Of a stretch of 61,822 nucleotides of DNA, positions 1 to 61,822 are shown piece after piece. Both the position numbers and the translations under genes were made by a program. The first letter of the stretch is position 1. Each line of letters opens with the position of its first letter. The notes below the pieces were generated by a model that searched no databases, was not told the DNA's origin, and worked only from the letters and a program-made list of their open reading frames with translations. Source of the stretch: a virus (Duplodnaviria > Caudoviricetes); the IMG/VR virus record IMGVR_UViG_3300046373_000181, positions 1 to 61,822 of that record; one strand, written 5' to 3'.

Positions 1-139
1 GTCTGCACTAATCCATTCAAGACCAAAGAAACTCTACTGGAGAAGGTAAAGGAAGTGGGAGCTACGCTACTCTCCGAACCGGTAGAAATGTTCGCAATCC
101 CCGCCCCGCCCGTCACCACCCCACCCGCACTGCCCGAGC
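1..139. repeat. Terminal direct repeat, left copy (circular overlap)
   Basis: 1-139 equals 61684-61822 except for two mismatches, at 127 and 132. Confidence 0.95.
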
Positions 140-321
140 TGGCTTCCTACGCAAAAGCGCTGTCGGAGCTAAAAGCCCGCTACAGCTTTCTGGATAGCTT
201 CTACTACTGCGAACCCGATAAGCTCTGGTGCGCAGCCTACAAGGGAACGAATCCCCCTGAGCAGGACGAGTTCGACACGCTGATAGAAGCGGTGGACTAT
301 TTCGATTCAAAACTGTTTTAA
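1..321 (+). CDS. C-terminal part of the junction-spanning protein
   Basis: In frame with the 61396 ORF through the terminal repeat. Confidence 0.75.
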   Translation, partial: VCTNPFKTKETLLEKVKEVGATLLSEPVEMFAIPAPPVTTPPALPELASYAKALSELKARYSFLDSFYYCEPDKLWCAAYKGTNPPEQDEFDTLIEAVDYFDSKLF

Positions 322-334
322 CTCACTACTTCCG

Positions 335-592
335 ATGAACTATCTTCACAAATACCCCACCCACGTATCCCCCCGTCGGCCGGAGCTAAGTAAAACGCAC
401 CTGACCAACAACCCGCGTCTGAACGAGATCATCATTGATCACCTCGTCTTTGGCACGCGCTGGGAAGCGTTTCGGCGCGATGTGGTGCGCAAGTTTCGCA
501 AGAAGTGCCTGGAAGTGCTGGAAATGCTCATGGCGGCATTCATTGCCTCCTGCATGGCCCTGTTCATTCTCGCCTTCTGGATATGGGCCTGA
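335..592 (+). CDS. Hypothetical protein with C-terminal TM helix
   Basis: ORF with a hydrophobic C-terminus in a tightly packed operon. Confidence 0.65.
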   Translation: MNYLHKYPTHVSPRRPELSKTHLTNNPRLNEIIIDHLVFGTRWEAFRRDVVRKFRKKCLEVLEMLMAAFIASCMALFILAFWIWA

Positions 593-695
593 GCGACCGA
601 GCCGAAGCCCGAAAGGGACTTCTGATCTATCTGGTGAGTGCCGTAGCGTTTGCGGGAATCACCCTGTTTTTTCTTAACGTATACTAACTACCGTC

Positions 696-944
696 ATGAA
701 CTATCAACTATTCTGCCATATCCTGAACGACAGTCTGATTTTCGAGCCAACACCACTGGTCACCCCGGACGTATGGGAGGAGTGGCAACAGGAATTCTAC
801 ACCGATTTTAAGGAGCATAGTGTTAGTCGCGACGCATCACTATCCGATAAGGAGAAAGTCACCCAGTGGGTGCGGGACGCCTTTTCGGAATACAGTTTTG
901 ATACCCATAATTTTCAGCTAAAGCCAGAATTTATACAGCCATGA
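696..944 (+). CDS. Hypothetical protein
   Basis: ATGA overlap with the downstream MTase. Confidence 0.7.
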   Translation: MNYQLFCHILNDSLIFEPTPLVTPDVWEEWQQEFYTDFKEHSVSRDASLSDKEKVTQWVRDAFSEYSFDTHNFQLKPEFIQP

Positions 945-1699
945 AAGTAATGGATCTATTTGCAGGAATCGGCGGCTTTTCCGTGGCCGCTCACGCAATG
1001 GGATGGGAAACCGTCGTGATGGTTGAATGGGACAAAAAACGCCGACTATGGCTACAAAAAATCTATCCTCAGACCTTTATACATGGAGATATTGACACCT
1101 TCGATAATAGCCCCTACCGCAACTCAATTGACCTTATTTGCGGTGGTGAGCCCTGTCAGGGAAATAGTATTGCCGGAAACCGTAAAGGAGTATCCGACCC
1201 CCGTTTCAAGTGGCCGGCTTATTTACGGCAGGTTGATGAGGTCGCCCCGCTTTGGGTCGTTAACGAAAATGTTACCGGTTCAATTTCTAACGGAATACTG
1301 GACCGAAAGATCAGTGATCTGGAAGCAATCGGTTACGCCTGCTGGCCGCCCCTTGTTATCCCTGCACGTGCAGCCGGATGCCATCACGAACGGGAGCGGG
1401 TATATCTCGTTGCCTACTCCCTGCGCACAGGACGGCGGCAACTCAACACTTCCGCCCTCCCAGCTGAGCAAACGAAAGGGAATGTATGGAACGGTGCCCA
1501 GCGCCCTGCTCCACTTGGGCCAGTTACCCGGTACGCCAATTCATCCGAGATTTTACGAGCGGCTGATGGGCTTTCCAGTGGGATACCTGCCTCTGACAGA
1601 AACAAGGCCATTGAGTCCTACGGAAATGCCGTAGTACCCCAGATTCCCTACAAGATTTTTCAAGCTATCCAGCACACCGAAAACACCACCACACCATGA
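941..1699 (+). CDS. C5 cytosine DNA methyltransferase 1, alpha chain (lacks motif IX/TRD)
   Basis: Motifs I DLFAGIGG, IV GEPCQ, VI ENV, VIII HERERVY, X YGNAVVP. Confidence 0.92.
   Translation: MKVMDLFAGIGGFSVAAHAMGWETVVMVEWDKKRRLWLQKIYPQTFIHGDIDTFDNSPYRNSIDLICGGEPCQGNSIAGNRKGVSDPRFKWPAYLRQVDEVAPLWVVNENVTGSISNGILDRKISDLEAIGYACWPPLVIPARAAGCHHERERVYLVAYSLRTGRRQLNTSALPAEQTKGNVWNGAQRPAPLGPVTRYANSSEILRAADGLSSGIPASDRNKAIESYGNAVVPQIPYKIFQAIQHTENTTTP
1023..1634 (+). CDS. Nested +1-frame beta chain of MTase 1 (carries motif IX)
   Basis: 203-codon open alternative frame with LPTPCAQDG and HPRFYERLMGFPVGY; start uncertain. Confidence 0.75.
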   Translation: MNGTKNADYGYKKSILRPLYMEILTPSIIAPTATQLTLFAVVSPVREIVLPETVKEYPTPVSSGRLIYGRLMRSPRFGSLTKMLPVQFLTEYWTERSVIWKQSVTPAGRPLLSLHVQPDAITNGSGYISLPTPCAQDGGNSTLPPSQLSKRKGMYGTVPSALLHLGQLPGTPIHPRFYERLMGFPVGYLPLTETRPLSPTEMP

Positions 1700-1863
1700 C
1701 CACCTACGATACCACCCGCCCCCGTCGCCACCTGATCAACACGCTGCGGGCCCTTGTGCTGATCGCCTTCGTCTGGCTCTGGCACAGCAAATGGAAAGAG
1801 CGCTCCCCGCGTCTGGCCGTGCAGGCGGAGGTGGTGTGCAGTAGTCGAGCGATACCGAAATGA
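1696..1863 (+). CDS. Small hypothetical membrane protein (55 aa)
   Basis: ATGA-coupled to the MTase stop; MTTYDTTRPRRHLINTLRALVLIAFVWLW. Confidence 0.5.
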   Translation: MTTYDTTRPRRHLINTLRALVLIAFVWLWHSKWKERSPRLAVQAEVVCSSRAIPK

Positions 1864-1887
1864 TTTACAATCATAAATAATCTATCA

Positions 1888-2697
1888 ATGGAATTAGACC
1901 TGTTTCCAGAACACAAAGATTACTCCGGGCAAAAGGTATTGCTAGGCCTTTCGGGTGGTATTAATTCCATGGCTGTACTGTGCTGGCTAGCAGAGGGGCC
2001 AAAAGAGTTCTATCCGGCTGAACTACATCTTTACTACACGCACCTTGTTGAGCACTCACCGGACACATTTCAGTTTGTGGCAGATGGGGTAAGGTGGGCT
2101 CGGAAAGCCTTTCCCTGTGTAATCTTTAGGATGTCAAGGGGTTCAGCTATTGAGTTGTTTAGGCAACAAAAGATGATCCCCCACCCAACTAAGCCACTAT
2201 GCTCAATCCGGCTGAAGATTGAACCCGTAGAACGTTACATGGTCGAAAATGGCATAACAGTAAACTTGGTGGGCTACGTAAAGAAAGAAGCCGTTCGGCG
2301 GGCAAGCAGAATGGCAATGCGAACCAAATCTGAATTAAACAATGTGATTTCAAAGGGAATAAGCGTTTCCTTTCCTATCTCGAAATACTCTGATAATTGG
2401 TGCTTTACTATAGTCGATAAGCACATCGGTTGGCATCCGGTGATTTACGATATAAGGGAACGTGGCAAAAAAGTGTTTACGCACAATAACTGTCTGCCTT
2501 GTATGCATATGGAAGAACCTGACCTAAAGGCGACAGCTAAACACTACCCTAAATACATGAAAAAAGCGCTAGACCTTTCGGGTGAGCTGAAGCGGCATTG
2601 GGGACGTGATGCCGATTCTTTTTACACAACATTTGGAAGGGAGGACTATGAAAAGGAATATAAGCCACAGCCCTGTGAAGTTTGTGCATTTGATTGA
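1888..2697 (+). CDS. PP-loop (PAPS reductase-like) protein with Cys motifs
   Basis: LGLSGGINS PP-loop, LCSIRLKIEP, HNNCLPC, C-terminal CEVC. Confidence 0.8.
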   Translation: MELDLFPEHKDYSGQKVLLGLSGGINSMAVLCWLAEGPKEFYPAELHLYYTHLVEHSPDTFQFVADGVRWARKAFPCVIFRMSRGSAIELFRQQKMIPHPTKPLCSIRLKIEPVERYMVENGITVNLVGYVKKEAVRRASRMAMRTKSELNNVISKGISVSFPISKYSDNWCFTIVDKHIGWHPVIYDIRERGKKVFTHNNCLPCMHMEEPDLKATAKHYPKYMKKALDLSGELKRHWGRDADSFYTTFGREDYEKEYKPQPCEVCAFD

Positions 2698-2862
2698 CCC
2701 CGCATAATGGCCAAACGCATTGAGAAGCCCGCCACGCTGCGGGTGGTGCAGGGGATTCTGCCCAATACGGGTATGCCCATGAAAATCACCATCTACGTCA
2801 ACGGGGCGATACGGATCGAACGGCAGGGAAGGATATAACGTGTATTTATTAACCAAAGCAAA

Positions 2863-3609
2863 ATGAGCGAATTAACGATGGGTTCTCTCTTCGCCGGAAC
2901 GGGGGGATTCGAGTTGGCAGCCGAACGAAACGGCATCAAACCCCTTTGGAATTGTGAGATAGACGAACTGAAGCGACAGAAATTAAAAAAGAACTTTCCT
3001 GATGTACAACAATACGCCGACATCCGAGATTTGCACTACCCCCAACATGTTGATATCCTCACCGGGGGATTCCCCTGTCAGGACATTAGTTCAGCCGCCG
3101 GTCACCGAGCCACAGGAATTAACGGCCAAAGGTCGGGGCTATGGAAGCACTACGCCCGTTTACTGGGGGAAGTTAGACCTTCAGTCATCGTCTTTGAAAA
3201 CAGCCCAAGAATCGTTGTTTCCGGACTCGAGCAAGTCTTATGCGATCTTGCCCGACACGGGTATGATGCTGAATGGCGCCCTTTTTATGCTGCCCAATTC
3301 GGATACAATCACTATCGAAAACGAACATACGGCGTTGCCTTCGCCCGGAGCTCAGGATGGGAGAGTTGTCTTAAAAAAGGTGGAATCCTTGAAAAAGTAT
3401 TATCAGGCAAAAATCTCCCACCAAAATCACCTCCTGAAGCAGTGCCAACTAAACGGTATGACCGCCATTCAGACTATGAATCTGTACGAATGGATGATGG
3501 GTTTTCCAAAGAACTGGACAAGTTTAGAATCCACGATTGTGGAAACGCTGTAGTTGTCGACATTCCACAAGCCATCTTTTATCAACTCAAACTTCACTGG
3601 CCAATCTAG
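2863..3609 (+). CDS. C5 cytosine DNA methyltransferase 2, alpha chain (lacks motif IX/TRD)
   Basis: SLFAGTGG, GGFPCQD, FENS, HYRKRTY, CGNAVV. Confidence 0.92.
   Translation: MSELTMGSLFAGTGGFELAAERNGIKPLWNCEIDELKRQKLKKNFPDVQQYADIRDLHYPQHVDILTGGFPCQDISSAAGHRATGINGQRSGLWKHYARLLGEVRPSVIVFENSPRIVVSGLEQVLCDLARHGYDAEWRPFYAAQFGYNHYRKRTYGVAFARSSGWESCLKKGGILEKVLSGKNLPPKSPPEAVPTKRYDRHSDYESVRMDDGFSKELDKFRIHDCGNAVVVDIPQAIFYQLKLHWPI
3002..3553 (+). CDS. Nested +1-frame beta chain of MTase 2 (carries motif IX)
   Basis: 183-codon alternative frame with LPSPGAQDG and LYEWMMGFPKNWT. Confidence 0.75.
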   Translation: MYNNTPTSEICTTPNMLISSPGDSPVRTLVQPPVTEPQELTAKGRGYGSTTPVYWGKLDLQSSSLKTAQESLFPDSSKSYAILPDTGMMLNGALFMLPNSDTITIENEHTALPSPGAQDGRVVLKKVESLKKYYQAKISHQNHLLKQCQLNGMTAIQTMNLYEWMMGFPKNWTSLESTIVETL

Positions 3610-3624
3610 CCAACAATCAACCCC

Positions 3625-4140
3625 ATGCATGCAATCCTCTACGACGGGCCAAAACCCGCTGCTGTCACCTTTGCTGACCACAAATTACCCGCATTGCAAA
3701 AGAAATACGGCAATTTGCTCCACGTACTCAGTGGCGATTTGCCCCAGCAGCCCGCGGCCGTAGGTATTTCCAAGCCCACGCTGGGTAAACTCGAAGGGCT
3801 TGGTCCCGTGCCGGGCACAAAACCTCCGAGGGATAAAAAGCCGCCAAGGGAAAAGAAGGAGAAGCCGCCCAAAGTGCTGAAAGGAAAACCCCCGGTGCAT
3901 CCCCTGAAAGGCATCACCCCCGCCAACGCCAAAGCGGTCGTCAACATCACCACCGGGGAATATTACCCAAGTGAATTAGTGGCCGCCAAGGCGTTCGGGG
4001 TGCATCTGTCGACGGTGGGCAAGTAAATTGATCGCTTCAAGGATACGGGTAAGCCCATTATGTTCAGTGGGCAGTCCATCCGCCTGGCTACCGTGAAAGA
4101 GCAACTAGCCGGTAAGTACATTCCCCTTAGAGAGCAGTAA
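3625..4140 (+). pseudogene. NUMOD1-like DNA-binding protein with an in-frame TAA at 4024-4026
   Basis: KAVVNITTGEYYPSELVAAKAFGV motif; the frame stays open 37 codons past the stop, up to the next gene. Confidence 0.55.
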
Positions 4141-4152
4141 ACAATAGCAATC

Positions 4153-4341
4153 ATGGCACAGAAACGATTAAAAATAAACCTCGAACTGCATCAGGTCGGG
4201 GAGGGGCGCACCTTTCTAAACTACTGGAACGCGCGTAACGGGGATGATGTAGCCTGCGAAGTGGTTGACGGTAGGTTGATTCACGAAGGCACCGAAATTA
4301 CCCTGGCTGAATTTATTGATAAAGTCGTCTCCAAGTTCTAG
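4153..4341 (+). CDS. Hypothetical protein
   Basis: ORF in operon. Confidence 0.6.
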   Translation: MAQKRLKINLELHQVGEGRTFLNYWNARNGDDVACEVVDGRLIHEGTEITLAEFIDKVVSKF

Positions 4342-4355
4342 TCCAATGCTCAACC

Positions 4356-4556
4356 ATGAAAACGCGCATTCAGAAACGATTCTATGCATTGGTAAATGCC
4401 AGCGGCGAAATGTGGGACAATCGACTTGGTGAGAGCCGTTCGGAAATCTACACCGAGTACGGCAGTAAACAGGCGGCTATTGAAGACAAGTGGACCGCTA
4501 AAGAGGTAACAATATATTATACGCTCATAAATACCCCACAATCAACGAACTCATGA
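4356..4556 (+). CDS. Hypothetical protein
   Basis: ORF with ATGA overlap to the next gene. Confidence 0.6.
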   Translation: MKTRIQKRFYALVNASGEMWDNRLGESRSEIYTEYGSKQAAIEDKWTAKEVTIYYTLINTPQSTNS

Positions 4557-4828
4557 ATGATGAACAATCACTAGCTCGAAGTGCAGAACGGCTTAAAATC
4601 GCCCTAAAAGAGCGTAAACTAAGCTACATCGGTGCGGAGTCTATAACGGGCATCTTCTCGCACATCCTGAGTCAGTATACCAAAGGGAAGCGGGCTGTAA
4701 CCGAACGCCACGCTGTCCTACTCACCACGGCGCTTGGTCACAGCCCCGAGTATTGGCTGGGGAAAGAGCAGAAACGGGTAGCGACCGGCGACATACACCC
4801 GCTCACGGGGGAAGTGAAGAGGTGGTAA
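4553..4828 (+). CDS. XRE/HigA-like HTH protein
   Basis: LSQYTKGKRAVTERHAVLLTTALGHSPEYWL pattern. Confidence 0.8.
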   Translation: MNDEQSLARSAERLKIALKERKLSYIGAESITGIFSHILSQYTKGKRAVTERHAVLLTTALGHSPEYWLGKEQKRVATGDIHPLTGEVKRW

Positions 4829-4850
4829 ATCACAATTAACAAACTAAACT

Positions 4851-5228
4851 ATGTTACACACAAGAGCATCCGCAGTTCGATCATTTTACAATAAAATGGA
4901 ATCGGCAATGAATCAGGGCTGGCAGTCTTTTGCCAAAAAGGAAGCGGAGAAAACAAAGCGTAGCAATGCAAGGATAATCCGGCTCTTAAGCGCCATAAAA
5001 GGCACTGAATTTACAATGCAGTTGCAGGCTTACCGAAAGCTGGTCAAATCAGAAACCTCAGCCATGCGCATTACACGAAAACCAACTGGCATTGCGGTTA
5101 CTGACAAACGGTTTGCCCTTATACCCAACGTTTGGCTTGAGCAGAGAGAGTGTGAGGATGGTAAGTATGCCTACGTTTGCATTCAGGTAAAGCCCAATCG
5201 CTGGGTGAGATTTGTCGTTTGGTTTTAA
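4851..5228 (+). CDS. Hypothetical protein
   Basis: ORF in operon. Confidence 0.65.
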   Translation: MLHTRASAVRSFYNKMESAMNQGWQSFAKKEAEKTKRSNARIIRLLSAIKGTEFTMQLQAYRKLVKSETSAMRITRKPTGIAVTDKRFALIPNVWLEQRECEDGKYAYVCIQVKPNRWVRFVVWF

Positions 5229-5270
5229 CCCCACCCGCTGCCGGGAACGGCGGCTTAGCCCGAAAACGAA

Positions 5271-5729
5271 ATGATGAACGACACGAAGGTTAGTGCCTAT
5301 CCCAAACTAAGACGTGAACCATACTGTGACAGAACAGAAATATCAATACAGGACTATACTATAGTCTTCCCGATTACTTTTATTCATTACGTAGAGCTAG
5401 AAGAGGGCTTTACTAGGGAGCTAGACTTATATTCAAGTGAAACTGATCTTGGTATTGAGGTGTCTCATACGCATTATATAACCTTTGGGGTGGCTTTTAG
5501 AAAAATCTGTCAGCTTACGCCAAAAATGGAAGCTTATATTTTGTATGAGTTAGGCGAGGTCTATTCTTTTTTGAAGGAAAATAAAAAGCATGAACTGATA
5601 CGCTTCATTTACTGTAAATTCGAGATGATCTCAAGCAGATTGCATATTACGTTCCGGGTTACATCAGGTGAGATGAATATACAGATATACGAGAAAATCC
5701 TTGATGTTTCATCTGATTTATACCTATAG
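5271..5729 (+). CDS. Hypothetical AT-rich protein
   Basis: 152-aa ORF just before a terminator. Confidence 0.65.
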   Translation: MMNDTKVSAYPKLRREPYCDRTEISIQDYTIVFPITFIHYVELEEGFTRELDLYSSETDLGIEVSHTHYITFGVAFRKICQLTPKMEAYILYELGEVYSFLKENKKHELIRFIYCKFEMISSRLHITFRVTSGEMNIQIYEKILDVSSDLYL

Positions 5730-5760
5730 ATTGGCTTAACGCAAGAAACTCGCGAACAAC

Positions 5761-5796
5761 AAAAAAGCTGATGCCGTCTATGTGCATCAGCTTTTT
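5761..5796. terminator. Bidirectional intrinsic terminator
   Basis: aaaaaagctgatgc-loop-gcatcagcttttt between convergent operons. Confidence 0.85.
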
Positions 5797-5813
5797 GATC
5801 GTAAACCCTTAAC

Positions 5814-5975
5814 TTATTCAACTTGTAATAAGTCTGCATCAAACGGATTTATACCACCTGCGAATGTGGCGTTCTGGCTTTCAACCCATTCAATAAATCT
5901 GATAAATAATTCATCCATATCGGTATCTGTAGATACACTAACAATGCCGCTTAACTTAAACTCTTTGGTTTCCAT
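5814..5975 (-). CDS. Small hypothetical protein (53 aa)
   Basis: METKEFKLSGIV...FIEWVESQNATFAGG, translated manually. Confidence 0.55.
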   Translation of the reverse strand: METKEFKLSGIVSVSTDTDMDELFIRFIEWVESQNATFAGGINPFDADLLQVE

Positions 5976-5979
5976 ATGG

Positions 5980-6561
5980 CTATGTTTTATCTAAGCCAAC
6001 GCGACTTAGCCAGCTGTCAGCAAATATTTCCTGCGCTGGCGCTTTCTCCATAATCTCTAAATATCTTGCTCCTTGCATAATATTAAGCCATTTAAATAAT
6101 CGTTGTGGATTGGGATGATTGTTCAGTATGGAAAGTGTTGTTGGCCCCACAATGCCATCAATTAACACATCAGGATAAAGTTGCTGGTTTTTATTAGTGA
6201 CATTCAGTGCCCGTTGCAAAAACCTTGATGCGACCCCTACGCCCATGTTAATCGCGGTATCAAATAGCTCGTTGGCAATTGCCTGATTGACGACGTAATC
6301 AAGCTTATTGACATCCCAGTAGTTTGTCTTATATAGGCTTCTCACTAACCCCATTAGTTCAACATTGGCGAACATGACCTTATCATAGTTATCCCTCGGG
6401 GTGTACTTTTTGATTTGGTCAACAATAGCCCAACCTTTCCAATTGGGATTAAAGTTTCGAGCTACTCCACCAAAGGTTTCGCCTCCAGTGTCTTTGAAGT
6501 TATTTGCATAGCCTCCTTCATGGCCCATTGTAATGTCGTAAGCAATCTCAAATTTTGCCAT
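5980..6561 (-). CDS. Endolysin, glycoside hydrolase family 108 with PG-binding domain
   Basis: HEGGYAN..DTGGETFGG, LFDTAINMG, DGIVGPTTL. Confidence 0.93.
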   Translation of the reverse strand: MAKFEIAYDITMGHEGGYANNFKDTGGETFGGVARNFNPNWKGWAIVDQIKKYTPRDNYDKVMFANVELMGLVRSLYKTNYWDVNKLDYVVNQAIANELFDTAINMGVGVASRFLQRALNVTNKNQQLYPDVLIDGIVGPTTLSILNNHPNPQRLFKWLNIMQGARYLEIMEKAPAQEIFADSWLSRVGLDKT

Positions 6562-6763
6562 AGTGCCTAATCTTGTGTATTGGAAAGATGCAAAACCCTG
6601 TCTAATTCAATTCTCATCACTTCTGCCATGCTCATGCCCGCTTCTTCGGCAAAGCATTTAAGGTGGCTTGCGGCTCGAACGTCGGTAGGCTCGAATGGTT
6701 GTTTACAAATCCGGCAACTGCCATACGGGGGTGGTGTAAGGGTGAGTTTTGGCTTCATATCGT

Positions 6764-6964
6764 CTAATCGATTATATCACACGCAATCAGGTACGTGTAC
6801 TTATGGGTAGAATCTTCCCTGCGAATGTTAATAGCGGTATTGGTCAGCCAGCGGTCGAACTCCTCAAGCCGTTTGTGTTTTGGCACGGTGACGATCTCCT
6901 GCCGTGGCACCTTGCCCGTGGCGGTCTCGAAGCAGGCGAAAAACATTACCTTCTGGGTTTCCAT
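6764..6964 (-). CDS. Hypothetical protein
   Basis: ORF in a packed minus-strand operon. Confidence 0.55.
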   Translation of the reverse strand: METQKVMFFACFETATGKVPRQEIVTVPKHKRLEEFDRWLTNTAINIRREDSTHKYTYLIACDIID

Positions 6965-6967
6965 GGC

Positions 6968-7138
6968 TTATCCTCTAAGGCCTACATTATCTTTCCACAG
7001 CTTATCGGCCAACATTTCAATAAAGGCATCGCCCTTCTGTTTTAGGTTGGCAATAGCCTCTTCCCGCTTCATCCCTTGTAAATAAGGCGAGTTGGCAAGG
7101 CAGTACTCAATTGCTTCGTTTCGTCTTGCGTTAGTCAT
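6968..7138 (-). CDS. Small hypothetical protein (56 aa)
   Basis: MTNARRNEAIEYCLANSPYL, translated manually; fills the gap. Confidence 0.55.
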   Translation of the reverse strand: MTNARRNEAIEYCLANSPYLQGMKREEAIANLKQKGDAFIEMLADKLWKDNVGLRG

Positions 7139-7281
7139 TTTCCGTACCGTTTACGTGAATACTTCTCTTTGATTGCCCGTATCTCGGCCCGGCGTTGCAT
7201 GTAGCCAATGACACCCTGCCAGAACAGGTAACAGCCCCAGCCGAGGGTCCACAGCTTGATGAAGATGGTCTGCGCGTCCAT
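7135..7281 (-). CDS. Small single-TM protein with a basic tail (48 aa)
   Basis: MDAQTIFIKLWTLGWGCYLFWQGVIGYMQRRAEIRAIKEKYSRKRYGK. Confidence 0.55.
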   Translation of the reverse strand: MDAQTIFIKLWTLGWGCYLFWQGVIGYMQRRAEIRAIKEKYSRKRYGK

Positions 7282-7282
7282 G

Positions 7283-7537
7283 TTAATCCCATCCGGGTTT
7301 TACGCCCTCAATGTCGCCAACGAAGTAGTCTCCTGAGCTTACGACAAACGGTATGTTGTTCTCCTGGAAAATAGCATCCAGATCATAATTGCAAAGACAG
7401 CAATCCCAAACAGATTCTTCACCATCAGCTAATTCGCCGTCCTCTTCTACATCAAGGGTAATCCCGAAATGCTCCAGAAACTGGCGGGGGGATTCGATTT
7501 CTTTGTCGCCCTTGTCGACTACGATGACTTGACACAT
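7283..7537 (-). CDS. Hypothetical acidic protein
   Basis: ORF in operon. Confidence 0.65.
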   Translation of the reverse strand: MCQVIVVDKGDKEIESPRQFLEHFGITLDVEEDGELADGEESVWDCCLCNYDLDAIFQENNIPFVVSSGDYFVGDIEGVKPGWD

Positions 7538-7898
7538 GTTCGCTTAAGGTTTATGCCTGCTTGTTTGGTTTATGAGTGAGAATCAGAAAGATGTAGTAAG
7601 CGCTCTCTATCCTCAATCTCTTTTGAGAAGTAATGAAAGGCAATCCAGCCTAAACACAACCTTGTCGTGCAGGAGCCGCGGTAGAAACTAAAGCCACCGT
7701 AAGGGCCCCATGAAAAAGATATTGTGCCGCTTCTTGTTCGACTTTCAGTCATGGCACTGGTTGTTCACGTTCGAGCGGTATTTCTTGGGATACGCGACGA
7801 CACCCCCGCCAATGGCAGCGGTGCGGATGTCTTTTTCACTTGGTTCGCGGTAGTGCGCGGAGGGGGTTGGTGTTTTGGTTTTCATGTGTATGGTTGGT

Positions 7899-8201
7899 TT
7901 ATGTGATGATACGATTTCGTGCTGAGTTGAAGCCCTTTTTGCCCTTCCATTTGGGCTTTTCAGTAACCTCAAGCGGTGAGTACTTTATTTCCTTGCTCAT
8001 GGCCTGAACACTGGCAGCAAACTTCTTAATGTCTTCATCCTTTGATGCGACATGCCAAAGATGATCCTGCGCTTCTTTTATGTCAGCTACGACGACTTCA
8101 ATTTCCTTTTGTATCTGAGCGGACAGGACATTAGCAAATAAATGCAAAATGGAGGGGTCGTAGCCAATGATGAGAATCTTACCTTTTATTTGATTTTCCA
8201 T
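7899..8201 (-). CDS. Hypothetical protein
   Basis: ORF in operon. Confidence 0.65.
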   Translation of the reverse strand: MENQIKGKILIIGYDPSILHLFANVLSAQIQKEIEVVVADIKEAQDHLWHVASKDEDIKKFAASVQAMSKEIKYSPLEVTEKPKWKGKKGFNSARNRIIT

Positions 8202-8208
8202 ATCGTTT

Positions 8209-8673
8209 CTACGTTTCTACCAGCGTTGTCTTAATCGTGAGTCCAAGTTCAAAGTTTACATATGGGTTGGTTTTGTGTACAGGCCACGGTCCATCAATCG
8301 TTTCAAAATAGAATACTATCGGCTTTGGCTCTTCGACAATCAATCCATAACGCTTGGCAATTTTGTACTGCGTTGAATAGAGGTTAAGCGATTGAACGTA
8401 TTGGGTTATATTGCGCCGAAAGTCCTCAAGTGAATCACTGTGTTTATTGATATTACAAGACGCGCAGGCAGGCATTTGATTGTCAATATTTAGCCGTTCG
8501 GGGTGCATGCATCCGTCGGGAATCATTTTCATCTTTTCCCGATCCCATTTATGATTTCTACGGATCGGCATTAGCTCGTCAATATGCCAACCCTTCTCCA
8601 AGTCACATCCGCAATAGGCACATTTGCCGCCGTACTTATTGAAAATTAACTCGCGCTCTTTCTTGGTTGCCAT
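8209..8673 (-). CDS. HNH endonuclease family protein
   Basis: GKCAYCG...WHIDEL...NQMPACASCNINK. Confidence 0.88.
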   Translation of the reverse strand: MATKKERELIFNKYGGKCAYCGCDLEKGWHIDELMPIRRNHKWDREKMKMIPDGCMHPERLNIDNQMPACASCNINKHSDSLEDFRRNITQYVQSLNLYSTQYKIAKRYGLIVEEPKPIVFYFETIDGPWPVHKTNPYVNFELGLTIKTTLVET

Positions 8674-8792
8674 CGCCTTTCCTTTCTTCGTTTTTCCATC
8701 AGAAATGTAGCAAATTCTCGCGGCAAATGCAAGAGAAATGTTTCATAAGTGCCTATTAATCAGTATATTTAGGGGAGAAAACTAGCAATATT

Positions 8793-9128
8793 ATGAATAG
8801 CAAAAACTGCCTAAACTGCCTGTGCAATGACAGCAAAACAAATCAATGCGCTCACGGCGAATTTCTGCGCGAGGTGACACCAGAAATGCTTTCTTCGCCA
8901 AACGATTGTGTGCGGTTTGAATCTATCGCTGCTTTCCTTTCTGAGCGCGGGTGGCACCCGTGGTATAACGACAATTACTGGATTAACAAAAAGTGTGTTA
9001 CCGATAACACGCGTCAAGATTACACGATGTACGGACTCTCTTTGCAAGATGCCTATACCTATGAGGTAGAAAAACTACCACCCGTACCTGTTCCACGGTA
9101 TCATTTCAGAGGCATTGCGATTCAATGA
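8793..9128 (+). CDS. Cys-rich hypothetical protein (counter-oriented moron)
   Basis: CLNCLC...CAH..C; TATATTTA promoter-like sequence upstream. Confidence 0.65.
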   Translation: MNSKNCLNCLCNDSKTNQCAHGEFLREVTPEMLSSPNDCVRFESIAAFLSERGWHPWYNDNYWINKKCVTDNTRQDYTMYGLSLQDAYTYEVEKLPPVPVPRYHFRGIAIQ

Positions 9129-9961
9129 TCCACCGCGAACGTCTTTCTCTCCCAGCCCTCCGCTTCGGCTGGTAGCTTCTGGTTCATGGCGTCCATATCA
9201 AAGCGCTTGATCAGCGGGTCGTACCAGTTAACGGGCGTCTCTTTCTTTTCAATCTTATCAACCCGAACGGGCTTACCCCGTTTCTCCACGGCTTCTTTGG
9301 CTTGCAACTTGCTGGCTACCCGGTCAGCTTTCTTAGCTGCCTGCTCTGCCATAGAAATGCCTTTGGCACCCTGATTCTGGATGTAATCAATCTTGCTGGT
9401 GTTCTTTAGCAGTACCCGAATGGTTGAATCCTGCTTCAACTCAAACCGGGTAAGGATGTAGCGAAACTCGCTAATCATCAGCGTTTGTTGGTTTAGCGCT
9501 TCAACCTTCATGGTTTCTTTGTCCTCGTTATTTTGATACGCCGTGAATAGCCAGAACCCAATCGCTACGGCTGTACTAAAGCTAAGGCCTCCCGCTCCGG
9601 CTAGTAGCGAGACCGTGCGCTCACGCTTGGTCATGGGCCGAACGGCAAGGCCCTGCACCCGTCCGTGTCGATCGGTTTGCAGGGCCTGCACGATACGCAA
9701 AGCCTTAATGATCATAAGTGTCATTAGGAATACTTCCCGAAAGATAGGCTCGAGTGAAGGCTGCCGGGCCGGTTCGGCAAACCACGAGAGTGCCCAACCA
9801 AAGGTGACGACGAGTGAAAAGCCGTAGGCCAGTCGTTTCCAAAGACCAAAGCGGGACATTAAATAAAACAGAACTACGTCCAGGGGGAACATGGCGCATA
9901 AACAGATCACCGTAATTTCCCGGTTGGTGATATACAAAAAGCGCGTCAGATCGTGCCACAT
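9122..9961 (-). CDS. Multi-TM protein with coiled-coil C-terminus (lysis-associated?)
   Basis: About 4 hydrophobic segments; late-region location. Confidence 0.7.
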   Translation of the reverse strand: MWHDLTRFLYITNREITVICLCAMFPLDVVLFYLMSRFGLWKRLAYGFSLVVTFGWALSWFAEPARQPSLEPIFREVFLMTLMIIKALRIVQALQTDRHGRVQGLAVRPMTKRERTVSLLAGAGGLSFSTAVAIGFWLFTAYQNNEDKETMKVEALNQQTLMISEFRYILTRFELKQDSTIRVLLKNTSKIDYIQNQGAKGISMAEQAAKKADRVASKLQAKEAVEKRGKPVRVDKIEKKETPVNWYDPLIKRFDMDAMNQKLPAEAEGWERKTFAVDH

Positions 9962-9973
9962 ATAATTCAGGTG

Positions 9974-10474
9974 TTAACTCTTCTTTGTGAAGAGGTCTTT
10001 AAGCGTTGAAAATCCTTTTCCAATTAGATCGTCACCGAGGAAGGATATGAGTTTCACACCTTTTTCAATCACAAAATCAACCGCTTCGCGCGGGTTACGA
10101 AATATGTATTCGACGCACCGACCAAGCATATCCGCCCCGCAGGCAGCAAAGGCCCGTCCGGCATTGGGTTCAATCCAGTTGAAATGCTTGGCGACTTCGA
10201 CGCCCATGTAGAGTCCTGCCATGTAGCCAACAAAAAGTCCGCCTAGTACCCTCATCGGCGTATTGGCTTTGAATAATATCTGACCGCCAACAGCACCCAT
10301 CAGACACGCTACCCATTCCAAAAAATGCAATTCGGGGTGAAGAGAAGCGATAATTTTATCAATAAGGTCTGCGCTGGCCAGCAACAGGGTTAATAAGGCA
10401 AACACCCGTGACGCCTGCGAATCATTGAGTGACATTGTTTTCATCTTAGTAAAGAGTGGGAAACTATTGAACAA
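9974..10474 (-). CDS. Putative holin-like membrane protein
   Basis: 3-4 TM segments and a charged C-terminus; start probably at MKTMSL. Confidence 0.6.
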   Translation of the reverse strand: MFNSFPLFTKMKTMSLNDSQASRVFALLTLLLASADLIDKIIASLHPELHFLEWVACLMGAVGGQILFKANTPMRVLGGLFVGYMAGLYMGVEVAKHFNWIEPNAGRAFAACGADMLGRCVEYIFRNPREAVDFVIEKGVKLISFLGDDLIGKGFSTLKDLFTKKS

Positions 10475-10533
10475 GACGTAATGGTGTGGTGGAGGATGGG
10501 TAAGCTGTACAGAACTACCGTTTAATCAATATG

Positions 10534-10596
10534 GGTATTATTTTTAATACTTTATCAACAAACACTTGCAGGTATTATATTTAATACCTACCTTTG
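10534..10596 (+). promoter_or_regulatory. Bacteroidota promoter with two 18-bp palindromic operators
   Basis: GGTATTAtttTTAATACt 10534-10551, GGTATTAtatTTAATACC 10571-10588, TACCTTTG 10589-10596. Confidence 0.8.
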
Positions 10597-10642
10597 ATAC
10601 GAAGCAGATGGGAAACGATTCCCGCTTAAAACACACAAAGCA

Positions 10643-10948
10643 ATGACTACGCAAGCCACCCCCGCCATTGAAACACTTTTTCGTAAATCTTCCTGGGGCA
10701 ATGAAGTTTGTAATGCACTAGGGTACGAACCAATTCTAAACATGATGAGCCGCGCTAAAACGACAGTTGATGAGGCCTATAGTAACCCATTGGTTTCGGT
10801 GCAACATGAAGTTCGTAGCGGTAACGGAAAGACGGTAAACGTTTATCTTTTGAAGGTGGACGGTAAATTTCTTGCCGCCACTTCCCCCGAAAATCCAAAT
10901 GTATCGAAAGCCCCGATTAGCGTAATCCTAAAGTCCCTCGGTTTATAA
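10643..10948 (+). CDS. Moron hypothetical protein
   Basis: First gene after the promoter. Confidence 0.75.
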   Translation: MTTQATPAIETLFRKSSWGNEVCNALGYEPILNMMSRAKTTVDEAYSNPLVSVQHEVRSGNGKTVNVYLLKVDGKFLAATSPENPNVSKAPISVILKSLGL

Positions 10949-10969
10949 CCCCTTAAAACACACAAGAAA

Positions 10970-11251
10970 ATGGCAACCGCAACTATCACCTTCGGAACTC
11001 AGGCTTTTACATACAACACAGACACATTAGTCATTCAGCCAGCAATTGAATTTGATCAGTATAAGGTATTAGCTCGTGAATGTTCTGAAAAAAGCACATT
11101 CGCGAATGGGGATGTACTTTATCTGTTTGAAAATGAGGGGAGCATTGATTGTATAATTAGCACAAATGGTGATTGTTATGTAGGCGACTATCGTGTTTCG
11201 ATTGATTCCTATATGGATGATATGGAGATTAAATTGGTAAGCTGCGAATAA
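10970..11251 (+). CDS. Moron hypothetical protein
   Basis: AT-rich ORF. Confidence 0.7.
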   Translation: MATATITFGTQAFTYNTDTLVIQPAIEFDQYKVLARECSEKSTFANGDVLYLFENEGSIDCIISTNGDCYVGDYRVSIDSYMDDMEIKLVSCE

Positions 11252-11254
11252 ATC

Positions 11255-11294
11255 AAAAAAAACGCCCGGCTGACTCCACTCAGACCGGGCGTTT
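11255..11294. terminator. Hairpin with U-tract on the minus strand
   Basis: aaacgcccgg...ccgggcgttt preceded by an A-run. Confidence 0.7.
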
Positions 11295-11317
11295 CACTTA
11301 AAACACCCGGCAAAGAT

Positions 11318-11611
11318 ATGGATACCAATGAAAAAGATTACCCAAAAGATGAAGTATTCAAAGTTGCAACTGAAGTTGTAGCTAAGAAAAAGCGTCAACT
11401 ATTCACAAAAGAAGACGTAGAAGACGAACTGGGCTGGCTCAGGGTGTCTTCCATTAACCCGTCCGATATTGCCCGCCAAATGGGCATGTCGCCTACCCTG
11501 TTTGCCAACAAACGATACCAACGCCAGTATAAGCGATTCAGCAATGAAGAACTGAATCGTTTGGATGACATTCGGACCGAGATCATCAATACCCTACTTA
11601 TGTGGGGGTAA
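11318..11611 (+). CDS. HTH transcriptional regulator
   Basis: INPSDIARQMGMSPTLFANK...RFSNEELNRL. Confidence 0.8.
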   Translation: MDTNEKDYPKDEVFKVATEVVAKKKRQLFTKEDVEDELGWLRVSSINPSDIARQMGMSPTLFANKRYQRQYKRFSNEELNRLDDIRTEIINTLLMWG

Positions 11612-11639
11612 TTCTGTACAGCTTGTCAAAGAACTTTTT

Positions 11640-11668
11640 GCCTGCTACCGTCGTAGCGGGCTTTTTTA
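11640..11668 (+). terminator. Intrinsic terminator of the moron
   Basis: gcctgctac-cgtc-gtagcgggc-tttttt. Confidence 0.8.
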
Positions 11669-11686
11669 CGGTGGTACGGAATCCGG

Positions 11687-11959
11687 TTATTTTAGTAATC
11701 CCGCGAAGTTGAGCAGGGCCGCTGCTGCTTTGATGTCATCGCCCGTTATCCAGGTGGATGTGCCATCGGCGTAGCGCACCACCACGTCGACCGGCATGCG
11801 TTCGGGTAGGGTCAGGGCGGGCAGGGCTTTTTTGAAGTCCTTGAGGTAATTATCGACCAACTTGTCCGAGCGTACGTTGCGGCCGGTTAGCGTTACGATG
11901 CTGTCGGGCTTTCCCGAAGCAGCTTCCATGTCTTTGATTGTTTTTGGTTGCTTTGCCAT
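11687..11959 (-). CDS. Hypothetical protein
   Basis: 90-aa ORF in late-operon orientation. Confidence 0.7.
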   Translation of the reverse strand: MAKQPKTIKDMEAASGKPDSIVTLTGRNVRSDKLVDNYLKDFKKALPALTLPERMPVDVVVRYADGTSTWITGDDIKAAAALLNFAGLLK

Positions 11960-11986
11960 TGGTTTGTTTAAGTCATTGATTGTTAA

Positions 11987-11994
11987 TACATTTG
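11987..11994 (+). promoter_or_regulatory. Bacteroidota -7 box driving the tRNA-like RNA
   Basis: TACATTTG 4 nt before the RNA 5' stem. Confidence 0.7.
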
Positions 11995-11996
11995 CA

Positions 11997-12139
11997 GTGC
12001 GAGTGGCGGAAATAGACGCTAAGCATCCATCAGTGTTAGGGTTGGCGAAAAGTGACGAAGAGTGGTGTCTGATAGGGCCACAAAAACGGATCGCCGTAGT
12101 TTATAATAAACCCCGTATGGGTTCAATCCCATCTCGCGA
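11997..12139 (+). ncRNA. tRNA-like RNA with a greatly expanded variable arm
   Basis: Acceptor GCGAG/CTCGC, class II-type D-arm TGGCGGAAATAGACGC, T-arm ATGGG-TTCAAT-CCCAT, own promoter and terminator. Confidence 0.7.
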
Positions 12140-12145
12140 GTATTC

Positions 12146-12176
12146 GCCCGTTTGCCGCTCGCAGACGGGCTTTTTT
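12146..12176 (+). terminator. Intrinsic terminator of the ncRNA
   Basis: gcccgtttgc/gcagacgggc stem followed by T6. Confidence 0.85.
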
Positions 12177-12879
12177 ATGGCTTACGATTCAACACCTCTT
12201 CCAGTTGGCTTTCCTTCTGCACATCGGCCTTAATACTGTCCACCGCACTAGCTGCCTGCTTCAACCGCTTCGATTGCTTGGTTTCAAAGAAGAGGAACCT
12301 GGCTTTTTTGGCCGCTACCTTTAGGGTGGTACTCACCGTTCCGAGCTTCGGGCCAACTCGTTTCAGCGTTCCACCCATGCGCTCCGTTTTCGTCGTTAGT
12401 ACGCCAATGACCCTACCGACTGAATCCAAACTCTTCGCTCCGATTGCTTCCCGCTGCACCGTTTGCAGATTGGCCAGCACCACCCGCCCGTCACCGGGGG
12501 TAAGGGTTGCCGGATCAATACCTTTGTCAAGCGTGCCGTTTTGCTGGAGTCCTACGTAGTTGGCGTGTTCCTGCTGGGCTTTGGTGAGCCGGGCTGCATA
12601 GTTGTCCGAGATTGCATATTGGGCGTTCAGGTCAGCTTTCCACTTATCCCCGTAAGCAATGGCTTGCTGCCAGCGACCCGCAATGTCAGCAATGACTGAA
12701 TCCTTTGTGGCGTTCAGCCGAACCAGTACAGGCAGTTCCTTGCGCAAACTGTCGCGTTCGGTCTTGTACTGCCCTGCTGTGGGGTTCCACACCTCGGGGC
12801 GCACCCAGTAGTAGCTCACCGCCCAGATGATAAGGACAATGCCAATAAGGCTCCCAAACAACTTGTAGCCCAGTGCCAT
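12175..12879 (-). CDS. N-terminally anchored coiled-coil protein (i-spanin-like)
   Basis: Single N-terminal TM followed by a long helical region. Confidence 0.55.
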   Translation of the reverse strand: MALGYKLFGSLIGIVLIIWAVSYYWVRPEVWNPTAGQYKTERDSLRKELPVLVRLNATKDSVIADIAGRWQQAIAYGDKWKADLNAQYAISDNYAARLTKAQQEHANYVGLQQNGTLDKGIDPATLTPGDGRVVLANLQTVQREAIGAKSLDSVGRVIGVLTTKTERMGGTLKRVGPKLGTVSTTLKVAAKKARFLFFETKQSKRLKQAASAVDSIKADVQKESQLEEVLNRKP

Positions 12880-12880
12880 A

Positions 12881-13132
12881 TCAGGAAGGGGTTTCGGTAG
12901 TGGTGGCTTTGGGCATCACGTCGGGCGTTGTTGATCCTGCGTTCGCTTCCTTCGCCTTTGCCAGCTCGACAAACTTTTTGCCGATAGCGTAGATCGCACC
13001 AGTGCTAATGGCGAACCATCCGGCACTATTGCCAATATTGTAGCCGGTAATTACCAGCATGGCAGCGTTTAACATTTCGACCACATCAACCAATGTGATG
13101 GGGAATGGCAGGAATTTTGATTGGTTGTTCAT
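12881..13132 (-). CDS. Small 2-TM protein (holin-like)
   Basis: 83 aa, two hydrophobic segments, follows the tail genes. Confidence 0.55.
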   Translation of the reverse strand: MNNQSKFLPFPITLVDVVEMLNAAMLVITGYNIGNSAGWFAISTGAIYAIGKKFVELAKAKEANAGSTTPDVMPKATTTETPS

Positions 13133-13135
13133 AGA

Positions 13136-16100
13136 TTAATTAGCTGTAAATTGTAACTGCTGCATGTCAATGGCCCGGTCGCGTTTCTGGCCGTTGTCCC
13201 AAACCGTAATTCTCAATGTGGTCGGTGTGGCCAGGTTCGCCCCAGCTTCAAAAACAGTAAGTGAGGGAGTCGTGTAACTACCAAATTTCAAGCTTAGTAC
13301 CCCACTCATCACCTTAATGCTAATAGGCTGATTGGCAATCAGTGCGTTCGCCGGAGCCGTAAAGGTTTGTTGTTGGGTTAACAGCGTCGTGTTTGCGTAC
13401 CAGTAGGTTTGGGCAGGCGACACATCAAACCGGGTCTTATTGTAATACCTGGCGATCACCTTGCCTGAATTATCCAGCACATCCAAATAGATACCCCCGC
13501 TGCCGGCACTGCCAAACTCTAAATCATTGCCATTGCCGAAGGTGTTGTTAACCACCCCCGACAGTTCCCAACTGGTCGAATTGTTGGCCCCCAAACTTCG
13601 ATACACGTACTCGGTTTCATTATTCTTACTGAACTTCACAAACAGATCAGGACTGGCGAACCTATTATAGTTCTGAATACTGGTCCGAATTGAACGCACA
13701 TTGCCGCTGAACTCAGCGGTCAAATCTTCCGTGCTTGTCCGGTACCATCCGGCGATGGTTGTGCTGGCTGGCAGGGTAGATAGTCTGGGCAGTCCCGAAA
13801 GTAAATCCGTAGCGGTTGTGGTCACCTGGCGAAAGGCTTTGGTCGACGCTACCAGGCTAAGGGTCTGCGTTTCGGCAATCGAGTTCAGCCCCGTTATTTT
13901 CCAGCGATCAAGGCCCGAATAGCCCCCTTCCTCGGCGTGGTAGATATAAGCCACATCGGAGTTGGTCGGATCAATGACCGCATGGCCGAAGTGCACACCC
14001 CCGGCCATACCCGTCTGATCGGTATCCCGTCCGGTGGGACCAAATACGCCGACCAGCAAGCCATTGTCATACACATGCTGCCATTTGTTGGTCTGCGAAT
14101 CTTTCCAGAACTCACCGAAGTAGTTCCAAAAAATATGTTTACCGGCGACGGCCACATCGCCCCCCGCATACCCATTCTGATTGCCGGCGACGAAATTCGC
14201 ATGGTTGCCAATATCATACGATCCGTCACTGGGATACTCCCCCTGATAGGACGGCCCACTTGTCGCATAGGCGGTTCGCCATTTCCATCTGGTGGCTCCC
14301 AGTTTGATCGCCCCTAAATGAAAGCCGTAACCGTGGCCGTTCGCCACCATGTTCTGCTGCAGAATCGGAAGTAAACTGGAGCTGGTTAGCTTGCCTGCCG
14401 ATTCGGAGCCGTAACCCGACCAGTCGATAGGATCGCTGGCTGCTAGTGTTGTTGACGCAATACCCGTAGCGGTGCCCCATGTGGGGTTGTTACTGCCATC
14501 GAAGCCAGTCAGGCTCTGTTTGGTCCAGCTATAGCCGGGTGGGGTTGCCCCCAGACTGGAAACAGTTCGGTATAGCCCCCCGTCTTTTCCCATGTAAACC
14601 GGAGCCGACAGGCTGATGCCGGTGAACCGAAGCTGACCACTCGCCGGTAGTTCAACCACACTCAATGCCCCGGTATCGTAGCGACGAAGCAGGCCATAGG
14701 TGCGCGAATTGGACAGGGTGGCTACGTTGGTGAGTGCGCCAAAAATGTCCACATTCTGAATCAGGTTATCGAGCCTGAAATATTGGGCCGGTATTTGATT
14801 TCGCCAGTTACGAACGAGCGTCCATGAGCCATTTGTCGGAGAAAGCGTTTTGGTGTAGTCAATCGCAAATTCGAGGTACTGATCGAATAGCCGGACCGGG
14901 TTATTTGCATCTAATCCACTTACGTAGCTGGCTGGAATGTAGGCGATATTGTCAATATAAGCCCGGCTCGAATTAAAATGCTGCACCCGGTAATTGCCCC
15001 GATCACCCACCCAGAAACTACCGTCACTTTGATAGGCAATAAAGCTGTCATTGATACCCCCTGATAGGTCGGAGAAGTAAAAGCGGTCATTGCTCACGAT
15101 GGGCGTGGTACTATACCCGCCCGATTGTCCCAGCGTCCATGAAGCCGCACCGGTCGCATTACTGAACCCCTTCACCTGCTGGGCTGTGCCGGCATCGCAG
15201 ACCACGACCGTGCTGCCATTCACCGTGACGGCGAGAGGAGCCACCAGTCCCGATAGCGTGACGGCCACCGTGCCTAATGTGCCGTCACTGTTCACGGGGA
15301 ATTTGGCTACCGTGTTGGTACCTGAGATAACCCACAGAAAGTTATCCGTATCCATCGCGATCTGACGCACACCCGAAAGGGTAATTGTCCTGACCAGCGC
15401 CCCGGTTGTCTTATTGAGCACGGCAATGGTACCCGAAGTGTTGTGGGAAACAAATAAGTAGTTGCCCGTTGTCTGCACGGCAAGACCCGTAATGTAGTTA
15501 TTGGTGGTTTGCAGATCAATGGCACTATTGGCGTATGTGCCCTGACCTGGTGTGTAAGATGTTCCACTCGAAAACGTCACCCGGCTATCGTCTGAAACCC
15601 GCGTAGCAAACACCCACGTATTCTTGCCGTTACCACCGGGGCTGAACAAATCATAGCCACCGTAGTACACATTGGTACCATCCGAGCAAATGTACTCTGT
15701 GGCCTGATTGGTGCCAGTGGGCAGGTACTCAATCTTCACCTGTGGCGCACTCTTGAGGAACTTCGCCGGGGAGGGCGGTCCCTCGGCGTAATGCTGGCAG
15801 AAGTATATATAGTTACCTACCTCCACCATGCCCCGGATGAATTGATACCCCTTATGGATGCCCGTCTTACTGCCACTCGTCACGGAGGTGTTACCAATCG
15901 CCCCCTCGTAGCTGTACTGCACATTGTTGACTAGCACACGGGCAAAGTAACTACCCGCCGGTACTACACCCCCCGCATCATCCAAACCGTCCCAGGTGTA
16001 AGTAAGTGGGCTTGAACTAACAGAGACTACGCCCGACCAGAGCGTCCGGATCAACGTAGAGTCCGCCGTAAAGATGCCCGCACTACTTCGATACCCAACG

Positions 16101-16315
16101 GGTACCGAGTAGGCAAACGAGCCATCCGTCAAACTGCCATCGGGCAAGGTGAAACGTATGGCAGCCCCCGTGGGAGTTGTACCGGTTTTGGTCAGCACCA
16201 GTTTTTTAGTGGTGCCCGTGGGGACTGTTCCGGTTAGGTCAAGTCCGATGCGCTGCGACTGGGCGAAACCAGTAAAACTCGCCAGCAGGAGCAGGAAAAC
16301 AAGTAGGTGTCTCAT
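13136..16315 (-). CDS. Large signal-peptide protein: FlgD-type Ig domain plus beta-propeller repeats
   Basis: MRHLLVFLLLLASFTGFA-Q; LIRTLWSG...YTWDGLDDAGGVVPAGSYF; NHL-like repeats (FWVGDRGNYRVQHF). Confidence 0.8.
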   Translation of the reverse strand: MRHLLVFLLLLASFTGFAQSQRIGLDLTGTVPTGTTKKLVLTKTGTTPTGAAIRFTLPDGSLTDGSFAYSVPVGYRSSAGIFTADSTLIRTLWSGVVSVSSSPLTYTWDGLDDAGGVVPAGSYFARVLVNNVQYSYEGAIGNTSVTSGSKTGIHKGYQFIRGMVEVGNYIYFCQHYAEGPPSPAKFLKSAPQVKIEYLPTGTNQATEYICSDGTNVYYGGYDLFSPGGNGKNTWVFATRVSDDSRVTFSSGTSYTPGQGTYANSAIDLQTTNNYITGLAVQTTGNYLFVSHNTSGTIAVLNKTTGALVRTITLSGVRQIAMDTDNFLWVISGTNTVAKFPVNSDGTLGTVAVTLSGLVAPLAVTVNGSTVVVCDAGTAQQVKGFSNATGAASWTLGQSGGYSTTPIVSNDRFYFSDLSGGINDSFIAYQSDGSFWVGDRGNYRVQHFNSSRAYIDNIAYIPASYVSGLDANNPVRLFDQYLEFAIDYTKTLSPTNGSWTLVRNWRNQIPAQYFRLDNLIQNVDIFGALTNVATLSNSRTYGLLRRYDTGALSVVELPASGQLRFTGISLSAPVYMGKDGGLYRTVSSLGATPPGYSWTKQSLTGFDGSNNPTWGTATGIASTTLAASDPIDWSGYGSESAGKLTSSSLLPILQQNMVANGHGYGFHLGAIKLGATRWKWRTAYATSGPSYQGEYPSDGSYDIGNHANFVAGNQNGYAGGDVAVAGKHIFWNYFGEFWKDSQTNKWQHVYDNGLLVGVFGPTGRDTDQTGMAGGVHFGHAVIDPTNSDVAYIYHAEEGGYSGLDRWKITGLNSIAETQTLSLVASTKAFRQVTTTATDLLSGLPRLSTLPASTTIAGWYRTSTEDLTAEFSGNVRSIRTSIQNYNRFASPDLFVKFSKNNETEYVYRSLGANNSTSWELSGVVNNTFGNGNDLEFGSAGSGGIYLDVLDNSGKVIARYYNKTRFDVSPAQTYWYANTTLLTQQQTFTAPANALIANQPISIKVMSGVLSLKFGSYTTPSLTVFEAGANLATPTTLRITVWDNGQKRDRAIDMQQLQFTAN

Positions 16316-16318
16316 CGC

Positions 16319-17350
16319 TTAGTTGTCGAGTTGTTTCCAGGCCGTACCCGTCCAGCCGTAAAAGTGCCCTGATTGAAACACCAGCGTTCCGCCCGCGCCC
16401 GTGGGCACAGGTGTTGTCGCGTTGTTGGCAATGGTTGCATAGCCGCCATCGGAAATCTTGACCGCTCCGCCTACGTCCAGCTTTTCGGTGGGGGCCGTTA
16501 CGTTGATGCCCAGCCTGCCGCCATTTAGGGTTCTTAGGCTCATAATGGGACTAATCCCATCCGCCAGCGTGCTATAGGCCGTACTGTTGCCGTAGAAATC
16601 ATAGCCGTTGTCGGTGCCCGTGCCGGTGCTGGATGAATTAAATTTGATGACATTGCCAGCCCGCGTAATGGTCGCATCGGCATCCGTACCCAGGGCCAGG
16701 TTGCCCACATTGAACTTGAAGCCCGGCATATTCTCAAGGCCCGTCACGTTGACAAAATTGAGGGCGTAGAACTTTTTTGCGGTGCTTCCAAAAAACAGAC
16801 GTTGCTGATCCGCATTGGGTGTGATATATAACGCTTGCTGGCTGCCATTGAGCGCATCGGTCGTTGTGGTGACGTTGGTGCCCGATACCGCCGTGGAGGA
16901 AATGACACCACCGGCGCTTATGGCAATACCGGTGCCTGCCGTGAAGCCCGCCCGAATCCGGGTTAGCTCCGTGCTAAGCCGGATGTTCAGTGGTGACGCA
17001 TTGGTGCCCGCGCCGGTAAACTGGGTGGAGTCAACGAAGAGTTCCGCCCCGGTAGTAAATGTGGTCGTGGTTACACCCGTTACCCGCCCTTTGGCATCGG
17101 TCGTAATAACCGGGATGGCCGTAGATGATCCATAGGTGCCTGTCGTCCCGGTGTTGCTTAGTCGGGCATCAGGCAGCGTGCCCGTAGTGAGTGAACTGGC
17201 GCTGGTTGTTATGCCTGAAGAAATATTTCGATAGGCTGACGTTCCTGACTTTATGTATACAGAACCGGATGAGTCCTTTAAAAAAACCTGAGCCTGTGCC
17301 CCAAACGCGGAGAATAAGCCCAATAATAATAGAATGAGTCTATGTTTCAT
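16319..17350 (-). CDS. Tail fibre-like protein with signal peptide
   Basis: MKHRLILLLLGLFSAFGAQA-Q; ITTDAKGRVT, GRLGINVTAPTEKLDVGG, FYGWTGTAWKQL fibre motifs. Confidence 0.8.
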   Translation of the reverse strand: MKHRLILLLLGLFSAFGAQAQVFLKDSSGSVYIKSGTSAYRNISSGITTSASSLTTGTLPDARLSNTGTTGTYGSSTAIPVITTDAKGRVTGVTTTTFTTGAELFVDSTQFTGAGTNASPLNIRLSTELTRIRAGFTAGTGIAISAGGVISSTAVSGTNVTTTTDALNGSQQALYITPNADQQRLFFGSTAKKFYALNFVNVTGLENMPGFKFNVGNLALGTDADATITRAGNVIKFNSSSTGTGTDNGYDFYGNSTAYSTLADGISPIMSLRTLNGGRLGINVTAPTEKLDVGGAVKISDGGYATIANNATTPVPTGAGGTLVFQSGHFYGWTGTAWKQLDN

Positions 17351-17355
17351 GGTTG

Positions 17356-19956
17356 TTAGTTGCCTTGTGCGAGTGTGTTGTTTGTGAGTGTGTTGTTAGC
17401 TCCGGAATTAGCCAGCGTGTAGCCGTAGTAGGTGCCGTTGGCCTGTTTGCCCTGCGTGAGTGTGCTGTTTTTGATCGTGTTGTTGCTTCCCTTCACAACC
17501 AGTACTTCGCGGGCATAAAGACCACCATTGGCAATGGTATTGGCACTAGAAATCGACACATTGTCAAGTGTGTTATTTGATGCTCCCAGATCAATTTGCC
17601 ACGCAAACGAGGTGCCCGATCCGCCCGAGCTTACATTGTCCCAGACATTGACGGTCATGTTTTTAAAGCTGTTATTCGAACCGGTCATATCCACTCCGTA
17701 TCGGCCCGTGTAAGTGCCCCCGCTGAAGTTAACGTACTTGGACCCATATACGTAGAAAGGCCTGCCCGTTACGTTCATTGTGGCGTTCTCGAAATATAGG
17801 TATTTAGTGCTACCCACATTGTCGTCTGAAATACCATAGCCAACGACCACATTGGAACCCGTTGTGCTGAAGAAGTTGCCGGTAGACAGTGCATATTGGG
17901 TGTTAACAAACTCCGATGAAATGCCCCGGTTTTGAATAAAGCGGTTGTTAATTTCCAGAATACCTTTGATGAGTCCTGATTTACTGGCACCAAACCCGTA
18001 CTGGTTACCTGTACCCATGTACTCAAAGCGATTGTTACTAATGACCAGACCGATAATTCGCGGGTAATCATAGCCCTGTGAGAGTATTTCGTTGGCCCGC
18101 CCGACGTGGTGAACGTAGTTGGCGTGAAACCAGATATTCTTGGCGATAGCGCCCGAACTGGACCCCTGCGAATACTGCTCCATGTTCCAGCCGTTGTAAG
18201 AGCCAATGCTATTACTGGTTATCTCACAGTTGACCGTCTCCAGTCCGTCGATGGTGACCAGCTCGTTGGAGAAATAAAGCGCGTAGGCCTGCGCCCCGGC
18301 ATTATCAAACGTTGAGGAGAATTTAAAGCCATCTACTTTTACCCGATTGATGGTGTGGGTATTGGTGTAGATGAATGCTGTCGAGCCCCCGGTGCGCTGA
18401 AAATGAACGCCCCCTTTCGTAGCAGCATGAAACCAAACATTCGTCCAGTTGCCGGTCTGACCAAGCGGGGTGGTAATAACGTAGGTACCATCAGCAACGG
18501 TGGCGTTAACATTCGTCTGGGCGCTGGTCAGGAAGGTACGTATCTGGGCTTCGGTGGTGAGCGTTACCGTACTCATAGCACCAGGATTTACCCGGCTAAG
18601 GGTGCTATCGGCATACAACAGGACAGTGTCGCGCGGTGACTGAGCCGATACCGTACTTTCGGAATAAACGGCAGGCACCCATTTGAAACTGCTACCCGTT
18701 GTTGATAGTACCTTGCTGACCAGTGGGTCGTAGCCATCATAGGACTTAAGGCGGTTGTCAATTAAGGTATTGACGTATCCGTTGTCAATGGTTGCAATCC
18801 CTTCTGTTTTGGAGTAGTTGACGCCTGATGCACCAGAAATAGCATTACGAGCATCTGCCTGTGCGAAGCTACCCCCGCCACTAGCCGAAAATGTCGTGCT
18901 ACTCACCCCTGTGATACGCCCTTTTGCATCGTAGGTGATGATTGGAATAGCACTAGCCGAACCAACTGTGCCCGCCGTCAGGATGCTGTTCAACGTCAAA
19001 CTTCCCGTACCTGCTGAGCTGGTCAGATCGCCCGTGAGAGCTGGCAGGCGGGCGGCTGAGAGAATACCGCTAGTAAGCTGCGATGCGTCCGTTGTGGCCG
19101 AGCCGCCCCCGGCGTACGAAGGAATGTTAAGCACACCACCTGCATACGTCGCTACGCCACTTGTGCCGTTTGTGGTGACGGTAAGTGCTGTCGGAATGGT
19201 CGGTTTATTAAGCAGGTCGTTATAAGAACCCGACGTAGCCACGGTCGCAAACGTAGGCTTGCCGGTAATGTCTGCCCATGCGCCGGAAAACAAACTGGGC
19301 TTGTTCAACAGGTCATTGTAACTACCCGAAGTCGCTACGGTAGCGAAGTTGGGTTTGCCCGTTACATCAACCCAGGCTCCAGAGAACAAGCTGGGCTTAT
19401 TAGCTAAATCGGTATAACTGCCCGATGTGGCCACTGTGGCAAAGTTCGGCCGGTTTATCAGGTCGGTATAACTGCCTGAGAAACCGGAGCCCGTACCTGA
19501 GTTCCAGCCCGCAATCTGGGCATCCGTTACAAACCGGTGCGTGGCATCCAGGCTGATTTCCGTAGCCAGATGCGTATGTGCCGAAGGGGTAAACGTGCTG
19601 GGCTTTCCGGTCAGGTCCGCCCATGCGCCGGAGAACAAGCTAGGCTTGCCACTCAGATCGGCGTAAGCACCCGAAAACAATGTTGGCTTACCGGCGAGGT
19701 CAGAGTAGTTGCCCGAAAACAGCGTTGGTCGGTCGCTAAGGGCTGTCCATGAACTTACGCCCGTGGAAATAGTACCATTGCGCAATCCCGCAACAAATGA
19801 GGAGTCCCCAGGACTATACATCCGGGGAGAAAAGCCCATGCCTCCTTCCGATCGGAGTCGGTAGTGCAGCCGGTAAACCCCCGAGGGGCCGGGCACGAAC
19901 TGCGCCGAACTAGCCAGGGAGAATAAAAGTAAAACGCCAATCAGGTAGTGTTTCAT
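17356..19956 (-). CDS. Tail fibre/spike with signal peptide, SGSYxDLxxKP repeats and a C-terminal beta-helix
   Basis: MKHYLIGVLLLFSLASSA-Q; PSTFTPSAHTH; YDAKGRIT; Asn-rich beta-helix. Confidence 0.82.
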   Translation of the reverse strand: MKHYLIGVLLLFSLASSAQFVPGPSGVYRLHYRLRSEGGMGFSPRMYSPGDSSFVAGLRNGTISTGVSSWTALSDRPTLFSGNYSDLAGKPTLFSGAYADLSGKPSLFSGAWADLTGKPSTFTPSAHTHLATEISLDATHRFVTDAQIAGWNSGTGSGFSGSYTDLINRPNFATVATSGSYTDLANKPSLFSGAWVDVTGKPNFATVATSGSYNDLLNKPSLFSGAWADITGKPTFATVATSGSYNDLLNKPTIPTALTVTTNGTSGVATYAGGVLNIPSYAGGGSATTDASQLTSGILSAARLPALTGDLTSSAGTGSLTLNSILTAGTVGSASAIPIITYDAKGRITGVSSTTFSASGGGSFAQADARNAISGASGVNYSKTEGIATIDNGYVNTLIDNRLKSYDGYDPLVSKVLSTTGSSFKWVPAVYSESTVSAQSPRDTVLLYADSTLSRVNPGAMSTVTLTTEAQIRTFLTSAQTNVNATVADGTYVITTPLGQTGNWTNVWFHAATKGGVHFQRTGGSTAFIYTNTHTINRVKVDGFKFSSTFDNAGAQAYALYFSNELVTIDGLETVNCEITSNSIGSYNGWNMEQYSQGSSSGAIAKNIWFHANYVHHVGRANEILSQGYDYPRIIGLVISNNRFEYMGTGNQYGFGASKSGLIKGILEINNRFIQNRGISSEFVNTQYALSTGNFFSTTGSNVVVGYGISDDNVGSTKYLYFENATMNVTGRPFYVYGSKYVNFSGGTYTGRYGVDMTGSNNSFKNMTVNVWDNVSSGGSGTSFAWQIDLGASNNTLDNVSISSANTIANGGLYAREVLVVKGSNNTIKNSTLTQGKQANGTYYGYTLANSGANNTLTNNTLAQGN
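19200..19745 (-). repeat. Degenerate coding tandem repeats in the fibre gene
   Basis: About 10 copies of (F/T)SGx(Y/W)xDLxxKP, some alternating with FATVAT. Confidence 0.85.
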
Positions 19957-19972
19957 GGTTTATTTATCGTTG

Positions 19973-20464
19973 TTAAAAATTGTATTCCAGAAGTAATGCG
20001 AGCAGTTCATCGTAGCTATCGTGCGTTAGATACAGGGTCAATTCATTCAGTAGCGAGATATAGCTGGCCTCATCCGGCGATGCGCCCAACTGCACCCTGC
20101 CGGACTTGTCCGTGTACACGTTCGCCATATAGCGAGTTTGGGAGCCGGATTTGATCTCCAGCCACGCCAGCGCGGGCAGCACATTGGTAGTATTGAGCTT
20201 GACCCGCAAAAACCCTATGCTTTTCTCAACCACCGGTTGCAAGGCATTAGGCAGTGCCGCTCCCAGTTTGGAGTAGTACAAGCGGGCGGTATAATTAGCC
20301 GTATCGTCCAAAGGAAGGTCGATGACGGGGTAGCTATACGTATTGCCCTTGAATACCCTGGCGTCGTAGAGCTGTTTGGGCGTCTGCCCCCTAGCCCCAT
20401 CAATGCCAATCAGTAAAGCCGTTAGAAATAGTAGGATGTTGCCGAGTAAAAAGCGTTTGTTCAT
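19973..20464 (-). CDS. Signal-peptide protein, possible fibre adaptor (BppU-N-like)
   Basis: MNKRFLLGNILLFLTALLIGIDGARG-Q; FKGNTY..DDTANYTARL; the fold guess is weak. Confidence 0.6.
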   Translation of the reverse strand: MNKRFLLGNILLFLTALLIGIDGARGQTPKQLYDARVFKGNTYSYPVIDLPLDDTANYTARLYYSKLGAALPNALQPVVEKSIGFLRVKLNTTNVLPALAWLEIKSGSQTRYMANVYTDKSGRVQLGASPDEASYISLLNELTLYLTHDSYDELLALLLEYNF

Positions 20465-20470
20465 GGTGGT

Positions 20471-21853
20471 TTAGATAGTTTCGCTGAACTGGCGGAGTTT
20501 GCCCCCGCGCAAATCAATGCTGTAACTGTGACCGGAGATGGGTTCGACAATAATGGTTTCGGTGCTTTCCATGCCCCGACTGGGATCAAATGCCCAGAAG
20601 TCAAGAGCGTTATTTTTAACCCGAAACATCACATCGGGACGCCCCCGGCGGGAGTTTCCTTTCGCATAGGGACCACCAAAGGCGCTGGCGTGATCCAGAA
20701 TGGTCGTGCCGTCGGTCTTGGGCTCGATCCACTGCTCAGAACCCGCAAACCGGTAGCGGGCATACTGCCATGGCTGTCCGGCCGTGCGGGCCGTCTGGGC
20801 GTAGCGGTAAGCGGCCTCAAACGTGCTGTCTTGATAGGACAGCGCTTCCATGGGGTAGTTGTTGTCGGCCGGATTGGAACTGTAGCGGGTCCGTTCGTTG
20901 AATGGGATGCAGCCGTCGGTCATGCAGAACCCAATGCAGAAACCACACGCCATCAGCCAGTCAAAATCCACTGCTGGGTGATACTGGCCCGTTAGTACCG
21001 TTCCATCAGGCTTGGTGCGTTCGTAGAAAATGCCGTTGTGCAGGCTTCCAGGCCCCGTCTCGCCCAGCCCCTCGTAATTACCCCAGTCCAGATAAGCTAG
21101 GGGCGAACCGCCAAGGCCACCCACTCGGCCACCGCCTTTGCCCATCACCTCGGCGGCAAATTTCTTACGGTAATAGTCTGGTGCGTAATCGGGGGTGTCA
21201 GCATAATTTTTAATAATTGCCCCAACGCCAATAGGTTCAAACAGATTAAAGTAGTCACACGAGTTCCTTGCCCCAGATAGAGTCTGAATATAGCCCTTGA
21301 AGGGTGCGTTGTTTGCGTTAGGCAATACATCGGTGCTCCCTCCTGTTTTAAACAGCCATGGGTCGCCGTTGAAGTTCTCAAAGCCGCCATAGGTACCGTA
21401 GTCCCGATAAGGCTTATTGGCTGCCTGATAGGCCGCTTTGCGGGCTTGATACCACCACCGCTTTTGATCCAGGTAATAAGGCATCCCCCAGGGGTCACCC
21501 TCGCCCAGCTCATTGGCCTCCATGAAGCCCGTACCAACGGTATTGGATACGTTGATAATATCCTGTTGGGATAAACTGGACGGACCAAAGGGCTGACCGG
21601 GCGGCTTGCCCGCGTTGGCCATGATGTTTGAGTGAATCCACTCGAAACAGTATTGCCGGTTGTTATCCCGAAAGTCCATGACGGCCGAAATGCCCGCCCG
21701 GCCAATGATGTCTCCGCTTTCCTGATCCAGACGACGGTTTATGGTCGTATGAATACGATTGTCGGGCAAAGCAAATACCAACGCATTTTTCTGTCCCGTA
21801 GGCAGGTGCAGTTCGCTTTTATTAAGCCAGGCAGGGGCTAGTATTTCACTCAT
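20471..21853 (-). CDS. Tail-region protein, possibly carbohydrate-active
   Basis: Aromatic/Gly-rich, 460 aa; start taken at MSEILAP. Confidence 0.65.
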   Translation of the reverse strand: MSEILAPAWLNKSELHLPTGQKNALVFALPDNRIHTTINRRLDQESGDIIGRAGISAVMDFRDNNRQYCFEWIHSNIMANAGKPPGQPFGPSSLSQQDIINVSNTVGTGFMEANELGEGDPWGMPYYLDQKRWWYQARKAAYQAANKPYRDYGTYGGFENFNGDPWLFKTGGSTDVLPNANNAPFKGYIQTLSGARNSCDYFNLFEPIGVGAIIKNYADTPDYAPDYYRKKFAAEVMGKGGGRVGGLGGSPLAYLDWGNYEGLGETGPGSLHNGIFYERTKPDGTVLTGQYHPAVDFDWLMACGFCIGFCMTDGCIPFNERTRYSSNPADNNYPMEALSYQDSTFEAAYRYAQTARTAGQPWQYARYRFAGSEQWIEPKTDGTTILDHASAFGGPYAKGNSRRGRPDVMFRVKNNALDFWAFDPSRGMESTETIIVEPISGHSYSIDLRGGKLRQFSETI

Positions 21854-21855
21854 GA

Positions 21856-22371
21856 TTATATCGCGCCAAAAATGATGAGACTGTATCCTTTGGTTGTCCA
21901 ATTGTTAGGGTTTGTATCCGTTGAGATGGCATACAAAACCGAAATTTGATCGCCGGGAAAATAATCGTAGCCGCCAAAACTCGCTTTGCGTTCACCGTTG
22001 ATGTAGATAAACTCCTGCTGTCCCGAGGGGATGCCGTAGTTGGATGTCTTGCGAATCCGCCACTTGGTGCCATTATTTTCAGTAACCAATGTGAGTACAT
22101 TGAAATTGGCTCTAACGGTATTGGTTTGAATGTTTCCTGGGGTTGGTGGTGGCGTGATCACACTTCCACCAGAACAGTCGCGTGCCGATTCTAATTCGGG
22201 TTCGGTTGCGTAAGTTGCCGCCACCCGTCCGGCCCATGTTCTAATAGCAAAAAAGGCTGATTCACCTTGAGCACAGTTCAATGGGTCGTCGTAAGGAAAC
22301 CAACGAATGTCACCTGCCGCCCAACCAGTTACGCTAGGGGGTTGCTTAGTAAAGGGTATCCCGTAAGACAT
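21856..22371 (-). CDS. Tail-region hypothetical protein
   Basis: Pro linker ITPPPTPG; overlaps the upstream gene by 26 nt. Confidence 0.7.
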   Translation of the reverse strand: MSYGIPFTKQPPSVTGWAAGDIRWFPYDDPLNCAQGESAFFAIRTWAGRVAATYATEPELESARDCSGGSVITPPPTPGNIQTNTVRANFNVLTLVTENNGTKWRIRKTSNYGIPSGQQEFIYINGERKASFGGYDYFPGDQISVLYAISTDTNPNNWTTKGYSLIIFGAI

Positions 22372-22960
22372 AATGAGTTCCGGCTATAGCTTTTGTTAAA
22401 TCACTTTCTTGTGCATTATTGACCACGGGCATAGACTCGTTGGACAAGCTTGCATCACCTGCCGGAACTCCCTTTTGAATCGGTTCGTCCATCGGAGTTT
22501 CATCAGCAAGGTCAGAGAATTCATAGAAAATCTGATCAGACTTTCCGTTCCAATAGCGCTTTCGATAACCAGGAAAGTCGGGTAGATTTTCAGGTGGCGC
22601 AAGCCCCCACCAATTTGTTTGAATACCCTCTGGCAATGTTCTATCAGCCCGAAGTGTAAACTTTCGATTAATCCCACGAGGCATAAATTGGTCCACAGTT
22701 CCGGGGAATACCTCTAACAAAAAAGGCAGAGGTTTTCCTGTACTGTCAGACCCCGAACACATCCCATTCCCGTCTTCAGTAAAGCCAAGTAGTATCCGTG
22801 GAAGTCCGAAAATAGGTAGGGATGTGGCTGGTTTTGGAGATGTACTGTCAATGACATTCGGCTGAACGGCACCTAAAAGCTGACGCGTCTGATCTTCGGA
22901 CAGGAGTTGTTTAGGTGTTCCGTTCTCAAAGTATAAAAACTCTTTTTTGGTCGTTTCCAT
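22346..22960 (-). CDS. Tail-region hypothetical protein
   Basis: Start taken at METTKKEF; C-terminal ESDLTKAIAGTHYVL. Confidence 0.7.
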   Translation of the reverse strand: METTKKEFLYFENGTPKQLLSEDQTRQLLGAVQPNVIDSTSPKPATSLPIFGLPRILLGFTEDGNGMCSGSDSTGKPLPFLLEVFPGTVDQFMPRGINRKFTLRADRTLPEGIQTNWWGLAPPENLPDFPGYRKRYWNGKSDQIFYEFSDLADETPMDEPIQKGVPAGDASLSNESMPVVNNAQESDLTKAIAGTHYVLRDTLY

Positions 22961-22970
22961 GCTCAAGTTT

Positions 22971-25775
22971 TTAAAGGTTGATGACGTGAACAGTGACTGA
23001 AACCACACTGAAGTCTGCAAATGTGGCCTGTGCTGTGACATCGGTATTTGTTGATATACTGTTTGTCGGTATTGATAAAAGCCCTACGTTAGAAATGGAT
23101 GCACCTGATATAGAGGAAATTATAAGCCAACTTCGGCTTCGACTAGTCGTTTGCCAAGTTCCATCCGAATACTGCTCTTCCACATGCAATGACAGACTAC
23201 CACCTTCATTTACAGTTAAATTGTGTCCATCATCAGCAATTCGATAAACACCCGTAGCGGTTGCGGTACTGGCTAAAACGTAGTGTTGCCCCGCCGTTAC
23301 AGCATTTAAGTCTGATTCAGTACCCGCACCTGGATCATCGTCTGTTTCAGGTGCGAGAGCTACGGTATATTTGGTGCCGTTAAGTTTCAGGTAAAGCTTG
23401 ACCGTATCTTCCAGCGTGTTGTGAACAAATCGGGCTGTGCGTTCCGGTATCTCACTCGCATACGGTCGCCCCGCTTTGATGAGGGGACCAATAAATGCAT
23501 TGAGTTGCAGCCAGGCCCCCATGTAAAACTGCCAGATGTCGAGCGTCCTGGGGTTGCGGGTAATCATGCCCTCCTGCCAGCCACCGGGGTAAAACAGGGC
23601 GGATTCGGGAAAACTCATGTTGGTCAAATCCCCCGTTACCACGCTTGCTTGATCGATAATGACCTGCCGGTTGGTGCCGATACTGAGGTTTCCCTTAATG
23701 CGCGAATTGTTATAGAGCCCCAGATAGCCCGTATCAGTCGTCACGTTGCCGATGATCTCCGAGTGAAACAGTTCGAGTTGAGTATACTCAACAGCTAAGT
23801 TGCCCGTAAAGCGCGTGTCCGTCATGCGGGTGTAGCCACTGCCAATCAGGCTGCCCGACGCGATTTCACAACCCGTGAATTCAACCCGGCTATGAACGCT
23901 ACCTGAATGCAGGTAGCCAATTTTGCTGTCTCTGACCTTGAGCTGCGAGCTGAGCGTCTGGGTAAAGCCCACTTCCAGCTCATCAATCACGCAGGCGTTG
24001 TCGTATTCAACCAGAATCGTTACCCCGTACGCTTTAGCCACCTTGCTGTTATGAACCCGCATGGGCCCGGTGCCAAGGGATTGCAGGGGGCCCGACAGGG
24101 ACGAGTTGTGAATATCAATGGGGCCGTTGCCGTTCGCATCGACATTTACGGCTAATGCCGATTCAATCCGGGCATCGTAGACGCTCAGATACGCCCCCCT
24201 AAACAGCACGATACAGTTCAGGGGGTTGTACCCATACGTGGCGTCGGTGGTGGCGTTGAGTCGGATATTGTGGTAATCACAGCTCCCACCCCCGAAATAA
24301 TACGCGTAGGGGTTGCTCTGGGCAATCACATTCACCGTGCACATGGTCTGCTCCGAGTGAATATTATCGTGCGTTACGCACAAATTATCGCCCTGAATGT
24401 AGATTGCCCGGTCGTGAGACCGTTCCACCTGAAGCCGATGAACCTTCGACATATTGGCCGTGTCGCCCTCGCCCCGAAAATTATAGGCGTAGTTGAACAG
24501 GTTGCCGCAATTCTCGACTGTGATCGTAAAGAAGTTCGAGTCCCAGGGGTTGACGATATCCACACCCTTGCCTGAAATGTTGAAGACCTCAATCCATTCC
24601 CCGTTAGAACGCTGAGGGTTATTGAGCTGTAACCCATGCATTTCCACACGCTGGGTCAGTCCGTTTTGCACTACGGAAGGGCCGACGATCTTAATTTTGC
24701 AGGTATTTAAATTGATCTCCGTCTCGCTGCGAAGGGCGGTAAAGCTCGACCCCGTGGGCATAATGGGGCTACTGTTGCTCATCACGATGCCGAAGATATT
24801 GCGCTTTAGGAGTAGCTCACCCGTGGTGCGATACCCGCCGATGCCAGGAAACCAGACGATCAGGTTATGGCGATCACAGAAATTAATGCACTTCTGAATG
24901 GCAGTGGTATTGTCGGTGCCTCCGCCCGTAGCGAAGTTGGCATCAGGGATAGCGCCGTAGTCCTGTACACTTAAATGAAGTCCGTACCGACGCAGCCAAC
25001 GGCCTCCGCTTTTGCCCGGAGCCGCGAGGACATATACGCCATCAATTTCTTCGGTGCTACTGGGGCTATAATCAAAAGCCGTACCATCGGCCAGCAGTAA
25101 GGTGTTTTTACTGCCCGCGTAGTAGGATATGCCCGAAAGGATTTGTATTAACAGATCACTAAGCCCCCCTTCGGGCAATACATTGCCCAACGGACTACCC
25201 GATACCACCTCACCGCTAGCGGTTATCTCAATGGAAGCAACTAGTTCCGCGTTGGCCCCACCGTCCTCATCGGGGTCCAGGAACAGGTTCTTTGCGTAGA
25301 GCCAATAAAGAGTTTGTGGCCGTAAGTTTTGCCCGTCAGGGTCCTTGGTAAAGGCAAAATTTGCTACCCAGGGTTGCCAGGTAGTGAACACGCCAGCCCG
25401 TTCCAGCCGGTACTGCCAACCTGATCCCGTAGCCGACCCCGATGGTGAAAACGAATAATCACCCGTGTTCAGCTCACTTGAGGTGGTCTGAGCGGCCACC
25501 ACGGTTTGGCCCGCAATGACACCACCCGACGCGGTTAACTGAATGGGGACAGCAACCGGCTTTTCAATGGAACCGGAGAGAAACGCGGGCATATACGCGT
25601 TTCGTCCGTAAAGCCAGTAAATAACACCGGTTTGCAGGGCATTACCGTCCGGAGCCAGGGTAAACACCAGATCATCCGCCCAGTTGAACCAAGGGGTGAA
25701 GGTGTTGTCTTTTTCCAGTCTGTACTGCCAGCCGGGACCGGTTGCCGTGCCGACGGCCGCTATGGGTAGGCTCAT
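22971..25775 (-). CDS. Tailspike/depolymerase with a pectate-lyase-like beta-helix
   Basis: SVQDYGAIPD...DNTTAIQKCI; duplicated N-terminal GxATGxGWQYRLE domain; Ig-like C-terminus. Confidence 0.85.
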   Translation of the reverse strand: MSLPIAAVGTATGPGWQYRLEKDNTFTPWFNWADDLVFTLAPDGNALQTGVIYWLYGRNAYMPAFLSGSIEKPVAVPIQLTASGGVIAGQTVVAAQTTSSELNTGDYSFSPSGSATGSGWQYRLERAGVFTTWQPWVANFAFTKDPDGQNLRPQTLYWLYAKNLFLDPDEDGGANAELVASIEITASGEVVSGSPLGNVLPEGGLSDLLIQILSGISYYAGSKNTLLLADGTAFDYSPSSTEEIDGVYVLAAPGKSGGRWLRRYGLHLSVQDYGAIPDANFATGGGTDNTTAIQKCINFCDRHNLIVWFPGIGGYRTTGELLLKRNIFGIVMSNSSPIMPTGSSFTALRSETEINLNTCKIKIVGPSVVQNGLTQRVEMHGLQLNNPQRSNGEWIEVFNISGKGVDIVNPWDSNFFTITVENCGNLFNYAYNFRGEGDTANMSKVHRLQVERSHDRAIYIQGDNLCVTHDNIHSEQTMCTVNVIAQSNPYAYYFGGGSCDYHNIRLNATTDATYGYNPLNCIVLFRGAYLSVYDARIESALAVNVDANGNGPIDIHNSSLSGPLQSLGTGPMRVHNSKVAKAYGVTILVEYDNACVIDELEVGFTQTLSSQLKVRDSKIGYLHSGSVHSRVEFTGCEIASGSLIGSGYTRMTDTRFTGNLAVEYTQLELFHSEIIGNVTTDTGYLGLYNNSRIKGNLSIGTNRQVIIDQASVVTGDLTNMSFPESALFYPGGWQEGMITRNPRTLDIWQFYMGAWLQLNAFIGPLIKAGRPYASEIPERTARFVHNTLEDTVKLYLKLNGTKYTVALAPETDDDPGAGTESDLNAVTAGQHYVLASTATATGVYRIADDGHNLTVNEGGSLSLHVEEQYSDGTWQTTSRSRSWLIISSISGASISNVGLLSIPTNSISTNTDVTAQATFADFSVVSVTVHVINL

Positions 25776-27661
25776 CGGAACGGTCGTTTACGGCCGATTG
25801 CTTCCACGAGGCCAATTTTCTTTCGATTGAGATTCCCAATCACCCCTTGCCAAACGTCAACATATAGCTCGTGCCGACCCGGCGTCTTACTACCCCCCGT
25901 GGGCATGAAGCCCGAAGGGATAGGGCTAGCCGATAGGGTCAGGGTAATGGCGTTGCCGTGGGTGATGAGCGTATTTTTGATGTCCTGTATCTGGCTCTTA
26001 ACCACCTGGGGTTCGGTGCCCGCTGCGGGCTCTTCAATCTTGGTTCGGATCAGATCGCGTACGCTCGTTTGTTGGGCCAGAATGCGTTGCAGACGTGAGA
26101 TTTTGCGCGTATCGCCCAGGGTCAGAGTATATTTGTAGGGACGAAGCACATCGCGGGTAAAGCCGGTGATTCGGGCCAGTTTGTCAATACTTAAGTCTGT
26201 ATCGATGAGCCGGATTGCGTCACCCGTTACGAAAAAGTTAGGAGGTGAGTCAATGGGAATAATGCCCGTATCGTTTGCTTTTGATTGCAGATACAACTCG
26301 TCCAGCTCCAGACTGTATTCAACCGATGGGGTACCGTTCTCGGCCAGCCAGGCCTGCCCCGCAGCGAGCAGTTTATTCTCGGCCGCTGTGACATACTCAT
26401 CCGGCATTTTCATGTCGACAAACGTGTAGGTGTCGCCGGGTTGAATCCGGAAAGGCGATGCCGGATCGGGTGAGGGAAACACCAGTCCGTTATCGTCGGT
26501 ATAAGACTTTAACTGGAGAATGTAATTGTTGGTAAAGAACTTGATCAGATCGAAACTGTAACCCGCCAGCTGGCCGGTCAGAAATGATACTTTGGGCGCA
26601 AGGCCTTTGATCTGGTATTTGAAGATGGGACGAACGTTGCCCGCCACAACCTCCGTTTCATCGTAGGCGAAGGGGTCAAAATCAACATCTACATCGGTGA
26701 ATGATAACTGGTCAACCACTTCGGTCACCGTCCCCGTCCGGTGGGGGTAGATATCATCAAAGACTTTAGTGCCTTCAATCAGCCCGTAGGTAGCAATGCC
26801 AGCACTGTCCTGTACAAATGAATCCCATGGCGAGGGGTTAGATCCCGCCGGAACAGCCGGGCCGGGTAGCTGCAAACGCGTGGCAAAGCCCCGATACCCC
26901 ACGGGTATGTTTTTGGAGCCGCCAAAGATGTAGGCCTTGGTAAAGAACTGGGTGCCCTGTACCGATTGACGGGACAGCTTATAGAGTCCGTTGCCTTGGC
27001 CGTAGCTAAACTGATCGCTTAGCGTCTGCCCGGCGGGGCCAATGGTCAGGATTCGGTTCGGCGCATCATTAGCCCGGTACTCAATGCTAAACTCCGTGCC
27101 CCATTCGGCGCACAGTCGTTGCAGAACCGACAAGCAGTTCTCGTTCTCAAACGATAGTGTCTTTGTCTCTGTTTGATCGCCGGGGATAGCCGTTCCCGCG
27201 CCACCCGACTGGGTACTCTCACCGGGTACCGACACGGTGCCCAGTCCCCACGCGCCCGAGAAGACACGGGCCATGTTGGAAAACAGCACCTCGGCAAAGA
27301 ATTGAAGGTTGCCCGTTAGCGAAAACACGCTGCTGAGCGCGTTGCCGTTAACATCGGTATCAAAGAACACCACGCGCAGCAAATGGTACTGCGGCCCTTC
27401 CAGCAACGCTTCGTATTCGTAGCGGTTGTTGCCCGTCTTGGTTACGGTGGGTAGGGTGTTAAGCGTATAGAGTTGCCCGAATACTGGAACGGTCTGCCCG
27501 ATCTGAATGCTAATGGGTGAAGTGCTTTCAATGGATACGCTCAGCGTGTCACCCGTCAGTAGATCCTGCTTCTGCTCAGCGCGCGAAACACCCCACAAGG
27601 GGTTCTGACTGGTCAGGGGGATATCGGCCCCGTCCGTTGTCCTTAGTACAAGAGGGGCCAT
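25772..27661 (-). CDS. Baseplate hub/Tal-like tail protein
   Basis: FSYGQGNGLYKLSR, GGSKNIP, FDDIYPHRTGTVT; follows the distal tail gene. Confidence 0.85.
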   Translation of the reverse strand: MAPLVLRTTDGADIPLTSQNPLWGVSRAEQKQDLLTGDTLSVSIESTSPISIQIGQTVPVFGQLYTLNTLPTVTKTGNNRYEYEALLEGPQYHLLRVVFFDTDVNGNALSSVFSLTGNLQFFAEVLFSNMARVFSGAWGLGTVSVPGESTQSGGAGTAIPGDQTETKTLSFENENCLSVLQRLCAEWGTEFSIEYRANDAPNRILTIGPAGQTLSDQFSYGQGNGLYKLSRQSVQGTQFFTKAYIFGGSKNIPVGYRGFATRLQLPGPAVPAGSNPSPWDSFVQDSAGIATYGLIEGTKVFDDIYPHRTGTVTEVVDQLSFTDVDVDFDPFAYDETEVVAGNVRPIFKYQIKGLAPKVSFLTGQLAGYSFDLIKFFTNNYILQLKSYTDDNGLVFPSPDPASPFRIQPGDTYTFVDMKMPDEYVTAAENKLLAAGQAWLAENGTPSVEYSLELDELYLQSKANDTGIIPIDSPPNFFVTGDAIRLIDTDLSIDKLARITGFTRDVLRPYKYTLTLGDTRKISRLQRILAQQTSVRDLIRTKIEEPAAGTEPQVVKSQIQDIKNTLITHGNAITLTLSASPIPSGFMPTGGSKTPGRHELYVDVWQGVIGNLNRKKIGLVEAIGRKRPFR

Positions 27662-28296
27662 ATCTCGGTGAGGTTAGTTTTTTGATGCACCGTCATGCGC
27701 TCCAGCTCGCCCGAAACGATCACGTAATAAACCGTGCCGGTAGTGCCCCCGTAGGTATGGCTGTAGGTCTGATTCGTGCCTTTGGCGTCGGTTTTGGTGC
27801 CGTCACCCCAGTAGATGACCAAGGGGGCCGGTGAGGTCAAGCGGATACTGGCTACCTGACCGGTTACACCCGACAGTATCCACTTGACAGGTTGCGGCTC
27901 GATGAGGGTAAGGCTGAACTCAGCCGGTATAGTCGCGTCCCGCCATTTCTTTTTAACCGAGAATCCTTTTGGCGAGTACACCTCGTAGACGAGGGGTTTG
28001 TTCTCCACCGGGTTGATCCGGAGCCTTTGGGTACCGGTCTTGACTAGTTGCGCAATGAGCCCATTTGTTTTGGTGATCAAATCGTCGGGACTGCTGGCAA
28101 TGAGCTTACAATCAAGCTCGATTTCTCGCTCTTTGTAGCGGGGGCGCAGCAGGTCGACCACCTGCCCGTGGGCATCGGGCCAGTTGACTGAGAAGGGTTC
28201 CTTAAGTTCCAATCCATCGATAACGCCCGATGAGTCGGACACGATGATGCCCAGACTTAAAAAGCTAATACCGTTGATGGAATAATTAAGGTTCAT
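27643..28296 (-). CDS. Distal tail protein-like
   Basis: KEPFSVNWPDAHG..VDL..PRYKEREIEL; position; PKD-like C-terminus. Confidence 0.75.
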   Translation of the reverse strand: MNLNYSINGISFLSLGIIVSDSSGVIDGLELKEPFSVNWPDAHGQVVDLLRPRYKEREIELDCKLIASSPDDLITKTNGLIAQLVKTGTQRLRINPVENKPLVYEVYSPKGFSVKKKWRDATIPAEFSLTLIEPQPVKWILSGVTGQVASIRLTSPAPLVIYWGDGTKTDAKGTNQTYSHTYGGTTGTVYYVIVSGELERMTVHQKTNLTEIWPLLY

Positions 28297-28381
28297 TAAC
28301 GCGCTGCTGGTGAGTTAATTTCCTTAAATATAAGCACGTAAAACGGTAAAAAATTAATCAAAAACAAGGGAAAAATTAGCC

Positions 28382-28437
28382 AAAAAGCAGCGCAAAAAGC
28401 CTTAAAAAAAGCAGTAAATAAAGCAAGCAATAAAGCA
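28382..28437. repeat. AAAGC array with 12-bp period (5 copies)
   Basis: G of AAAGC at 28387, 28399, 28411, 28423, 28435. Confidence 0.85.
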
Positions 28438-28617
28438 ATTGATAGATTTGTAGCGTGTTGATACTGAATTTATTAGGGCTATTATTTATGAAAACTATTA
28501 TGCTAAATAATGTAATAGTATGGCAATTGTTTGCGCGTTTGATATTTTCTTTTTTGAGTAAATAAAATTCAATAATTATTTGTAGTTTTATAGAGAATTA
28601 AACGCCAATTACTACGT

Positions 28618-28833
28618 ATGTCACTACGAACGAAAACGCAAAAGGAGAGGGAGGTAAAACACAAAAAGATTCGCAAGGTTTACCAGGAACTTTCGGCCGA
28701 TCCCAGTAACGCGAAAACGGCAATTGAGCAGAAGATCATGGATAAGTTTGGCATCAAAGCCCGCTCCACTGTTTGGAACATTGTCAGTCAACCCAGTGAG
28801 TCGCTGAGTGGTAATTTGAATCCACGTCTATAA
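28618..28833 (+). CDS. Small HTH protein (candidate late regulator)
   Basis: EQKIMDKFGIKARSTVWNIV; divergent from the tail operon. Confidence 0.7.
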   Translation: MSLRTKTQKEREVKHKKIRKVYQELSADPSNAKTAIEQKIMDKFGIKARSTVWNIVSQPSESLSGNLNPRL

Positions 28834-28864
28834 AAAAAGCCAGCCCCAAAATGGAACTGGCTTT
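28832..28864. terminator. Bidirectional terminator
   Basis: aaaaaaagccag...ctggcttt between convergent genes. Confidence 0.7.
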
Positions 28865-28887
28865 AAAACAATCATACTAATGATCTT

Positions 28888-29556
28888 TTAGGTGATTGGT
28901 TGACTAAAAACCTCTTTTAGTACCTGGCTTGGATACATATTCACTTGACCAAATCTGGGGTCGGGCGTTGTCTCCATCATATACCCTCGCTCCTTACAAA
29001 TCCTACTGGCTTTTTGGCCGACCGACGAAGCCGTTTTAAGTCCGATGTTAATTCGATTCAAATTAGCATAGCCCGCAACCGTGAAGTAATCCGGTATAGT
29101 CGTCGTTTTAGCTTCAAGCATTCGGATGGATTCGCCCTGTTCAGCCTGCAATGCTTTTACCTCTGCCAGATCCCGTTCTTGCTTGGCAAGCAATTGAACC
29201 GATTGCATTAACACTTCAATTTGGGTTAGTGCTGGCGATGCTTTTAGTTGCTTCTCACACTCAATGAAATACCGCCTTGCTTGTTGACCTTTATCGGTCC
29301 GCTGTAACATAGCCAACTCCTTTGCTGTATCAAGCGTTAGTGCGTAATCATCCAGAACAACCCGCTTTGCGCCATTACCCAATTGGACAATTTTGTCAAT
29401 TTGTTGATAATCAACACCTTGGCTAAATCCATACTCAACCATTCGTGGCATCCATTTTTCTAGTGGCGTCTTCACTTCTAAAAATGCATGAAGTTCACGA
29501 GCTGATACAACCTGAGAGCCTTGCTCGTTAGTTGTTATTTGAATCAGTGCGTTCAT
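28888..29556 (-). CDS. AntA/AntB-type antirepressor
   Basis: VSARELHAFLEV...AKELAMLQRTDKGQQARRYFIECEK. Confidence 0.9.
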   Translation of the reverse strand: MNALIQITTNEQGSQVVSARELHAFLEVKTPLEKWMPRMVEYGFSQGVDYQQIDKIVQLGNGAKRVVLDDYALTLDTAKELAMLQRTDKGQQARRYFIECEKQLKASPALTQIEVLMQSVQLLAKQERDLAEVKALQAEQGESIRMLEAKTTTIPDYFTVAGYANLNRINIGLKTASSVGQKASRICKERGYMMETTPDPRFGQVNMYPSQVLKEVFSQPIT

Positions 29557-29558
29557 GG

Positions 29559-30305
29559 TTATTGCGCGTCCAACATATCCTCAATCTTATCAATGTACCC
29601 ATGCCGAATGGCAACATCTAGCAAGTTTTCACTCTGTTCACGCTGAAGAATAGCAACATCAATACCATAAGACTTCCGGAAAGAGTCCCAAAAGTCCGGC
29701 CATTTTAATGATCCGTGAGAACAGCGTATTTTCATGTTCACCATCGAAAAGATTCGCGTCCGGCGTATCAATACGTCCTGGTCATGCTTTTTGGTCTCCG
29801 CCTTTACTTTTGCCTCAAAATAAATAGTCTGTGCTTTATCCATCCGACTGACAATAGACTCAAGACCAATGACCCGCTTGGTTAAGCTGTTATTTAATTT
29901 AACCAGTGCCTCCATTTTATCATTAAAGGATTGTTCAACCATGTCCGCAACCCGATGAAATACCTCCCGGTAAATCTCAAAGACAGCCCGAACCTTACGG
30001 GCTATGAAAAATTCCATGCATGGTACGGAAAGCTCGTAAACCTGAGTAACCGTACCACCAACTCCTCGTTTGACTTTTTGGTCAAATGAGCGAAAGTCGT
30101 AACCCTCAATGAATTGTTTCTTGAGGACTTTTACTGCTATACCCTTTTCAGCATAGCACAAGGGCCAAACCTCATCGAGCTTTACAGGGTACGGGTTGCC
30201 AGATTTGGCAAGAACTCGTACTTTCTCAAAATAAGCCCGAATGGACTGGGGAGTTTCGGCAGATATTGCCGTAATGATTTGATTGGGTAACATTGGTTTT
30301 CGCAA
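29559..30305 (-). CDS. Antirepressor-like DNA-binding protein
   Basis: YPVKLDEVWPL...FIEGYDF...YELSVPCMEFFIARKVRAVFEIYREVFH. Confidence 0.8.
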   Translation of the reverse strand: MRKPMLPNQIITAISAETPQSIRAYFEKVRVLAKSGNPYPVKLDEVWPLCYAEKGIAVKVLKKQFIEGYDFRSFDQKVKRGVGGTVTQVYELSVPCMEFFIARKVRAVFEIYREVFHRVADMVEQSFNDKMEALVKLNNSLTKRVIGLESIVSRMDKAQTIYFEAKVKAETKKHDQDVLIRRTRIFSMVNMKIRCSHGSLKWPDFWDSFRKSYGIDVAILQREQSENLLDVAIRHGYIDKIEDMLDAQ

Positions 30306-30404
30306 TTATTGTCCTACAATGGCATCGGACGTGAAAATAGAAAGGCGCGGCTTTGCCACTCTAACCCGCTTGCGAAGTACCAATGAAGGACTTGATAAGG
30401 CCAT
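30306..30404 (-). CDS. Leader uORF (32 aa) abutting the antirepressor
   Basis: MALSSPSLVLRKRVRVAKPRLSIFTSDAIVGQ; TAA immediately followed by TTG. Confidence 0.5.
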   Translation of the reverse strand: MALSSPSLVLRKRVRVAKPRLSIFTSDAIVGQ

Positions 30405-30532
30405 TATAGCCAACTATCACGGGGTGTAGCAAAGCCGCGCCTTTTATATAGACACAACTGCTAGTTCAAACCAATAAAAAAACCCAACAAACAATTTTGT
30501 GGGCATCGCTGCCCTCCATTAATACTTCGCAC
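30341..30532 (-). ncRNA. Structured antirepressor leader (C4/IsrK-like riboregulator)
   Basis: 16-bp perfect IR 30341-56/30429-44; 21-bp pairing 30371-91/30511-31 with G-U pairs; TACCTTTG promoter on minus at about 30535-30542. Confidence 0.7.
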
Positions 30533-30572
30533 TTCAAAGGTAGCAAAATGAGTTGAATAGGCAATACCCTAC

Positions 30573-31430
30573 TTAAAAATCTTCGTAATTGGTATGCATG
30601 ATTGCTTGAACCATAGGTTTTGTTAGCACCTTTTGCGTTCCATCGAAGTATAGCATACGTATCGACTCAATGGATAGGGAGGAGGCTGTTCTTGAATAGT
30701 ATCCATCCTCAAACTCAAATGAAACTGTTGCGCCCTTTTCAACAGGGCCGACGCCCGTAAATACCTTTCGGCCTACTATGTCCTTTACAGGATTTTTAGC
30801 CACAGTTGAAAAGTAAATGTATTTAATATCCTTTGGGCCAAAATTGGCCAATGAGATAGAAAATCCTATTGAATAGTCTCCACCTGCTACTTTATAGTCT
30901 TTAATAAGTAAGTGGTGCTTCAATATTGCGCCCATATAGTTATCAATGTTGACTCCCACAACACTGCCATTTCTATAATCGAATGAACAGTTGTGGCTCA
31001 TAAATACCCTTGTTGAGTCGAATCCTAACTTTTCGGCGGTATAGGAATCACTACCAAACGTGTCAGAGATGAATTCATCTGTAAGTTTATTTGCTTTGCG
31101 TAGATCATCTAGATCGTTCCAGTAATCATACGAGTTCAAATACTCAGACTTTTTTTGTGAATAAATTGCCAGTATCTGTTTAATATACTCAGGGTGTTTT
31201 TTATCCCATAGCATCACAAACACAGGCTTTTTATAAAGCTCAGTCATGTACACATCTCCAAGTTTATGACTATAGGTTGTGTAATGTTCAACACCTAACG
31301 AATCCAATACTTTTTTTATAGTCGTTAATGTGGGCGGTAGCTTTTGTCCGTTAGGCAAATAGAACGCTAGGCCCTGTGAAAAGGATTTCCCGGACAAACT
31401 CAGGAGAATAAAGAGTAGAATGTGCTTCAT
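30573..31430 (-). CDS. Exported moron protein with signal peptide
   Basis: MKHILLFILLSLSGKSFS-Q; AT-rich; Ig-like C-terminus (KDIKYIYF..KNPVKD). Confidence 0.75.
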   Translation of the reverse strand: MKHILLFILLSLSGKSFSQGLAFYLPNGQKLPPTLTTIKKVLDSLGVEHYTTYSHKLGDVYMTELYKKPVFVMLWDKKHPEYIKQILAIYSQKKSEYLNSYDYWNDLDDLRKANKLTDEFISDTFGSDSYTAEKLGFDSTRVFMSHNCSFDYRNGSVVGVNIDNYMGAILKHHLLIKDYKVAGGDYSIGFSISLANFGPKDIKYIYFSTVAKNPVKDIVGRKVFTGVGPVEKGATVSFEFEDGYYSRTASSLSIESIRMLYFDGTQKVLTKPMVQAIMHTNYEDF

Positions 31431-31484
31431 AAGTGGATACATTTTGTCGAAATCACCTAAGCTTAATTTTGCACATATCTACTT

Positions 31485-34400
31485 TCAACCTGGCTGTCCT
31501 AGTCCGCGAGTTGAACTATCGGCAATAGTCTTTAACCGACGGTCGACAGAATCAAGTAACTCATTGGTGCGTTGTATCCGGGCTGTGTTGGCCTCAATAC
31601 CCGACAAGCTAAGCAGTTGTTGACGTACCAACACATTTGTGTCTGTGCCGGTAATGCGCATGGCATTAAGCTGCCCGGCAATAATATTTGCGGTTTGCTC
31701 GGTCACTGTGGCCTGAATAGCCTGACCTATTGAGTTCGGATTCTTGGTGCCACTTGCGCTCGTAGGCTTTAAAACATCGAATCCCATTGAGTTTGCATAA
31801 TCTTTCCATTGCTGCAAGTAAGCTAGGTATTGATCCTGTCCCTTTTTAGATGTTTCCTGAAAGCGTTTTAGATCATCAACTATATCTCCATCACCGCCAT
31901 TGTCAGTGTCAAGTGACTTGGTCATCTCTTCACCAAGTTTTTTGAAATAGGGTGCAAAAATTTGAGTATAAAGAAGCTTGGTAACAAAGTCCTCCACCAC
32001 TTTTGAAAGTACATCGGAAAAGGCCTTAGCCGCGTCGGTCCCATCCTTAAAGGCATTCACCATCGCATCGCGAAGCCCATCACCAAGACTGCCAACCAGA
32101 TTTTTAATTATGTCCTGAATGGCCTGCTTGGTTGCATCAACCTGCTTTTGCCACTCAATCGTCGTTTGTACTAAGGCTTTTGTTTTATCATCTAATTGCC
32201 CCGTATCAATCAAACTTTGAGCTAAGGCAAGGTTAATACTCTTAGTCCCATCGGCGGATTGTTGAATCAAATCGGGGTAACGCTCAAGCAACGCCCCAAA
32301 CTCATCCGCTTTTTTGGTAGCGCCCCCAAACAGTGACGTTAAAGCCCCAACGGCTGCCCCAACGGCAGCACCGATTGCCGCGCCGGCGGGGCCTGCTATT
32401 GCGCCGATTGCTGCGCCGGTTCCAGCCCCAGCCCCAATTAACTTTAACGCGCTGGTATTGTCGAGTGCGTTTTTAAGCCCCTCTTTTGCCCTTCCCTGAT
32501 TAAGCTTTGCTAATGACTCATCTAGTTTAGCTTGCGCTTTTCGTTGGGCTTCAAAGTTATCTTGTAGTTGGGCAGTGTAGTCCTCAATAAACGGATTCGT
32601 ATTTTTTGAACGAATGCCAAGTTGTTGATTGAGAAGTAGATTGTATTGCTGTTGCTGTGCAATAACTGATGCATAATACTCACTTTCGGCTTGTTTGCGT
32701 TTGGCCGCAGCTTCAGTGATGGCCGTAAATATGGTTATTAAACCCGATACAGCATTGGCGTATAGTTGTGATTTATCAACTCCTTTGGCAAAGGATGAGG
32801 TTATTAAATCCACCGAGGAGCCTAGAGCAACAAGTGCCCGCCCCGATTCTGCAGCATCACCACCTAAGTTAATTAATGCCTGACCAAATTGCCCTAAAAG
32901 CTGCCCATACTGGTTTATGATACCGATTGAACCATCGACAAGCTGTTTGTTAAGGCCATTTAAAGCTTTTTTTGCGATTTTATACGCTTCACTGTCTTCG
33001 CCATAATCTGCTTTGGCCTTATCAACTAAAGCCTGTTGATTGGCAATCTGGATTTTTAATGCTTTGCGACCCTCTTCAAGAATGACCCTAGTTGATTTTT
33101 TGTAAGCATCACTCTTTTCAAGCTGCCGCTGCTGGAAGTCTTCAATGGCCTTTTCTTCGTCGCTGTTCAGGATTGCCAATGCGGCCTTATATTCCGAATT
33201 GCGGTTGTTGATAAACTTGGTATCTAGTGCAACGCGCAACTCGGTATACTTAGTCCGAATGGCCAGCTGTTGTTGTTCGGATCCCGCGAAGTCAGTTAAG
33301 TATTGCTGAAGCTGTAGTTTTAGTTGCTGTTGCGTTTGTATTTGCTCTTCAGCTAGCTTTTGCCGTTTAGCTATGTCCGTAGGTGCGTTGGTGGGGGCTC
33401 CTAGTGCATCCTGCTTTTCTTTAAGGATAGCCAAGTATTTAGACAGACTACCCGCTTCCGCTTGAGCCCGCTGAAGGTCTTCGTTAAACTCCTGAATAGC
33501 GGTTTTCTTTCCGGTGGCTTCGTCGCGTTGGGTCAAAAGGCTACCTAGATTTTTGCTGTCCTTTTCGTTTAAGGCCCCTTTGCTTTTTTGGGTCTCAAGC
33601 CGGGCTATTTCCGTGTTGAGGTAATCAACGTAGGTCTTACCATTGCTTAGCAGTGCATCGAATTGTTTACTTGCTGAGGTTTGGCCGTAGGTATCAACCC
33701 ACTTTTGATACAGCTCATATTTAGACCGCTTATCAGCAAGTTCTTCATCAAACGATTTGATGGTGTATTGCTTTCTAAGCTCCTCAACCTTCTGGTCGGC
33801 ATCGAACTTGATTTTACTCTGCTGAGTAATCTTTGTTGTGTCCTTCGGGCTAAGCTTTTCAAGGATTTCACCCGCTTTCTTGCTGACCTGTTCGTAGTAG
33901 TCAATACTACCGAATGGCCCCGACTTGGCGGCTTCCTTAGCGGCCTTTTTCTCGGCCGCCGATAAATCCCCGGTTAACTTACGCTTCTGGGCTTCAAGCC
34001 GATCAATCTCTTTATTGATACTGGCGTTTTTGGCGTCGGTATTACCAGTGCTTAACGATTCCTTTTTTAGCTTGATTTCATCCTCAAGCTGCTCGATGGT
34101 TTTACCCTTAACGGCCTGCCCTTTGGTTTCATCTACGGTCAGCGCAGCGAGTTGGTCTTTAAATTTCTTAACGTTGTCTTCGGCCTCCTTGTAAGCGGGA
34201 GAGAGTTTATCGGCAATAGAGCCAGCCAGTCGCTGGTAGTGATCTATCTCAGCCGTTAGCTGCTCTTTGCTGGCTTTGCCTGAATATATATTACCGATGC
34301 TCGTCTCAATGTCTGAAACTACCTTGTCACGATCCGCTTTGGCTTTTCGTGCGGCAACTAAGGCCTGCTGCGCCAGTTGGGCGGGCGAGTCCCCATAGAC

Positions 34401-35933
34401 GCCGAGGCCCAGGTTTGTTTTAGCGGTTTTATTGCGATTGGCAATGACATCTTCCTCGGCTTTTTTGAGTTTTTCAGCAGCTTCGGCCTGTTGATCGTAG
34501 GCTTCTTTTGCTTTGCCCGTTGCGGACTCCAATTCAATCCGTTTGCGAAGCGCAACCAGGTATTGATTCAGCTCCTTGGTTAAGTCGGCAGTCTTGGCCC
34601 GCTGGAAGTCGAGCCCTGCCGTAATATCGGGCGCAATGGCTTTTAGTTTGTCATAGGCTTTAAGCCGCTCCGATTCGGCAACATTCTGGTTTTGAATAAC
34701 GCCGATGAGCGTCTTGATCTCACCCTGTTGCTTGTTGAAGCTAGTTGCAACCTGCCTGCCTGATTCGGCCATCAGCTCCTGCGCTGTTTTTATCTTGGCT
34801 ACCTCATCCCGGAAGACAAAGTAGGCAGTTGCCAGGGCTGCCAGGGCCGTTCCAATCAGTAAGATAGGGTTGAGGTTCATCACCCCATTTAGAGCTGCCT
34901 GGGCGCGGGTTAACAGGGCTGTTGAGGCTGCGGCTCTGGTTTGGGAAAGAGTTAGAAAGCCGGTCGCGTTGGCCGCCTGTGCCTGAGCAATAGCTTGCGC
35001 TTCGGTGATGGGGATTTGCGCCAATTGTGCTACGCTCGCCACCAGCAAAGCTGCCCGGTAGCCACCATAGCTACCAATCAGCACTTCGAGTATATCAATG
35101 ACATCCTGGTAGTGTTGCAGGACGTTGGTTGCGGTATTCAGTAGGTCAGCGGCAATGCCTTCATTTTGCTTGCCGATATCGTTGAGCATGGCCGCATAGG
35201 CGTCGCCTAGGCGTTCTTTAAGGCCCAGTAGGCTTTTGCTTTGGGCATCCAGCGTGCCGGCGAAAATACCGGAACCTGAAGTCATGCCCTCTATGGCTTT
35301 TTTTACTTCGGAAAAACCAACTTTCCCGTCTTCGACCAGGCCTCGTACTTTGTCCTCTGCCACGCCAAACTGTTTGGCCAGCTCAGCAATGAGCGGTATG
35401 CCCGAACCCACGAACTGGTTTAAATCCTGCGCAAAGAGCCTGCCCTGCGTTTTGGTGGTTCCATACAGATACGTTAACCGTTCGAATGGTAAACCAAGTC
35501 CGGCCGAAATATCGCCCAGCCGTTTTAGGGATGGGATAATCTCATTGACTGAGAAGCCATAAGCAAGCAATTGTTTTTGAGCTGTACCAACATCACGAAG
35601 ATTAAACGGGGTGGTAGCCGCAAAGGCTGCACCTTCTTTTAAAAACGCGTCCGCCTTGCTCTTAGAGCGAAGCATGGTGGTGAAGGCAATCTCTAATTGC
35701 TGAAACTCACCACGAACGCGTAGTAGCTCCTGGGGTAGTTCGGCCAGCTTACTGAACGCAAAAGCGCCTACGGCCAGTCTGCCCAGATTTTGAAACGAGC
35801 TTTCAAAGCGACCCGCTTGCTGAACGGCTGTATTGGTAAAGCCCAACACCCGACGCTCCATCGCATCCAATCTTGACTGGTAGTTGCTATCGTTTATGGT
35901 TGCTTCAAAACTCAGGGGTCCGTTGCCTCTCAT
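31485..35933 (-). CDS. Tail tape measure protein
   Basis: 1482 aa; AATTPFNLRDV, LKRLGDISAGLG, QFVGSGIPLIAEL; helical. Confidence 0.95.
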   Translation of the reverse strand: MRGNGPLSFEATINDSNYQSRLDAMERRVLGFTNTAVQQAGRFESSFQNLGRLAVGAFAFSKLAELPQELLRVRGEFQQLEIAFTTMLRSKSKADAFLKEGAAFAATTPFNLRDVGTAQKQLLAYGFSVNEIIPSLKRLGDISAGLGLPFERLTYLYGTTKTQGRLFAQDLNQFVGSGIPLIAELAKQFGVAEDKVRGLVEDGKVGFSEVKKAIEGMTSGSGIFAGTLDAQSKSLLGLKERLGDAYAAMLNDIGKQNEGIAADLLNTATNVLQHYQDVIDILEVLIGSYGGYRAALLVASVAQLAQIPITEAQAIAQAQAANATGFLTLSQTRAAASTALLTRAQAALNGVMNLNPILLIGTALAALATAYFVFRDEVAKIKTAQELMAESGRQVATSFNKQQGEIKTLIGVIQNQNVAESERLKAYDKLKAIAPDITAGLDFQRAKTADLTKELNQYLVALRKRIELESATGKAKEAYDQQAEAAEKLKKAEEDVIANRNKTAKTNLGLGVYGDSPAQLAQQALVAARKAKADRDKVVSDIETSIGNIYSGKASKEQLTAEIDHYQRLAGSIADKLSPAYKEAEDNVKKFKDQLAALTVDETKGQAVKGKTIEQLEDEIKLKKESLSTGNTDAKNASINKEIDRLEAQKRKLTGDLSAAEKKAAKEAAKSGPFGSIDYYEQVSKKAGEILEKLSPKDTTKITQQSKIKFDADQKVEELRKQYTIKSFDEELADKRSKYELYQKWVDTYGQTSASKQFDALLSNGKTYVDYLNTEIARLETQKSKGALNEKDSKNLGSLLTQRDEATGKKTAIQEFNEDLQRAQAEAGSLSKYLAILKEKQDALGAPTNAPTDIAKRQKLAEEQIQTQQQLKLQLQQYLTDFAGSEQQQLAIRTKYTELRVALDTKFINNRNSEYKAALAILNSDEEKAIEDFQQRQLEKSDAYKKSTRVILEEGRKALKIQIANQQALVDKAKADYGEDSEAYKIAKKALNGLNKQLVDGSIGIINQYGQLLGQFGQALINLGGDAAESGRALVALGSSVDLITSSFAKGVDKSQLYANAVSGLITIFTAITEAAAKRKQAESEYYASVIAQQQQYNLLLNQQLGIRSKNTNPFIEDYTAQLQDNFEAQRKAQAKLDESLAKLNQGRAKEGLKNALDNTSALKLIGAGAGTGAAIGAIAGPAGAAIGAAVGAAVGALTSLFGGATKKADEFGALLERYPDLIQQSADGTKSINLALAQSLIDTGQLDDKTKALVQTTIEWQKQVDATKQAIQDIIKNLVGSLGDGLRDAMVNAFKDGTDAAKAFSDVLSKVVEDFVTKLLYTQIFAPYFKKLGEEMTKSLDTDNGGDGDIVDDLKRFQETSKKGQDQYLAYLQQWKDYANSMGFDVLKPTSASGTKNPNSIGQAIQATVTEQTANIIAGQLNAMRITGTDTNVLVRQQLLSLSGIEANTARIQRTNELLDSVDRRLKTIADSSTRGLGQPG

Positions 35934-36229
35934 GCGTTGTACTCGTTTAGCTCAGCCATTATTTTGCCCGCATTTTCGGCGGTTAATCGGGTAGTCTCTT
36001 TCTTCTTATCCTCGGCCGCCTTATAACTTGGCGCGTCGGCCAGTATTCGTTGTAGTATGGGCCATCGTATGCCGGTATGTAGATACTGCCAACTCCAACC
36101 GTAATGGGCGCATATAGCCCCCCTTGCGCCGTATGGACTATTTAGTCCTCCTCCGGAAGATTCTCCACCCGCGCCGGAGTCGTCGTTGCCCGGTTTGCGG
36201 ACATCAATCGAGTAGAGTTTATAAAATCC
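35930..36229 (-). CDS. Tail assembly chaperone gpT segment (-1 frameshift)
   Basis: G GAT TTT at 36229-36223; the -1 frame is open to a TGA overlapping the TMP ATG; GLNSPYGARGAICAHYGWSW. Confidence 0.8.
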   Translation of the reverse strand, partial: GFYKLYSIDVRKPGNDDSGAGGESSGGGLNSPYGARGAICAHYGWSWQYLHTGIRWPILQRILADAPSYKAAEDKKKETTRLTAENAGKIMAELNEYNA

Positions 36230-36645
36230 ACAAGGTTGCTGGTTTCATTGATGAGTAGCGTCAGACTAAGCAGTTTCTGGGGCGTGATCCGGCACGAAAA
36301 GTAATAAGCGACCAGCCAGCCAAAGAGCCTTATCTTCCATTCGGAGTTGAGGTACGAAATGGCAATAATTCGGGAGTATCGTATCGCGTGTTGAAGTGCC
36401 ATTTGTTTACCCTCAGCAACAAAGTCTTCACGCAGCTTATCCAGCGATACATCGATCTTGATCCACTCTTTGGATAGGCGGTCAAGGGTACGCAGGTAGG
36501 GCTGCCTAAGCAAAAAGGTGCGTTCAGGCTTGCCCAGGTAGCGGAGCAGCGACCGCTTGGGTATGGTAAAGGTGACACCCTGCTCAATGAGGGTATCGAG
36601 TTCGCTTTCCTCTAACTGAGTTGACGCAGGGTTATCTGGTTGCAT
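36142..36645 (-). CDS. Tail assembly chaperone gpG
   Basis: Lies between the major tail and TMP genes. Confidence 0.8.
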   Translation of the reverse strand: MQPDNPASTQLEESELDTLIEQGVTFTIPKRSLLRYLGKPERTFLLRQPYLRTLDRLSKEWIKIDVSLDKLREDFVAEGKQMALQHAIRYSRIIAISYLNSEWKIRLFGWLVAYYFSCRITPQKLLSLTLLINETSNLVDFINSTRLMSANRATTTPARVENLPEED

Positions 36646-36662
36646 GGTAATGGGTTTTTTAC

Positions 36663-36719
36663 AAAAAAATGGGCAGGTGTTTAACCAGACGGTCGCGCCC
36701 AGCTAGTCACCTGCCCATT
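36663..36719 (-). terminator. Terminator after the major tail gene
   Basis: aatgggcaggtg/cacctgcccatt stem with U-tract. Confidence 0.8.
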
Positions 36720-36727
36720 GGTAATTG

Positions 36728-37231
36728 TTACGCTGGGTTTGTCACGGTCAACGCCTTAACGCCCGTTTTGGTAGGCGTCAAAATATCAACCGTAATCACG
36801 ACACCAAACGAATCGGTTTTGCCGAATTTGCCTCCCATCTTCGCCGTTACCAGACCGCGGGGGATCAGAAACTGAAGACCGACACGCGGAACAATCTTCA
36901 CGGTCGATTCCAGTGAGATATAGCCATCAGGCAAGCTCCACGACTTAGGTGGCCCAGCCGCTACCGTACCGCCAAAGAACTTGGCTAGTTGATCCACGTC
37001 AGGCTGTGCCAGGGTGAAGGTGAAGGTAATCTTGCCGTTTTTAATGGCTACGTAGTAGGGTAGATCGCTCTCCTCTTCGTAAAGCTCGGTTTTGGTCGGG
37101 TCTTCCTGGGTCATCTCAACCGAATCCTGTTTAGTGGATTCGACGTTAACGAACACAGTTCCCGGTCCACCATCGCTTGCAATTGGCGCAAAGCTGATGT
37201 TGGTAATGCCTAATGTGGTCACTTTTGCCAT
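36728..37231 (-). CDS. Major tail tube protein
   Basis: Synteny; beta-rich, 167 aa. Confidence 0.82.
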   Translation of the reverse strand: MAKVTTLGITNISFAPIASDGGPGTVFVNVESTKQDSVEMTQEDPTKTELYEEESDLPYYVAIKNGKITFTFTLAQPDVDQLAKFFGGTVAAGPPKSWSLPDGYISLESTVKIVPRVGLQFLIPRGLVTAKMGGKFGKTDSFGVVITVDILTPTKTGVKALTVTNPA

Positions 37232-37246
37232 GTCACAATGAGTTGT

Positions 37247-37660
37247 TTATGATGGAAAAAATTGAAAATCAATCCTAAGATTGATGTAGTGTTGCTTGGT
37301 TTCGGGTTCAGCCAGTTCATGCTGGTCACCCAGGTCAAATGCGTACTCCTGAGAGGCACTCTCCAAAAAAATCGGCAAGGCCAGTTCGGCCAGATGAGCC
37401 AATCGAATTGAGTCAGGCATTAACTGCTGTTTCCCTTCCAGATTGACCGTTATGTCAGGCACGTACAGGTTTACGTTGGCGATACCCCGTTGAAACTGTT
37501 CGCTTGTCAGCACGATCACGTTAATGACAATATCCTCCTTTGTTGACCCCGCCGGGCGAACGCCATTCTTGTAGATTTTGCCCGTTATGGTTTCTTTGAG
37601 TAAAGAGCCGTCAAGCTTATCGTATAAGATTTGGCGAAGTCGGTATTCGGATTTTACCAT
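37247..37660 (-). CDS. Tail terminator protein
   Basis: RPAGSTKEDIVIN..NVNLYVPD; synteny. Confidence 0.75.
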   Translation of the reverse strand: MVKSEYRLRQILYDKLDGSLLKETITGKIYKNGVRPAGSTKEDIVINVIVLTSEQFQRGIANVNLYVPDITVNLEGKQQLMPDSIRLAHLAELALPIFLESASQEYAFDLGDQHELAEPETKQHYINLRIDFQFFPS

Positions 37661-37662
37661 CG

Positions 37663-38106
37663 TTAACGGGAGCCGCTGCCGGCGCTTAGTTGCTTCAAGA
37701 GTCCGGGAAGTTCCCGTTCAGCCAGTAATTCGGCAGAAGATAATACGTCCAATCCGCGTGATTCAACCGAGAGTGCGTAGTTCATACCCGCCACAACGAT
37801 TAACGCCCAGCCTTGCCCAATTTCGCTAATCAGTTCACTGGCTACCTGCTGAGCCCGCTGTTTTCCCTCCGCCTTGGATCCGGTAAAGCTTTGCTTAACA
37901 ACCTTTCCATCTTTTACGATGATGTAGCCGATGGAGGATCGGAGATTGCCCGTCTGGTCCCGGTAGGTTTTCAGGTTTCGGGCGTGATTAACGCACAACT
38001 CCCCCAGATAACTAAGCACCAGAATGATGCTCTTCTGGAATTCCTGCGCAGCCTTGGCAAACTCAGCCCGGATGTCCGCCTGGTTGTAGTTAGGGCTTAA
38101 AGCCAT
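37663..38106 (-). CDS. Neck protein, HK97 gp10-like
   Basis: YRDQTGNLRSSIGY, VVAGMNYA. Confidence 0.82.
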   Translation of the reverse strand: MALSPNYNQADIRAEFAKAAQEFQKSIILVLSYLGELCVNHARNLKTYRDQTGNLRSSIGYIIVKDGKVVKQSFTGSKAEGKQRAQQVASELISEIGQGWALIVVAGMNYALSVESRGLDVLSSAELLAERELPGLLKQLSAGSGSR

Positions 38107-38420
38107 AGCCGACTGTGCAGTTGATCCGTCTGAAACCGTCTAACGGCTCCACTTACCCGAATCGTCTCATCCTGCATGACCCGAACTGGTGTACCATTCG
38201 CTAGAACGGGACACGTTTTGGGTAGCTGAATCAAACTATCATAGACGTAAGCGGTCGCGTCTTCGAGCAGCACCGTCCGGCCGCCCCCGTTGACCTCATC
38301 CCGGCAAACCGAGACAAGTTCCCAATTAGGCACTGACGCCACAAAATCCCCTTGGTCCGTTTGCACGCTGCCCTCGGAAAGCGTTTGCGCCCATAACTCG
38401 TAAGGATATTGCTTAATCAT
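38097..38420 (-). CDS. Head closure/adaptor protein
   Basis: Synteny. Confidence 0.7.
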   Translation of the reverse strand: MIKQYPYELWAQTLSEGSVQTDQGDFVASVPNWELVSVCRDEVNGGGRTVLLEDATAYVYDSLIQLPKTCPVLANGTPVRVMQDETIRVSGAVRRFQTDQLHSRLWL

Positions 38421-38761
38421 TACCAGAGGTAGCTTTTATTGGTGAGGGTTGGTTTGGTGACGGGACTCAGCGCATTGGGGATGCCAAGCTCAGCACAGAG
38501 CAGAGTGTAGTAAGCCAGAATACCTTCGCGGTTGTGCTTGATCGAATAGCCCCCTTCGGTAATGTCAACCTGCAAAAGCAACTTCGGAATCACACGCACA
38601 AGAATTTTCTTAGCCATCACATCAACCGTTTCATCTGACCAATTATATTGATCAGGCTCAGAAATACCGGCCCGTGCCATCGCCTGATTAAGTTGCAGCT
38701 CGGTTAGTTCAATGCCAATATCTGAGAGTTCGGATGTGATATAACCTCGAAAATCATCCAT
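38420..38761 (-). CDS. Head-tail connector protein
   Basis: DITEGGYSI motif; start taken at MDDFRG. Confidence 0.72.
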   Translation of the reverse strand: MDDFRGYITSELSDIGIELTELQLNQAMARAGISEPDQYNWSDETVDVMAKKILVRVIPKLLLQVDITEGGYSIKHNREGILAYYTLLCAELGIPNALSPVTKPTLTNKSYLW

Positions 38762-38771
38762 GAGTGTGGCT

Positions 38772-38963
38772 TTACTTAGCGGGTTCGGCGTAGGTTTCGG
38801 CAAGGCCTTTTTCAATCAGCTCAGCAAGGCGTCCTTCGTCTTCGTCGCTGATATCCTGACCTACTTCGTACTCCTGATCGAAATCATCTTTGTGACGAAA
38901 GGAACTGGTAACGTAGGTTTTGCCCACTACTTTTTTGCCGGCGTCGTTCTGTTGTTTTGCCAT
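38772..38963 (-). CDS. Small head-associated protein
   Basis: After the MCP; YEVGQDI..RLAELIEKGL. Confidence 0.65.
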   Translation of the reverse strand: MAKQQNDAGKKVVGKTYVTSSFRHKDDFDQEYEVGQDISDEDEGRLAELIEKGLAETYAEPAK

Positions 38964-39023
38964 GGTTGTTACATAGGGAGATTCATGCTGACCCGGTTAA
39001 GAATCAGCATGAATAGTGAGTGG

Positions 39024-40109
39024 TTAGGCTTGAACAGCCGTTGAGTCCAACAGGTAGATTTCGTCTGTGTTAGCGATGACCGGAAGGGCGCGGCCCTGAA
39101 CCGTGGTGAACTCAGCAATGGATGGCCGGTTCTGGCGGAATTTTGCCAGCAGCATCCATTCGGCGGCATTGGTATAGGCAACACCCGGCACCGGATTGTC
39201 CTGCTCGGCCAGAAAGGTGTATTCCAGCGTACCCAGATCCTCACTGCACATTGCAACGGCAATACCTGTAGCCCATGGACGAACGAGCGTTTGAACACCG
39301 TTACGCTCTTTACGGCATATCCGGTCAATTAACTCAATCGAGAAGCCGTAACGGGCTACCATGATCTTGTTGGCATCTTCCATGTCCAATGTGGTACGGA
39401 GGGTGCCAGTGTAACCAAGTTTAAAGGCAAAGTAGTCTTTAAACTGAGTGGTAGCGATCATGTTATTGAAAGCCGTACTGTCCATCATGACGGTGCGGAT
39501 AACCTTGCCGTCTACTTTGGCTTTCGCAATAACACGATCAAAATCATCCAGTGGTTTAGCAGCCGTATTGGACCAAAGGGTACCCACGCCAAACTTGTTA
39601 GCCGTTGGATAGCCAAAGTCAACCTGAAATCCGGAGCCGATGTTGTCGGTATCGTCTACGATAACCTTGCCCGTCGATAAGCCTTCCAGAAACAGGGCTT
39701 CCATTAACTCATAACCGGCATCTACACATCGCTCGGAATCAGCAAAGATTTTGGTTAAGATTGCTTTGATCTGAGTGCCGGGCGAACGCTGAAGAATGCC
39801 AAGCTGCGTGAGCTGCGTTTCGTTCAGACTCATCTCAATACCGAATTTCGGGATTCGGCCAGATGCCCGTACCAGATTGTCGCGTTTTACTTTTGGCAGC
39901 GACGAATCCATTGACACCACATAGGCCATAACGCGCGAATACGCAGCGGACAGCGATTCCCAATGGCCGGTAGCCGATTGGTTGTTAGTCAAAAAGCGAC
40001 GGAATAAATAAGTGACGGGGCTTTCAGTCCCGTTGAGGGTTTCAACCCGGTTTAAGACAACCGGCTCAAACCATTTGGCAATAAGGGCCGCAAACTGTGA
40101 TGGTTCCAT
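39024..40109 (-). CDS. Major capsid protein (lambda gpE-like)
   Basis: 361 aa; GRIPKFG, VDFGYP; follows the decoration gene. Confidence 0.88.
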   Translation of the reverse strand: MEPSQFAALIAKWFEPVVLNRVETLNGTESPVTYLFRRFLTNNQSATGHWESLSAAYSRVMAYVVSMDSSLPKVKRDNLVRASGRIPKFGIEMSLNETQLTQLGILQRSPGTQIKAILTKIFADSERCVDAGYELMEALFLEGLSTGKVIVDDTDNIGSGFQVDFGYPTANKFGVGTLWSNTAAKPLDDFDRVIAKAKVDGKVIRTVMMDSTAFNNMIATTQFKDYFAFKLGYTGTLRTTLDMEDANKIMVARYGFSIELIDRICRKERNGVQTLVRPWATGIAVAMCSEDLGTLEYTFLAEQDNPVPGVAYTNAAEWMLLAKFRQNRPSIAEFTTVQGRALPVIANTDEIYLLDSTAVQA

Positions 40110-40120
40110 TTATAGCGCAG

Positions 40121-40528
40121 TTAGTCTTGAGTGAAAATTAAACCAGGAAGAACTGCCTTGATGGCAGCGGCAATACCGGTTACATCATAGGGCGAGGTAG
40201 CTGTGTTCACAGTACCGCGTACCATAATACCCACGAAGGGTTCAGCCGTTAATTTGGTGGCGATAACCACCCCGGCATATTCGTGGTTGGCAGGCAGTGA
40301 AGCGTATGCCGTAGCGCCACCGTTAAGGGGCATGGGCTTGTAATCTTTTGGGTCAGTGGTGGCCCGGATAACGACGTGACCTGCCTTGATGACAGTAGGC
40401 GTAAACGGCGTTGATACGCAGTCCAGGGTACGTCCGCCCCGAATCGACTGAAAGTTATCGATGATCGTCACTGAATCCAGTGTTGTATCAACCGTAACCG
40501 CCGTATTATTCAGACTTGGATACGTCAT
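40121..40528 (-). CDS. Head decoration protein
   Basis: IRGGRTLD..VIKAGHVVI; between scaffold and MCP. Confidence 0.78.
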   Translation of the reverse strand: MTYPSLNNTAVTVDTTLDSVTIIDNFQSIRGGRTLDCVSTPFTPTVIKAGHVVIRATTDPKDYKPMPLNGGATAYASLPANHEYAGVVIATKLTAEPFVGIMVRGTVNTATSPYDVTGIAAAIKAVLPGLIFTQD

Positions 40529-40537
40529 GATGATTAA

Positions 40538-41161
40538 TTATTTTTTGTTGAAAATGGCCTTCACCTCATCCGGCGATGCCTGCTTGGTCGTATCCCCATT
40601 CGCTTTTTTTGGTTGACCCATCGCATTAAGACCCGTATCGGCCACAGCCTGAATAGCCGTAGCGGCATCGGTCTTGATTTCGCCAACGTACCCTTCGAAA
40701 TCAGCATCGTCCTTGAAATTGATACCTCTGTCAAATGCCCGTAGTGTCGCCGTTTTAAAGGCATCAGGGGCACCAGCAAGGGCAGCTTCCAGTTGTGAAC
40801 GGCGCGTTTCGATGGTCTTACCCTGTTTCAAACTCGTCACTTCGTTGGCGAGGTTAGTCACCGTCTCGTTTAGAGTTTTGAGCCAGGCTGGCGTGTCGTC
40901 GGGCTTTGCGGGATCATCCGTTGGCTTGGCAGGTTGCTCGGTTGGTTTTTCTTTGGCTTTGTTGACAGCAGTTTGAACGCGTTTGTCAATTTCACCCTGA
41001 AATCCCGTAAGCAAATCTTCCACACCACTGACCGACGCGTCAATCTGACCTTCTTCCGTGACGGTTTTTTCCAGGTAGGCCGCAATCTTTTGGAGTGCTT
41101 CCTCTGAAAACCCCTTCGATTTGTACTTTTCTCGGAGAGAGGCAAGTATCTTGTCTTTCAT
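40538..41161 (-). CDS. Capsid scaffolding protein
   Basis: Charged helical protein, DDTPAWLK; synteny. Confidence 0.78.
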   Translation of the reverse strand: MKDKILASLREKYKSKGFSEEALQKIAAYLEKTVTEEGQIDASVSGVEDLLTGFQGEIDKRVQTAVNKAKEKPTEQPAKPTDDPAKPDDTPAWLKTLNETVTNLANEVTSLKQGKTIETRRSQLEAALAGAPDAFKTATLRAFDRGINFKDDADFEGYVGEIKTDAATAIQAVADTGLNAMGQPKKANGDTTKQASPDEVKAIFNKK

Positions 41162-41202
41162 AAAACGGGTGTTTGTGGTAATAGTTGGGGAGTTATTACG
41201 TG

Positions 41203-41210
41203 CAAATATA
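41203..41210 (-). promoter_or_regulatory. Bacteroidota -7 box for the head-tail operon
   Basis: TATATTTG on the minus strand, upstream of the scaffold gene. Confidence 0.65.
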
Positions 41211-41395
41211 TCATTATAGACAAGTAAAAAAACAAATATTCCCTTAAATTTACCCGTATTAAGTCGCTAACAATCAATCATTTATGCCTGTTTTGATGCC
41301 ATTTGATATGGTATTCTACCTCTAGTTACAGTATGTTATCTATTAGGCAGTTGCAGTGATAAGGGGCTGAAACTTAATTAGTTGCTCAATTGCAT

Positions 41396-41449
41396 TAAAA
41401 CAAGGAATAAAGCAACGTCTAAAGCGAATTGTAAAGCAGCGGATAAAGC
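41396..41449. repeat. TAAAGC array with 12-bp period
   Basis: TAAAGC at 41408, 41420, 41432, 41444; TAAAAC at 41396. Confidence 0.85.
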
Positions 41450-41497
41450 GTAACGGTACAGGCTATACGGCCAAAAAAAATAAGTAAGTGAAACGCT

Positions 41498-42067
41498 ATG
41501 AGGGCTAAAAGTGAAGGCGAACCCGAGAAATTAACCGATAAGCAGAAACGATTCTGCGACGAATACTTAATTGACAACAATGGCACACAAGCCGCCATAA
41601 GGGCTGGCTATGCCGAATCAAATGCCCGATCGACAGCGAGTGAATTGTTGGGAAATGTTGGGATTCAGGATTATTTGGCTGAACGAAAAGCCATACTTAA
41701 TAAGCAACTCGAAGACAAGTATTTTATCAGCAAAGAACGCGTATTAAGAGAACATGCACGAATTGCCTTTTCAGATATTCGGGCTTTTTTCAACCAAGAT
41801 AACAGCCTAAAAGACTTCTCAGAATTGACGGAAGATGAGGCTGCATCGCTAAGCAGTGTTGAGGTTGATGAGATTAAGGAAAACTTCGTAGTCGTTGGGC
41901 AAACAAAGAAGATAAAAGTCTACGATAAGAAAGGCTCACTAGCTGAAATAGCCAAGATCATGGGCTATTACGCACCGGTTAAGACTGATCACACCACCAA
42001 GGGCGAGTCGCTGAACTCAGGATTCTACGCACTACTCAAAAAAGCCTCAACAAAAGCCAATGACTAG
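41498..42067 (+). CDS. terS: Terminase small subunit
   Basis: LTDKQKRFCDEYLIDNNGTQAAIRAGY. Confidence 0.95.
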   Translation: MRAKSEGEPEKLTDKQKRFCDEYLIDNNGTQAAIRAGYAESNARSTASELLGNVGIQDYLAERKAILNKQLEDKYFISKERVLREHARIAFSDIRAFFNQDNSLKDFSELTEDEAASLSSVEVDEIKENFVVVGQTKKIKVYDKKGSLAEIAKIMGYYAPVKTDHTTKGESLNSGFYALLKKASTKAND

Positions 42068-43646
42068 CGAACTGGAAGAGGAGGCTGTAGAGCGTATACA
42101 ACTTTGGCAGGAAGACTGGAATCAGTTTGCCTACGAAGTACTGGGCGCCAGGCTTGATAAAGAACAGCAGGCCATCCTGTCCAGTGTTCAAACCAATTCC
42201 AGAACCAGCGTTGCCTCAGGAACAGCACGGGGGAAAGATTTCGTAACGGCAGTTTCGGCGGTTTGCTTTATGTATTTAACGCCACGGTGGAATGATACAG
42301 GCGATTTAATCGAAAATACAAAGGTGGCATTAACCGCCCCATCAGGCAGACAGGTTGACAACATCATGAAGCCTGAGTTTGCCCGACTCTTTCACAAAGC
42401 ACATAGAAACGGATTTGAGTTGCCCGGTCGACTTGTCGCTTCCGACATTCGCACAGATTTTGAAGAGTGGTTCCTAACGGGTTTCCGTGCCGATCCTTAC
42501 CACCACGAAGCCTGGTCAGGCTTTCACGCTGTCAATACCATGTTTGCGGTCACAGAAGCCTCTGGCGTATCCGATGACACATTTGAGGCCATTGAGGGCA
42601 ATTTGCAGGGCAACTCCCGTATGCTGGTTGTGTTCAACCCAAACTCCAAGGTTGGCTACGCGGCTCGAAGTCAGAAGGGGAGTCGATGGACTAAGTTTAG
42701 ACTTAATAGTCTTTCGGCACCAAATGTCGTTGAGAAGCGAATCATCATCCCCGGTCAAGTTGATTACAACTGGGTAGTCGATAAGCTAGAGCTTTGGTGT
42801 AAGAAAATCAGGGCGGATGAGATTGACGAAACGCAGGACGACTTCGAGTTTGAAGGGCAATGGTACCGGCCTAATGATACCGCCAGGAAGAAAGTACTGG
42901 GCAAGTTTCCGAAGGTTGACGAGGGAGCGCTTATTGCCGAACAGTGGATTGAACTGGCAAATGAACGCTGGATTAAATACCATAAGACGAAACGCGTTGA
43001 TCAGTATCCTAATTCATTAAAACTTGGCGTCGACGTAGCTGGTATGGGGCGGGATAGTACCGTATTTGCCTACCGTCGGGGCAACATTGTCACTGAGTTC
43101 TATAAATACAATTCGGGCGGCACTGCGAATCACATGGAAACAGCGGGGCGTATTGTGAATATACTCAAAAGCGACCCCAAATCATTGGCCTTTGTCGACA
43201 CTATTGGTGAAGGGGCGGGCGTCATATCAGCCACCAATCAGGCTGGTTATAGCAAACAAGCGTTTTCCTGTAAATATTCCGAATCAGCAAAGGATACTAG
43301 CGACAAACCACTTAATGATCTGACCGGACAATACACCTTTGCCAATATGAGGGCGTATCTGTATTGGGCAGTAAGAGATTGGCTTGATCCAAAGAACTAC
43401 CCGGAAGGTACACTAGAAATGTATTTGCCGATGTTGCCGCCGAATGACAGCCTGTTGGAAGAGGCCACCGAAATACAGTGGTCATTTCAATCCAACGGGA
43501 ACATCATCATTGAACCCAAAGAAGACATTATCGAACGGCTCAAGCGCTCGACCGATGAGTTTGACGCCCTGGCCAATACATTCTACCCCACAAAAGCGCC
43601 AATAAATTCAGAAACACTTAGAAGAACACTCTCTGGCATGCGCTAG
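42060..43646 (+). CDS. terL: Terminase large subunit
   Basis: Walker A SGTARGKD, VTEAS, nuclease LGVDVAGMGRDST. Confidence 0.93.
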   Translation: MTSELEEEAVERIQLWQEDWNQFAYEVLGARLDKEQQAILSSVQTNSRTSVASGTARGKDFVTAVSAVCFMYLTPRWNDTGDLIENTKVALTAPSGRQVDNIMKPEFARLFHKAHRNGFELPGRLVASDIRTDFEEWFLTGFRADPYHHEAWSGFHAVNTMFAVTEASGVSDDTFEAIEGNLQGNSRMLVVFNPNSKVGYAARSQKGSRWTKFRLNSLSAPNVVEKRIIIPGQVDYNWVVDKLELWCKKIRADEIDETQDDFEFEGQWYRPNDTARKKVLGKFPKVDEGALIAEQWIELANERWIKYHKTKRVDQYPNSLKLGVDVAGMGRDSTVFAYRRGNIVTEFYKYNSGGTANHMETAGRIVNILKSDPKSLAFVDTIGEGAGVISATNQAGYSKQAFSCKYSESAKDTSDKPLNDLTGQYTFANMRAYLYWAVRDWLDPKNYPEGTLEMYLPMLPPNDSLLEEATEIQWSFQSNGNIIIEPKEDIIERLKRSTDEFDALANTFYPTKAPINSETLRRTLSGMR

Positions 43647-43675
43647 ATACTCACTAAAAACTTTGTACACCAGTC

Positions 43676-45070
43676 ATGACCAACGATCAGCTTACCGCCC
43701 TGCTTACCAATAATGACAAAGCCAAAATCATTACGGCACTCAAGGGAATCAAACCGGAAATTAAACTTGATGAGCTGAAAAAGCAGTTCAGTATACAAGG
43801 TCATGCCGTGTTAGACGTTTCAAAGCGTCCAAACAAAAAAGTAGAAACCGACGAAGGTACGAGTATGGAGTACGTAAATCGGATCGCCGTCAGTCTTCAG
43901 GAGTTGATTTGTGAGCGCGCGGTGTCATTCCTATTTGGCTCTCCGGTCAAGATACAGTGTGACCCGTTGGATGAGAATGAAAACCTTATACTGAAAGCCT
44001 TGAATAGAGTCTTGAAAGATAATAAGATGGACTCATTTAGCGCGGAAGTTGCCCTGGAGTTATTTCGGTCTACAGAAGTAGCTGAATGTTGGTTTGTGGT
44101 GCCCGTTAAAAAGACATACAAACGGTACGGCTTCGACAGCAAAGCAAAAGTTAAATGCACGATGTTTTCACCTTGGAATGGCGATGTACTATACCCATTG
44201 TTTTCAGATACCGGCGATTTGATTGCGTTTAGTCGGGAGTATATAGTTTCTGAAGAGGGAAAGAAAGTGACGTATTTTGAAACATACACAGACGAAGTAA
44301 AGCAAGTCTGGAAGAAAGTCGGACAAGATTGGGAAGCTGAAGAACCCATAACCAATGTAATTGGTAAAATACCCATTGTGTATGCATCCCAAACCGGTCC
44401 AGAATGGGAAAATGTTCAGCCACTAATTGACCGAATTGAAAAGCTTCTTTCAAACCACGCTGACACAACCGATTACCACGCCAGCCCAACGCTGTTCGCA
44501 AAGGGAGAGATCACCATCATGCCGAAAAAGGGAGAGTCAGGCAAACTGATTGCTGGGGATGCCCTTTCAGAACTGTCTTATGTGTCACTCGACCAAGCCC
44601 CCGAAATGGTGAAGTTTGAATACGATACGTTGCTTTCTTTGGTCTATGCCCTCTCACAAACGCCAAACATCAGCTTTGAGGCCATGAAAGGACTGGGTGA
44701 TATATCGGGTGTAGCGTTTGACCGATTGTTTGTCGATGCCAAGCTGAAGGTTAAAAAGAAACGCCGGATCTTTGACGCGTATCTCGAACGAAGAACCAAT
44801 TTGATACTGGCCTTGCTTTCAACCATTAAAACAAACTTGTCCGATACTTGCGATATTATTGACATTGATGCCGTAGTTCAGCCGTTCACTTTTGAAGATC
44901 AAAAGGAAATGGTTGATACGCTGACCACGGCCGTATCGGGCGGGATTCTAAGTAAGAAAACAGCGGTTAAGCTATCGGGCCTGGTAGACGACGTAGATAA
45001 GGAATTTGATCAGATAACCGAGGAGGAAGCAACGGCCAACACCCTAAACATTGCCCCTGGCGCTATATGA
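43676..45070 (+). CDS. Portal protein (SPP1-like)
   Basis: NVIGKIPIVY, ISGVAF; follows TerL. Confidence 0.92.
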   Translation: MTNDQLTALLTNNDKAKIITALKGIKPEIKLDELKKQFSIQGHAVLDVSKRPNKKVETDEGTSMEYVNRIAVSLQELICERAVSFLFGSPVKIQCDPLDENENLILKALNRVLKDNKMDSFSAEVALELFRSTEVAECWFVVPVKKTYKRYGFDSKAKVKCTMFSPWNGDVLYPLFSDTGDLIAFSREYIVSEEGKKVTYFETYTDEVKQVWKKVGQDWEAEEPITNVIGKIPIVYASQTGPEWENVQPLIDRIEKLLSNHADTTDYHASPTLFAKGEITIMPKKGESGKLIAGDALSELSYVSLDQAPEMVKFEYDTLLSLVYALSQTPNISFEAMKGLGDISGVAFDRLFVDAKLKVKKKRRIFDAYLERRTNLILALLSTIKTNLSDTCDIIDIDAVVQPFTFEDQKEMVDTLTTAVSGGILSKKTAVKLSGLVDDVDKEFDQITEEEATANTLNIAPGAI

Positions 45071-46125
45071 CCCGCCCTTTATCCAAATGGGAGTTAGAAC
45101 ACCTCTCGCGCATGGATGCCTACGCCCGGCAGGTCGAACGGCTCTACCGGTCGCTAATCGATGAGGTGGCCAGAAGCGTAGCCCAAAGCAGCGTTACCAG
45201 CAAAGACACACCCTTTAGCTTTGACGACTACCCACTGGCGAGGATAAAGGTGGATATACTCTTATCAACCCTGGCCAATAATGTGCAGGTGCTGATCGGT
45301 AGTGGAACAGGCTCGGCCTGGAATCTCTCGAATAGCAAGAACGATGAGCTGGTATCGAACGTGTTTGCCGATGCCGGTATCAGCGAATCCCGACTATCCC
45401 CGTTCAACCAGCGCAACCTGGATGGACTGGTCAGCTTTCAGGCCCGAAGTGTGAACGGGCTCACGCTGTCAAACCGGGTCTGGACTTACTCGCAGCAGTT
45501 CAGAGGAGAATTAGAACTGGGTATTGATACGGCGCTACTGGAGGGAACCTCAGCCAGTAAACTAGCCACACGGCTCAAAAAGTATCTCAACAGGCCCGAT
45601 GATTTGTTTCGGCGGGTACGAACGAATCGGGGTAACCTGGTGCTATCCAAACACGCGGCTGCGTTTCATCCCGGCCAGGGTGTGTATAAAAGTTCGTACA
45701 GGAACGCGGAACGGTTAGCGCGAACCGAAATTAACACCGCCTATCGAACGGCGGATTTCGAACGCTATCAACAGTTGCCGTTCGTAGTGGGTATCCGGGT
45801 GCAGCGCAGCAACAATACCAAATCATCCTGTGACGTTTGCCCATCCTTAGTTGGGATCTATCCAGCCAACTATAAGTTTGCAGGATTCCACGCAAATTGT
45901 CGATGTTTCACCACAACGATACTGGCAACAAAAGAAGAACTATCTCAGCTAACCCGCTCCCTAATGGCTGGCAATGGCGTTGGTAGCTTTCAAAGCCGCA
46001 ATGAAGTCAAGGGAGTGCCCGCCAATTACACCGACTGGATTGAGAAGAACCGAGAACGACTGAGCCGGGCTAAAAGCCTGCCCCAGTTCATTACGGACAA
46101 CCCGGTGTATAGTGGTGGGCTTTAA
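45067..46125 (+). CDS. Minor head morphogenesis protein (Mu gpF/SPP1 gp7-like)
   Basis: NAERLARTEINTAY, CDVC, HANCRC. Confidence 0.88.
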   Translation: MTRPLSKWELEHLSRMDAYARQVERLYRSLIDEVARSVAQSSVTSKDTPFSFDDYPLARIKVDILLSTLANNVQVLIGSGTGSAWNLSNSKNDELVSNVFADAGISESRLSPFNQRNLDGLVSFQARSVNGLTLSNRVWTYSQQFRGELELGIDTALLEGTSASKLATRLKKYLNRPDDLFRRVRTNRGNLVLSKHAAAFHPGQGVYKSSYRNAERLARTEINTAYRTADFERYQQLPFVVGIRVQRSNNTKSSCDVCPSLVGIYPANYKFAGFHANCRCFTTTILATKEELSQLTRSLMAGNGVGSFQSRNEVKGVPANYTDWIEKNRERLSRAKSLPQFITDNPVYSGGL

Positions 46126-46174
46126 TGAAACTGCCCACCCCTTTGCATACTTTGCGTATAGGGATGGGCAGGTA

Positions 46175-46375
46175 CTAGGAAAACGCATCCCCTTTTTTGT
46201 ATTCTATTGGCGTGTCATCCGGATTAGGGTGGTATACGGCCTGAATGTATTCTTCGGTATTGAAATCATAGGCAATACCGCCTGCTAACAAATAGCCTTC
46301 GGATAAGTACTGGACCATAGTGACCTCCATTTGGCTGATGCTACCAGTTCGCTCGATGATGTAAGGCTTTTTCAT
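46175..46375 (-). CDS. Hypothetical protein
   Basis: EGYLLAGGI..YIQAV. Confidence 0.6.
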   Translation of the reverse strand: MKKPYIIERTGSISQMEVTMVQYLSEGYLLAGGIAYDFNTEEYIQAVYHPNPDDTPIEYKKGDAFS

Positions 46376-46412
46376 TGGAGTTTAGTTTATTTTCTACGCA
46401 AGGTAAAACACT

Positions 46413-46694
46413 TTACTTTAACGGCACACCCATCAGCACCTGTTTAGTACACTCCCCATTTAGCCAATCCACACCAAGCACGGCAATAGCACGGCCCTGA
46501 ACAGTACTGAGCTTATCAATACCATCGTAGGTTCTCCGGTCTTCCACAAGTATATCCAATACTTCACTGTAGCCCTCCCGAATAGCCCGGTTGATGGGTT
46601 TGTTCATTGCCACATCAGCCAGGCGGGCTTTAAGATCCTGAATGGTCTGCTTTATCTGCGCTTCGGTTGGCACTACCTTTTCAATTGCTTCCAT
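46413..46694 (-). CDS. Hypothetical protein
   Basis: ORF in operon. Confidence 0.65.
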   Translation of the reverse strand: MEAIEKVVPTEAQIKQTIQDLKARLADVAMNKPINRAIREGYSEVLDILVEDRRTYDGIDKLSTVQGRAIAVLGVDWLNGECTKQVLMGVPLK

Positions 46695-46710
46695 AGGTCT
46701 ACTGATTCAG

Positions 46711-46902
46711 TTAATTCTTAACATGCGTATACTCGGCATCCTTGATGCGCTTAACTACGTCTAACTCCAGCTTCGTGATAATAAAATTATCACTGAATTC
46801 GCCTTGCTCCCGAAGATGGGCCAGATAATCTGTGGCCTTTTCCATGGTAGAAAAAACACCTTCTAGGCCTTCGTATCTTCGTTCAACTACGTAAATAATC
46901 AT
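46711..46902 (-). CDS. Hypothetical phage protein
   Basis: IYVV..GVFSTMEKA pattern. Confidence 0.7.
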   Translation of the reverse strand: MIIYVVERRYEGLEGVFSTMEKATDYLAHLREQGEFSDNFIITKLELDVVKRIKDAEYTHVKN

Positions 46903-46980
46903 GATATTTTTGTTTTCATCATACTTAACTATACCGGCTCTTCCGGCTCGTATCGGGCTTGAGGTGTCGACCCCGTCGGG

Positions 46981-47394
46981 TTATTTCACGCTTGTAACTT
47001 TCCAGTTTGTATTGATCTGATCACGCAGACGGAAGTACTCGCGGCCTAACGCATCGAAACGATCCTGATCGAGAGGCACTTCCCCACGGGCCATACGGCT
47101 GCGCTCATCAATAATGGCATCAATCCGCCTTTGCAACGGCTCATTTTTCTTAGCGACAGATTGGGTGCGTTCGTACTCCGACCTAATGCCTTCGCCCTCC
47201 TTCTGAGTAGCAGCCAGACGCGCTTCGCTTTGCTCAAGCCGGGTCTCGCTGGCCAGCCGGGAAAGGCGCAATTGTTCAAGTTCCTGACTACTCGTAATTG
47301 CGGCCTGGCGTTCGTTCTGAAACAACTTAACAGCCAGCACACCCATAGTGCCGCAAATAATAAAGGTAACGATGTATAGAATCATGGTTTTCAT
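46981..47394 (-). CDS. Membrane-anchored coiled-coil protein
   Basis: Start taken at MKTMILYIVTFIICG; heptad region. Confidence 0.65.
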   Translation of the reverse strand: MKTMILYIVTFIICGTMGVLAVKLFQNERQAAITSSQELEQLRLSRLASETRLEQSEARLAATQKEGEGIRSEYERTQSVAKKNEPLQRRIDAIIDERSRMARGEVPLDQDRFDALGREYFRLRDQINTNWKVTSVK

Positions 47395-47452
47395 TATTTC
47401 TCTTTGCTTATCCCGTCGGGCAGGCGAACGGTGCTGGTGAGTTGGTAGGTGG

Positions 47453-47818
47453 TCATAATTCACTAAATGTAACGGACTCACTGTAATAGCCGTTTGATTC
47501 ACCGTAGAATCGTATATCAACATAGCCCTTTATGGTGGCGAATTGATAGAACGTCCATGTATAGGATTCCTGATAATCAGGAATAGCAACACCTTCGGGA
47601 TTCTGCTGACTAGTACGTTCCTCAGCCTTTAGAATGGGGCTATCAATTAGGTCGCTAAGTTCGCCTACAATGTCGTTAATTTGAACAGACTCACAACAAT
47701 CCTGTAAGTGATAAAGGCCATACCGACTTCCGTCCAACATTGTGAATGTTAGTGAATCAATAGTCTGGTCAATGGTTTTTATGGTTTTACCAACCAGCAC
47801 ACTTAAGTCATTTTCCAT
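47453..47818 (-). CDS. Conserved phage hypothetical protein
   Basis: YHLQDCCESVQINDIVG...WTFYQFATIKGYVDIRFYGESNGYYSE. Confidence 0.8.
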   Translation of the reverse strand: MENDLSVLVGKTIKTIDQTIDSLTFTMLDGSRYGLYHLQDCCESVQINDIVGELSDLIDSPILKAEERTSQQNPEGVAIPDYQESYTWTFYQFATIKGYVDIRFYGESNGYYSESVTFSEL

Positions 47819-47867
47819 ACTTTCTTCTCTCCTGTTTACTCCTCCCGCAGCAGCGGCAAGGCGGGGG

Positions 47868-48065
47868 TTAGTTAATTGGCTTAATTACTATATCCTGATC
47901 TGGTCGCAAATACTTATAGACCTCATGGGCAGCGTTACAAAAGCTAATCCCATTCTTATACATAGACAAAACACTCTCCATGTCAGGGTGGTACGTTTCG
48001 CCTATAATCCAGCTCACCACCTCCGTTACATCCTTGTAATAGTCCTCAAAGTATTGGTCGTTCAT
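47868..48065 (-). CDS. Hypothetical protein
   Basis: Start at MNDQYF, coupled to an upstream small ORF. Confidence 0.55.
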   Translation of the reverse strand: MNDQYFEDYYKDVTEVVSWIIGETYHPDMESVLSMYKNGISFCNAAHEVYKYLRPDQDIVIKPIN

Positions 48066-48453
48066 TTCGCTAAGCATTTAGGGGTTCCGCCTGCCTGCAC
48101 AAACACGCCACAGGTCCGGCATTTTACGGTACTGACGCTGCCCGCGTTCTCAATCTGCCAGCTGGCTTTGCAGACCGTTTCGTAAACCAGCTTCTCGGGT
48201 GGTGGGGTGGTGGTCATGGTTCTACTCGTTCAGTTTCAGCCGGGTCTATCAAATAGCCCGCATACTCGCCCGCAATAACCTGATACAACCGGCCGAAGTC
48301 ATTATCATCATACCACCTCACCGAAAACACGTTGCCAACCTGTTTATTGAAGTAATACCACGAAATTCGGTTATTGGCGGATATAATCTTAACGGCAAAT
48401 TCGTCCATATCGCTCGTGTTTGGCCCGCTCACGTTTGGCGGGGGCTGGGGTGG

Positions 48454-48717
48454 TTATTGCTTGCAACCGGGCTCCCAGTCCTGCACTAGCTTCGTATAGC
48501 CTTCACGTTTGTATGGTAACTCCATACCACCCGTATTAATCAAGGCAAAGCCCGCACCACCCCAAATGGTAGCTCCCACTTCGGGTACTATCGTCGGGTT
48601 CAGGATTTCTAATCTTGGTTGACCGGCCGGTCCATCTTTTGGGTCACGAGCTTCCAATACTAAGGTAATGCCCCCCGTGTACGTTACTACGTCGGTAATT
48701 CTTGCATCTAAGGCCAT
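48454..48717 (-). CDS. Hypothetical protein
   Basis: ORF in operon. Confidence 0.65.
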   Translation of the reverse strand: MALDARITDVVTYTGGITLVLEARDPKDGPAGQPRLEILNPTIVPEVGATIWGGAGFALINTGGMELPYKREGYTKLVQDWEPGCKQ

Positions 48718-48957
48718 ACAGGTTGTATTTTAATAATTTGACATAATTCGTAACGTTCACCTTTGTGGTCGTACATACCCCAAATCGCTTCCTCAGCGGA
48801 ACAAAAAGGATTAGGACTACACAGATACGTCTTGGTAAGTGTATCATACCAGACGGCAATGACATTAGGTTCTAATGAGTGATCTCTCATAATATTTTTC
48901 TCGTCTTCCCTTTCCCCTTCCTCCCTGCCGGTGGGCCAGCGCGGGGCAGGGTGAGGG

Positions 48958-49623
48958 TTAAATATTTAATTCAGCCATTATTGCCGTAATCATTGCAGCG
49001 TCCTGACGGGTTTGAACGTCAAGCCGCAAGTCCATTTTCTTAGATTCAATACGAACTACATAAGGGGAAATAGGCGGTTCAATCGGAGGATTGATAGCAT
49101 CAGATGTAACAACCTTATCGGATTGCTCAGTCAAGGTATCAATAACCCAATCGGGAATGACAGTTTCTTTGGGTACCTTTCTCGCTTCTTCAACCTTTTT
49201 TTGTATTTCAATAACAGCAGCAGGTAAAGGGGCAGAGGATAATGGCTCGATTTTCGGATCAGTATCGGTTATTTCCTGTTTTGATTTATGCGTCTTATGT
49301 GCGTTGGCCCGCATTTGCAAAAGAATCTGTTCAGGAGTTAGTTGATAAAGCTTTTTGGTTTTTCTAAACCAGTTGGGCTCCGTTGCAACCATATTCATTT
49401 CCAAACCGTCCAAGTCCCGGAGCGCATCGAAAAACGATGGCTTTAACTCGTAGCGCAGTAAGAAGTTGTCAACGTCAACCTTCTCAAAGGTATCAATTGC
49501 CAATACGCCCACCAATTCATTCAGGGCTTTCATATACCGCTGTCGGGCGGCATCGCCTAACAAAGATCGTGTTACGGCCGTAACGGCAGGTTCTCGGCTT
49601 GTGGTATCCTGTGCAGTTTCCAT
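48958..49623 (-). CDS. Hypothetical protein
   Basis: Start taken at METAQD, below a divergent promoter region. Confidence 0.7.
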   Translation of the reverse strand: METAQDTTSREPAVTAVTRSLLGDAARQRYMKALNELVGVLAIDTFEKVDVDNFLLRYELKPSFFDALRDLDGLEMNMVATEPNWFRKTKKLYQLTPEQILLQMRANAHKTHKSKQEITDTDPKIEPLSSAPLPAAVIEIQKKVEEARKVPKETVIPDWVIDTLTEQSDKVVTSDAINPPIEPPISPYVVRIESKKMDLRLDVQTRQDAAMITAIMAELNI

Positions 49624-49690
49624 GACATAAATATACAACAAGTAGTGTAATATACAATGAAATATGTAGTATATTTTCGTACCTTTCGGC

Positions 49691-49915
49691 ATGGATATTG
49701 AAATAAAAGGCGAGTGGCTGGAACGGGCTTTTCGGGCGCAAGGTGTCAGTATTTATCGAACGGCTAAAACCCTCGCTATCCGCCCCGATAAGTACTACAA
49801 TCACATATCAGGCAAAGCGCACCTATCGGCCGAATCATTGGCTGAACTGGCTTTATTATATCCCACAATGAATATCAAGTATATCCTCACCGGCGAGGGC
49901 TCACCATTGCTATAA
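49691..49915 (+). CDS. XRE HTH regulator
   Basis: SIYRTAKTLAI...NIKYILTGEG. Confidence 0.82.
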   Translation: MDIEIKGEWLERAFRAQGVSIYRTAKTLAIRPDKYYNHISGKAHLSAESLAELALLYPTMNIKYILTGEGSPLL

Positions 49916-50075
49916 CCAACAGCGCCCCACCATCTCGGCAGGGCGCTTATCAGTAGTCAGGGTGTGGATAGAAAGAGAATTAGGTTTATTTTCTTGACCA
50001 TAATTATGGACAACCGATTTGGCTATATGGTGAAAAGAACATAACGAGTTTTATTTTCGCCCAAAAAAGGGGAAA

Positions 50076-50288
50076 ATGATTGCAAAGCGTACATTGATTA
50101 AGCGGTTTCTAAACCATAAAGGCGTAAATAAGGCCTGGGTTGCAGAGAAGTTATACGGCAAAAGGGACTCAACCAACACCTCCAAGCTGCGCAAAAAGAG
50201 CATGGGCATCGATGGCCGCCATTTTACCGATTCTGAAGTAAATAAGCTTGACCAAATTCGTAAAGAGTTCATTTCGGATTTGATTTAG
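50076..50288 (+). CDS. Small HTH protein flanked by 20-bp quasi-palindromes
   Basis: VNKAWVAEKLYG..KLRKK..HFTDSEVNKL. Confidence 0.72.
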   Translation: MIAKRTLIKRFLNHKGVNKAWVAEKLYGKRDSTNTSKLRKKSMGIDGRHFTDSEVNKLDQIRKEFISDLI

Positions 50289-50321
50289 AAAAAATATTGC
50301 CCATAATTCTGGACAGTTGGA

Positions 50322-51788
50322 CTAAAAAAAAGGTTTGCTTTTGGTTTCGTTTCGATTCCTGACCAGAGTATCCAGCTCTTTATCAACCAAATGCCCCGTC
50401 ACCTTGACGTAGTTGCGCTCGGTAACCCCGATGGTTGAATGCCCTAACGCATTGCTTACCGCCTTGATGCTATAATCTTGCAGAAAGATAACACCCGCTG
50501 TTTTTCGTCCGATTTTGGGCGTTAAGCGTTTTTCAAACCCGATCAGCTCCGCAATCTTCTCCAGATGGTTAATCATGGTGGTGTCAGAAATAGCCGGTGG
50601 GGCCTCCCCTATCACCTCATCCCATAAATCAACAAGTTGACTCGTAATGGGGATGTTACACTCGGAGTTATTTTTCTCGCGGCGGATAATGATCTTCGGA
50701 TTCCCGCCGGGCGTTCGGGCCTCGTAGGTCTCTTTGGCACTGGCGTAGCGGATCGCGTCGGGTAGATCCATGCCCGTTAGGCAAATGAGGCGAAACCACC
50801 AATGCGTTACTTTATAGCGGCCGGGCACTTCAAGCGTAAAGAGTCTCTCAATATGAATAGGTTCTAAAAAGTACACGTCTTTGGCCGGATTGCCCGGCAG
50901 GCCCAGATCGCCAATCGCGCCTACCGGGTTCCGCTCGATAAGGTGCTGCTTGCGCAGCCAGGTCAACAGCTCACAAACCACCGAGCAGTATATCGTCGCC
51001 GTACCGGGACTCATCCGCTCGTTTCGATGCTTGCAGCGGGGATTGCCAGAGGGCTGACAAAGCAGCCACTCGTGGTATTTCTCCACCCAGTAGGGCGTTA
51101 GGCTCATCACCGGTATGTGCATAGAGAGCGGGTATCTAGCCAGCCAGTCCGAGGCTGCCTTACGTTTATTATACGTCGCCAGCTTCATCTGACCCGTGGC
51201 TTTCTTGCCTAGTGTCAGCTCGATTAGATACGCGGCCATCGCTTGCCGGATCGGCGTGTCGGGTCCCAGGCTCGCGTGGGCCAAGCCGTTCTGTGCCAAC
51301 AAGGGCGATGACTTGCCCGGCCGGACCTGCTTGGCTTTGCGAGATAAAAACTTCGGCGGATACACGAACTGATCCCCCTGCACGGCGGGGGCATTACCGG
51401 TCAAGTATTCGAACTTGACCGAATCGGTCGTGGGCCGGGGCGCGCGCTGGGCATCGTAACGCATTTGCTGTTTGGACTGAATATCTTTTAGATCAATTTG
51501 AATGCGTAGGATGCGTTCGTTAAGATCTAACGTCGGCGCATCCCGTCCCCTAAGCCGGTATTTTTTCTGATCCCAGGCCCGAAGATCGATAAGCAATATA
51601 TTTCCAAAACTTACCTCACCCGTGCCCTGATGAATGAACCGTTCACGGGCGACAAAGCCAGCATCCCGAACCGAATTTACGGTGAGCCTGACTAGTAAAT
51701 AACGCTCATGCGCAGAGGCACTGGCGCGGGGTGGAGGAAGCTTTGTTTTAAACTGAATAGTGGCAGGCATTCGTAGACGTATCAACAT
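50322..51788 (-). CDS. int: Tyrosine recombinase/integrase with an arm-binding N-terminus
   Basis: LVRLTVN..WDQKKYR; TPKIGRKT, LGHS..TERNY. Confidence 0.88.
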   Translation of the reverse strand: MLIRLRMPATIQFKTKLPPPRASASAHERYLLVRLTVNSVRDAGFVARERFIHQGTGEVSFGNILLIDLRAWDQKKYRLRGRDAPTLDLNERILRIQIDLKDIQSKQQMRYDAQRAPRPTTDSVKFEYLTGNAPAVQGDQFVYPPKFLSRKAKQVRPGKSSPLLAQNGLAHASLGPDTPIRQAMAAYLIELTLGKKATGQMKLATYNKRKAASDWLARYPLSMHIPVMSLTPYWVEKYHEWLLCQPSGNPRCKHRNERMSPGTATIYCSVVCELLTWLRKQHLIERNPVGAIGDLGLPGNPAKDVYFLEPIHIERLFTLEVPGRYKVTHWWFRLICLTGMDLPDAIRYASAKETYEARTPGGNPKIIIRREKNNSECNIPITSQLVDLWDEVIGEAPPAISDTTMINHLEKIAELIGFEKRLTPKIGRKTAGVIFLQDYSIKAVSNALGHSTIGVTERNYVKVTGHLVDKELDTLVRNRNETKSKPFF

Positions 51789-51799
51789 TTCATGGCATA

Positions 51800-52130
51800 G
51801 GTTAGACCAGGTTTTTTTAAGAACGGGGTACTATTTACTATGCCGGATTGACAAAAAAAAGGGTAGTTACTTACCAATAAGCATTGATGTACTTATACAA
51901 TTTTGTAACTGTCTGTATATTAAATATGTGTCATTTTAAATAATTAGGTAACGGGACATTATTAATATTTTTTAGTATTATTTCTTGACTGGTTAGTGGC
52001 GAGGTTAGTCATTTTTGACTAGCCAGTTTTAGCATGGCCTTAACGCTCAATAACCAATTATTTTGGGAAAACTCAAGGCGAAAAGTGCGTCTGTTGACTC
52101 CTGAGCGAGGGTTAGTCTATCCTACAAAGA
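51800..52130. other. Candidate attP region
   Basis: Non-coding AT-rich gap next to int with repeated GGTTAGTC-like motifs (about 51991, 52003, 52109, inverted at about 52017). Confidence 0.4.
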
Positions 52131-52253
52131 AACCAAAATAGTCGGACGAAGGTGATTATCAGCAGCTAACATGCCCCAGTGGCGCTTACTAACCTTATGA
52201 TTAATCTATTCTTCCACCGACCGGGCACTAAGCCCCGTCTGACTAGTAACCCA

Positions 52254-52913
52254 CTAGGCGATCATTTCAATACGACGCGTCGGCCAAAGCTCTCGAACGA
52301 TGGCTTCTGCATTAGACGAGTTCAACAGACGGTCTTCACGTACCTTCGTTGGCTCCAGTCCTTCAATGCGAAAGCTATCCCGAACTTGCTGGCGATAAAC
52401 TGCAATCATATTATCAAAATCGGCCATCATGGTGGTATGGTTACTAGACACCTGGAAAGACGGGTCGAGTTTTTTAAGCATATATTCGAACATGCCGACC
52501 GTCTTAGTCATGTGGCTAACTTTCTCCATGGCTAGATTGAAATTACCCTGCATTTCAATAAACTGATCATACAGGGATTCGTAGCGTCCTTTCCAGTCTA
52601 TTCCTTCGGGGCTTAACCCTACAGCCAAAACGGGCGAAGGAGTAGTAACCATTAGACTTTTCGGCATCTCCCATTCAAGTCCCTCTTTGTCTGAATATAT
52701 CGCGTCAAGACTTAGTTTAGGAACTACTCGCTTAAGTGCCTTAATAGTAGGCGTGGCCGGAAAGGTGCGATTGTCCCTCATATTATAGAACGTTTGAGGA
52801 CTTAGCCCCGTAGCTTTCGCAATAGCCTGCGCTCGACCATTTTTGTCTACACATTCCCACAATTTGGCATTCATTAGCCTTTGTAAGTTGTCATTATTTC
52901 CGTTTGTTTTCAT
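52254..52913 (-). CDS. CI-like repressor (XRE HTH plus coiled coil)
   Basis: AQAIAKATGLSPQTFYNMR; divergent from the replication operon. Confidence 0.78.
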   Translation of the reverse strand: MKTNGNNDNLQRLMNAKLWECVDKNGRAQAIAKATGLSPQTFYNMRDNRTFPATPTIKALKRVVPKLSLDAIYSDKEGLEWEMPKSLMVTTPSPVLAVGLSPEGIDWKGRYESLYDQFIEMQGNFNLAMEKVSHMTKTVGMFEYMLKKLDPSFQVSSNHTTMMADFDNMIAVYRQQVRDSFRIEGLEPTKVREDRLLNSSNAEAIVRELWPTRRIEMIA

Positions 52914-52918
52914 TTTTT

Positions 52919-52960
52919 TATCCAATCACGTTGTAATTTATCCAATCATGTTTATATTTG
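52919..52960 (+). promoter_or_regulatory. Early promoter with tandem operators
   Basis: TATCCAATCA(C/T)GTT twice, 20 bp apart, then TATATTTG. Confidence 0.75.
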
Positions 52961-53006
52961 TCTATCAATATTATTAGACATCTAATCTAACAACTATAGA
53001 CAACGT

Positions 53007-53300
53007 ATGACAAATGTAGACAGTGTTCATGAAAAAACAAGTGTTGTTGATAAAAAAACCAATATCGGCTATTTAACGGCGGTATTCCCGCACAAATATG
53101 GCTATGCCCGACGCGTTGCCGAAAGGTTAAACACACTGAAGAAACGTACGATTATGGACCGAGCCTACTCGGCAAACATCGTATATCAAGTTATTGACAA
53201 AGGCTATGATGATTTAAATGTAGAGCCTGAACTTGTCAAGATGGTTGAAGAATATACGGGCCTCCCAATAGCAAAAGCTTGCCCAAAGTACGTGGCATAA
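53007..53300 (+). CDS. Cro-like protein
   Basis: First gene divergent from the repressor; YARRVAERL. Confidence 0.6.
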   Translation: MTNVDSVHEKTSVVDKKTNIGYLTAVFPHKYGYARRVAERLNTLKKRTIMDRAYSANIVYQVIDKGYDDLNVEPELVKMVEEYTGLPIAKACPKYVA

Positions 53301-53311
53301 ATCCCTCTCCC

Positions 53312-54808
53312 ATGATCCAATTACGGCCTTATCAGGAGGACAGCGTTGCTGCCCTAAGGGATAACTTCCGCCAAAAAAAACGGCGCGTTATTCTTTGTGC
53401 TCCAACAGGGAGCGGTAAAACAGTGACGTTCAGTCACTTGGTCTCTTCTACTTTGCAAAAGGATTTGTTCGCTAAAGTATTGATCGTTACCCATCGCACT
53501 GAACTTATTGCTCAGGCTAGCGAGACTCTAGAACGAACTGGTGTGCGATACGAACACATAACGGCGAAGCAAAGCAAGATTAATACTCGTGCTAGATGCT
53601 ACGTTGGCATGGTGAAAACTTACCTCAACCGGATTGCCAAATATCCCGAACTGCTAAACATGAGCCTTGTCATTATTGATGAAGCTCATTACGGAGACTT
53701 TAAAAAGCTGTTCGCTGTACTTCCTGATAATGTCTATGTGATTGGGGTTACTGCCACCCCACTGAGTGCGAGTAAAAACGATCCGCTAAGTAATTACTAT
53801 GATGCAATAGTAAACCCGGTTCAAATCGCTGATCTGATTGAGAACGGCTATTTATGCCCGGCCGTGACCTACGCAGCTAAAATCGATCGATCAAGCCTGA
53901 AGTTGATGGCTGGTGAATATTCGGACGCGTCGCAAATGGATACGTTTGCAAAGCGTGACGTATATGCTGGACTGATTAGCAAATACCTGCAATTCTGTAC
54001 TGAGGGTGAGCAGTACAAAAAGACAATCGTCTTCAATGTGAATGTCGCTCATTCAAAAGCGGTTGCATCAGAATTCAATCAAGCCGGTATTCCTGCTGTA
54101 CATATTGACGGAGAGACCGATGATATTGAGCGGGATCGGGCTATAAAGGCTTATAAGCGTGGCGAATATCGGGTCATCTGCAATGTAGGGCTACTGAATG
54201 CAGGGTTTGATGACCCCAGTACCGAGTGCGTCATTATGAACCGGGCCACAACCAGCGTTCCTCTCTGGCTTCAATCCTGCGGGCGCGGATCACGTCCCTA
54301 CCCTGGCAAAAGTAAATTCATTATTCTGGATATGGGTGATAACTGGACCGAGTTGGGCCTATGGGAGCAGCCTCGCCCCTGGGAAGAACTTTGGAATAAA
54401 AAGAGAAAAGCTTTAGACAAAATTGGGGTTCCCGCCATCAAAACATGCCCCCAGTGTGAAGCCCTGATTTCCATTTCGGCACGTGAATGCCCTGAGTGTG
54501 GTCACGTGCTGCCAGTGAAAGAAAAAGAGCCCCCCCCTGAAGCCGAATTTATTGAGGTTGGCAATACGGAAGAACTTTTAAAAATGGCAAGCCGCGCTAA
54601 CTGGCCATCACTTGCCGTACCCGATTTAGAGCAAATAAGGCTACTTAAAAATTACGCAAAAACGTGGCCTTATTATGTGATTAGTGACCGGGCAACTACG
54701 GAAGATGAATTCCGAAAACAACTTCGAGAATTAGGAAAAATTCGAGGCTACAAACGAGGTTTTGAAAATTACGTCCAATACCCTTACACCGCACAATCTG
54801 CCCAATGA
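53312..54808 (+). CDS. SF2 DEAH helicase with Zn finger
   Basis: LRPYQ, APTGSGKT, DEAH, TATP, QSCGRGSR, CPQC..CPECG. Confidence 0.95.
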   Translation: MIQLRPYQEDSVAALRDNFRQKKRRVILCAPTGSGKTVTFSHLVSSTLQKDLFAKVLIVTHRTELIAQASETLERTGVRYEHITAKQSKINTRARCYVGMVKTYLNRIAKYPELLNMSLVIIDEAHYGDFKKLFAVLPDNVYVIGVTATPLSASKNDPLSNYYDAIVNPVQIADLIENGYLCPAVTYAAKIDRSSLKLMAGEYSDASQMDTFAKRDVYAGLISKYLQFCTEGEQYKKTIVFNVNVAHSKAVASEFNQAGIPAVHIDGETDDIERDRAIKAYKRGEYRVICNVGLLNAGFDDPSTECVIMNRATTSVPLWLQSCGRGSRPYPGKSKFIILDMGDNWTELGLWEQPRPWEELWNKKRKALDKIGVPAIKTCPQCEALISISARECPECGHVLPVKEKEPPPEAEFIEVGNTEELLKMASRANWPSLAVPDLEQIRLLKNYAKTWPYYVISDRATTEDEFRKQLRELGKIRGYKRGFENYVQYPYTAQSAQ

Positions 54809-57000
54809 TGACTACAGAATCAAAAAGCCCGGCAATTTCTTTATATCGTGACGTAACCGATACGGGCGGAACGGAAATTATTTTGCGTGATTTTTTTGAC
54901 GGTATTGCTACTGGAAGGTGGCAAAAAGAAGTCGAAGAAATACGGGCATTAAAAGGAAACGAATCTGCCCAAAAAGCAAAAAAAATCAAACAACAAAATG
55001 TAATTATTGGCGGTACATCCAACGCGGCCACTAATACAACCATGCGCGAATTATCGGGCAAAATGGCTGTTGACTTTGATGATTTAGGCGATGAGCTGGA
55101 AACGGTTAGACTTGAATTAAATAACGACCAGCATACATTTGCTTCGTTTAAATCAATTCGTGGTGAGGGGCTATGCGTTATTATTAATATACAGCCTGAA
55201 CGTTGGGAAGAAGCCTGGGAAGGGGTTAAGCTTTATTACTTTCAGAAGTACGGGCGGTTAGTTGATAAAAGTACCGGCAATATTGCAAGGCGTCGCTTTG
55301 TTTCGTATGACCGGGATATTTATGTCAATGAGAAAGCAACACTCTTTAAACTGTATCCGAAAAAAGAACGTAAAGCCCCAAAGCCACAGGGAACATTCAT
55401 TCACACATCAAACGATGTTGAGTATATTCTGGAACAGATTGAGCGACGGGCATTAGATCTAACCAGCGATTACGATACTTGGTTTAAAATGGGCTTTGCC
55501 TTGGTTGCTGAATACGGAGAGAATGCCCGGGAATACTTCCACCGACTAAGCCAGTATCATCCAAAATACCGCCCTGACGAATGTGATAAGACGTTTTCGT
55601 ATCTACTTCGGTATGGTGCCCGGCAAATAACGATTAAGACGTTTTATTATCACGCTAAGCTGGCGGGGCTGGAAACGATGACACCCCGCACCAAAGAGAT
55701 TGCTCGTACAGCTACGATGCAGAAGCGGCAAAAGTTAAAAGCGGATGATGTTGTCGACTCTCTGGTAAAGGTGGGTGGGGTGGGCCGGGATGAAGCCGAA
55801 AACATTGTAAAGCAGGTCTATGAAAGTGTAGAAGAGATTCAAACCGATGATACACTATTCGATCAGCTTGAATTTTTTTTGCGGCAAAATTATCCAATGC
55901 GACGTAATGAAATATCCAGGTATATAGAAGATGAATCTGGTAAGAGTTTAATTGACGACGATTTCAATGGGATATGGGTTCATGCCGTAAAAGTTTTAGG
56001 TGATCGAGTATCGGATAAAATGGTGAATAAATTAATTCACTCTTCTTTTACGCCTACGTATAATCCGATTAAGGATTTTTTCAGAGACTATTCTTATCGA
56101 AAGCCAACAGGATTAATTAAAGCATTGGCTGATACAATTGAATCAGATACGGGACTTGGTCCTAGTGAATTTTTTCCCAACTATGCAGAGGTGTTTATTC
56201 GAAAATGGATGATCGGCATCATTTCCGCTGTTTTTGGAGAACACTGTGAATTGCTATTGACTTTGACCGGAGAGCCAGGAACAGGAAAAACAGAATGGTT
56301 TCGTAGGCTATTGCCTCCAGAATTAGCCGTTTACTTTGCCGAAACAACGTGGCCAATTACAAAAGATACGGACATGCTGATGTGCGAAAACCTAATCACT
56401 TTTAATGATGAGTGGAAAGGGAAAACGGTAAAGGATCCGGAAACTTTAAAAGGTTATGCTAGCGTGGACCGCTTCACTTTGAGAGAGCCTTACGGTAAAT
56501 CTTTCGTGAAACGTCGGCGCTTAGCAGTAATGTGTGGCACATCAAACCCAACTCGAATAATTGCTGATGCGAGTAATAACCGGAAAGTTATTCCTATCAA
56601 TGTCTTGTCTATAAATTTTGAAGCTTATAATTCAATAGACAAGATTGATCTTTTTATGGAAGCCTTTCATGCCTATATGAATGGAGAGCGACACCACTTG
56701 ACAAAGGACGAAATAAAACGCTTCAACGAAAGCACCAGCGGTTTTGATGATGCATCGATAGAACGGCAGATTATTGATGAATACTTTGCAGTGCCGACCG
56801 GCGCAGGTGGTGAGCCGGTACAATGGATTAGCACACATGAAATCCAAACAAAATTGGAAGTGTGGGCTAACAATAGAAAGCTGGACAACCGTAAGATCGG
56901 GCATGAGTTGCAGTCGGCTGGCTTTAAACGTCGCCAGCGCCGGGGTGAATACGGCAAACAGTTCTGGGGTTATGATGTAGTTGTCACCAGTAAGATTTAG
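54805..57000 (+). CDS. Primase-helicase (BT4734-like N-terminus, PriCT-2, VirE/VapE ATPase)
   Basis: AVDFDD, SIRGEGL, YDTWFKMGFAL, GEPGTGKT, LREPYG. Confidence 0.9.
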   Translation: MMTTESKSPAISLYRDVTDTGGTEIILRDFFDGIATGRWQKEVEEIRALKGNESAQKAKKIKQQNVIIGGTSNAATNTTMRELSGKMAVDFDDLGDELETVRLELNNDQHTFASFKSIRGEGLCVIINIQPERWEEAWEGVKLYYFQKYGRLVDKSTGNIARRRFVSYDRDIYVNEKATLFKLYPKKERKAPKPQGTFIHTSNDVEYILEQIERRALDLTSDYDTWFKMGFALVAEYGENAREYFHRLSQYHPKYRPDECDKTFSYLLRYGARQITIKTFYYHAKLAGLETMTPRTKEIARTATMQKRQKLKADDVVDSLVKVGGVGRDEAENIVKQVYESVEEIQTDDTLFDQLEFFLRQNYPMRRNEISRYIEDESGKSLIDDDFNGIWVHAVKVLGDRVSDKMVNKLIHSSFTPTYNPIKDFFRDYSYRKPTGLIKALADTIESDTGLGPSEFFPNYAEVFIRKWMIGIISAVFGEHCELLLTLTGEPGTGKTEWFRRLLPPELAVYFAETTWPITKDTDMLMCENLITFNDEWKGKTVKDPETLKGYASVDRFTLREPYGKSFVKRRRLAVMCGTSNPTRIIADASNNRKVIPINVLSINFEAYNSIDKIDLFMEAFHAYMNGERHHLTKDEIKRFNESTSGFDDASIERQIIDEYFAVPTGAGGEPVQWISTHEIQTKLEVWANNRKLDNRKIGHELQSAGFKRRQRRGEYGKQFWGYDVVVTSKI

Positions 57001-57320
57001 CTGTCACCAGTCTGTCACCAGTAATTTTTAAGGCAGTGGTGACAGATAGAAAATTGAAAATCAGTGCTTTATCTATATAGTAACCACTGTCACCAGTAAT
57101 ATTATATATAAAGCACAGGAGAGAGAGATAAATAATAATAAATTAAGGGGTTGTAAGGGGTAGTGAAGTAAGGTAGTATGTGTGTCGTATGTATAAGCAA
57201 AATCCAAGCAAAATACTGGTGACACTGGTGACAGCATTTAACTCGCTAATAAACAGCAGATTATCTGTCACCAAAGACGAAAATTGATTAGTGACAAACA
57301 ATAAAAACAGTGGTGACAGA
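56981..57320. other. Putative replication origin with TGTCACCA iterons
   Basis: About 10 direct and inverted CTGTCACCAG copies around an AT-rich core, directly after the primase gene. Confidence 0.8.
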
Positions 57321-57559
57321 TGAAAAAGACAGACATTGAGTTTTACAAAGTCCGGGTGGCGACACTACGTAAGGAATTCAAAACGCTAAGCGAGTATGAA
57401 GCAATTCGATTAATTCAGGAAGAAACTAGGAATGACTTGCTTGATAAGTGGCATCAAGACTTTATTAAAGCCCATGTAATAAGCAGCTTAGACAATACGC
57501 CAACCGCACTAGAAAAGATTGCAATGATTTTAGATGAACGCTTACCTCACCAAATTTAA
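57320..57559 (+). CDS. Hypothetical protein
   Basis: ORF in operon. Confidence 0.65.
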   Translation: MKKTDIEFYKVRVATLRKEFKTLSEYEAIRLIQEETRNDLLDKWHQDFIKAHVISSLDNTPTALEKIAMILDERLPHQI

Positions 57560-57563
57560 GATC

Positions 57564-57929
57564 ATGGAAAAGTCAGAAGCAGCAATACAATCGGAGTGTT
57601 TTATGTGGTTCTGGAATACATATCCAAACGAGAGAGGTTTCCTTCACGCGAATAACAATAATAGTTTCAATGCCGTAAAAGGCAATCAAAATAAAGCAAT
57701 GGGCGTAGTGGCTGGCGTTGCTGATATGGAATACCTAGCCACGGATGGGCAAATGGTTTTTATAGAAATGAAAACACCCAATGGTAGTCAAGATCCTAAA
57801 CAGCGTTTGTTTCAAGTCAAGGTCGAAAGCAGGGGCGCACGTTATGTGATTATTCGATCTCTAAAAGAGTTTCAGGCACTTATGTATCAATACTATCTAC
57901 CGTCTAATCAATTAGACAAAAATTTTTAA
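57564..57929 (+). CDS. VRR-NUC nuclease
   Basis: SEAAIQ, GVVAGVAD, FIEMKTPNGSQDPKQ. Confidence 0.9.
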   Translation: MEKSEAAIQSECFMWFWNTYPNERGFLHANNNNSFNAVKGNQNKAMGVVAGVADMEYLATDGQMVFIEMKTPNGSQDPKQRLFQVKVESRGARYVIIRSLKEFQALMYQYYLPSNQLDKNF

Positions 57930-57935
57930 CTTATT

Positions 57936-57978
57936 TGTCCAATTATGTTGTTTATTATCTAATCATGTTTTACATTTG
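57936..57978 (+). promoter_or_regulatory. Second early promoter with the same tandem operators
   Basis: TGTCCAATTATGTT and TATCTAATCATGTT 20 bp apart, then TACATTTG. Confidence 0.75.
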
Positions 57979-58003
57979 TCTTACCCTAACGACAACGCAC
58001 GAC

Positions 58004-58381
58004 ATGAACACAACTATCGGCGGTCTGGCTACGACCGGATCAAACATCAATCACTTTCAGTCTCGCTTGGCAACGGCAATAGAAGACGTGGTTCAACGCC
58101 CCACGCTGTACGGCTCACCCATGGCACAAGCAAATCAGGGAAATGCCCAGTGGGTGTATGGTGAACGTCTGGCTGCTTTGTTCGGCGTTTGCATCAGCGT
58201 TGAGGGTGCCAGTACCGAAGTGGTTCACTTCTCTGTATTTGCTGACTGCGCTTTCTCCTGCAACGTATCAAATGTAACTGTGACGGGTGTTCGTTACGGC
58301 CGGTTCCACATGAGCATGACGCTGGAGGATCTCGAAAAACAAGAAGCTATCGAAGAACTATTTAATAAATCTGGTATATGA
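58004..58381 (+). CDS. Hypothetical protein
   Basis: Start at MNTTIG, after the promoter. Confidence 0.65.
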   Translation: MNTTIGGLATTGSNINHFQSRLATAIEDVVQRPTLYGSPMAQANQGNAQWVYGERLAALFGVCISVEGASTEVVHFSVFADCAFSCNVSNVTVTGVRYGRFHMSMTLEDLEKQEAIEELFNKSGI

Positions 58382-59208
58382 GTACGAACACATCCCTAAT
58401 ACCTACGACGACCGCCGATATGATGTCGGTCGCTACGAACCTAGCTAAATCCGGCTTCTTTCAGGATGCCCGCGAAGCAACCCAGGCATTTGCAAAAATT
58501 CTTGCTGGTGCTGAACTAGGAATTCCGCCGTTTGCTGCCATGAGTGGCATTTACATTGTGAAAGGAAAACCCCAATTGGGCGGGGTTTTGTTGGGTGGCT
58601 TGGTTAAACGGTCCGGTAAGTATGACTATAAAGTTGCTGAACTTAGTGATGCCCGTTGCTCGATTGACTTCTTTCAGGGAACTGAGCTTATCGGAAATAG
58701 TACATTCACCATTGAGGATGCCAAAAAAGCCGGAACTCAAAACACCGATAAGTTTCCTAAAAACATGCTCTATGCACGGGCTATGTCGAACGGTGTAAAA
58801 TGGTACACGCCAGATGTTACGAACGGCCCCGTTTATGCTGAAGGAGAATTTGAAGAGGATGCCCCCCGCGTTCAAGATACAACAGCAGAAGTTGTTCACG
58901 AAGCTAAGCCTGTATCAACGGGTGCTGAGTTAGACCCCGAAGTTATTCGGCAAATGGGTATCTGGACTGACAACGTAGATGTGCTTTATAATGATGAAAC
59001 CCGCCGTACCAATCCTTCATCATGGGATGTATCGTTTACAGCCCTTGGTTCAATCGCGAACTTACCTTCAACCGAGAAGAACAAGAAGTTTGTAGCGCTT
59101 AAAAACTTTGCTGCCGAATTCAATATCGGTTGGGATAAAGACGCAAAGAAGTTTTTTGTTGCAATGCCCGTAGATGAGCCAGAAACCGCTGAAACCGTCG
59201 AAGCCTGA
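58378..59208 (+). CDS. RecT/Bet-like ssDNA annealing protein
   Basis: KILAGAELGIPPFAAMSGIYIVKGKP, KFPKNMLYARA. Confidence 0.82.
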   Translation: MSTNTSLIPTTTADMMSVATNLAKSGFFQDAREATQAFAKILAGAELGIPPFAAMSGIYIVKGKPQLGGVLLGGLVKRSGKYDYKVAELSDARCSIDFFQGTELIGNSTFTIEDAKKAGTQNTDKFPKNMLYARAMSNGVKWYTPDVTNGPVYAEGEFEEDAPRVQDTTAEVVHEAKPVSTGAELDPEVIRQMGIWTDNVDVLYNDETRRTNPSSWDVSFTALGSIANLPSTEKNKKFVALKNFAAEFNIGWDKDAKKFFVAMPVDEPETAETVEA

Positions 59209-59816
59209 TGCAACACGTAATGATTGACATTGAGACAATGGGCAATACGGCAGGTTCCGCCATTGTCAGCATTGCAGCCGTTCAGTTCGATTTAGAGACC
59301 GGAAAGATGGGACTAATGTACGAAGAGCATGTCTCACTCGAAAGTTGTTTAAAGGCGGGGCTTTCTCCAAATGCCAGTACAATCCTTTGGTGGCTTCAAC
59401 AGGATGAAGCAGCGCGCAAAGAATTAGTAGTGGGTCAAACTAAAGCCCGCTCCCTCCGCAATGTACTTAGCAGTTTTCAGCTTTGGATTGAAACAACGCA
59501 CAAAGATCCTATTGTGTGGGGGAATTCAGCCAGATTTGATTTAGGTATACTGGAAAGCGCCTTTGCAGCCTGCAATATTCCTTTACCTTGGAAATTCTGG
59601 AACGAGCGGTGCGTTCGCACTCTGGCTGAATTAGCACCAGAAATCAAACGAAAAACGAAGTTTCAGGGTGTTGCTCACCATGCCATTGATGACTGCGTTC
59701 ATCAGGTCCGCTATACGGTTGCCACTTACCGAAAGCTTAAGGGATTGCCTGAGGTTGAGATTAAGCAGCCTGAGCCAGTCGCGAGTGTATTTAGCGACGA
59801 CGAACTCCCATTTTAG
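59208..59816 (+). CDS. DEDDh 3'-5' exonuclease with an SSB-like acidic tail
   Basis: VMIDIETMG, WGNSARFD, HHAIDD; ends DDELPF. Confidence 0.9.
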   Translation: MQHVMIDIETMGNTAGSAIVSIAAVQFDLETGKMGLMYEEHVSLESCLKAGLSPNASTILWWLQQDEAARKELVVGQTKARSLRNVLSSFQLWIETTHKDPIVWGNSARFDLGILESAFAACNIPLPWKFWNERCVRTLAELAPEIKRKTKFQGVAHHAIDDCVHQVRYTVATYRKLKGLPEVEIKQPEPVASVFSDDELPF

Positions 59817-59920
59817 AAATTGAGTAGAGTTTGGGCTGTGATTCGAAAACGGCGGGGTACTACCTCGCCCGCTTTCTTCGCCGATGCCCAGGTACATACA
59901 CATTTAAACACATAGCAATC

Positions 59921-60415
59921 ATGAAGACTTCTGAGAGATTTAATCGGGCTGTGCAAGCACTTGTCAGTTCATATTTCAACAGTACCCTTGTCAAGGGTAA
60001 TTGCAGTGCATGTGCGGTGGGCAATATTGTTGCTGCCGGAATTGAGGGTAAAGTTTATAGCAAAGAAATAGGCAACTATATCACATATCGTTGCGATAAA
60101 CCTAATTATGGTTGGCGTAATGTATTCCTTACTGTGGGTGATGAGCAAGGTATTTGGCCTCATAACTACGAAGGTATTCCAAAAGAAATAATTGATGCTA
60201 CCGGCTATTCATGGGAACAATTAGCCATGGTTGAAAAGACCTTTGAAGTCAATACAAAAATCTTTTTTGACGATTACAAAAGGTACACCCCCGAGCAAAT
60301 CGACGCCGATCAATATGAGGGCTTAATGGCCGTGGTCGATGTTCTCTGCCAGATCGAAGGCATTGACGACGCGAGCGAATACAAAGCCCTGTTTGCGGGC
60401 AAGATTTTGGTTTAA
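59921..60415 (+). CDS. Hypothetical phage protein
   Basis: CSACAVGNIV, ATGYSWEQL. Confidence 0.75.
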   Translation: MKTSERFNRAVQALVSSYFNSTLVKGNCSACAVGNIVAAGIEGKVYSKEIGNYITYRCDKPNYGWRNVFLTVGDEQGIWPHNYEGIPKEIIDATGYSWEQLAMVEKTFEVNTKIFFDDYKRYTPEQIDADQYEGLMAVVDVLCQIEGIDDASEYKALFAGKILV

Positions 60416-60584
60416 AAAGGTAAAGGAAGGATACAGCGTACGGCTCGGGTTATGCCTGAGCCACTACCTCACCCCTTCCTGAAACACGCATTAATAAGAA
60501 TGATTTGATGTGGATAGCCGACAACGGGCAGTGGATTCTGCCGCCCTGTTTCTTTCCCCTCACTAAAACAAACAGCAATAGCAA

Positions 60585-60893
60585 ATGGAAGATGTAAAGC
60601 ATGCACCCGCCCCCTGGCTTGCTAGGCGAGATAAGGCAATTCCTGAGTTTTGGACCGTGGAAGCAGAAGAGGGAAGAACGCTTGTCTGTCACCTATACGG
60701 CATTCGTGATGTACCAAAAGGTAAACCGGATTTAGAGACCGAAGCCACGGCAAAATTAATCGCAGCAGCCCCTGACCTTTTGGAAGCCCTTGTGCTTGTA
60801 CTACCTAAACTGGGTTGGTATACGGCTAGAGAGCTTGGAGATGATGTAGTAAAAAAGATAGAAGCCGCCATTGCAAAAGCCACCCAGCCATGA
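60585..60893 (+). CDS. Hypothetical phage protein
   Basis: HAPAPW...AKLIAAAPDLLEAL. Confidence 0.8.
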   Translation: MEDVKHAPAPWLARRDKAIPEFWTVEAEEGRTLVCHLYGIRDVPKGKPDLETEATAKLIAAAPDLLEALVLVLPKLGWYTARELGDDVVKKIEAAIAKATQP

Positions 60894-61171
60894 CCACCAC
60901 CGACACCACACCCGAAGTGCTTGTGAACGGCTTCGGGACGCCCTACAAGTTCCAGAATATGCAACAGTGGCAGGAGTATCTGAATAACTGCCTGGACGGT
61001 AAGTCGCTCGATCGGGCCTGTTCCTACTACCGCGAGGGGGCCATTGGGCATTGTTCAAGTTTGCCCTGGCTCGACGGTACGCCTGAAAGTCAGGAAGCAT
61101 TTAAGGCCCTGTTCAGGCGGGCTAAAGTCATCGGCGTCAAGTACAGTAAGGTATCCAGAAAGTTTGTTTAA
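60890..61171 (+). CDS. Hypothetical protein
   Basis: ATGA-coupled ORF. Confidence 0.65.
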   Translation: MTTTDTTPEVLVNGFGTPYKFQNMQQWQEYLNNCLDGKSLDRACSYYREGAIGHCSSLPWLDGTPESQEAFKALFRRAKVIGVKYSKVSRKFV

Positions 61172-61185
61172 CCCCTGCCTCTACC

Positions 61186-61383
61186 ATGAAACGACGCGTA
61201 AAGAAGCTACCTAGAAAGCTCAAGAAGGCACTTAAGTTGAGCATTACAAAAACAACCGTATTTCATTCTCGGCACATGCGAATCTATGCTACCTGGCCTT
61301 ATGATGCTTTTCGCAAGCTGCACCCCAACACAAAAAAGGAACATGCTGGCAATCATTATGTAAGCAGCTACTTACTTGGATAA
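61186..61383 (+). CDS. Basic hypothetical protein
   Basis: KLPRKLKK N-terminus. Confidence 0.55.
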   Translation: MKRRVKKLPRKLKKALKLSITKTTVFHSRHMRIYATWPYDAFRKLHPNTKKEHAGNHYVSSYLLG

Positions 61384-61395
61384 CCCCCTACCATC

Positions 61396-61822
61396 ATGAA
61401 TTTTATCGACACCTACCGCGACTTGGTGCTTGAGAAAGGCACCCACGTTGTGCAGACCGCCAGCGGGAGGTCTGTACGGATTGTTTGCACGGATATGAAG
61501 AGCCGATACGCAACATATCCCATCATTGCCGTGATTGATTTTGGAGCATTTGAAGAGCACCAAATTTATACTGCTGCGGGTGAGACAATTTGGCGGAGAG
61601 TGAGAGATACTGACCTCCAAATCGTCCCCAAGCCGCCTGTATCGCTGGGGTGGGTAGCGGTTGTGCATAACACCATTGCAAGCGTCTGCACTAATCCATT
61701 CAAGACCAAAGAAACTCTACTGGAGAAGGTAAAGGAAGTGGGAGCTACGCTACTCTCCGAACCGGTAGAAATGTTCGCAATCCCCGCCCCGCCCGTCACC
61801 ACCCCACCCCCACTTCCCGAGC
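61396..61822 (+). CDS. Hypothetical phage protein spanning the circular junction (continues to 321)
   Basis: ATG at 61396 (MNFIDTYRDL...VRIVCTDMKSRYATYPIIAV) stays open to the end and is in frame with ORF 55..321 across the repeat. Confidence 0.8.
   Translation, partial: MNFIDTYRDLVLEKGTHVVQTASGRSVRIVCTDMKSRYATYPIIAVIDFGAFEEHQIYTAAGETIWRRVRDTDLQIVPKPPVSLGWVAVVHNTIASVCTNPFKTKETLLEKVKEVGATLLSEPVEMFAIPAPPVTTPPPLPE
61684..61822. repeat. Terminal direct repeat, right copy
   Basis: Matches 1-139. Confidence 0.95.

Follow-up and report, generated by a model that had tools for sequence, protein, structure and literature searches.

Two C5 methyltransferase genes in one phage, each very probably encoding a catalytic chain and, in the +1 frame, a nested small-domain chain

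The alpha/beta C5 methyltransferase M.EcoHK31I was reportedly described by Lee, Kam and Shaw in 1995, and the genes of another two-subunit enzyme, M.AquI, lie side by side. For M.EcoHK31I (E. coli HK31, target YGGCCR), passages from two papers describe a beta chain encoded wholly inside the alpha gene in another frame, and a methylation activity that requires both chains (PMC2836561; PMC3404938). Indeed, according to passages of one of them, removal of the beta start codons by changes silent in alpha abolished in vivo methylation, which was restored by co-expression (PMC2836561). The descriptions available place the target recognition domain of this enzyme on alpha, and only motif IX on beta. 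In M.AquI (CYCGRG), the larger chain carries motifs I-VIII and the smaller one motifs IX-X, and the passages dealing with this enzyme name no frame overlap (PMC3404938). Passages of the same source also report that inactive fragments of monomeric C5 enzymes are able to complement one another (PMC3404938).

The window analysed here, that is, the whole stretch of 61,822 nt, contains two C5 methyltransferase genes, each enclosing a long ORF in the +1 frame (Table 1). The lengths of the outer chains and the extent of both nested ORFs are as reported in a first-pass annotation of this DNA. Very probably, each gene gives rise to an alpha and a beta chain from one DNA stretch, resulting in two-chain enzymes similar to M.EcoHK31I in which beta constitutes the small domain.

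Table 1. Outer and nested reading frames of the two methyltransferase genes, in positions of the window
Feature	Position	Strand	Description
alpha1	941..1699	+	252 aa; C5 methyltransferase large-domain chain; Pfam PF00145 match
beta1	1023..1634	+	+1 ORF inside 941-1699; 203 aa from first TTG
alpha2	2863..3609	+	248 aa; second C5 methyltransferase large-domain chain; Pfam PF00145 match
beta2	3002..3553	+	+1 ORF inside 2863-3609; 183 aa from ATG 3002

Residues 1-183 of alpha1 correspond to positions 1-190 of the 324-position PF00145 profile (E 1.1e-36), and residues 5-186 of alpha2 to positions 2-169 of 324 (E 2.2e-34). Motif X is recovered in frame 0 through weak matches at profile positions 298-323 and 303-323, and no PF00145 match was found in frame 0 of either outer gene at positions 190-298, which comprise the variable region and motif IX. 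This gap agrees with the first-pass observation that motif VIII lies near motif X in both chains. In alpha1, motifs I (FAGIGG), IV (PCQ, 1151-1159), VI (ENV) and VIII (HERER) are followed by a linker of about 55 residues and by motif X (GNAVV, 1622-1636), and the same succession is found in alpha2 (FAGTGG, PCQ at 3073-3081, ENS, HYRKR, linker, and GNAVV at 3541-3555). The residues of motifs I (FxGxGG), IV (PCQ, including the catalytic Cys), VI (ENV/ENS) and VIII (RxR) are all located on one chain and are invariant in the family alignments. Motif IV is read as GEPCQ in gene 1 and as GFPCQ in most relatives. The outer genes are diverged, as had been stated, their proteins being 33% identical. 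Relatives of alpha2 in IMG/VR are 48-54% identical, and no relative of gene 1 above 49% identity was detected in IMG/VR, metagenomes or genomes, those known being too distant for a codon-level test. A megablast search with positions 900-3700 against 50,697 phage records returned no match, and a promoter and terminator scan of positions 600-4200 found sites no more numerous than in shuffles. A PAPS-reductase-like gene sits between the two methyltransferase genes; among 130 loci, this companion was present only in four copies of the window.

Both nested ORFs contain the shared LP(T/S)PxAQDG element and the motif IX-like YExxMGFP pointed out originally. In beta1, LPTPCAQDG is encoded at 1410-1436 and motif IX, FYERLMGFPVGY, at 1551-1586; in beta2, LPSPGAQDG is found at 3335-3361 and motif IX, LYEWMMGFPKNW, at 3482-3517. 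The initial proposal that the nested ORF carries motif IX holds in that this motif lies in the +1 frame, but it was too narrow, since the ORF covers not just motif IX but the whole stretch from motif VIII to motif X together with a conserved N-terminal part. The conserved part of beta1 begins near position 1200, and constraint on the +1 frame in beta2 near 3142. Both ORFs end inside alpha motif X, the TAG of beta1 (1632-1634) being made out of Val codons of alpha1 and that of beta2 (3551-3553) falling within codons of alpha2. An alignment of the two nested proteins over 78 residues shows 35% identity (E 3e-7), and both match phrog_1008, annotated as "DNA methyltransferase" (E 1.6e-11 for beta1, 6e-10 for beta2). 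Searches of the beta ORFs against Pfam and NCBIfam matched no methyltransferase family, and no Pfam family covering beta was matched. The single beta1 sequence gave only noise against PDB sequences (best E 0.48, capsid proteins). Eight homologues of beta2 were found in 5.8 billion proteins, six of which are beta-only ORFs.

The long conserved +1 ORFs are not a product of chance. Open stretches of 204 codons (gene 1) and 188 codons (gene 2) are found in the +1 frame, as against 49 and 33 codons in the +2 frame. For gene 1, the observed +1 length was attained by none of 2000 codon-order shuffles of the outer gene and by none of 2000 synonymous resamplings; for gene 2, the corresponding counts were 1 and 3 of 2000. 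Moreover, when a beta profile derived from +1 ORFs at 54 viral loci outside the window was searched against the 707 stop-to-stop ORFs of at least 40 aa in the window, the only two matches were exactly both nested ORFs (E 1.4e-14 for beta1 and 3.3e-9 for beta2).

The two-frame layout is not peculiar to this phage; as a rule, phage C5 methyltransferases of this branch have the nested arrangement. Alpha is complete in 58 of the best 80 among 557 confirmed IMG/VR relatives. All but one of these (57 of 58) have motif X in frame 0, and a strict motif IX was found in the +1 frame in 54, in the +2 frame in one and in frame 0 in none; one-residue variants in the +1 frame of three more relatives bring the count to 57 of 58. 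The longest open stretch inside alpha has a median length of 38 codons (13%) in the +2 frame and 229 codons (79%) in the +1 frame. Exceptions to the layout do occur: in one relative (L029), the beta frame is interrupted by a TGA, a change silent in alpha. Frame changes were detected in a few others (L009, L025-L027, L079), and these, like the L029 stop, may represent sequencing errors or decay. Both motifs of the nested ORF were found in the +1 frame in the four named phages inspected (Bacillus yong1, Lactobacillus Lc-Nu, Sulfitobacter phiGT1 and Mycobacterium Spikelee). LPTPxAxD modules are repeated in some relatives. A literature search, thin on subscription journals, returned no paper describing the nested layout as a family trait.

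Selection keeps the two reading frames open. Among seven relatives of gene 2, variability is highest at alpha codon position 3 over residues 1-93 (0.45-0.71) and damped over residues 94-133 (0.23-0.34). From motif VIII to motif X, it is highest at alpha position 1, which is the wobble position of beta (0.35-0.54), with alpha position 3 falling to 0.00-0.14, and the pattern reverts at motif X. The codon conservation in both frames envisaged at the outset is seen in the relatives of gene 2 as a switch of wobble to the +1 frame, and the same codon-position switch over motif IX was found in a second clade of 24 sequences. For gene 1, all 8 comparisons gave the same DNA a higher alignment score in the beta frame than in the alpha frame. 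When the beta protein was fixed and its codons resampled, the probability of an open alpha frame was 0.046 for gene 1 and 0.094 for gene 2. Across the family, alpha is open throughout the beta coding region in 54 of 56 genes, against 0.6 expected, the two exceptions being beta ORFs that extend past the alpha stop.

A +1 ATG is located exactly 14-15 codons after PCQ in 36 of 54 relatives. In 35 of these 36 it derives from an alpha Asp codon, which is GAT in 35 cases and GAC in none, against a ratio of 348:444 for the other Asp codons. This consensus ATG is absent from the remaining 18 relatives and also from both window genes, which have TAT (gene 1) and TTA (gene 2) at this site, so the beta starts in the window are guesses. 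Candidates for beta1, whose N-terminus is divergent and lacks the SG.KC signature, are TTG 1170 (154 aa), with AGGGAAA 8 nt upstream, and ATG 1236 (132 aa); those for beta2 are ATG 3002 (183 aa) and ATG 3047 (168 aa).

Structure prediction points in the same direction. The AF2 model of alpha1 alone reached a pLDDT of 83.1 overall, with values of 90-98 for residues 1-160 and 92-96 for helices 217-250; the linker (approximately 161-215) had values of 46-70 and no secondary structure. The best Foldseek match of this model was M.HhaI (E 1.8e-15, 164-171 columns, rmsd 1.6-2.4 A), and the modelled large-domain fold is like that of M.HhaI. Folded alone, beta1 gave a poor model (pLDDT 67.6, pTM 0.26). 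The cognate alpha1/beta1 pair, whose modelling had been suggested in the first-pass annotation, scored 0.90 as a predicted complex and the best of three controls 0.00, a score that may partly reflect likeness, because monomeric C5 methyltransferases have solved structures. This complex was modelled with its own alignments; of 157 solved complexes, 116 attained a score of 0.90, as did 2 of 215 mismatched pairs. The runs had at least 83% of contacts in common, with a partner pLDDT of at least 66. In the model, beta motif IX packs on alpha motifs X and I, and the alpha sheet gains a strand beside motif VIII from a beta hairpin. In addition, all 11 PDB matches of the +1-ORF profile were to residues 266-300 of M.HhaI, which correspond to motif IX immediately before motif X, with an E of 0.13 that is not significant by itself.

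Taken together, two-frame conservation, selection on the +1 frame, the weak but properly positioned match to M.HhaI motif IX and the alpha1/beta1 model support the original proposal of two overprinted alpha/beta methyltransferases. Frame 0 would encode alpha, the catalytic large domain, with motifs I-VIII, a disordered linker having no function of its own, and the motif X helix. The +1 frame would be translated from an internal start into beta, a small domain containing the variable, target-recognising region with LPTPxAxD, as well as motif IX, and a conserved N-terminal part whose coding overlaps that of alpha motifs VI-VIII. Alpha and beta would assemble non-covalently into one enzyme, and since each of the two genes would yield such a pair, the phage would carry two enzymes of this kind, with beta1 and beta2 probably setting two different target sequences. 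The data establish the fold of alpha and show that the two frames are open, conserved and selected; we infer that beta is probably translated, assembled with alpha into an active enzyme and responsible for its specificity. If recognition does reside in beta, swapping alpha should give no new specificity, and the extra specificities tentatively expected from chain swapping in the first-pass annotation should not arise. It seems rather doubtful that beta is a free, exchangeable specificity subunit and that the whole branch works as catalytic plus specificity subunits; were this the case, either alpha could serve either beta, possibly including betas of co-resident prophages, and new targets could arise by swapping or recombining the nested ORF only, LPTPxAxD modules included.

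Other readings of the same data were considered. A single polypeptide could be produced if programmed ribosomal frameshifting occurred twice, by +1 once motif VIII has been translated and by -1 before motif X, and this 0/+1/0 product would have the canonical order of a monomeric methyltransferase (I-VIII, variable region, IX, X); the +1 ORF ends no more than a few codons away from motif X (over 54 loci, the median offset is -1 codon), which would fit this mechanism. However, an open frame 0 throughout the +1 coding region is needless for a shifting ribosome, the +1 frame is already open and under constraint about 60-100 codons before motif VIII, and it contains a conserved ATG maintained by codon choice. 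Together with the fact that M.EcoHK31I functions as two separately expressed chains, these features make frameshifting very improbable. In another reading, the nested ORFs would be untranslated shadows of a conserved outer gene, and alpha would by itself be a methyltransferase of minimal size whose recognition loop is very short. In its favour, only alpha is listed by gene finders and most annotations, and some +1 segments are forced by conserved alpha motifs (LKTAQ mirrors alpha FENSP, and GMM.NG mirrors alpha GYDAEW). Nevertheless, in the stretch from motif VIII to motif X the alpha frame shows the evolution of a non-coding frame and the wobble pattern belongs to the +1 frame, the alpha linker is predicted to be disordered, shuffles preserving the alpha protein almost never yield such a +1 ORF, the motif IX likeness to M.HhaI sits in the +1 frame, and the GAT-only Asp codon keeps the +1 ATG, all of which render this reading extremely improbable.

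Decay of one window copy within a family where the layout is real is also improbable. Gene 1 would be the most likely candidate, with beta lost along with the consensus start, as its TAT at the ATG site, its divergent beta N-terminus, the isolation of its lineage and its GEPCQ motif IV could indicate. Yet both of its frames are intact, each against the low chance expectations given above, one third of the relatives (18/54) are likewise devoid of the consensus ATG, alternative starts with purine-rich upstream sequence exist, and the alpha1/beta1 complex model is confident. Finally, the chance that beta is made without internal initiation, as a fusion to the alpha N-terminus generated by homopolymer slippage after motif IV, is close to negligible. 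A run of G10 just after PCQ in four relatives (L017-L020), a G9 in two others (L025, L026) in which alpha motifs I-IV are read straight into the beta frame, and two database proteins that are alpha N-terminus/beta fusions (P0003, P0004) are in line with slippage; but no homopolymer follows PCQ in either window gene, in two relatives (L023, L024) the +1 frame is closed by stops located after PCQ and ahead of the conserved part of beta, with an ATG after these stops, and the fusion would be devoid of motifs VI, VIII and X. Two separate chains per gene remain the preferred reading.

The two-frame layout is common and mostly unannotated among phages. The beta-ORF profile matched 42,248 protein clusters at E ≤0.001 and 24,908 at ≤1e-10, and no Pfam family was found in any of the 10 top matches scanned. 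As standard annotation records alpha only, these phage methyltransferases appear to be devoid of a recognition domain, and the chain by which the target sequence is probably determined goes unnoticed. Recognising beta would improve the prediction of phage anti-restriction methylation and the reading of methylomes. These loci would also provide a clean natural example of gene overlap, in which a dsDNA phage encodes both chains of one enzyme in a long overlap on the same strand, and the presence of two such genes side by side in this phage would allow a direct test of subunit orthogonality.

Regarding previously annotated cases, Paenibacillus larvae phages Shelly (gp56, "g55 internal gene") and Leyra (gp62) have an annotated nested +1 gene inside a C5 methyltransferase gene; unlike our proposal, neither their annotation nor that of phrog_1008 states a second-subunit function, and the matching passages of the genome paper (PMC6070908) do not mention the nested gene. 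With monomeric M.HhaI, the window genes share the large-domain fold and a motif IX like that of residues 266-300, whereas M.HhaI and M.HaeIII are single chains encoded in a single frame. As far as M.AquI is described, both systems would comprise two polypeptides split in the variable region; here, however, motif X stays with motifs I-VIII in frame 0, and beta is nested in the +1 frame and stops inside motif X. The greatest similarity is to M.EcoHK31I, compared by its description: in both window genes a second ORF lies wholly inside the first, on the same strand and in another frame, and motifs I-VIII and X are assigned to alpha and motif IX to beta. Here, too, both chains would be made and needed for methylation, with indirect support from the selection on the two frames, the start codon conserved among relatives and the predicted complex. 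In contrast with what is described for that enzyme, selection here acts in the beta frame over the whole interval from motif VIII to motif X, the alpha linker is predicted to be disordered and LPTPxAxD lies in beta. Because M.EcoHK31I alpha is described with the target recognition domain, the division of labour proposed here differs from that of the only tested case. The window genes further differ from M.EcoHK31I in being phage-borne orphans, for which no restriction partner is in view, and in occurring as two such genes within one genome.

The profile PF00145 matched only the first 183-186 residues of the two outer proteins (alpha1 and alpha2, frame 0), corresponding to profile positions 1-190 of 324, with a second, weak match at positions 298-323, which is motif X. 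No frame-0 PF00145 coverage of the variable region or of motif IX was found in either outer protein. As stated in the first-pass annotation, the nested ORFs (predicted products beta1 and beta2) share the strings LPTPCAQDG / LPSPGAQDG and FYERLMGFPVGY / LYEWMMGFPKNW. The alpha chains are 33% identical to each other, and the beta chains 35% over 78 residues. In both genes, the beta stop is a TAG made from two Val codons (GTA GTx) of the alpha motif X GNAVV (1632-1634 and 3551-3553); in relatives, the beta stop lies at most about 4 codons from motif X.

Features of the two methyltransferase genes and of the surrounding phage sequence
Feature	Position	Strand	Remarks
Outer gene 1 (C5 methyltransferase)	941-1699	+	252 aa ORF, window left end
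Nested ORF of gene 1	1023-1634	+	+1 frame of 941-1699
PAPS-reductase-like gene	1888-2697	+	between gene 1 and gene 2; phrog_424 match, E 3.6e-17
Outer gene 2 (C5 methyltransferase)	2863-3609	+	248 aa ORF, window left end
Nested ORF of gene 2	3002-3553	+	+1 frame of 2863-3609
Integrase gene	50322-51788	-	marks a temperate phage
RecT-like/exonuclease pair	58378-60415	+	marks a temperate phage

The long +1 ORFs inside gene 1 and gene 2 are not due to chance. The open run comprises 204 and 188 codons, respectively, in the +1 frame, and 49 and 33 in the +2 frame. The +1 length of gene 1 was reached in 0 of 2000 codon-order shuffles of the outer gene and in 0 of 2000 synonymous-codon resamplings, and that of gene 2 in 1 and 3 of 2000. 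When the window's 707 stop-to-stop ORFs were searched with a profile of +1 ORFs from 54 other viral loci, exactly the two nested ORFs matched (E 1.4e-14 and 3.3e-9); both are also matched by the PHROG family phrog_1008 (E 1.6e-11 and 6e-10).

The nested +1 layout is a family trait. A tblastn search with alpha1 matched 1225 of 50,697 phage records, the alignment covering 80% or more of the protein in 194, and the four named phages that were read (hosts Bacillus, Lactobacillus, Sulfitobacter and Mycobacterium) all carry LLPTPxAS and MMGFPxGW in the +1 frame. The IMG/VR survey comprised the best 80 of 557 confirmed relatives, with the whole outer gene lying within the fetched stretch in 58. Frame 0 holds motif X in 57 of the 58 and a strict motif IX pattern in none; that pattern was detected in the +1 frame of 54 and the +2 frame of one. 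Of the four without the strict pattern in +1, three have one-residue motif IX variants there and the fourth (L079) has a frame change. Outer genes have lengths of about 235-385 codons, or up to about 500 in GC-rich relatives. Within them, the longest stop-free run in the IMG/VR relatives has a median of 38 codons in +2 and of 229 in +1, where it takes up 79% of the gene. In the GC-rich relatives of gene 1 (L010-L015 from IMG/VR and L128-L130 from Sphingomonas genomes; alpha of ~400-500 residues), the stretch of frame 0 from motif VIII to motif X reads as Gly/Arg/Asp-rich filler, and the +1 frame holds several PTPxA(S/R)D modules upstream of WMMGYPPGWL, which may be tandem recognition modules.

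Several loci depart from this layout. In L029, the beta frame is interrupted at 1952-1954, between MLPNSD and LPTPAASD, by a TGA that is formed through a CTG Leu codon, a change silent in alpha; the close database relative P0005 has Ser at the site. Four IMG/VR relatives of gene 2 (L017-L020) have a run of ten G directly after PCQ (motif IV; about 1750-1770), and the near-identical L025 and L026 have nine, which fuses the alpha N-terminus straight into the beta frame. The same fusion occurs in two independent database proteins (P0003 and P0004). This G10/G9 difference and the fusions could be due to sequencing error, phase variation or slippage. Other frame changes were found in L009, L027 and L079. 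In L009, at 49% the nearest relative of gene 1, the LWPTPSAND frame continues into motif X, with motif IX in the third frame (1727-2203); compared with the family layout, this is one additional frame change. Taken together, the exceptions (L029, L025/L026, P0003/P0004, L009, L027 and L079) may reflect sequencing errors, decay or regulation.

Pairwise variability was determined per outer-frame codon position in seven gene 2 relatives (48-54% identical to gene 2); outer positions 1 and 3 correspond to positions 3 (wobble) and 2 of the +1 frame, respectively. Over outer residues 1-93, position 1 varied less than position 3 (0.45-0.71), indicating ordinary single coding, and over residues 94-133 the values were 0.29-0.40 at position 1 and 0.23-0.34 at position 3, indicating constraint in both frames. 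Over residues 154-213 (motif VIII to X), position 1 showed 0.35-0.54 and position 3 only 0.00-0.14, indicating constraint in the +1 frame; from motif X onward, position 1 was again below position 3, which was again the highest, indicating constraint in the outer frame. The reversal between motifs VIII and X indicates that the DNA there is kept for the +1 protein, the outer frame being merely carried along, and the same reversal over motif IX was found in an independent clade (24 sequences). Since the closest relative of gene 1 is at most 49% identical, this gene was tested by frame alignment scores: after motif VIII, the +1 score exceeded the outer-frame score for the same DNA in 8 of 8 comparisons (156 versus 41 with L030, for example), one further locus being left out.

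The outer frame also bears on whether each gene might instead encode a double-frameshift monomer, in which one chain is made by two frameshifts. When the +1 protein was held fixed and synonymous codons were resampled, the probability that no stop appeared in the outer frame between motif VIII and the nested ORF's end was 0.046 (gene 1), 0.094 (gene 2) or near zero (most relatives). The outer frame is actually open in 54 of 56 genes versus 0.6 expected, and in the other two the nested ORF extends beyond the outer gene's own stop codon. An outer frame kept open through the nested coding argues against such a monomer and for straight frame-0 reading, with motif X joined to motifs I-VIII in one chain. 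Codon conservation in both frames among homologs, proposed as a check in the first-pass annotation, is supported by position variability in the gene 2 relatives and by outer-frame openness.

A +1-frame ATG exactly 14 or 15 codons after PCQ was found in 36 of 54 IMG/VR relatives. In 35 of these 36 it derives from an outer Asp codon, with a GAT:GAC ratio of 35:0 versus 348:444 for other Asp codons; the codon choice of the outer gene serves the start codon of the inner one. Purine-rich GGNAAAGAAG lies upstream of the conserved ATG in the IMG/VR loci. The window genes, like 18 of the 54 relatives, lack this ATG, having TAT (gene 1) and TTA (gene 2); candidate beta starts are TTG 1170 or ATG 1236 in gene 1, and ATG 3002 or 3047 in gene 2.

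A profile of 43 nested ORFs compared with PDB sequences matched M.HhaI in 11 of 11 matches, at residues 266-300 (E 0.13), the motif IX segment immediately N-terminal to motif X, a sequence likeness that is only suggestive. Folded alone, alpha1 gave a confident large domain (pLDDT 90-98 to residue 160), a structureless linker (pLDDT 46-70) and confident C-terminal helices, with M.HhaI and M.HaeIII as best structural matches (~165-170 columns). The model of beta1 alone was poorly folded, as expected for a part needing a partner. For the cognate alpha1/beta1 pair, the modelling proposed in the first-pass annotation yielded, in three runs, a complex score of 0.90 versus 0.00 for the best of three controls; among reference cases, 116 of 157 solved complexes and 2 of 215 mismatched pairs attain this mark. 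Since our own alignments were used and monomeric enzymes of the same fold are already solved, the pass is evidence of resemblance to the intact enzyme no less than of binding. The runs shared at least 83% of contacts, with partner pLDDT of at least 66. The closest predicted contacts are those of beta 129-135 (motif IX) with alpha 15 and with alpha 223-234 (motif X), together with those of beta 63-65 with alpha 136-141, adjoining motif VIII.

The viral record (61.8 kb, linear, estimated completeness 71%) represents a tailed temperate phage, with integrase, tape measure, portal, major head protein, helicase, primase, RecT-like protein and exonuclease. The methyltransferase genes are probably part of the same early/replication module, one wrapping around the record ends. 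No PAPS-reductase-like gene was found beside the methyltransferases in the other loci compared.

The principle of a nested two-frame methyltransferase is already known, and the window contributes two further members of the nested-layout family, adjoining in one phage. In GenBank, some Paenibacillus larvae phages already have the nested ORF annotated as a CDS, among them Leyra and Shelly (L123 and L124; 676-1380 within 492-1529), under the label 'g55 internal gene' or as a second 'DNA-cytosine methyltransferase', and PHROGs holds a family for these ORFs (phrog_1008). No model covering beta was found in Pfam or NCBIfam. The beta profile matched 42,248 protein clusters (E 0.001 or lower), the top ones being 203-660 aa long, with the matched part starting near their N-terminus; of six looked up, two were named 'hypothetical protein' and four had no name. 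ESM Atlas neighbours, taken as a lead only, are viral clusters without families. A literature search, with most subscription journals outside its coverage, found no paper treating the nested layout as a family trait. The available text of a 2025 article describes an out-of-frame HNH gene within an actinophage methylase and mentions no second methylase chain (PMC11855218).

Gene 1 and gene 2 are each best read as encoding a two-chain enzyme of the kind for which M.EcoHK31I is the proven case. The proposal in the first-pass annotation of two such alpha/beta enzymes, with motif IX nested in +1, is supported by +1-frame selection, the family layout and the alpha1/beta1 model. Plausibly, the layout would have arisen when a monomeric gene tolerated a pair of compensating frame changes flanking its small-domain coding; such an origin fits the documented ability of C5 methyltransferase fragments to complement one another (PMC3404938). 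According to the same text, all specific DNA contacts in monomeric enzyme structures come from the small domain. If this also holds here, beta1 and beta2 should set two target sequences, and swapping alpha chains should bring no new target. In M.EcoHK31I, beta lies wholly inside alpha in another frame, and in vivo methylation was abolished by silencing the beta starts and restored by co-expression (PMC2836561, PMC3404938). However, whereas the alpha chain of M.EcoHK31I is described as carrying the recognition domain, in the window genes the whole small domain is apparently beta, and the alpha stretch overlying its coding appears to be a disordered by-product.

What the first reader, a model, noticed from the sequence alone, without database searches (positions are those of the whole stretch)
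13136..20464. A tail-fibre module in which every protein has a Sec signal peptide: possible exported fibre assembly
Seen: four consecutive, tightly spaced late-operon genes start with a basic n-region, a hydrophobic h-region and a small-residue cleavage site followed by Gln (…IDGARG-Q, …LASSA-Q, …GAQA-Q, …FTGFA-Q). Two carry fibre hallmarks: SGSYxDLxxKP repeats, PSTFTPSAHTH, shared ASxLTxGxLxxARL and IPxITxDAKGRxTGV segments, and a beta-helix. The upstream spike, hub and distal tail genes have no signal peptide. Established: tailed-phage virions assemble in the cytoplasm, and Gln at +1 is typical of Bacteroidota SPase I substrates. Inference: this adaptor and fibre set is exported to the periplasm and joins virions at lysis, or is a lysogen surface adhesin or decoy built from phage fibre parts.
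Basis: partly seen in the sequence, partly recalled or inferred. Interest (0 to 1): 0.88.

Follow-up and report, generated by a model that had tools for sequence, protein, structure and literature searches.

The report
Phage fibre genes carrying export signals
Four neighbouring late genes at the end of a soil phage's tail module, two of them clearly fibre-like, all begin with a bacterial export signal, and the same odd arrangement recurs in other phages of the same bacterial phylum, which suggests that these fibre-like proteins mature outside the cytoplasm where phage particles are built.

Summary
Four tightly packed minus-strand genes (163, 866, 343 and 1059 aa) each start with a basic n-region, a Leu-rich core, a small -3/-1 site and Gln at +1. 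This fits a Bacteroidota type I signal peptide. None of the six tail genes upstream has one.

It is not a one-off:
- Nine other phage or prophage loci of Cytophagales/Chitinophagales type carry 1-5 signal-bearing ORFs in the same place. These include a complete Spirosoma prophage and six IMG/VR contigs. At least five of the nine sit just before lysis genes.
- Three other phage loci carry homologues without signals.
- The last gene belongs to a large Bacteroidota family whose long members are T9SS cargo. The phage copies lack the T9SS sorting domain.
- P0003 is predicted to be an intertwined homotrimer, and the P0002 C-terminus is a lyase/tailspike-like beta-helix.

Export is well supported. 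What the exported proteins do is not shown. My preferred reading (0.4) is peripheral fibres that fold in the periplasm and meet the tails at lysis. The main rival (0.3) is free exported glycan-binding or depolymerase proteins. I found no description of this in print.

The parts
19973..20464 (-). P0001, 163 aa. It has a signal-peptide-like or signal-anchor-like N-terminus (17-residue hydrophobic core, candidate cleavage before Gln27). It is an orphan, possibly a small beta-sandwich.
   Evidence: no homologue found; Atlas model pLDDT 0.51
20387..20464 (-). Codons 1-26 of P0001: the predicted signal peptide or anchor.
   Evidence: heuristic; ATG 6 nt after the upstream stop
17356..19956 (-). P0002, 866 aa. 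Signal peptide, then fibre-repeat shaft, then a C-terminal right-handed beta-helix.
19903..19956 (-). Codons 1-18 of P0002: predicted type I signal peptide with Gln19 at +1.
   Evidence: conserved in P0033
19165..19755 (-). P0002 residues 68-264: SGSYxDLxxKP-type fibre repeats and the PSAHTH motif. This is the part shared with annotated tail fibres of many phages.
   Evidence: tblastn hit 107 phage records, covering only 11-27% of the query in the 40 rows listed. PDB 9d93 'tail collar fibers gp4' matches residues 54-134, E 8.5e-6.
17359..18609 (-). P0002 residues about 450-866: beta-helix domain. It is polysaccharide-lyase-like and tailspike-like, so a candidate depolymerase.
   Evidence: AF2 block pLDDT is mostly 60-95 in this part, against 54.5 for the whole protein. 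Foldseek top hits are RbmB and PL6 lyases (E 1.5e-6 and up) and the Sf6 and CBA120 tailspikes. Homologues: L102 705 aa, L007 507 aa, L103/L104 467 aa.
16319..17350 (-). P0003, 343 aa. Signal peptide (codons 1-20, 17291-17350), a fibre segment shared with P0002, and a C-terminal roughly 50-aa domain shared with other signal-bearing Bacteroidota proteins. Predicted intertwined homotrimer.
   Evidence: Trimer of residues 21-343: ipSAE 0.84 against best control 0.00; runs agree in at least 81% of contacts; pLDDT at least 71.
13136..16315 (-). P0004, 1059 aa. Signal peptide (codons 1-18, 16262-16315), a disordered linker, a FlgD-like Ig domain, tandem beta-propellers (NHL-type) and a C-terminal beta-sandwich. 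No T9SS sorting domain.
   Evidence: AF2 pLDDT 87.1, pTM 0.86, helix 2-14, low confidence at 15-62. Fold searches.
20471..28296 (-). Upstream tail genes without signal peptides: Dit-like 27643-28296, Tal-like 25772-27661, a 934-aa protein 22971-25775, then 22346-23041, 21856-22371 and 20471-21901.
   Evidence: PHROG hits for the Dit-like and Tal-like genes. N-termini not flagged. That the 934-aa protein is a pectate-lyase-type tailspike is my reading of its sequence; it was not tested.
12175..13132 (-). The last two genes of the operon: an 83-aa two-TM holin-like protein (12881-13132) and a 234-aa protein with an N-terminal TM segment (12175-12879, spanin-like by architecture only).
   Evidence: no PHROG hit, so the naming is inference
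12146..12170 (.). GC-rich hairpin at the convergent end of the late operon.
   Evidence: 10-bp stem with 7 GC pairs, followed by a T-run on the + strand

Best explanation
The four genes are late genes of a temperate siphovirus-like phage of a Cytophagales-type host (probably Spirosoma-like). Their products are made with the tail and lysis proteins but are sent through the host Sec translocon.

Each has a cleavable type I signal peptide. Signal peptidase I would cut before a Gln, and the host glutaminyl cyclase would turn that Gln into pyroglutamate (the Bacteroidota Q-rule). None has a T9SS C-terminal domain or a lipobox, so the mature proteins should accumulate in the periplasm. These proteins are:
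- P0002, a trimeric fibre shaft ending in a lyase-like beta-helix.
- P0003, a short trimeric fibre.
- P0004, an Ig plus double-propeller glycan or protein binder.
- P0001, a small protein.

My preferred mechanism is that they are the phage's peripheral receptor-binding fibres. They would fold in the periplasm and be picked up by the cytoplasmically built tails only when the holin breaches the inner membrane, or in the lysate.

Shown: the signal-peptide features, their recurrence, the late-operon position, the absence of surface-sorting signals, and the fibre, beta-helix and propeller architecture.

Inferred: actual export and cleavage, periplasmic residence, and attachment to virions.
For: Signal peptides.
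- All four are flagged, with Gln at a candidate +1.
- Across 13 phage loci, 35 of 46 flagged ORFs have Gln at +1, against 19 of 219 unflagged ORFs showing the same pattern.
- The AF2 model of P0004 has an N-terminal helix at 2-14, then a low-confidence linker to residue 62.
- Homologues that are certain Sec substrates exist: 6 of 6 long family members tested carry TIGR04183 above its cut-off.

Start sites. ATG follows the previous stop by 3-16 nt, and no close alternative ATG exists except in P0002.

Conservation.
- P0033, the nearest P0002 homologue, keeps a signal peptide.
- Signal-bearing runs occur in the Spirosoma sp. KNUC1025 prophage. Its order is TerL, portal, MCP, major tail, TMP, then 862, 948 and 1033-aa signal-bearing ORFs, then spanin-like and phrog_1501 genes.
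- They also occur in L082 (4 ORFs), L102 (1) and IMG/VR L105-L109 and L111 (2-5 each), with endolysins just downstream in L105, L106, L108 and L109.

Within the module, the signal runs through it or is absent.
- L007, a Spirosoma prophage end beside an integrase, has fibre, propeller (52% identical to P0004) and two beta-helix proteins, with 0 of 5 flagged.
- In signal-bearing loci every module ORF of 300 aa or more is flagged, though two small ORFs in L021 (179 and 110 aa) and one in L107 (150 aa) are not. This pattern fits proteins that must share one compartment.

Virion-type features.
- The P0002 repeats match annotated tail fibres and a solved tail collar fibre.
- P0003 is predicted as a trimer: 0.84 against best control 0.00. 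The mark was reached by 21 of 30 solved pairs and 0 of 23 single chains, and the calibration used two copies rather than three.
- The beta-helix resembles the Sf6 and CBA120 tailspikes.
- A 1226-aa signal-bearing ORF in L109 hits a tail spike PHROG.
- Two signal-bearing proteins of L082 share the same mature N-terminus, as co-anchored RBPs do.

Operon. There are no promoter or terminator signals above chance: 17 found against 15.8 +/- 4.2 expected, and 19 against 19.8 +/- 4.4. GC content is like that of the tail genes.
Against: - No experiment bears on this: no SignalP run, virion proteome, RNA or cultured phage.
- Export would separate fibres from the cytoplasmic assembly site, and no tailed phage is known to me to assemble this way.
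- Signal-less phage homologues (L007, MW202691, L110) show that the propeller and beta-helix folds do not need export.
- The virion already has signal-less RBP candidates (the 934-aa protein and the Tal-like protein), so the exported set could be accessory.
- I found no recognisable tail-docking domain after the signal peptides.
- In the Spirosoma prophage two small ORFs without signals (179 and 110 aa) sit inside the signal-bearing run.
- Relatives identified through the Tal protein (Riemerella, Porphyromonas and Bacteroides phages) have no signal peptides on tail proteins. Only 4 of 30 CDS were flagged, and these are spanin-like or lipoprotein-like.
- The core of P0001 is long enough for a membrane anchor.
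Confidence: 0.4

Rival explanations
1. The proteins are exported but never part of the virion. They would be soluble periplasmic or released glycan-binding and depolymerase proteins that act on the producer cell's envelope or matrix. Possible roles are degrading or masking nascent surface polysaccharide or a T9SS-borne receptor, which would cut loss of progeny on debris, exclude superinfection or loosen the matrix at release.
For: - Signal peptides are present.
- P0004 is a member of a T9SS-cargo family.
- The P0002 beta-helix is closest to polysaccharide lyases.
- The position is immediately before lysis genes in at least six loci.
- The virion has other RBP candidates without signals.
Against: - Long fibre shafts and trimeric fibre architecture are not needed by a soluble enzyme.
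- Signal-less versions of the same module exist in other phages, where a periplasmic action is impossible.
- No catalytic residues were examined.
Confidence: 0.3
2. The signal peptides are inherited baggage from host genes captured by recombination and are not used productively. Most protein would stay in, or be needed in, the cytoplasm and join tails in the ordinary way.
For: - The tip domains are homologous to host-phylum secreted proteins: 79 genomic loci for P0004, and chromosomal beta-helix lipoprotein-like genes L103/L104 for P0002.
- Signal-less phage homologues exist.
Against: - Signal peptides are kept on up to five consecutive genes in ten divergent phage loci, with the Q-rule intact.
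- Nothing but P0004 itself is shared between the window and the other signal-bearing loci, apart from the P0002 beta-helix in L102. The signals are therefore not one recent capture.
- No SP-less start codons are available.
Confidence: 0.12
3. This is a lysogenic-conversion cassette. The prophage would express the four proteins in lysogens as surface adhesins or decoys built from fibre parts. Recalled analogues are lambda Lom/Bor and SM1 PblA/PblB.
For: - The phage is temperate: an integrase lies at 50322-51788.
- Signal peptides are present.
- Porphyromonas gingivalis phages carry Q-rule genes of unknown function that were proposed to modify the host envelope (PMC10367356, passages read).
Against: - Gaps to the flanking late genes are only 3-16 nt, and promoter or terminator signals are not above chance.
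- GC content is like the tail genes and unlike the low-GC island at 28-32 kb.
- There is no T9SS domain and no lipobox to reach the surface.
Confidence: 0.1
4. This is an annotation artefact. The true starts would lie downstream, and the hydrophobic N-termini would not be translated.
For: - Bacteroidota lack strong Shine-Dalgarno signals, so starts cannot be verified from sequence.
- P0002 has ATG at codons 40 and 46.
Against: - The first ATG follows the previous stop within 16 nt in all four genes.
- P0001, P0003 and P0004 have no in-frame ATG within 60 codons.
- The N-termini are conserved as signal peptides in homologues and follow the Q-rule.
Confidence: 0.03

Closest known systems
Q-rule signal-peptide genes of unknown function in Porphyromonas gingivalis phages (Matrishin et al. 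2023, PMC10367356; passages read)
   Same: They are phage-encoded proteins in Bacteroidota with SPase I signals that expose an N-terminal Gln. The Tal-like protein of this window has relatives in P. gingivalis phages.
   Different: That paper reports five scattered genes of unknown function and reads them as host-envelope modifiers. Here a whole contiguous fibre-like module at the end of the tail operon carries the signals. In the one Porphyromonas relative I inspected, only the spanin was flagged among the tail and lysis genes.
Ordinary tail-fibre / tailspike modules of siphoviruses, for example the signal-less module in the Spirosoma prophage end L007
   Same: The position after the Dit-like and Tal-like genes is the same. 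So is the domain set: fibre repeats, beta-helix and propeller. P0004 is 52% identical to the L007 copy.
   Different: Those proteins have no signal peptide and assemble in the cytoplasm. Here every member has one.
Bacteroidota T9SS cargo family 'FlgD Ig-like domain containing protein' (name)
   Same: P0004 aligns over its whole length. There are 1314 representatives at E <= 1e-3, they carry Sec signal peptides, and there are several copies per Spirosoma genome.
   Different: The long bacterial members end in a T9SS type A sorting domain (6 of 6 tested). P0004 and the phage-context copy P0200 do not.
Sec-exported and SAR endolysins (Oenococcus fOg44 Lys44, phage P1 Lyz); recalled, not looked up
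   Same: They are late phage proteins that use the host Sec system to reach the periplasm before the holin fires.
   Different: Those are single lysis enzymes, not fibre-like structural proteins.
Lambda Lom/Bor, T5 Llp and Streptococcus phage SM1 PblA/PblB; recalled, not looked up
   Same: Lom, Bor and Llp are signal-bearing envelope proteins encoded in or beside tail-fibre genes. PblA and PblB are fibre-like phage proteins that end up on the bacterial surface.
   Different: Lom, Bor and Llp are small morons with their own expression. PblA and PblB have no signal peptide and reach the surface after lysis.

Membership tests
Sec/SPase I substrates of Bacteroidota (Q-rule) | Positively charged n-region, hydrophobic h-region of about 8-15 residues, and small residues at -3/-1. 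| tested here: met
   My own heuristic flags all four. The h-region of P0001 is 17 residues, so it is borderline for an anchor. SignalP was not available.
Sec/SPase I substrates of Bacteroidota (Q-rule) | Gln at +1 of the cleavage site. | tested here: met
   Met in 4 of 4. Across 13 phage loci it is 35 of 46 flagged ORFs against 19 of 219 unflagged. The rule itself comes from PMC10653852 (abstract seen in the listing).
Sec/SPase I substrates of Bacteroidota (Q-rule) | Actual translocation and cleavage. | not testable with these tools
   This needs reporter fusions or N-terminal proteomics.
T9SS cargo | C-terminal sorting domain (TIGR04183 type A, or type B). | tested here: not met
   NCBIfam gave no hit at E <= 0.05 for P0001-P0004. 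The same library finds the domain in 6 of 6 long family members.
Bacterial lipoproteins (SPase II) | Lipobox with Cys at +1. | tested here: not met
   There is no Cys near the end of the h-region in any of the four.
Virion tail fibres / receptor-binding proteins | Fibre repeats or a tailspike fold, and a trimeric state. | tested here: met
   The P0002 repeats match annotated fibres and PDB 9d93. The beta-helix is confirmed. The P0003 trimer scores 0.84 against control 0.00, which is a prediction only.
Virion tail fibres / receptor-binding proteins | Gene lies in the tail module downstream of TMP, Dit and Tal. | tested here: met
Virion tail fibres / receptor-binding proteins | N-terminal domain that docks on the baseplate. 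| tested here: inconclusive
   No known anchor domain was found. The mature N-termini are short or disordered. The signal-less P0152 simply starts about 35 residues further in.
Virion tail fibres / receptor-binding proteins | Presence in purified particles. | not testable with these tools
   There is no isolate and no proteome.
Morons / lysogenic-conversion genes | Own promoter and terminator, atypical composition, and expression from the prophage. | tested here: not met
   Gaps are 3-16 nt and signals are not above chance. The scan uses sigma-70 consensus, which is not the Bacteroidota promoter type. GC is 0.52-0.54, like the tail genes. Expression is not testable here.
Beta-helix polysaccharide lyases / depolymerases | Right-handed parallel beta-helix fold. 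| tested here: met
   Foldseek hits RbmB, PL6 lyases and AlgE epimerases (E 1.5e-6 to 1e-4) and the Sf6 and CBA120 tailspikes. The model is confident only for residues 450-866.
Beta-helix polysaccharide lyases / depolymerases | Catalytic residues and activity. | not tested
   Identity to solved lyases is only 10-14%. I made no residue-level comparison.

The most novel reading that the evidence does not exclude
In a sizeable group of Bacteroidota siphophages the peripheral receptor-binding fibres are Sec-exported. They would be processed to pyroglutamyl N-termini, folded in the periplasm, and attached to cytoplasmically built tails only after the holin merges the two compartments. That would be a two-compartment assembly pathway for a tailed phage.
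Probability: 0.3. Interest if true: 0.92.

Novelty: new variant of a known kind. Interest (0 to 1): 0.72.

Why it matters
Tailed-phage particles are taken to be built entirely in the cytoplasm, and a signal peptide is commonly used as an argument that a protein is not a virion part. One paper I read used the lack of signal peptides to support a phage origin of DGR targets (PMC6199706).

Here a whole fibre-like module carries export signals, and the same holds in at least ten phage loci. There are two possibilities, and both matter.
- These phages finish their virions with periplasmic parts. That would be a new assembly route.
- Phages of this phylum routinely export fibre-like, glycan-directed proteins just before lysis. 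That would be an unrecognised late function.

Either way the finding affects how receptor-binding proteins are called in Bacteroidota viromes. It also offers a testable system, because one example sits in a cultured strain with a complete genome (Spirosoma sp. KNUC1025).

Tried and rejected
Searches for close relatives of the window.
- Megablast of the region against phages found nothing.
- Single-protein scans of IMG/VR with P0002, P0003, P0004, P0001, P0033 and the Tal-like protein gave nothing useful. One 21-residue match was the only hit.
- Both metagenome-contig scans found nothing, so the context of P0033 (11-kb contig) and of its cluster mate on a 56-kb contig could not be seen.
- The Tal-like protein was not found in five Spirosoma genomes.

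P0001.
- There was no homologue among 5.8 billion proteins, 50,697 phage records or the Atlas features.
- There was no significant similarity to the small ORFs that accompany the big ones in other loci (all E > 0.03 in a 16-sequence set).
- 'Adaptor' is therefore unsupported.

Other searches that led nowhere.
- Pfam and NCBIfam gave nothing above cut-off for the four proteins.
- No DNA tandem repeats lie under the protein repeats.
- tblastn of 87 window ORFs against the 79 genomic loci gave no shared neighbours except in L007. Neighbours of L021, L082 and L007 are likewise not shared with the other loci.
- Fold searches with the P0004 model gave only generic double propellers, with PorZ at rank 40, so no function follows.
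- Signal-bearing ORFs of L109 and L021 have no counterpart in isolated phages apart from one fibre piece in a Pelagibacter phage.
- Sequencing runs: one soil-metagenome DNA holder, which may be the source, and no RNA holder listed.

Literature. Searches found no description of signal-bearing tail-fibre modules. The library holds open-access papers only, and supplements were closed.

Considered and rejected.
- A host-DNA flank: phage genes lie on both sides.
- A T9SS-secreted surface fibre: no sorting domain.

Full report
WHAT THE WINDOW IS. The window is a whole IMG/VR virus record: 61.8 kb, linear, with a completeness estimate of 71. It has no tRNA genes.

PHROG searches name the following genes:
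- portal (43676-45070), major head protein (39024-40109) and tape measure protein (31485-35933);
- a Dit-like gene (27643-28296) and a Tal-like tail protein (25772-27661);
- a GH108-type endolysin (5980-6561) and an integrase (50322-51788);
- helicase, primase and two DNA methyltransferases.

It is therefore a temperate siphovirus-like phage. The Tal-like protein has tblastn relatives in 72 phage records. By first word of the organism name these are 28 Bacteroides, 14 Riemerella, 12 Porphyromonas, 13 unnamed 'Bacteriophage' and five singles, one of them labelled Shigella. The nearest relatives of the last gene of the finding lie in Spirosoma, Niastella, Chitinophagaceae, Hymenobacter and similar genomes. 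A Bacteroidota host, probably Cytophagales, is thus well supported. The one public run that holds the stretch is a soil metagenome.

THE OBSERVATION. Four minus-strand ORFs fill 13136-20464: P0001 (163 aa), P0002 (866 aa), P0003 (343 aa) and P0004 (1059 aa). Each starts at an ATG 3-16 nt after the preceding stop. Only P0002 has other in-frame ATGs within 60 codons, at codons 40 and 46.

No signal-peptide predictor was on hand, so I wrote a crude test. It required K/R before the core, a 9-residue hydropathy mean of at least 2.2, no acidic residue, and small residues at -3/-1. It flags 7 of 87 ORFs of 60 aa or more:
- the four ORFs of the finding;
- a 289-aa ORF in a low-GC island behind the tape measure gene;
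- the membrane-anchored 234-aa ORF that ends the operon;
- one probably spurious 60-aa ORF.

The five upstream tail genes that were scanned are not flagged; the sixth (22346-23041) was not scanned and has no such N-terminus by eye. All four have Gln at a candidate +1 position. P0002 and P0003 share a 60-residue segment with 28 identities. Four adjacent hits by chance is of the order of 1e-4 by my own arithmetic.

ARE THESE REAL SIGNAL PEPTIDES? Four lines of evidence say yes.

First, P0004 belongs to a very large family. There are 1314 representatives at E <= 1e-3 and 693 at E <= 1e-30.
- 90 of the 150 best hits are flagged by the same test.
- 44 of 69 complete genomic ORFs are flagged, and several more are obvious by eye but missed by the strict rule.
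- 6 of 6 long members tested end in a T9SS type A sorting domain above the curated cut-off. T9SS cargo must first cross the inner membrane by Sec, so these are certain Sec substrates.

Second, the only near-full-length homologue of P0002 (P0033, 55% identity over 87% of the query) also starts with such a peptide followed by Gln.

Third, across 13 phage loci, 35 of 46 flagged ORFs have Gln at a candidate +1. The 11 exceptions are mostly holin, spanin or lipoprotein-like. Only 19 of 219 unflagged ORFs show the same pattern. This is the Bacteroidota Q-rule (PMC10653852, abstract seen).

Fourth, the AF2 model of P0004 (pLDDT 87.1, pTM 0.86) has a helix at residues 2-14. A low-confidence linker follows to residue 62, before the first folded domain.

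WHAT THE PROTEINS ARE.

P0002. Residues 68-264 are the repeat type found in annotated tail fibres and minor tail proteins of many phages. There are 107 records, and in the 40 rows listed the match covers only 11-27% of the query. The same repeats occur in a solved 'tail collar fibers gp4' chain (PDB 9d93, E 8.5e-6). The monomer model is poor for residues 1-439, as expected for a trimeric shaft, and confident for about 450-866. That part is a right-handed beta-helix closest to polysaccharide lyases (RbmB, PL6) and also to the Sf6 and CBA120 tailspikes.

P0003. It shares only short parts with other proteins.
- It has the TDAKGR-type fibre unit found in signal-less phage fibres.
- Its last 50 or so residues are shared with signal-bearing proteins P0008, P0010 and P0012, the last of which has YadA-head repeats.
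- Three copies of residues 21-343 are predicted to form an intertwined trimer. The ipSAE is 0.84 against 0.00 for the best of three controls, the runs agree in at least 81% of contacts, and pLDDT is at least 71.
- The mark was reached by 21 of 30 solved pairs and 0 of 23 single chains. The calibration used two copies rather than three, and this is a prediction, not a measurement.

P0004. It has a FlgD-like Ig domain, NHL-type tandem propellers and a C-terminal beta-sandwich.

P0001. It is an orphan.

None of the four has a T9SS sorting domain or a lipobox. After cleavage they should therefore stay in the periplasm.

THE KEY COMPARATIVE RESULT: THE ARRANGEMENT RECURS.

(a) Spirosoma sp. KNUC1025, complete chromosome. 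A full prophage runs in this order:
- terminase large subunit, portal, major head, major tail and tape measure;
- two signal-less proteins (433 and 633 aa);
- then 862 aa (signal), 179 aa, 110 aa, 948 aa (signal) and 1033 aa (signal; a P0004 homologue);
- then small membrane proteins, an Rz-like spanin hit and a phrog_1501 protein.

(b) L082, a Spirosoma MAG. Four consecutive signal-bearing ORFs (708, 1089, 467 and 1047 aa) lie next to a tail-fibre gene and a tape-measure-like gene. The 708 and 467-aa proteins share the same mature N-terminus.

(c) L102. A 705-aa signal-bearing homologue of P0002 lies beside a minor-tail-protein hit.

(d) IMG/VR contigs found with the family alignment. In 6 of 7 the P0004 homologue has a signal-like N-terminus.
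- It sits in a run of 2-5 such ORFs: L105 has 2, L106 has 3, L107 has 4, L108 has 3, L109 has 5 and L111 has 3.
- Endolysin genes lie just downstream in L105, L106, L108 and L109, and there is an integrase in L105.
- One of the L109 ORFs hits a tail-spike PHROG.

These loci share almost nothing else with the window. The signals are therefore not one recent capture.

COUNTER-EXAMPLES.
- L007 is a Spirosoma prophage end next to an integrase. It has a 582-aa fibre, the best P0004 homologue (52% identity), a 199-aa protein and two beta-helix proteins. One of those resembles the P0002 C-terminus. None of the five is flagged.
- Podovirus record MW202691 and IMG/VR L110 also carry signal-less homologues.
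- In three relatives found through the Tal protein (Riemerella RAP44, Porphyromonas phage005b, Bacteroides Versailles) only spanin-like or lipoprotein-like genes are flagged, 4 of 30 CDS in all.

Across these loci, every module ORF of 300 aa or more is flagged or none is, though two small ORFs inside the L021 run (179 and 110 aa) and one in L107 (150 aa) are unflagged.

HOW IT MOST LIKELY WORKS. The genes lie in the late operon. The gaps are 3-16 nt, promoter-like and terminator-like sites do not exceed shuffled controls, and GC content matches the tail genes. The scan uses sigma-70 consensus, so it is weak for this phylum. A holin-like gene and a membrane-anchored gene follow, and a strong hairpin ends the operon at 12146-12170. 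The products are therefore made late, together with tails and lysis proteins, and exported.

I see two serious readings.

Reading V (0.4): they are the peripheral fibres or RBPs. They would fold in the periplasm and join tails when the holin opens the inner membrane.
- In favour: the fibre and tailspike architecture, the module position, the all-or-none pattern among the large ORFs, the shared mature N-terminus in L082, and the signal-less twin module in L007, which can only act as a cytoplasmic and hence virion or lysis-released product.
- Against: no precedent known to me, no docking domain found, and the presence of signal-less RBP candidates in the same phage.

Reading S (0.3): they are free exported glycan binders or depolymerases that act on the producer's envelope or matrix around lysis.
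- In favour: the lyase-like beta-helix, the kinship to T9SS cargo, and the adjacency to lysis genes.

Less likely readings:
- unused inherited signals (0.12);
- prophage-expressed surface adhesins (0.1);
- wrong start sites (0.03).

COMPARISON WITH WHAT IS KNOWN. Phage genes with Q-rule signals have been noted in P. gingivalis phages. These were five genes of unknown function, read as possible envelope modifiers (PMC10367356, passages read; I could not see the supplements that place them). Another paper used the lack of signal peptides on phage DGR targets as support for a phage origin (PMC6199706, passage read). This shows the usual expectation.

Sec-exported or SAR endolysins, and morons such as Lom, Bor and Llp, are the nearest functional analogies. 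I cite them from memory. Six literature searches found no report of a tail-fibre module whose members all carry signal peptides.

VERDICT. Export is well supported but not proven. The fate of the exported proteins is open. I rate it a new variant of a known kind (a tail-fibre module with Sec signals), with interest 0.72. The boldest reading not excluded, two-compartment virion assembly, gets a probability of 0.3.

Noticed in passing
window 28300-31442: A low-GC island (0.42 against 0.53 for the flanks) lies between the tape measure and Dit-like genes. It holds an anti-repressor (Ant) homologue (28888-29556) and a fifth signal-bearing ORF with Gln at +1 (30573-31442, 289 aa, no family hit). Riemerella phage RAP44 has an Ant gene plus an Ig-domain lipoprotein island just upstream of its tape measure gene.
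   Followed up: partly
L082 3178-5304 and 8598-10001: Two different signal-bearing proteins of one Spirosoma phage-like locus (708 and 467 aa) share nearly the same first 30 or so mature residues. This is as expected if both dock on one partner.
   Followed up: no
L020, L024, L033, L035, L076: P0004-family genes occur on contigs binned as Candidatus Saccharibacteria, Kaiserbacteria and Paceibacteria. Two of them have an SGNH-hydrolase-like N-terminus instead of a signal peptide. These may be mis-binned phage or Bacteroidota DNA.
   Followed up: no
L103 9702-11105 and L104 9445-10848: Chromosomal 467-aa homologues of the P0002 beta-helix (33-35% identity) sit in the same non-phage gene neighbourhood in two Cytophagales genomes. 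They have lipoprotein-like N-termini. The phage tip domain therefore has host-genome relatives.
   Followed up: partly
window 45067-46125: The head-morphogenesis protein also scores strongly (1.3e-79) against a PHROG described as Bxa ADP-ribosyl transferase.
   Followed up: no
window 5980-6561 versus 12175-13132: The GH108-type endolysin lies about 6 kb from the holin-like and spanin-like genes that end the tail operon. Plus-strand genes and two membrane-protein ORFs (9122-10474) lie in between, so the lysis functions are split.
   Followed up: no
phage record OQ791282.1: A record labelled Shigella phage Henu10 matches the Tal-like protein at the same identity (about 35%) and over the same query range as the listed Riemerella phages. 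The label looks odd.
   Followed up: no
window 941-3609: Two paralogous DNA methyltransferase genes flank a PAPS-reductase-like gene.
   Followed up: no
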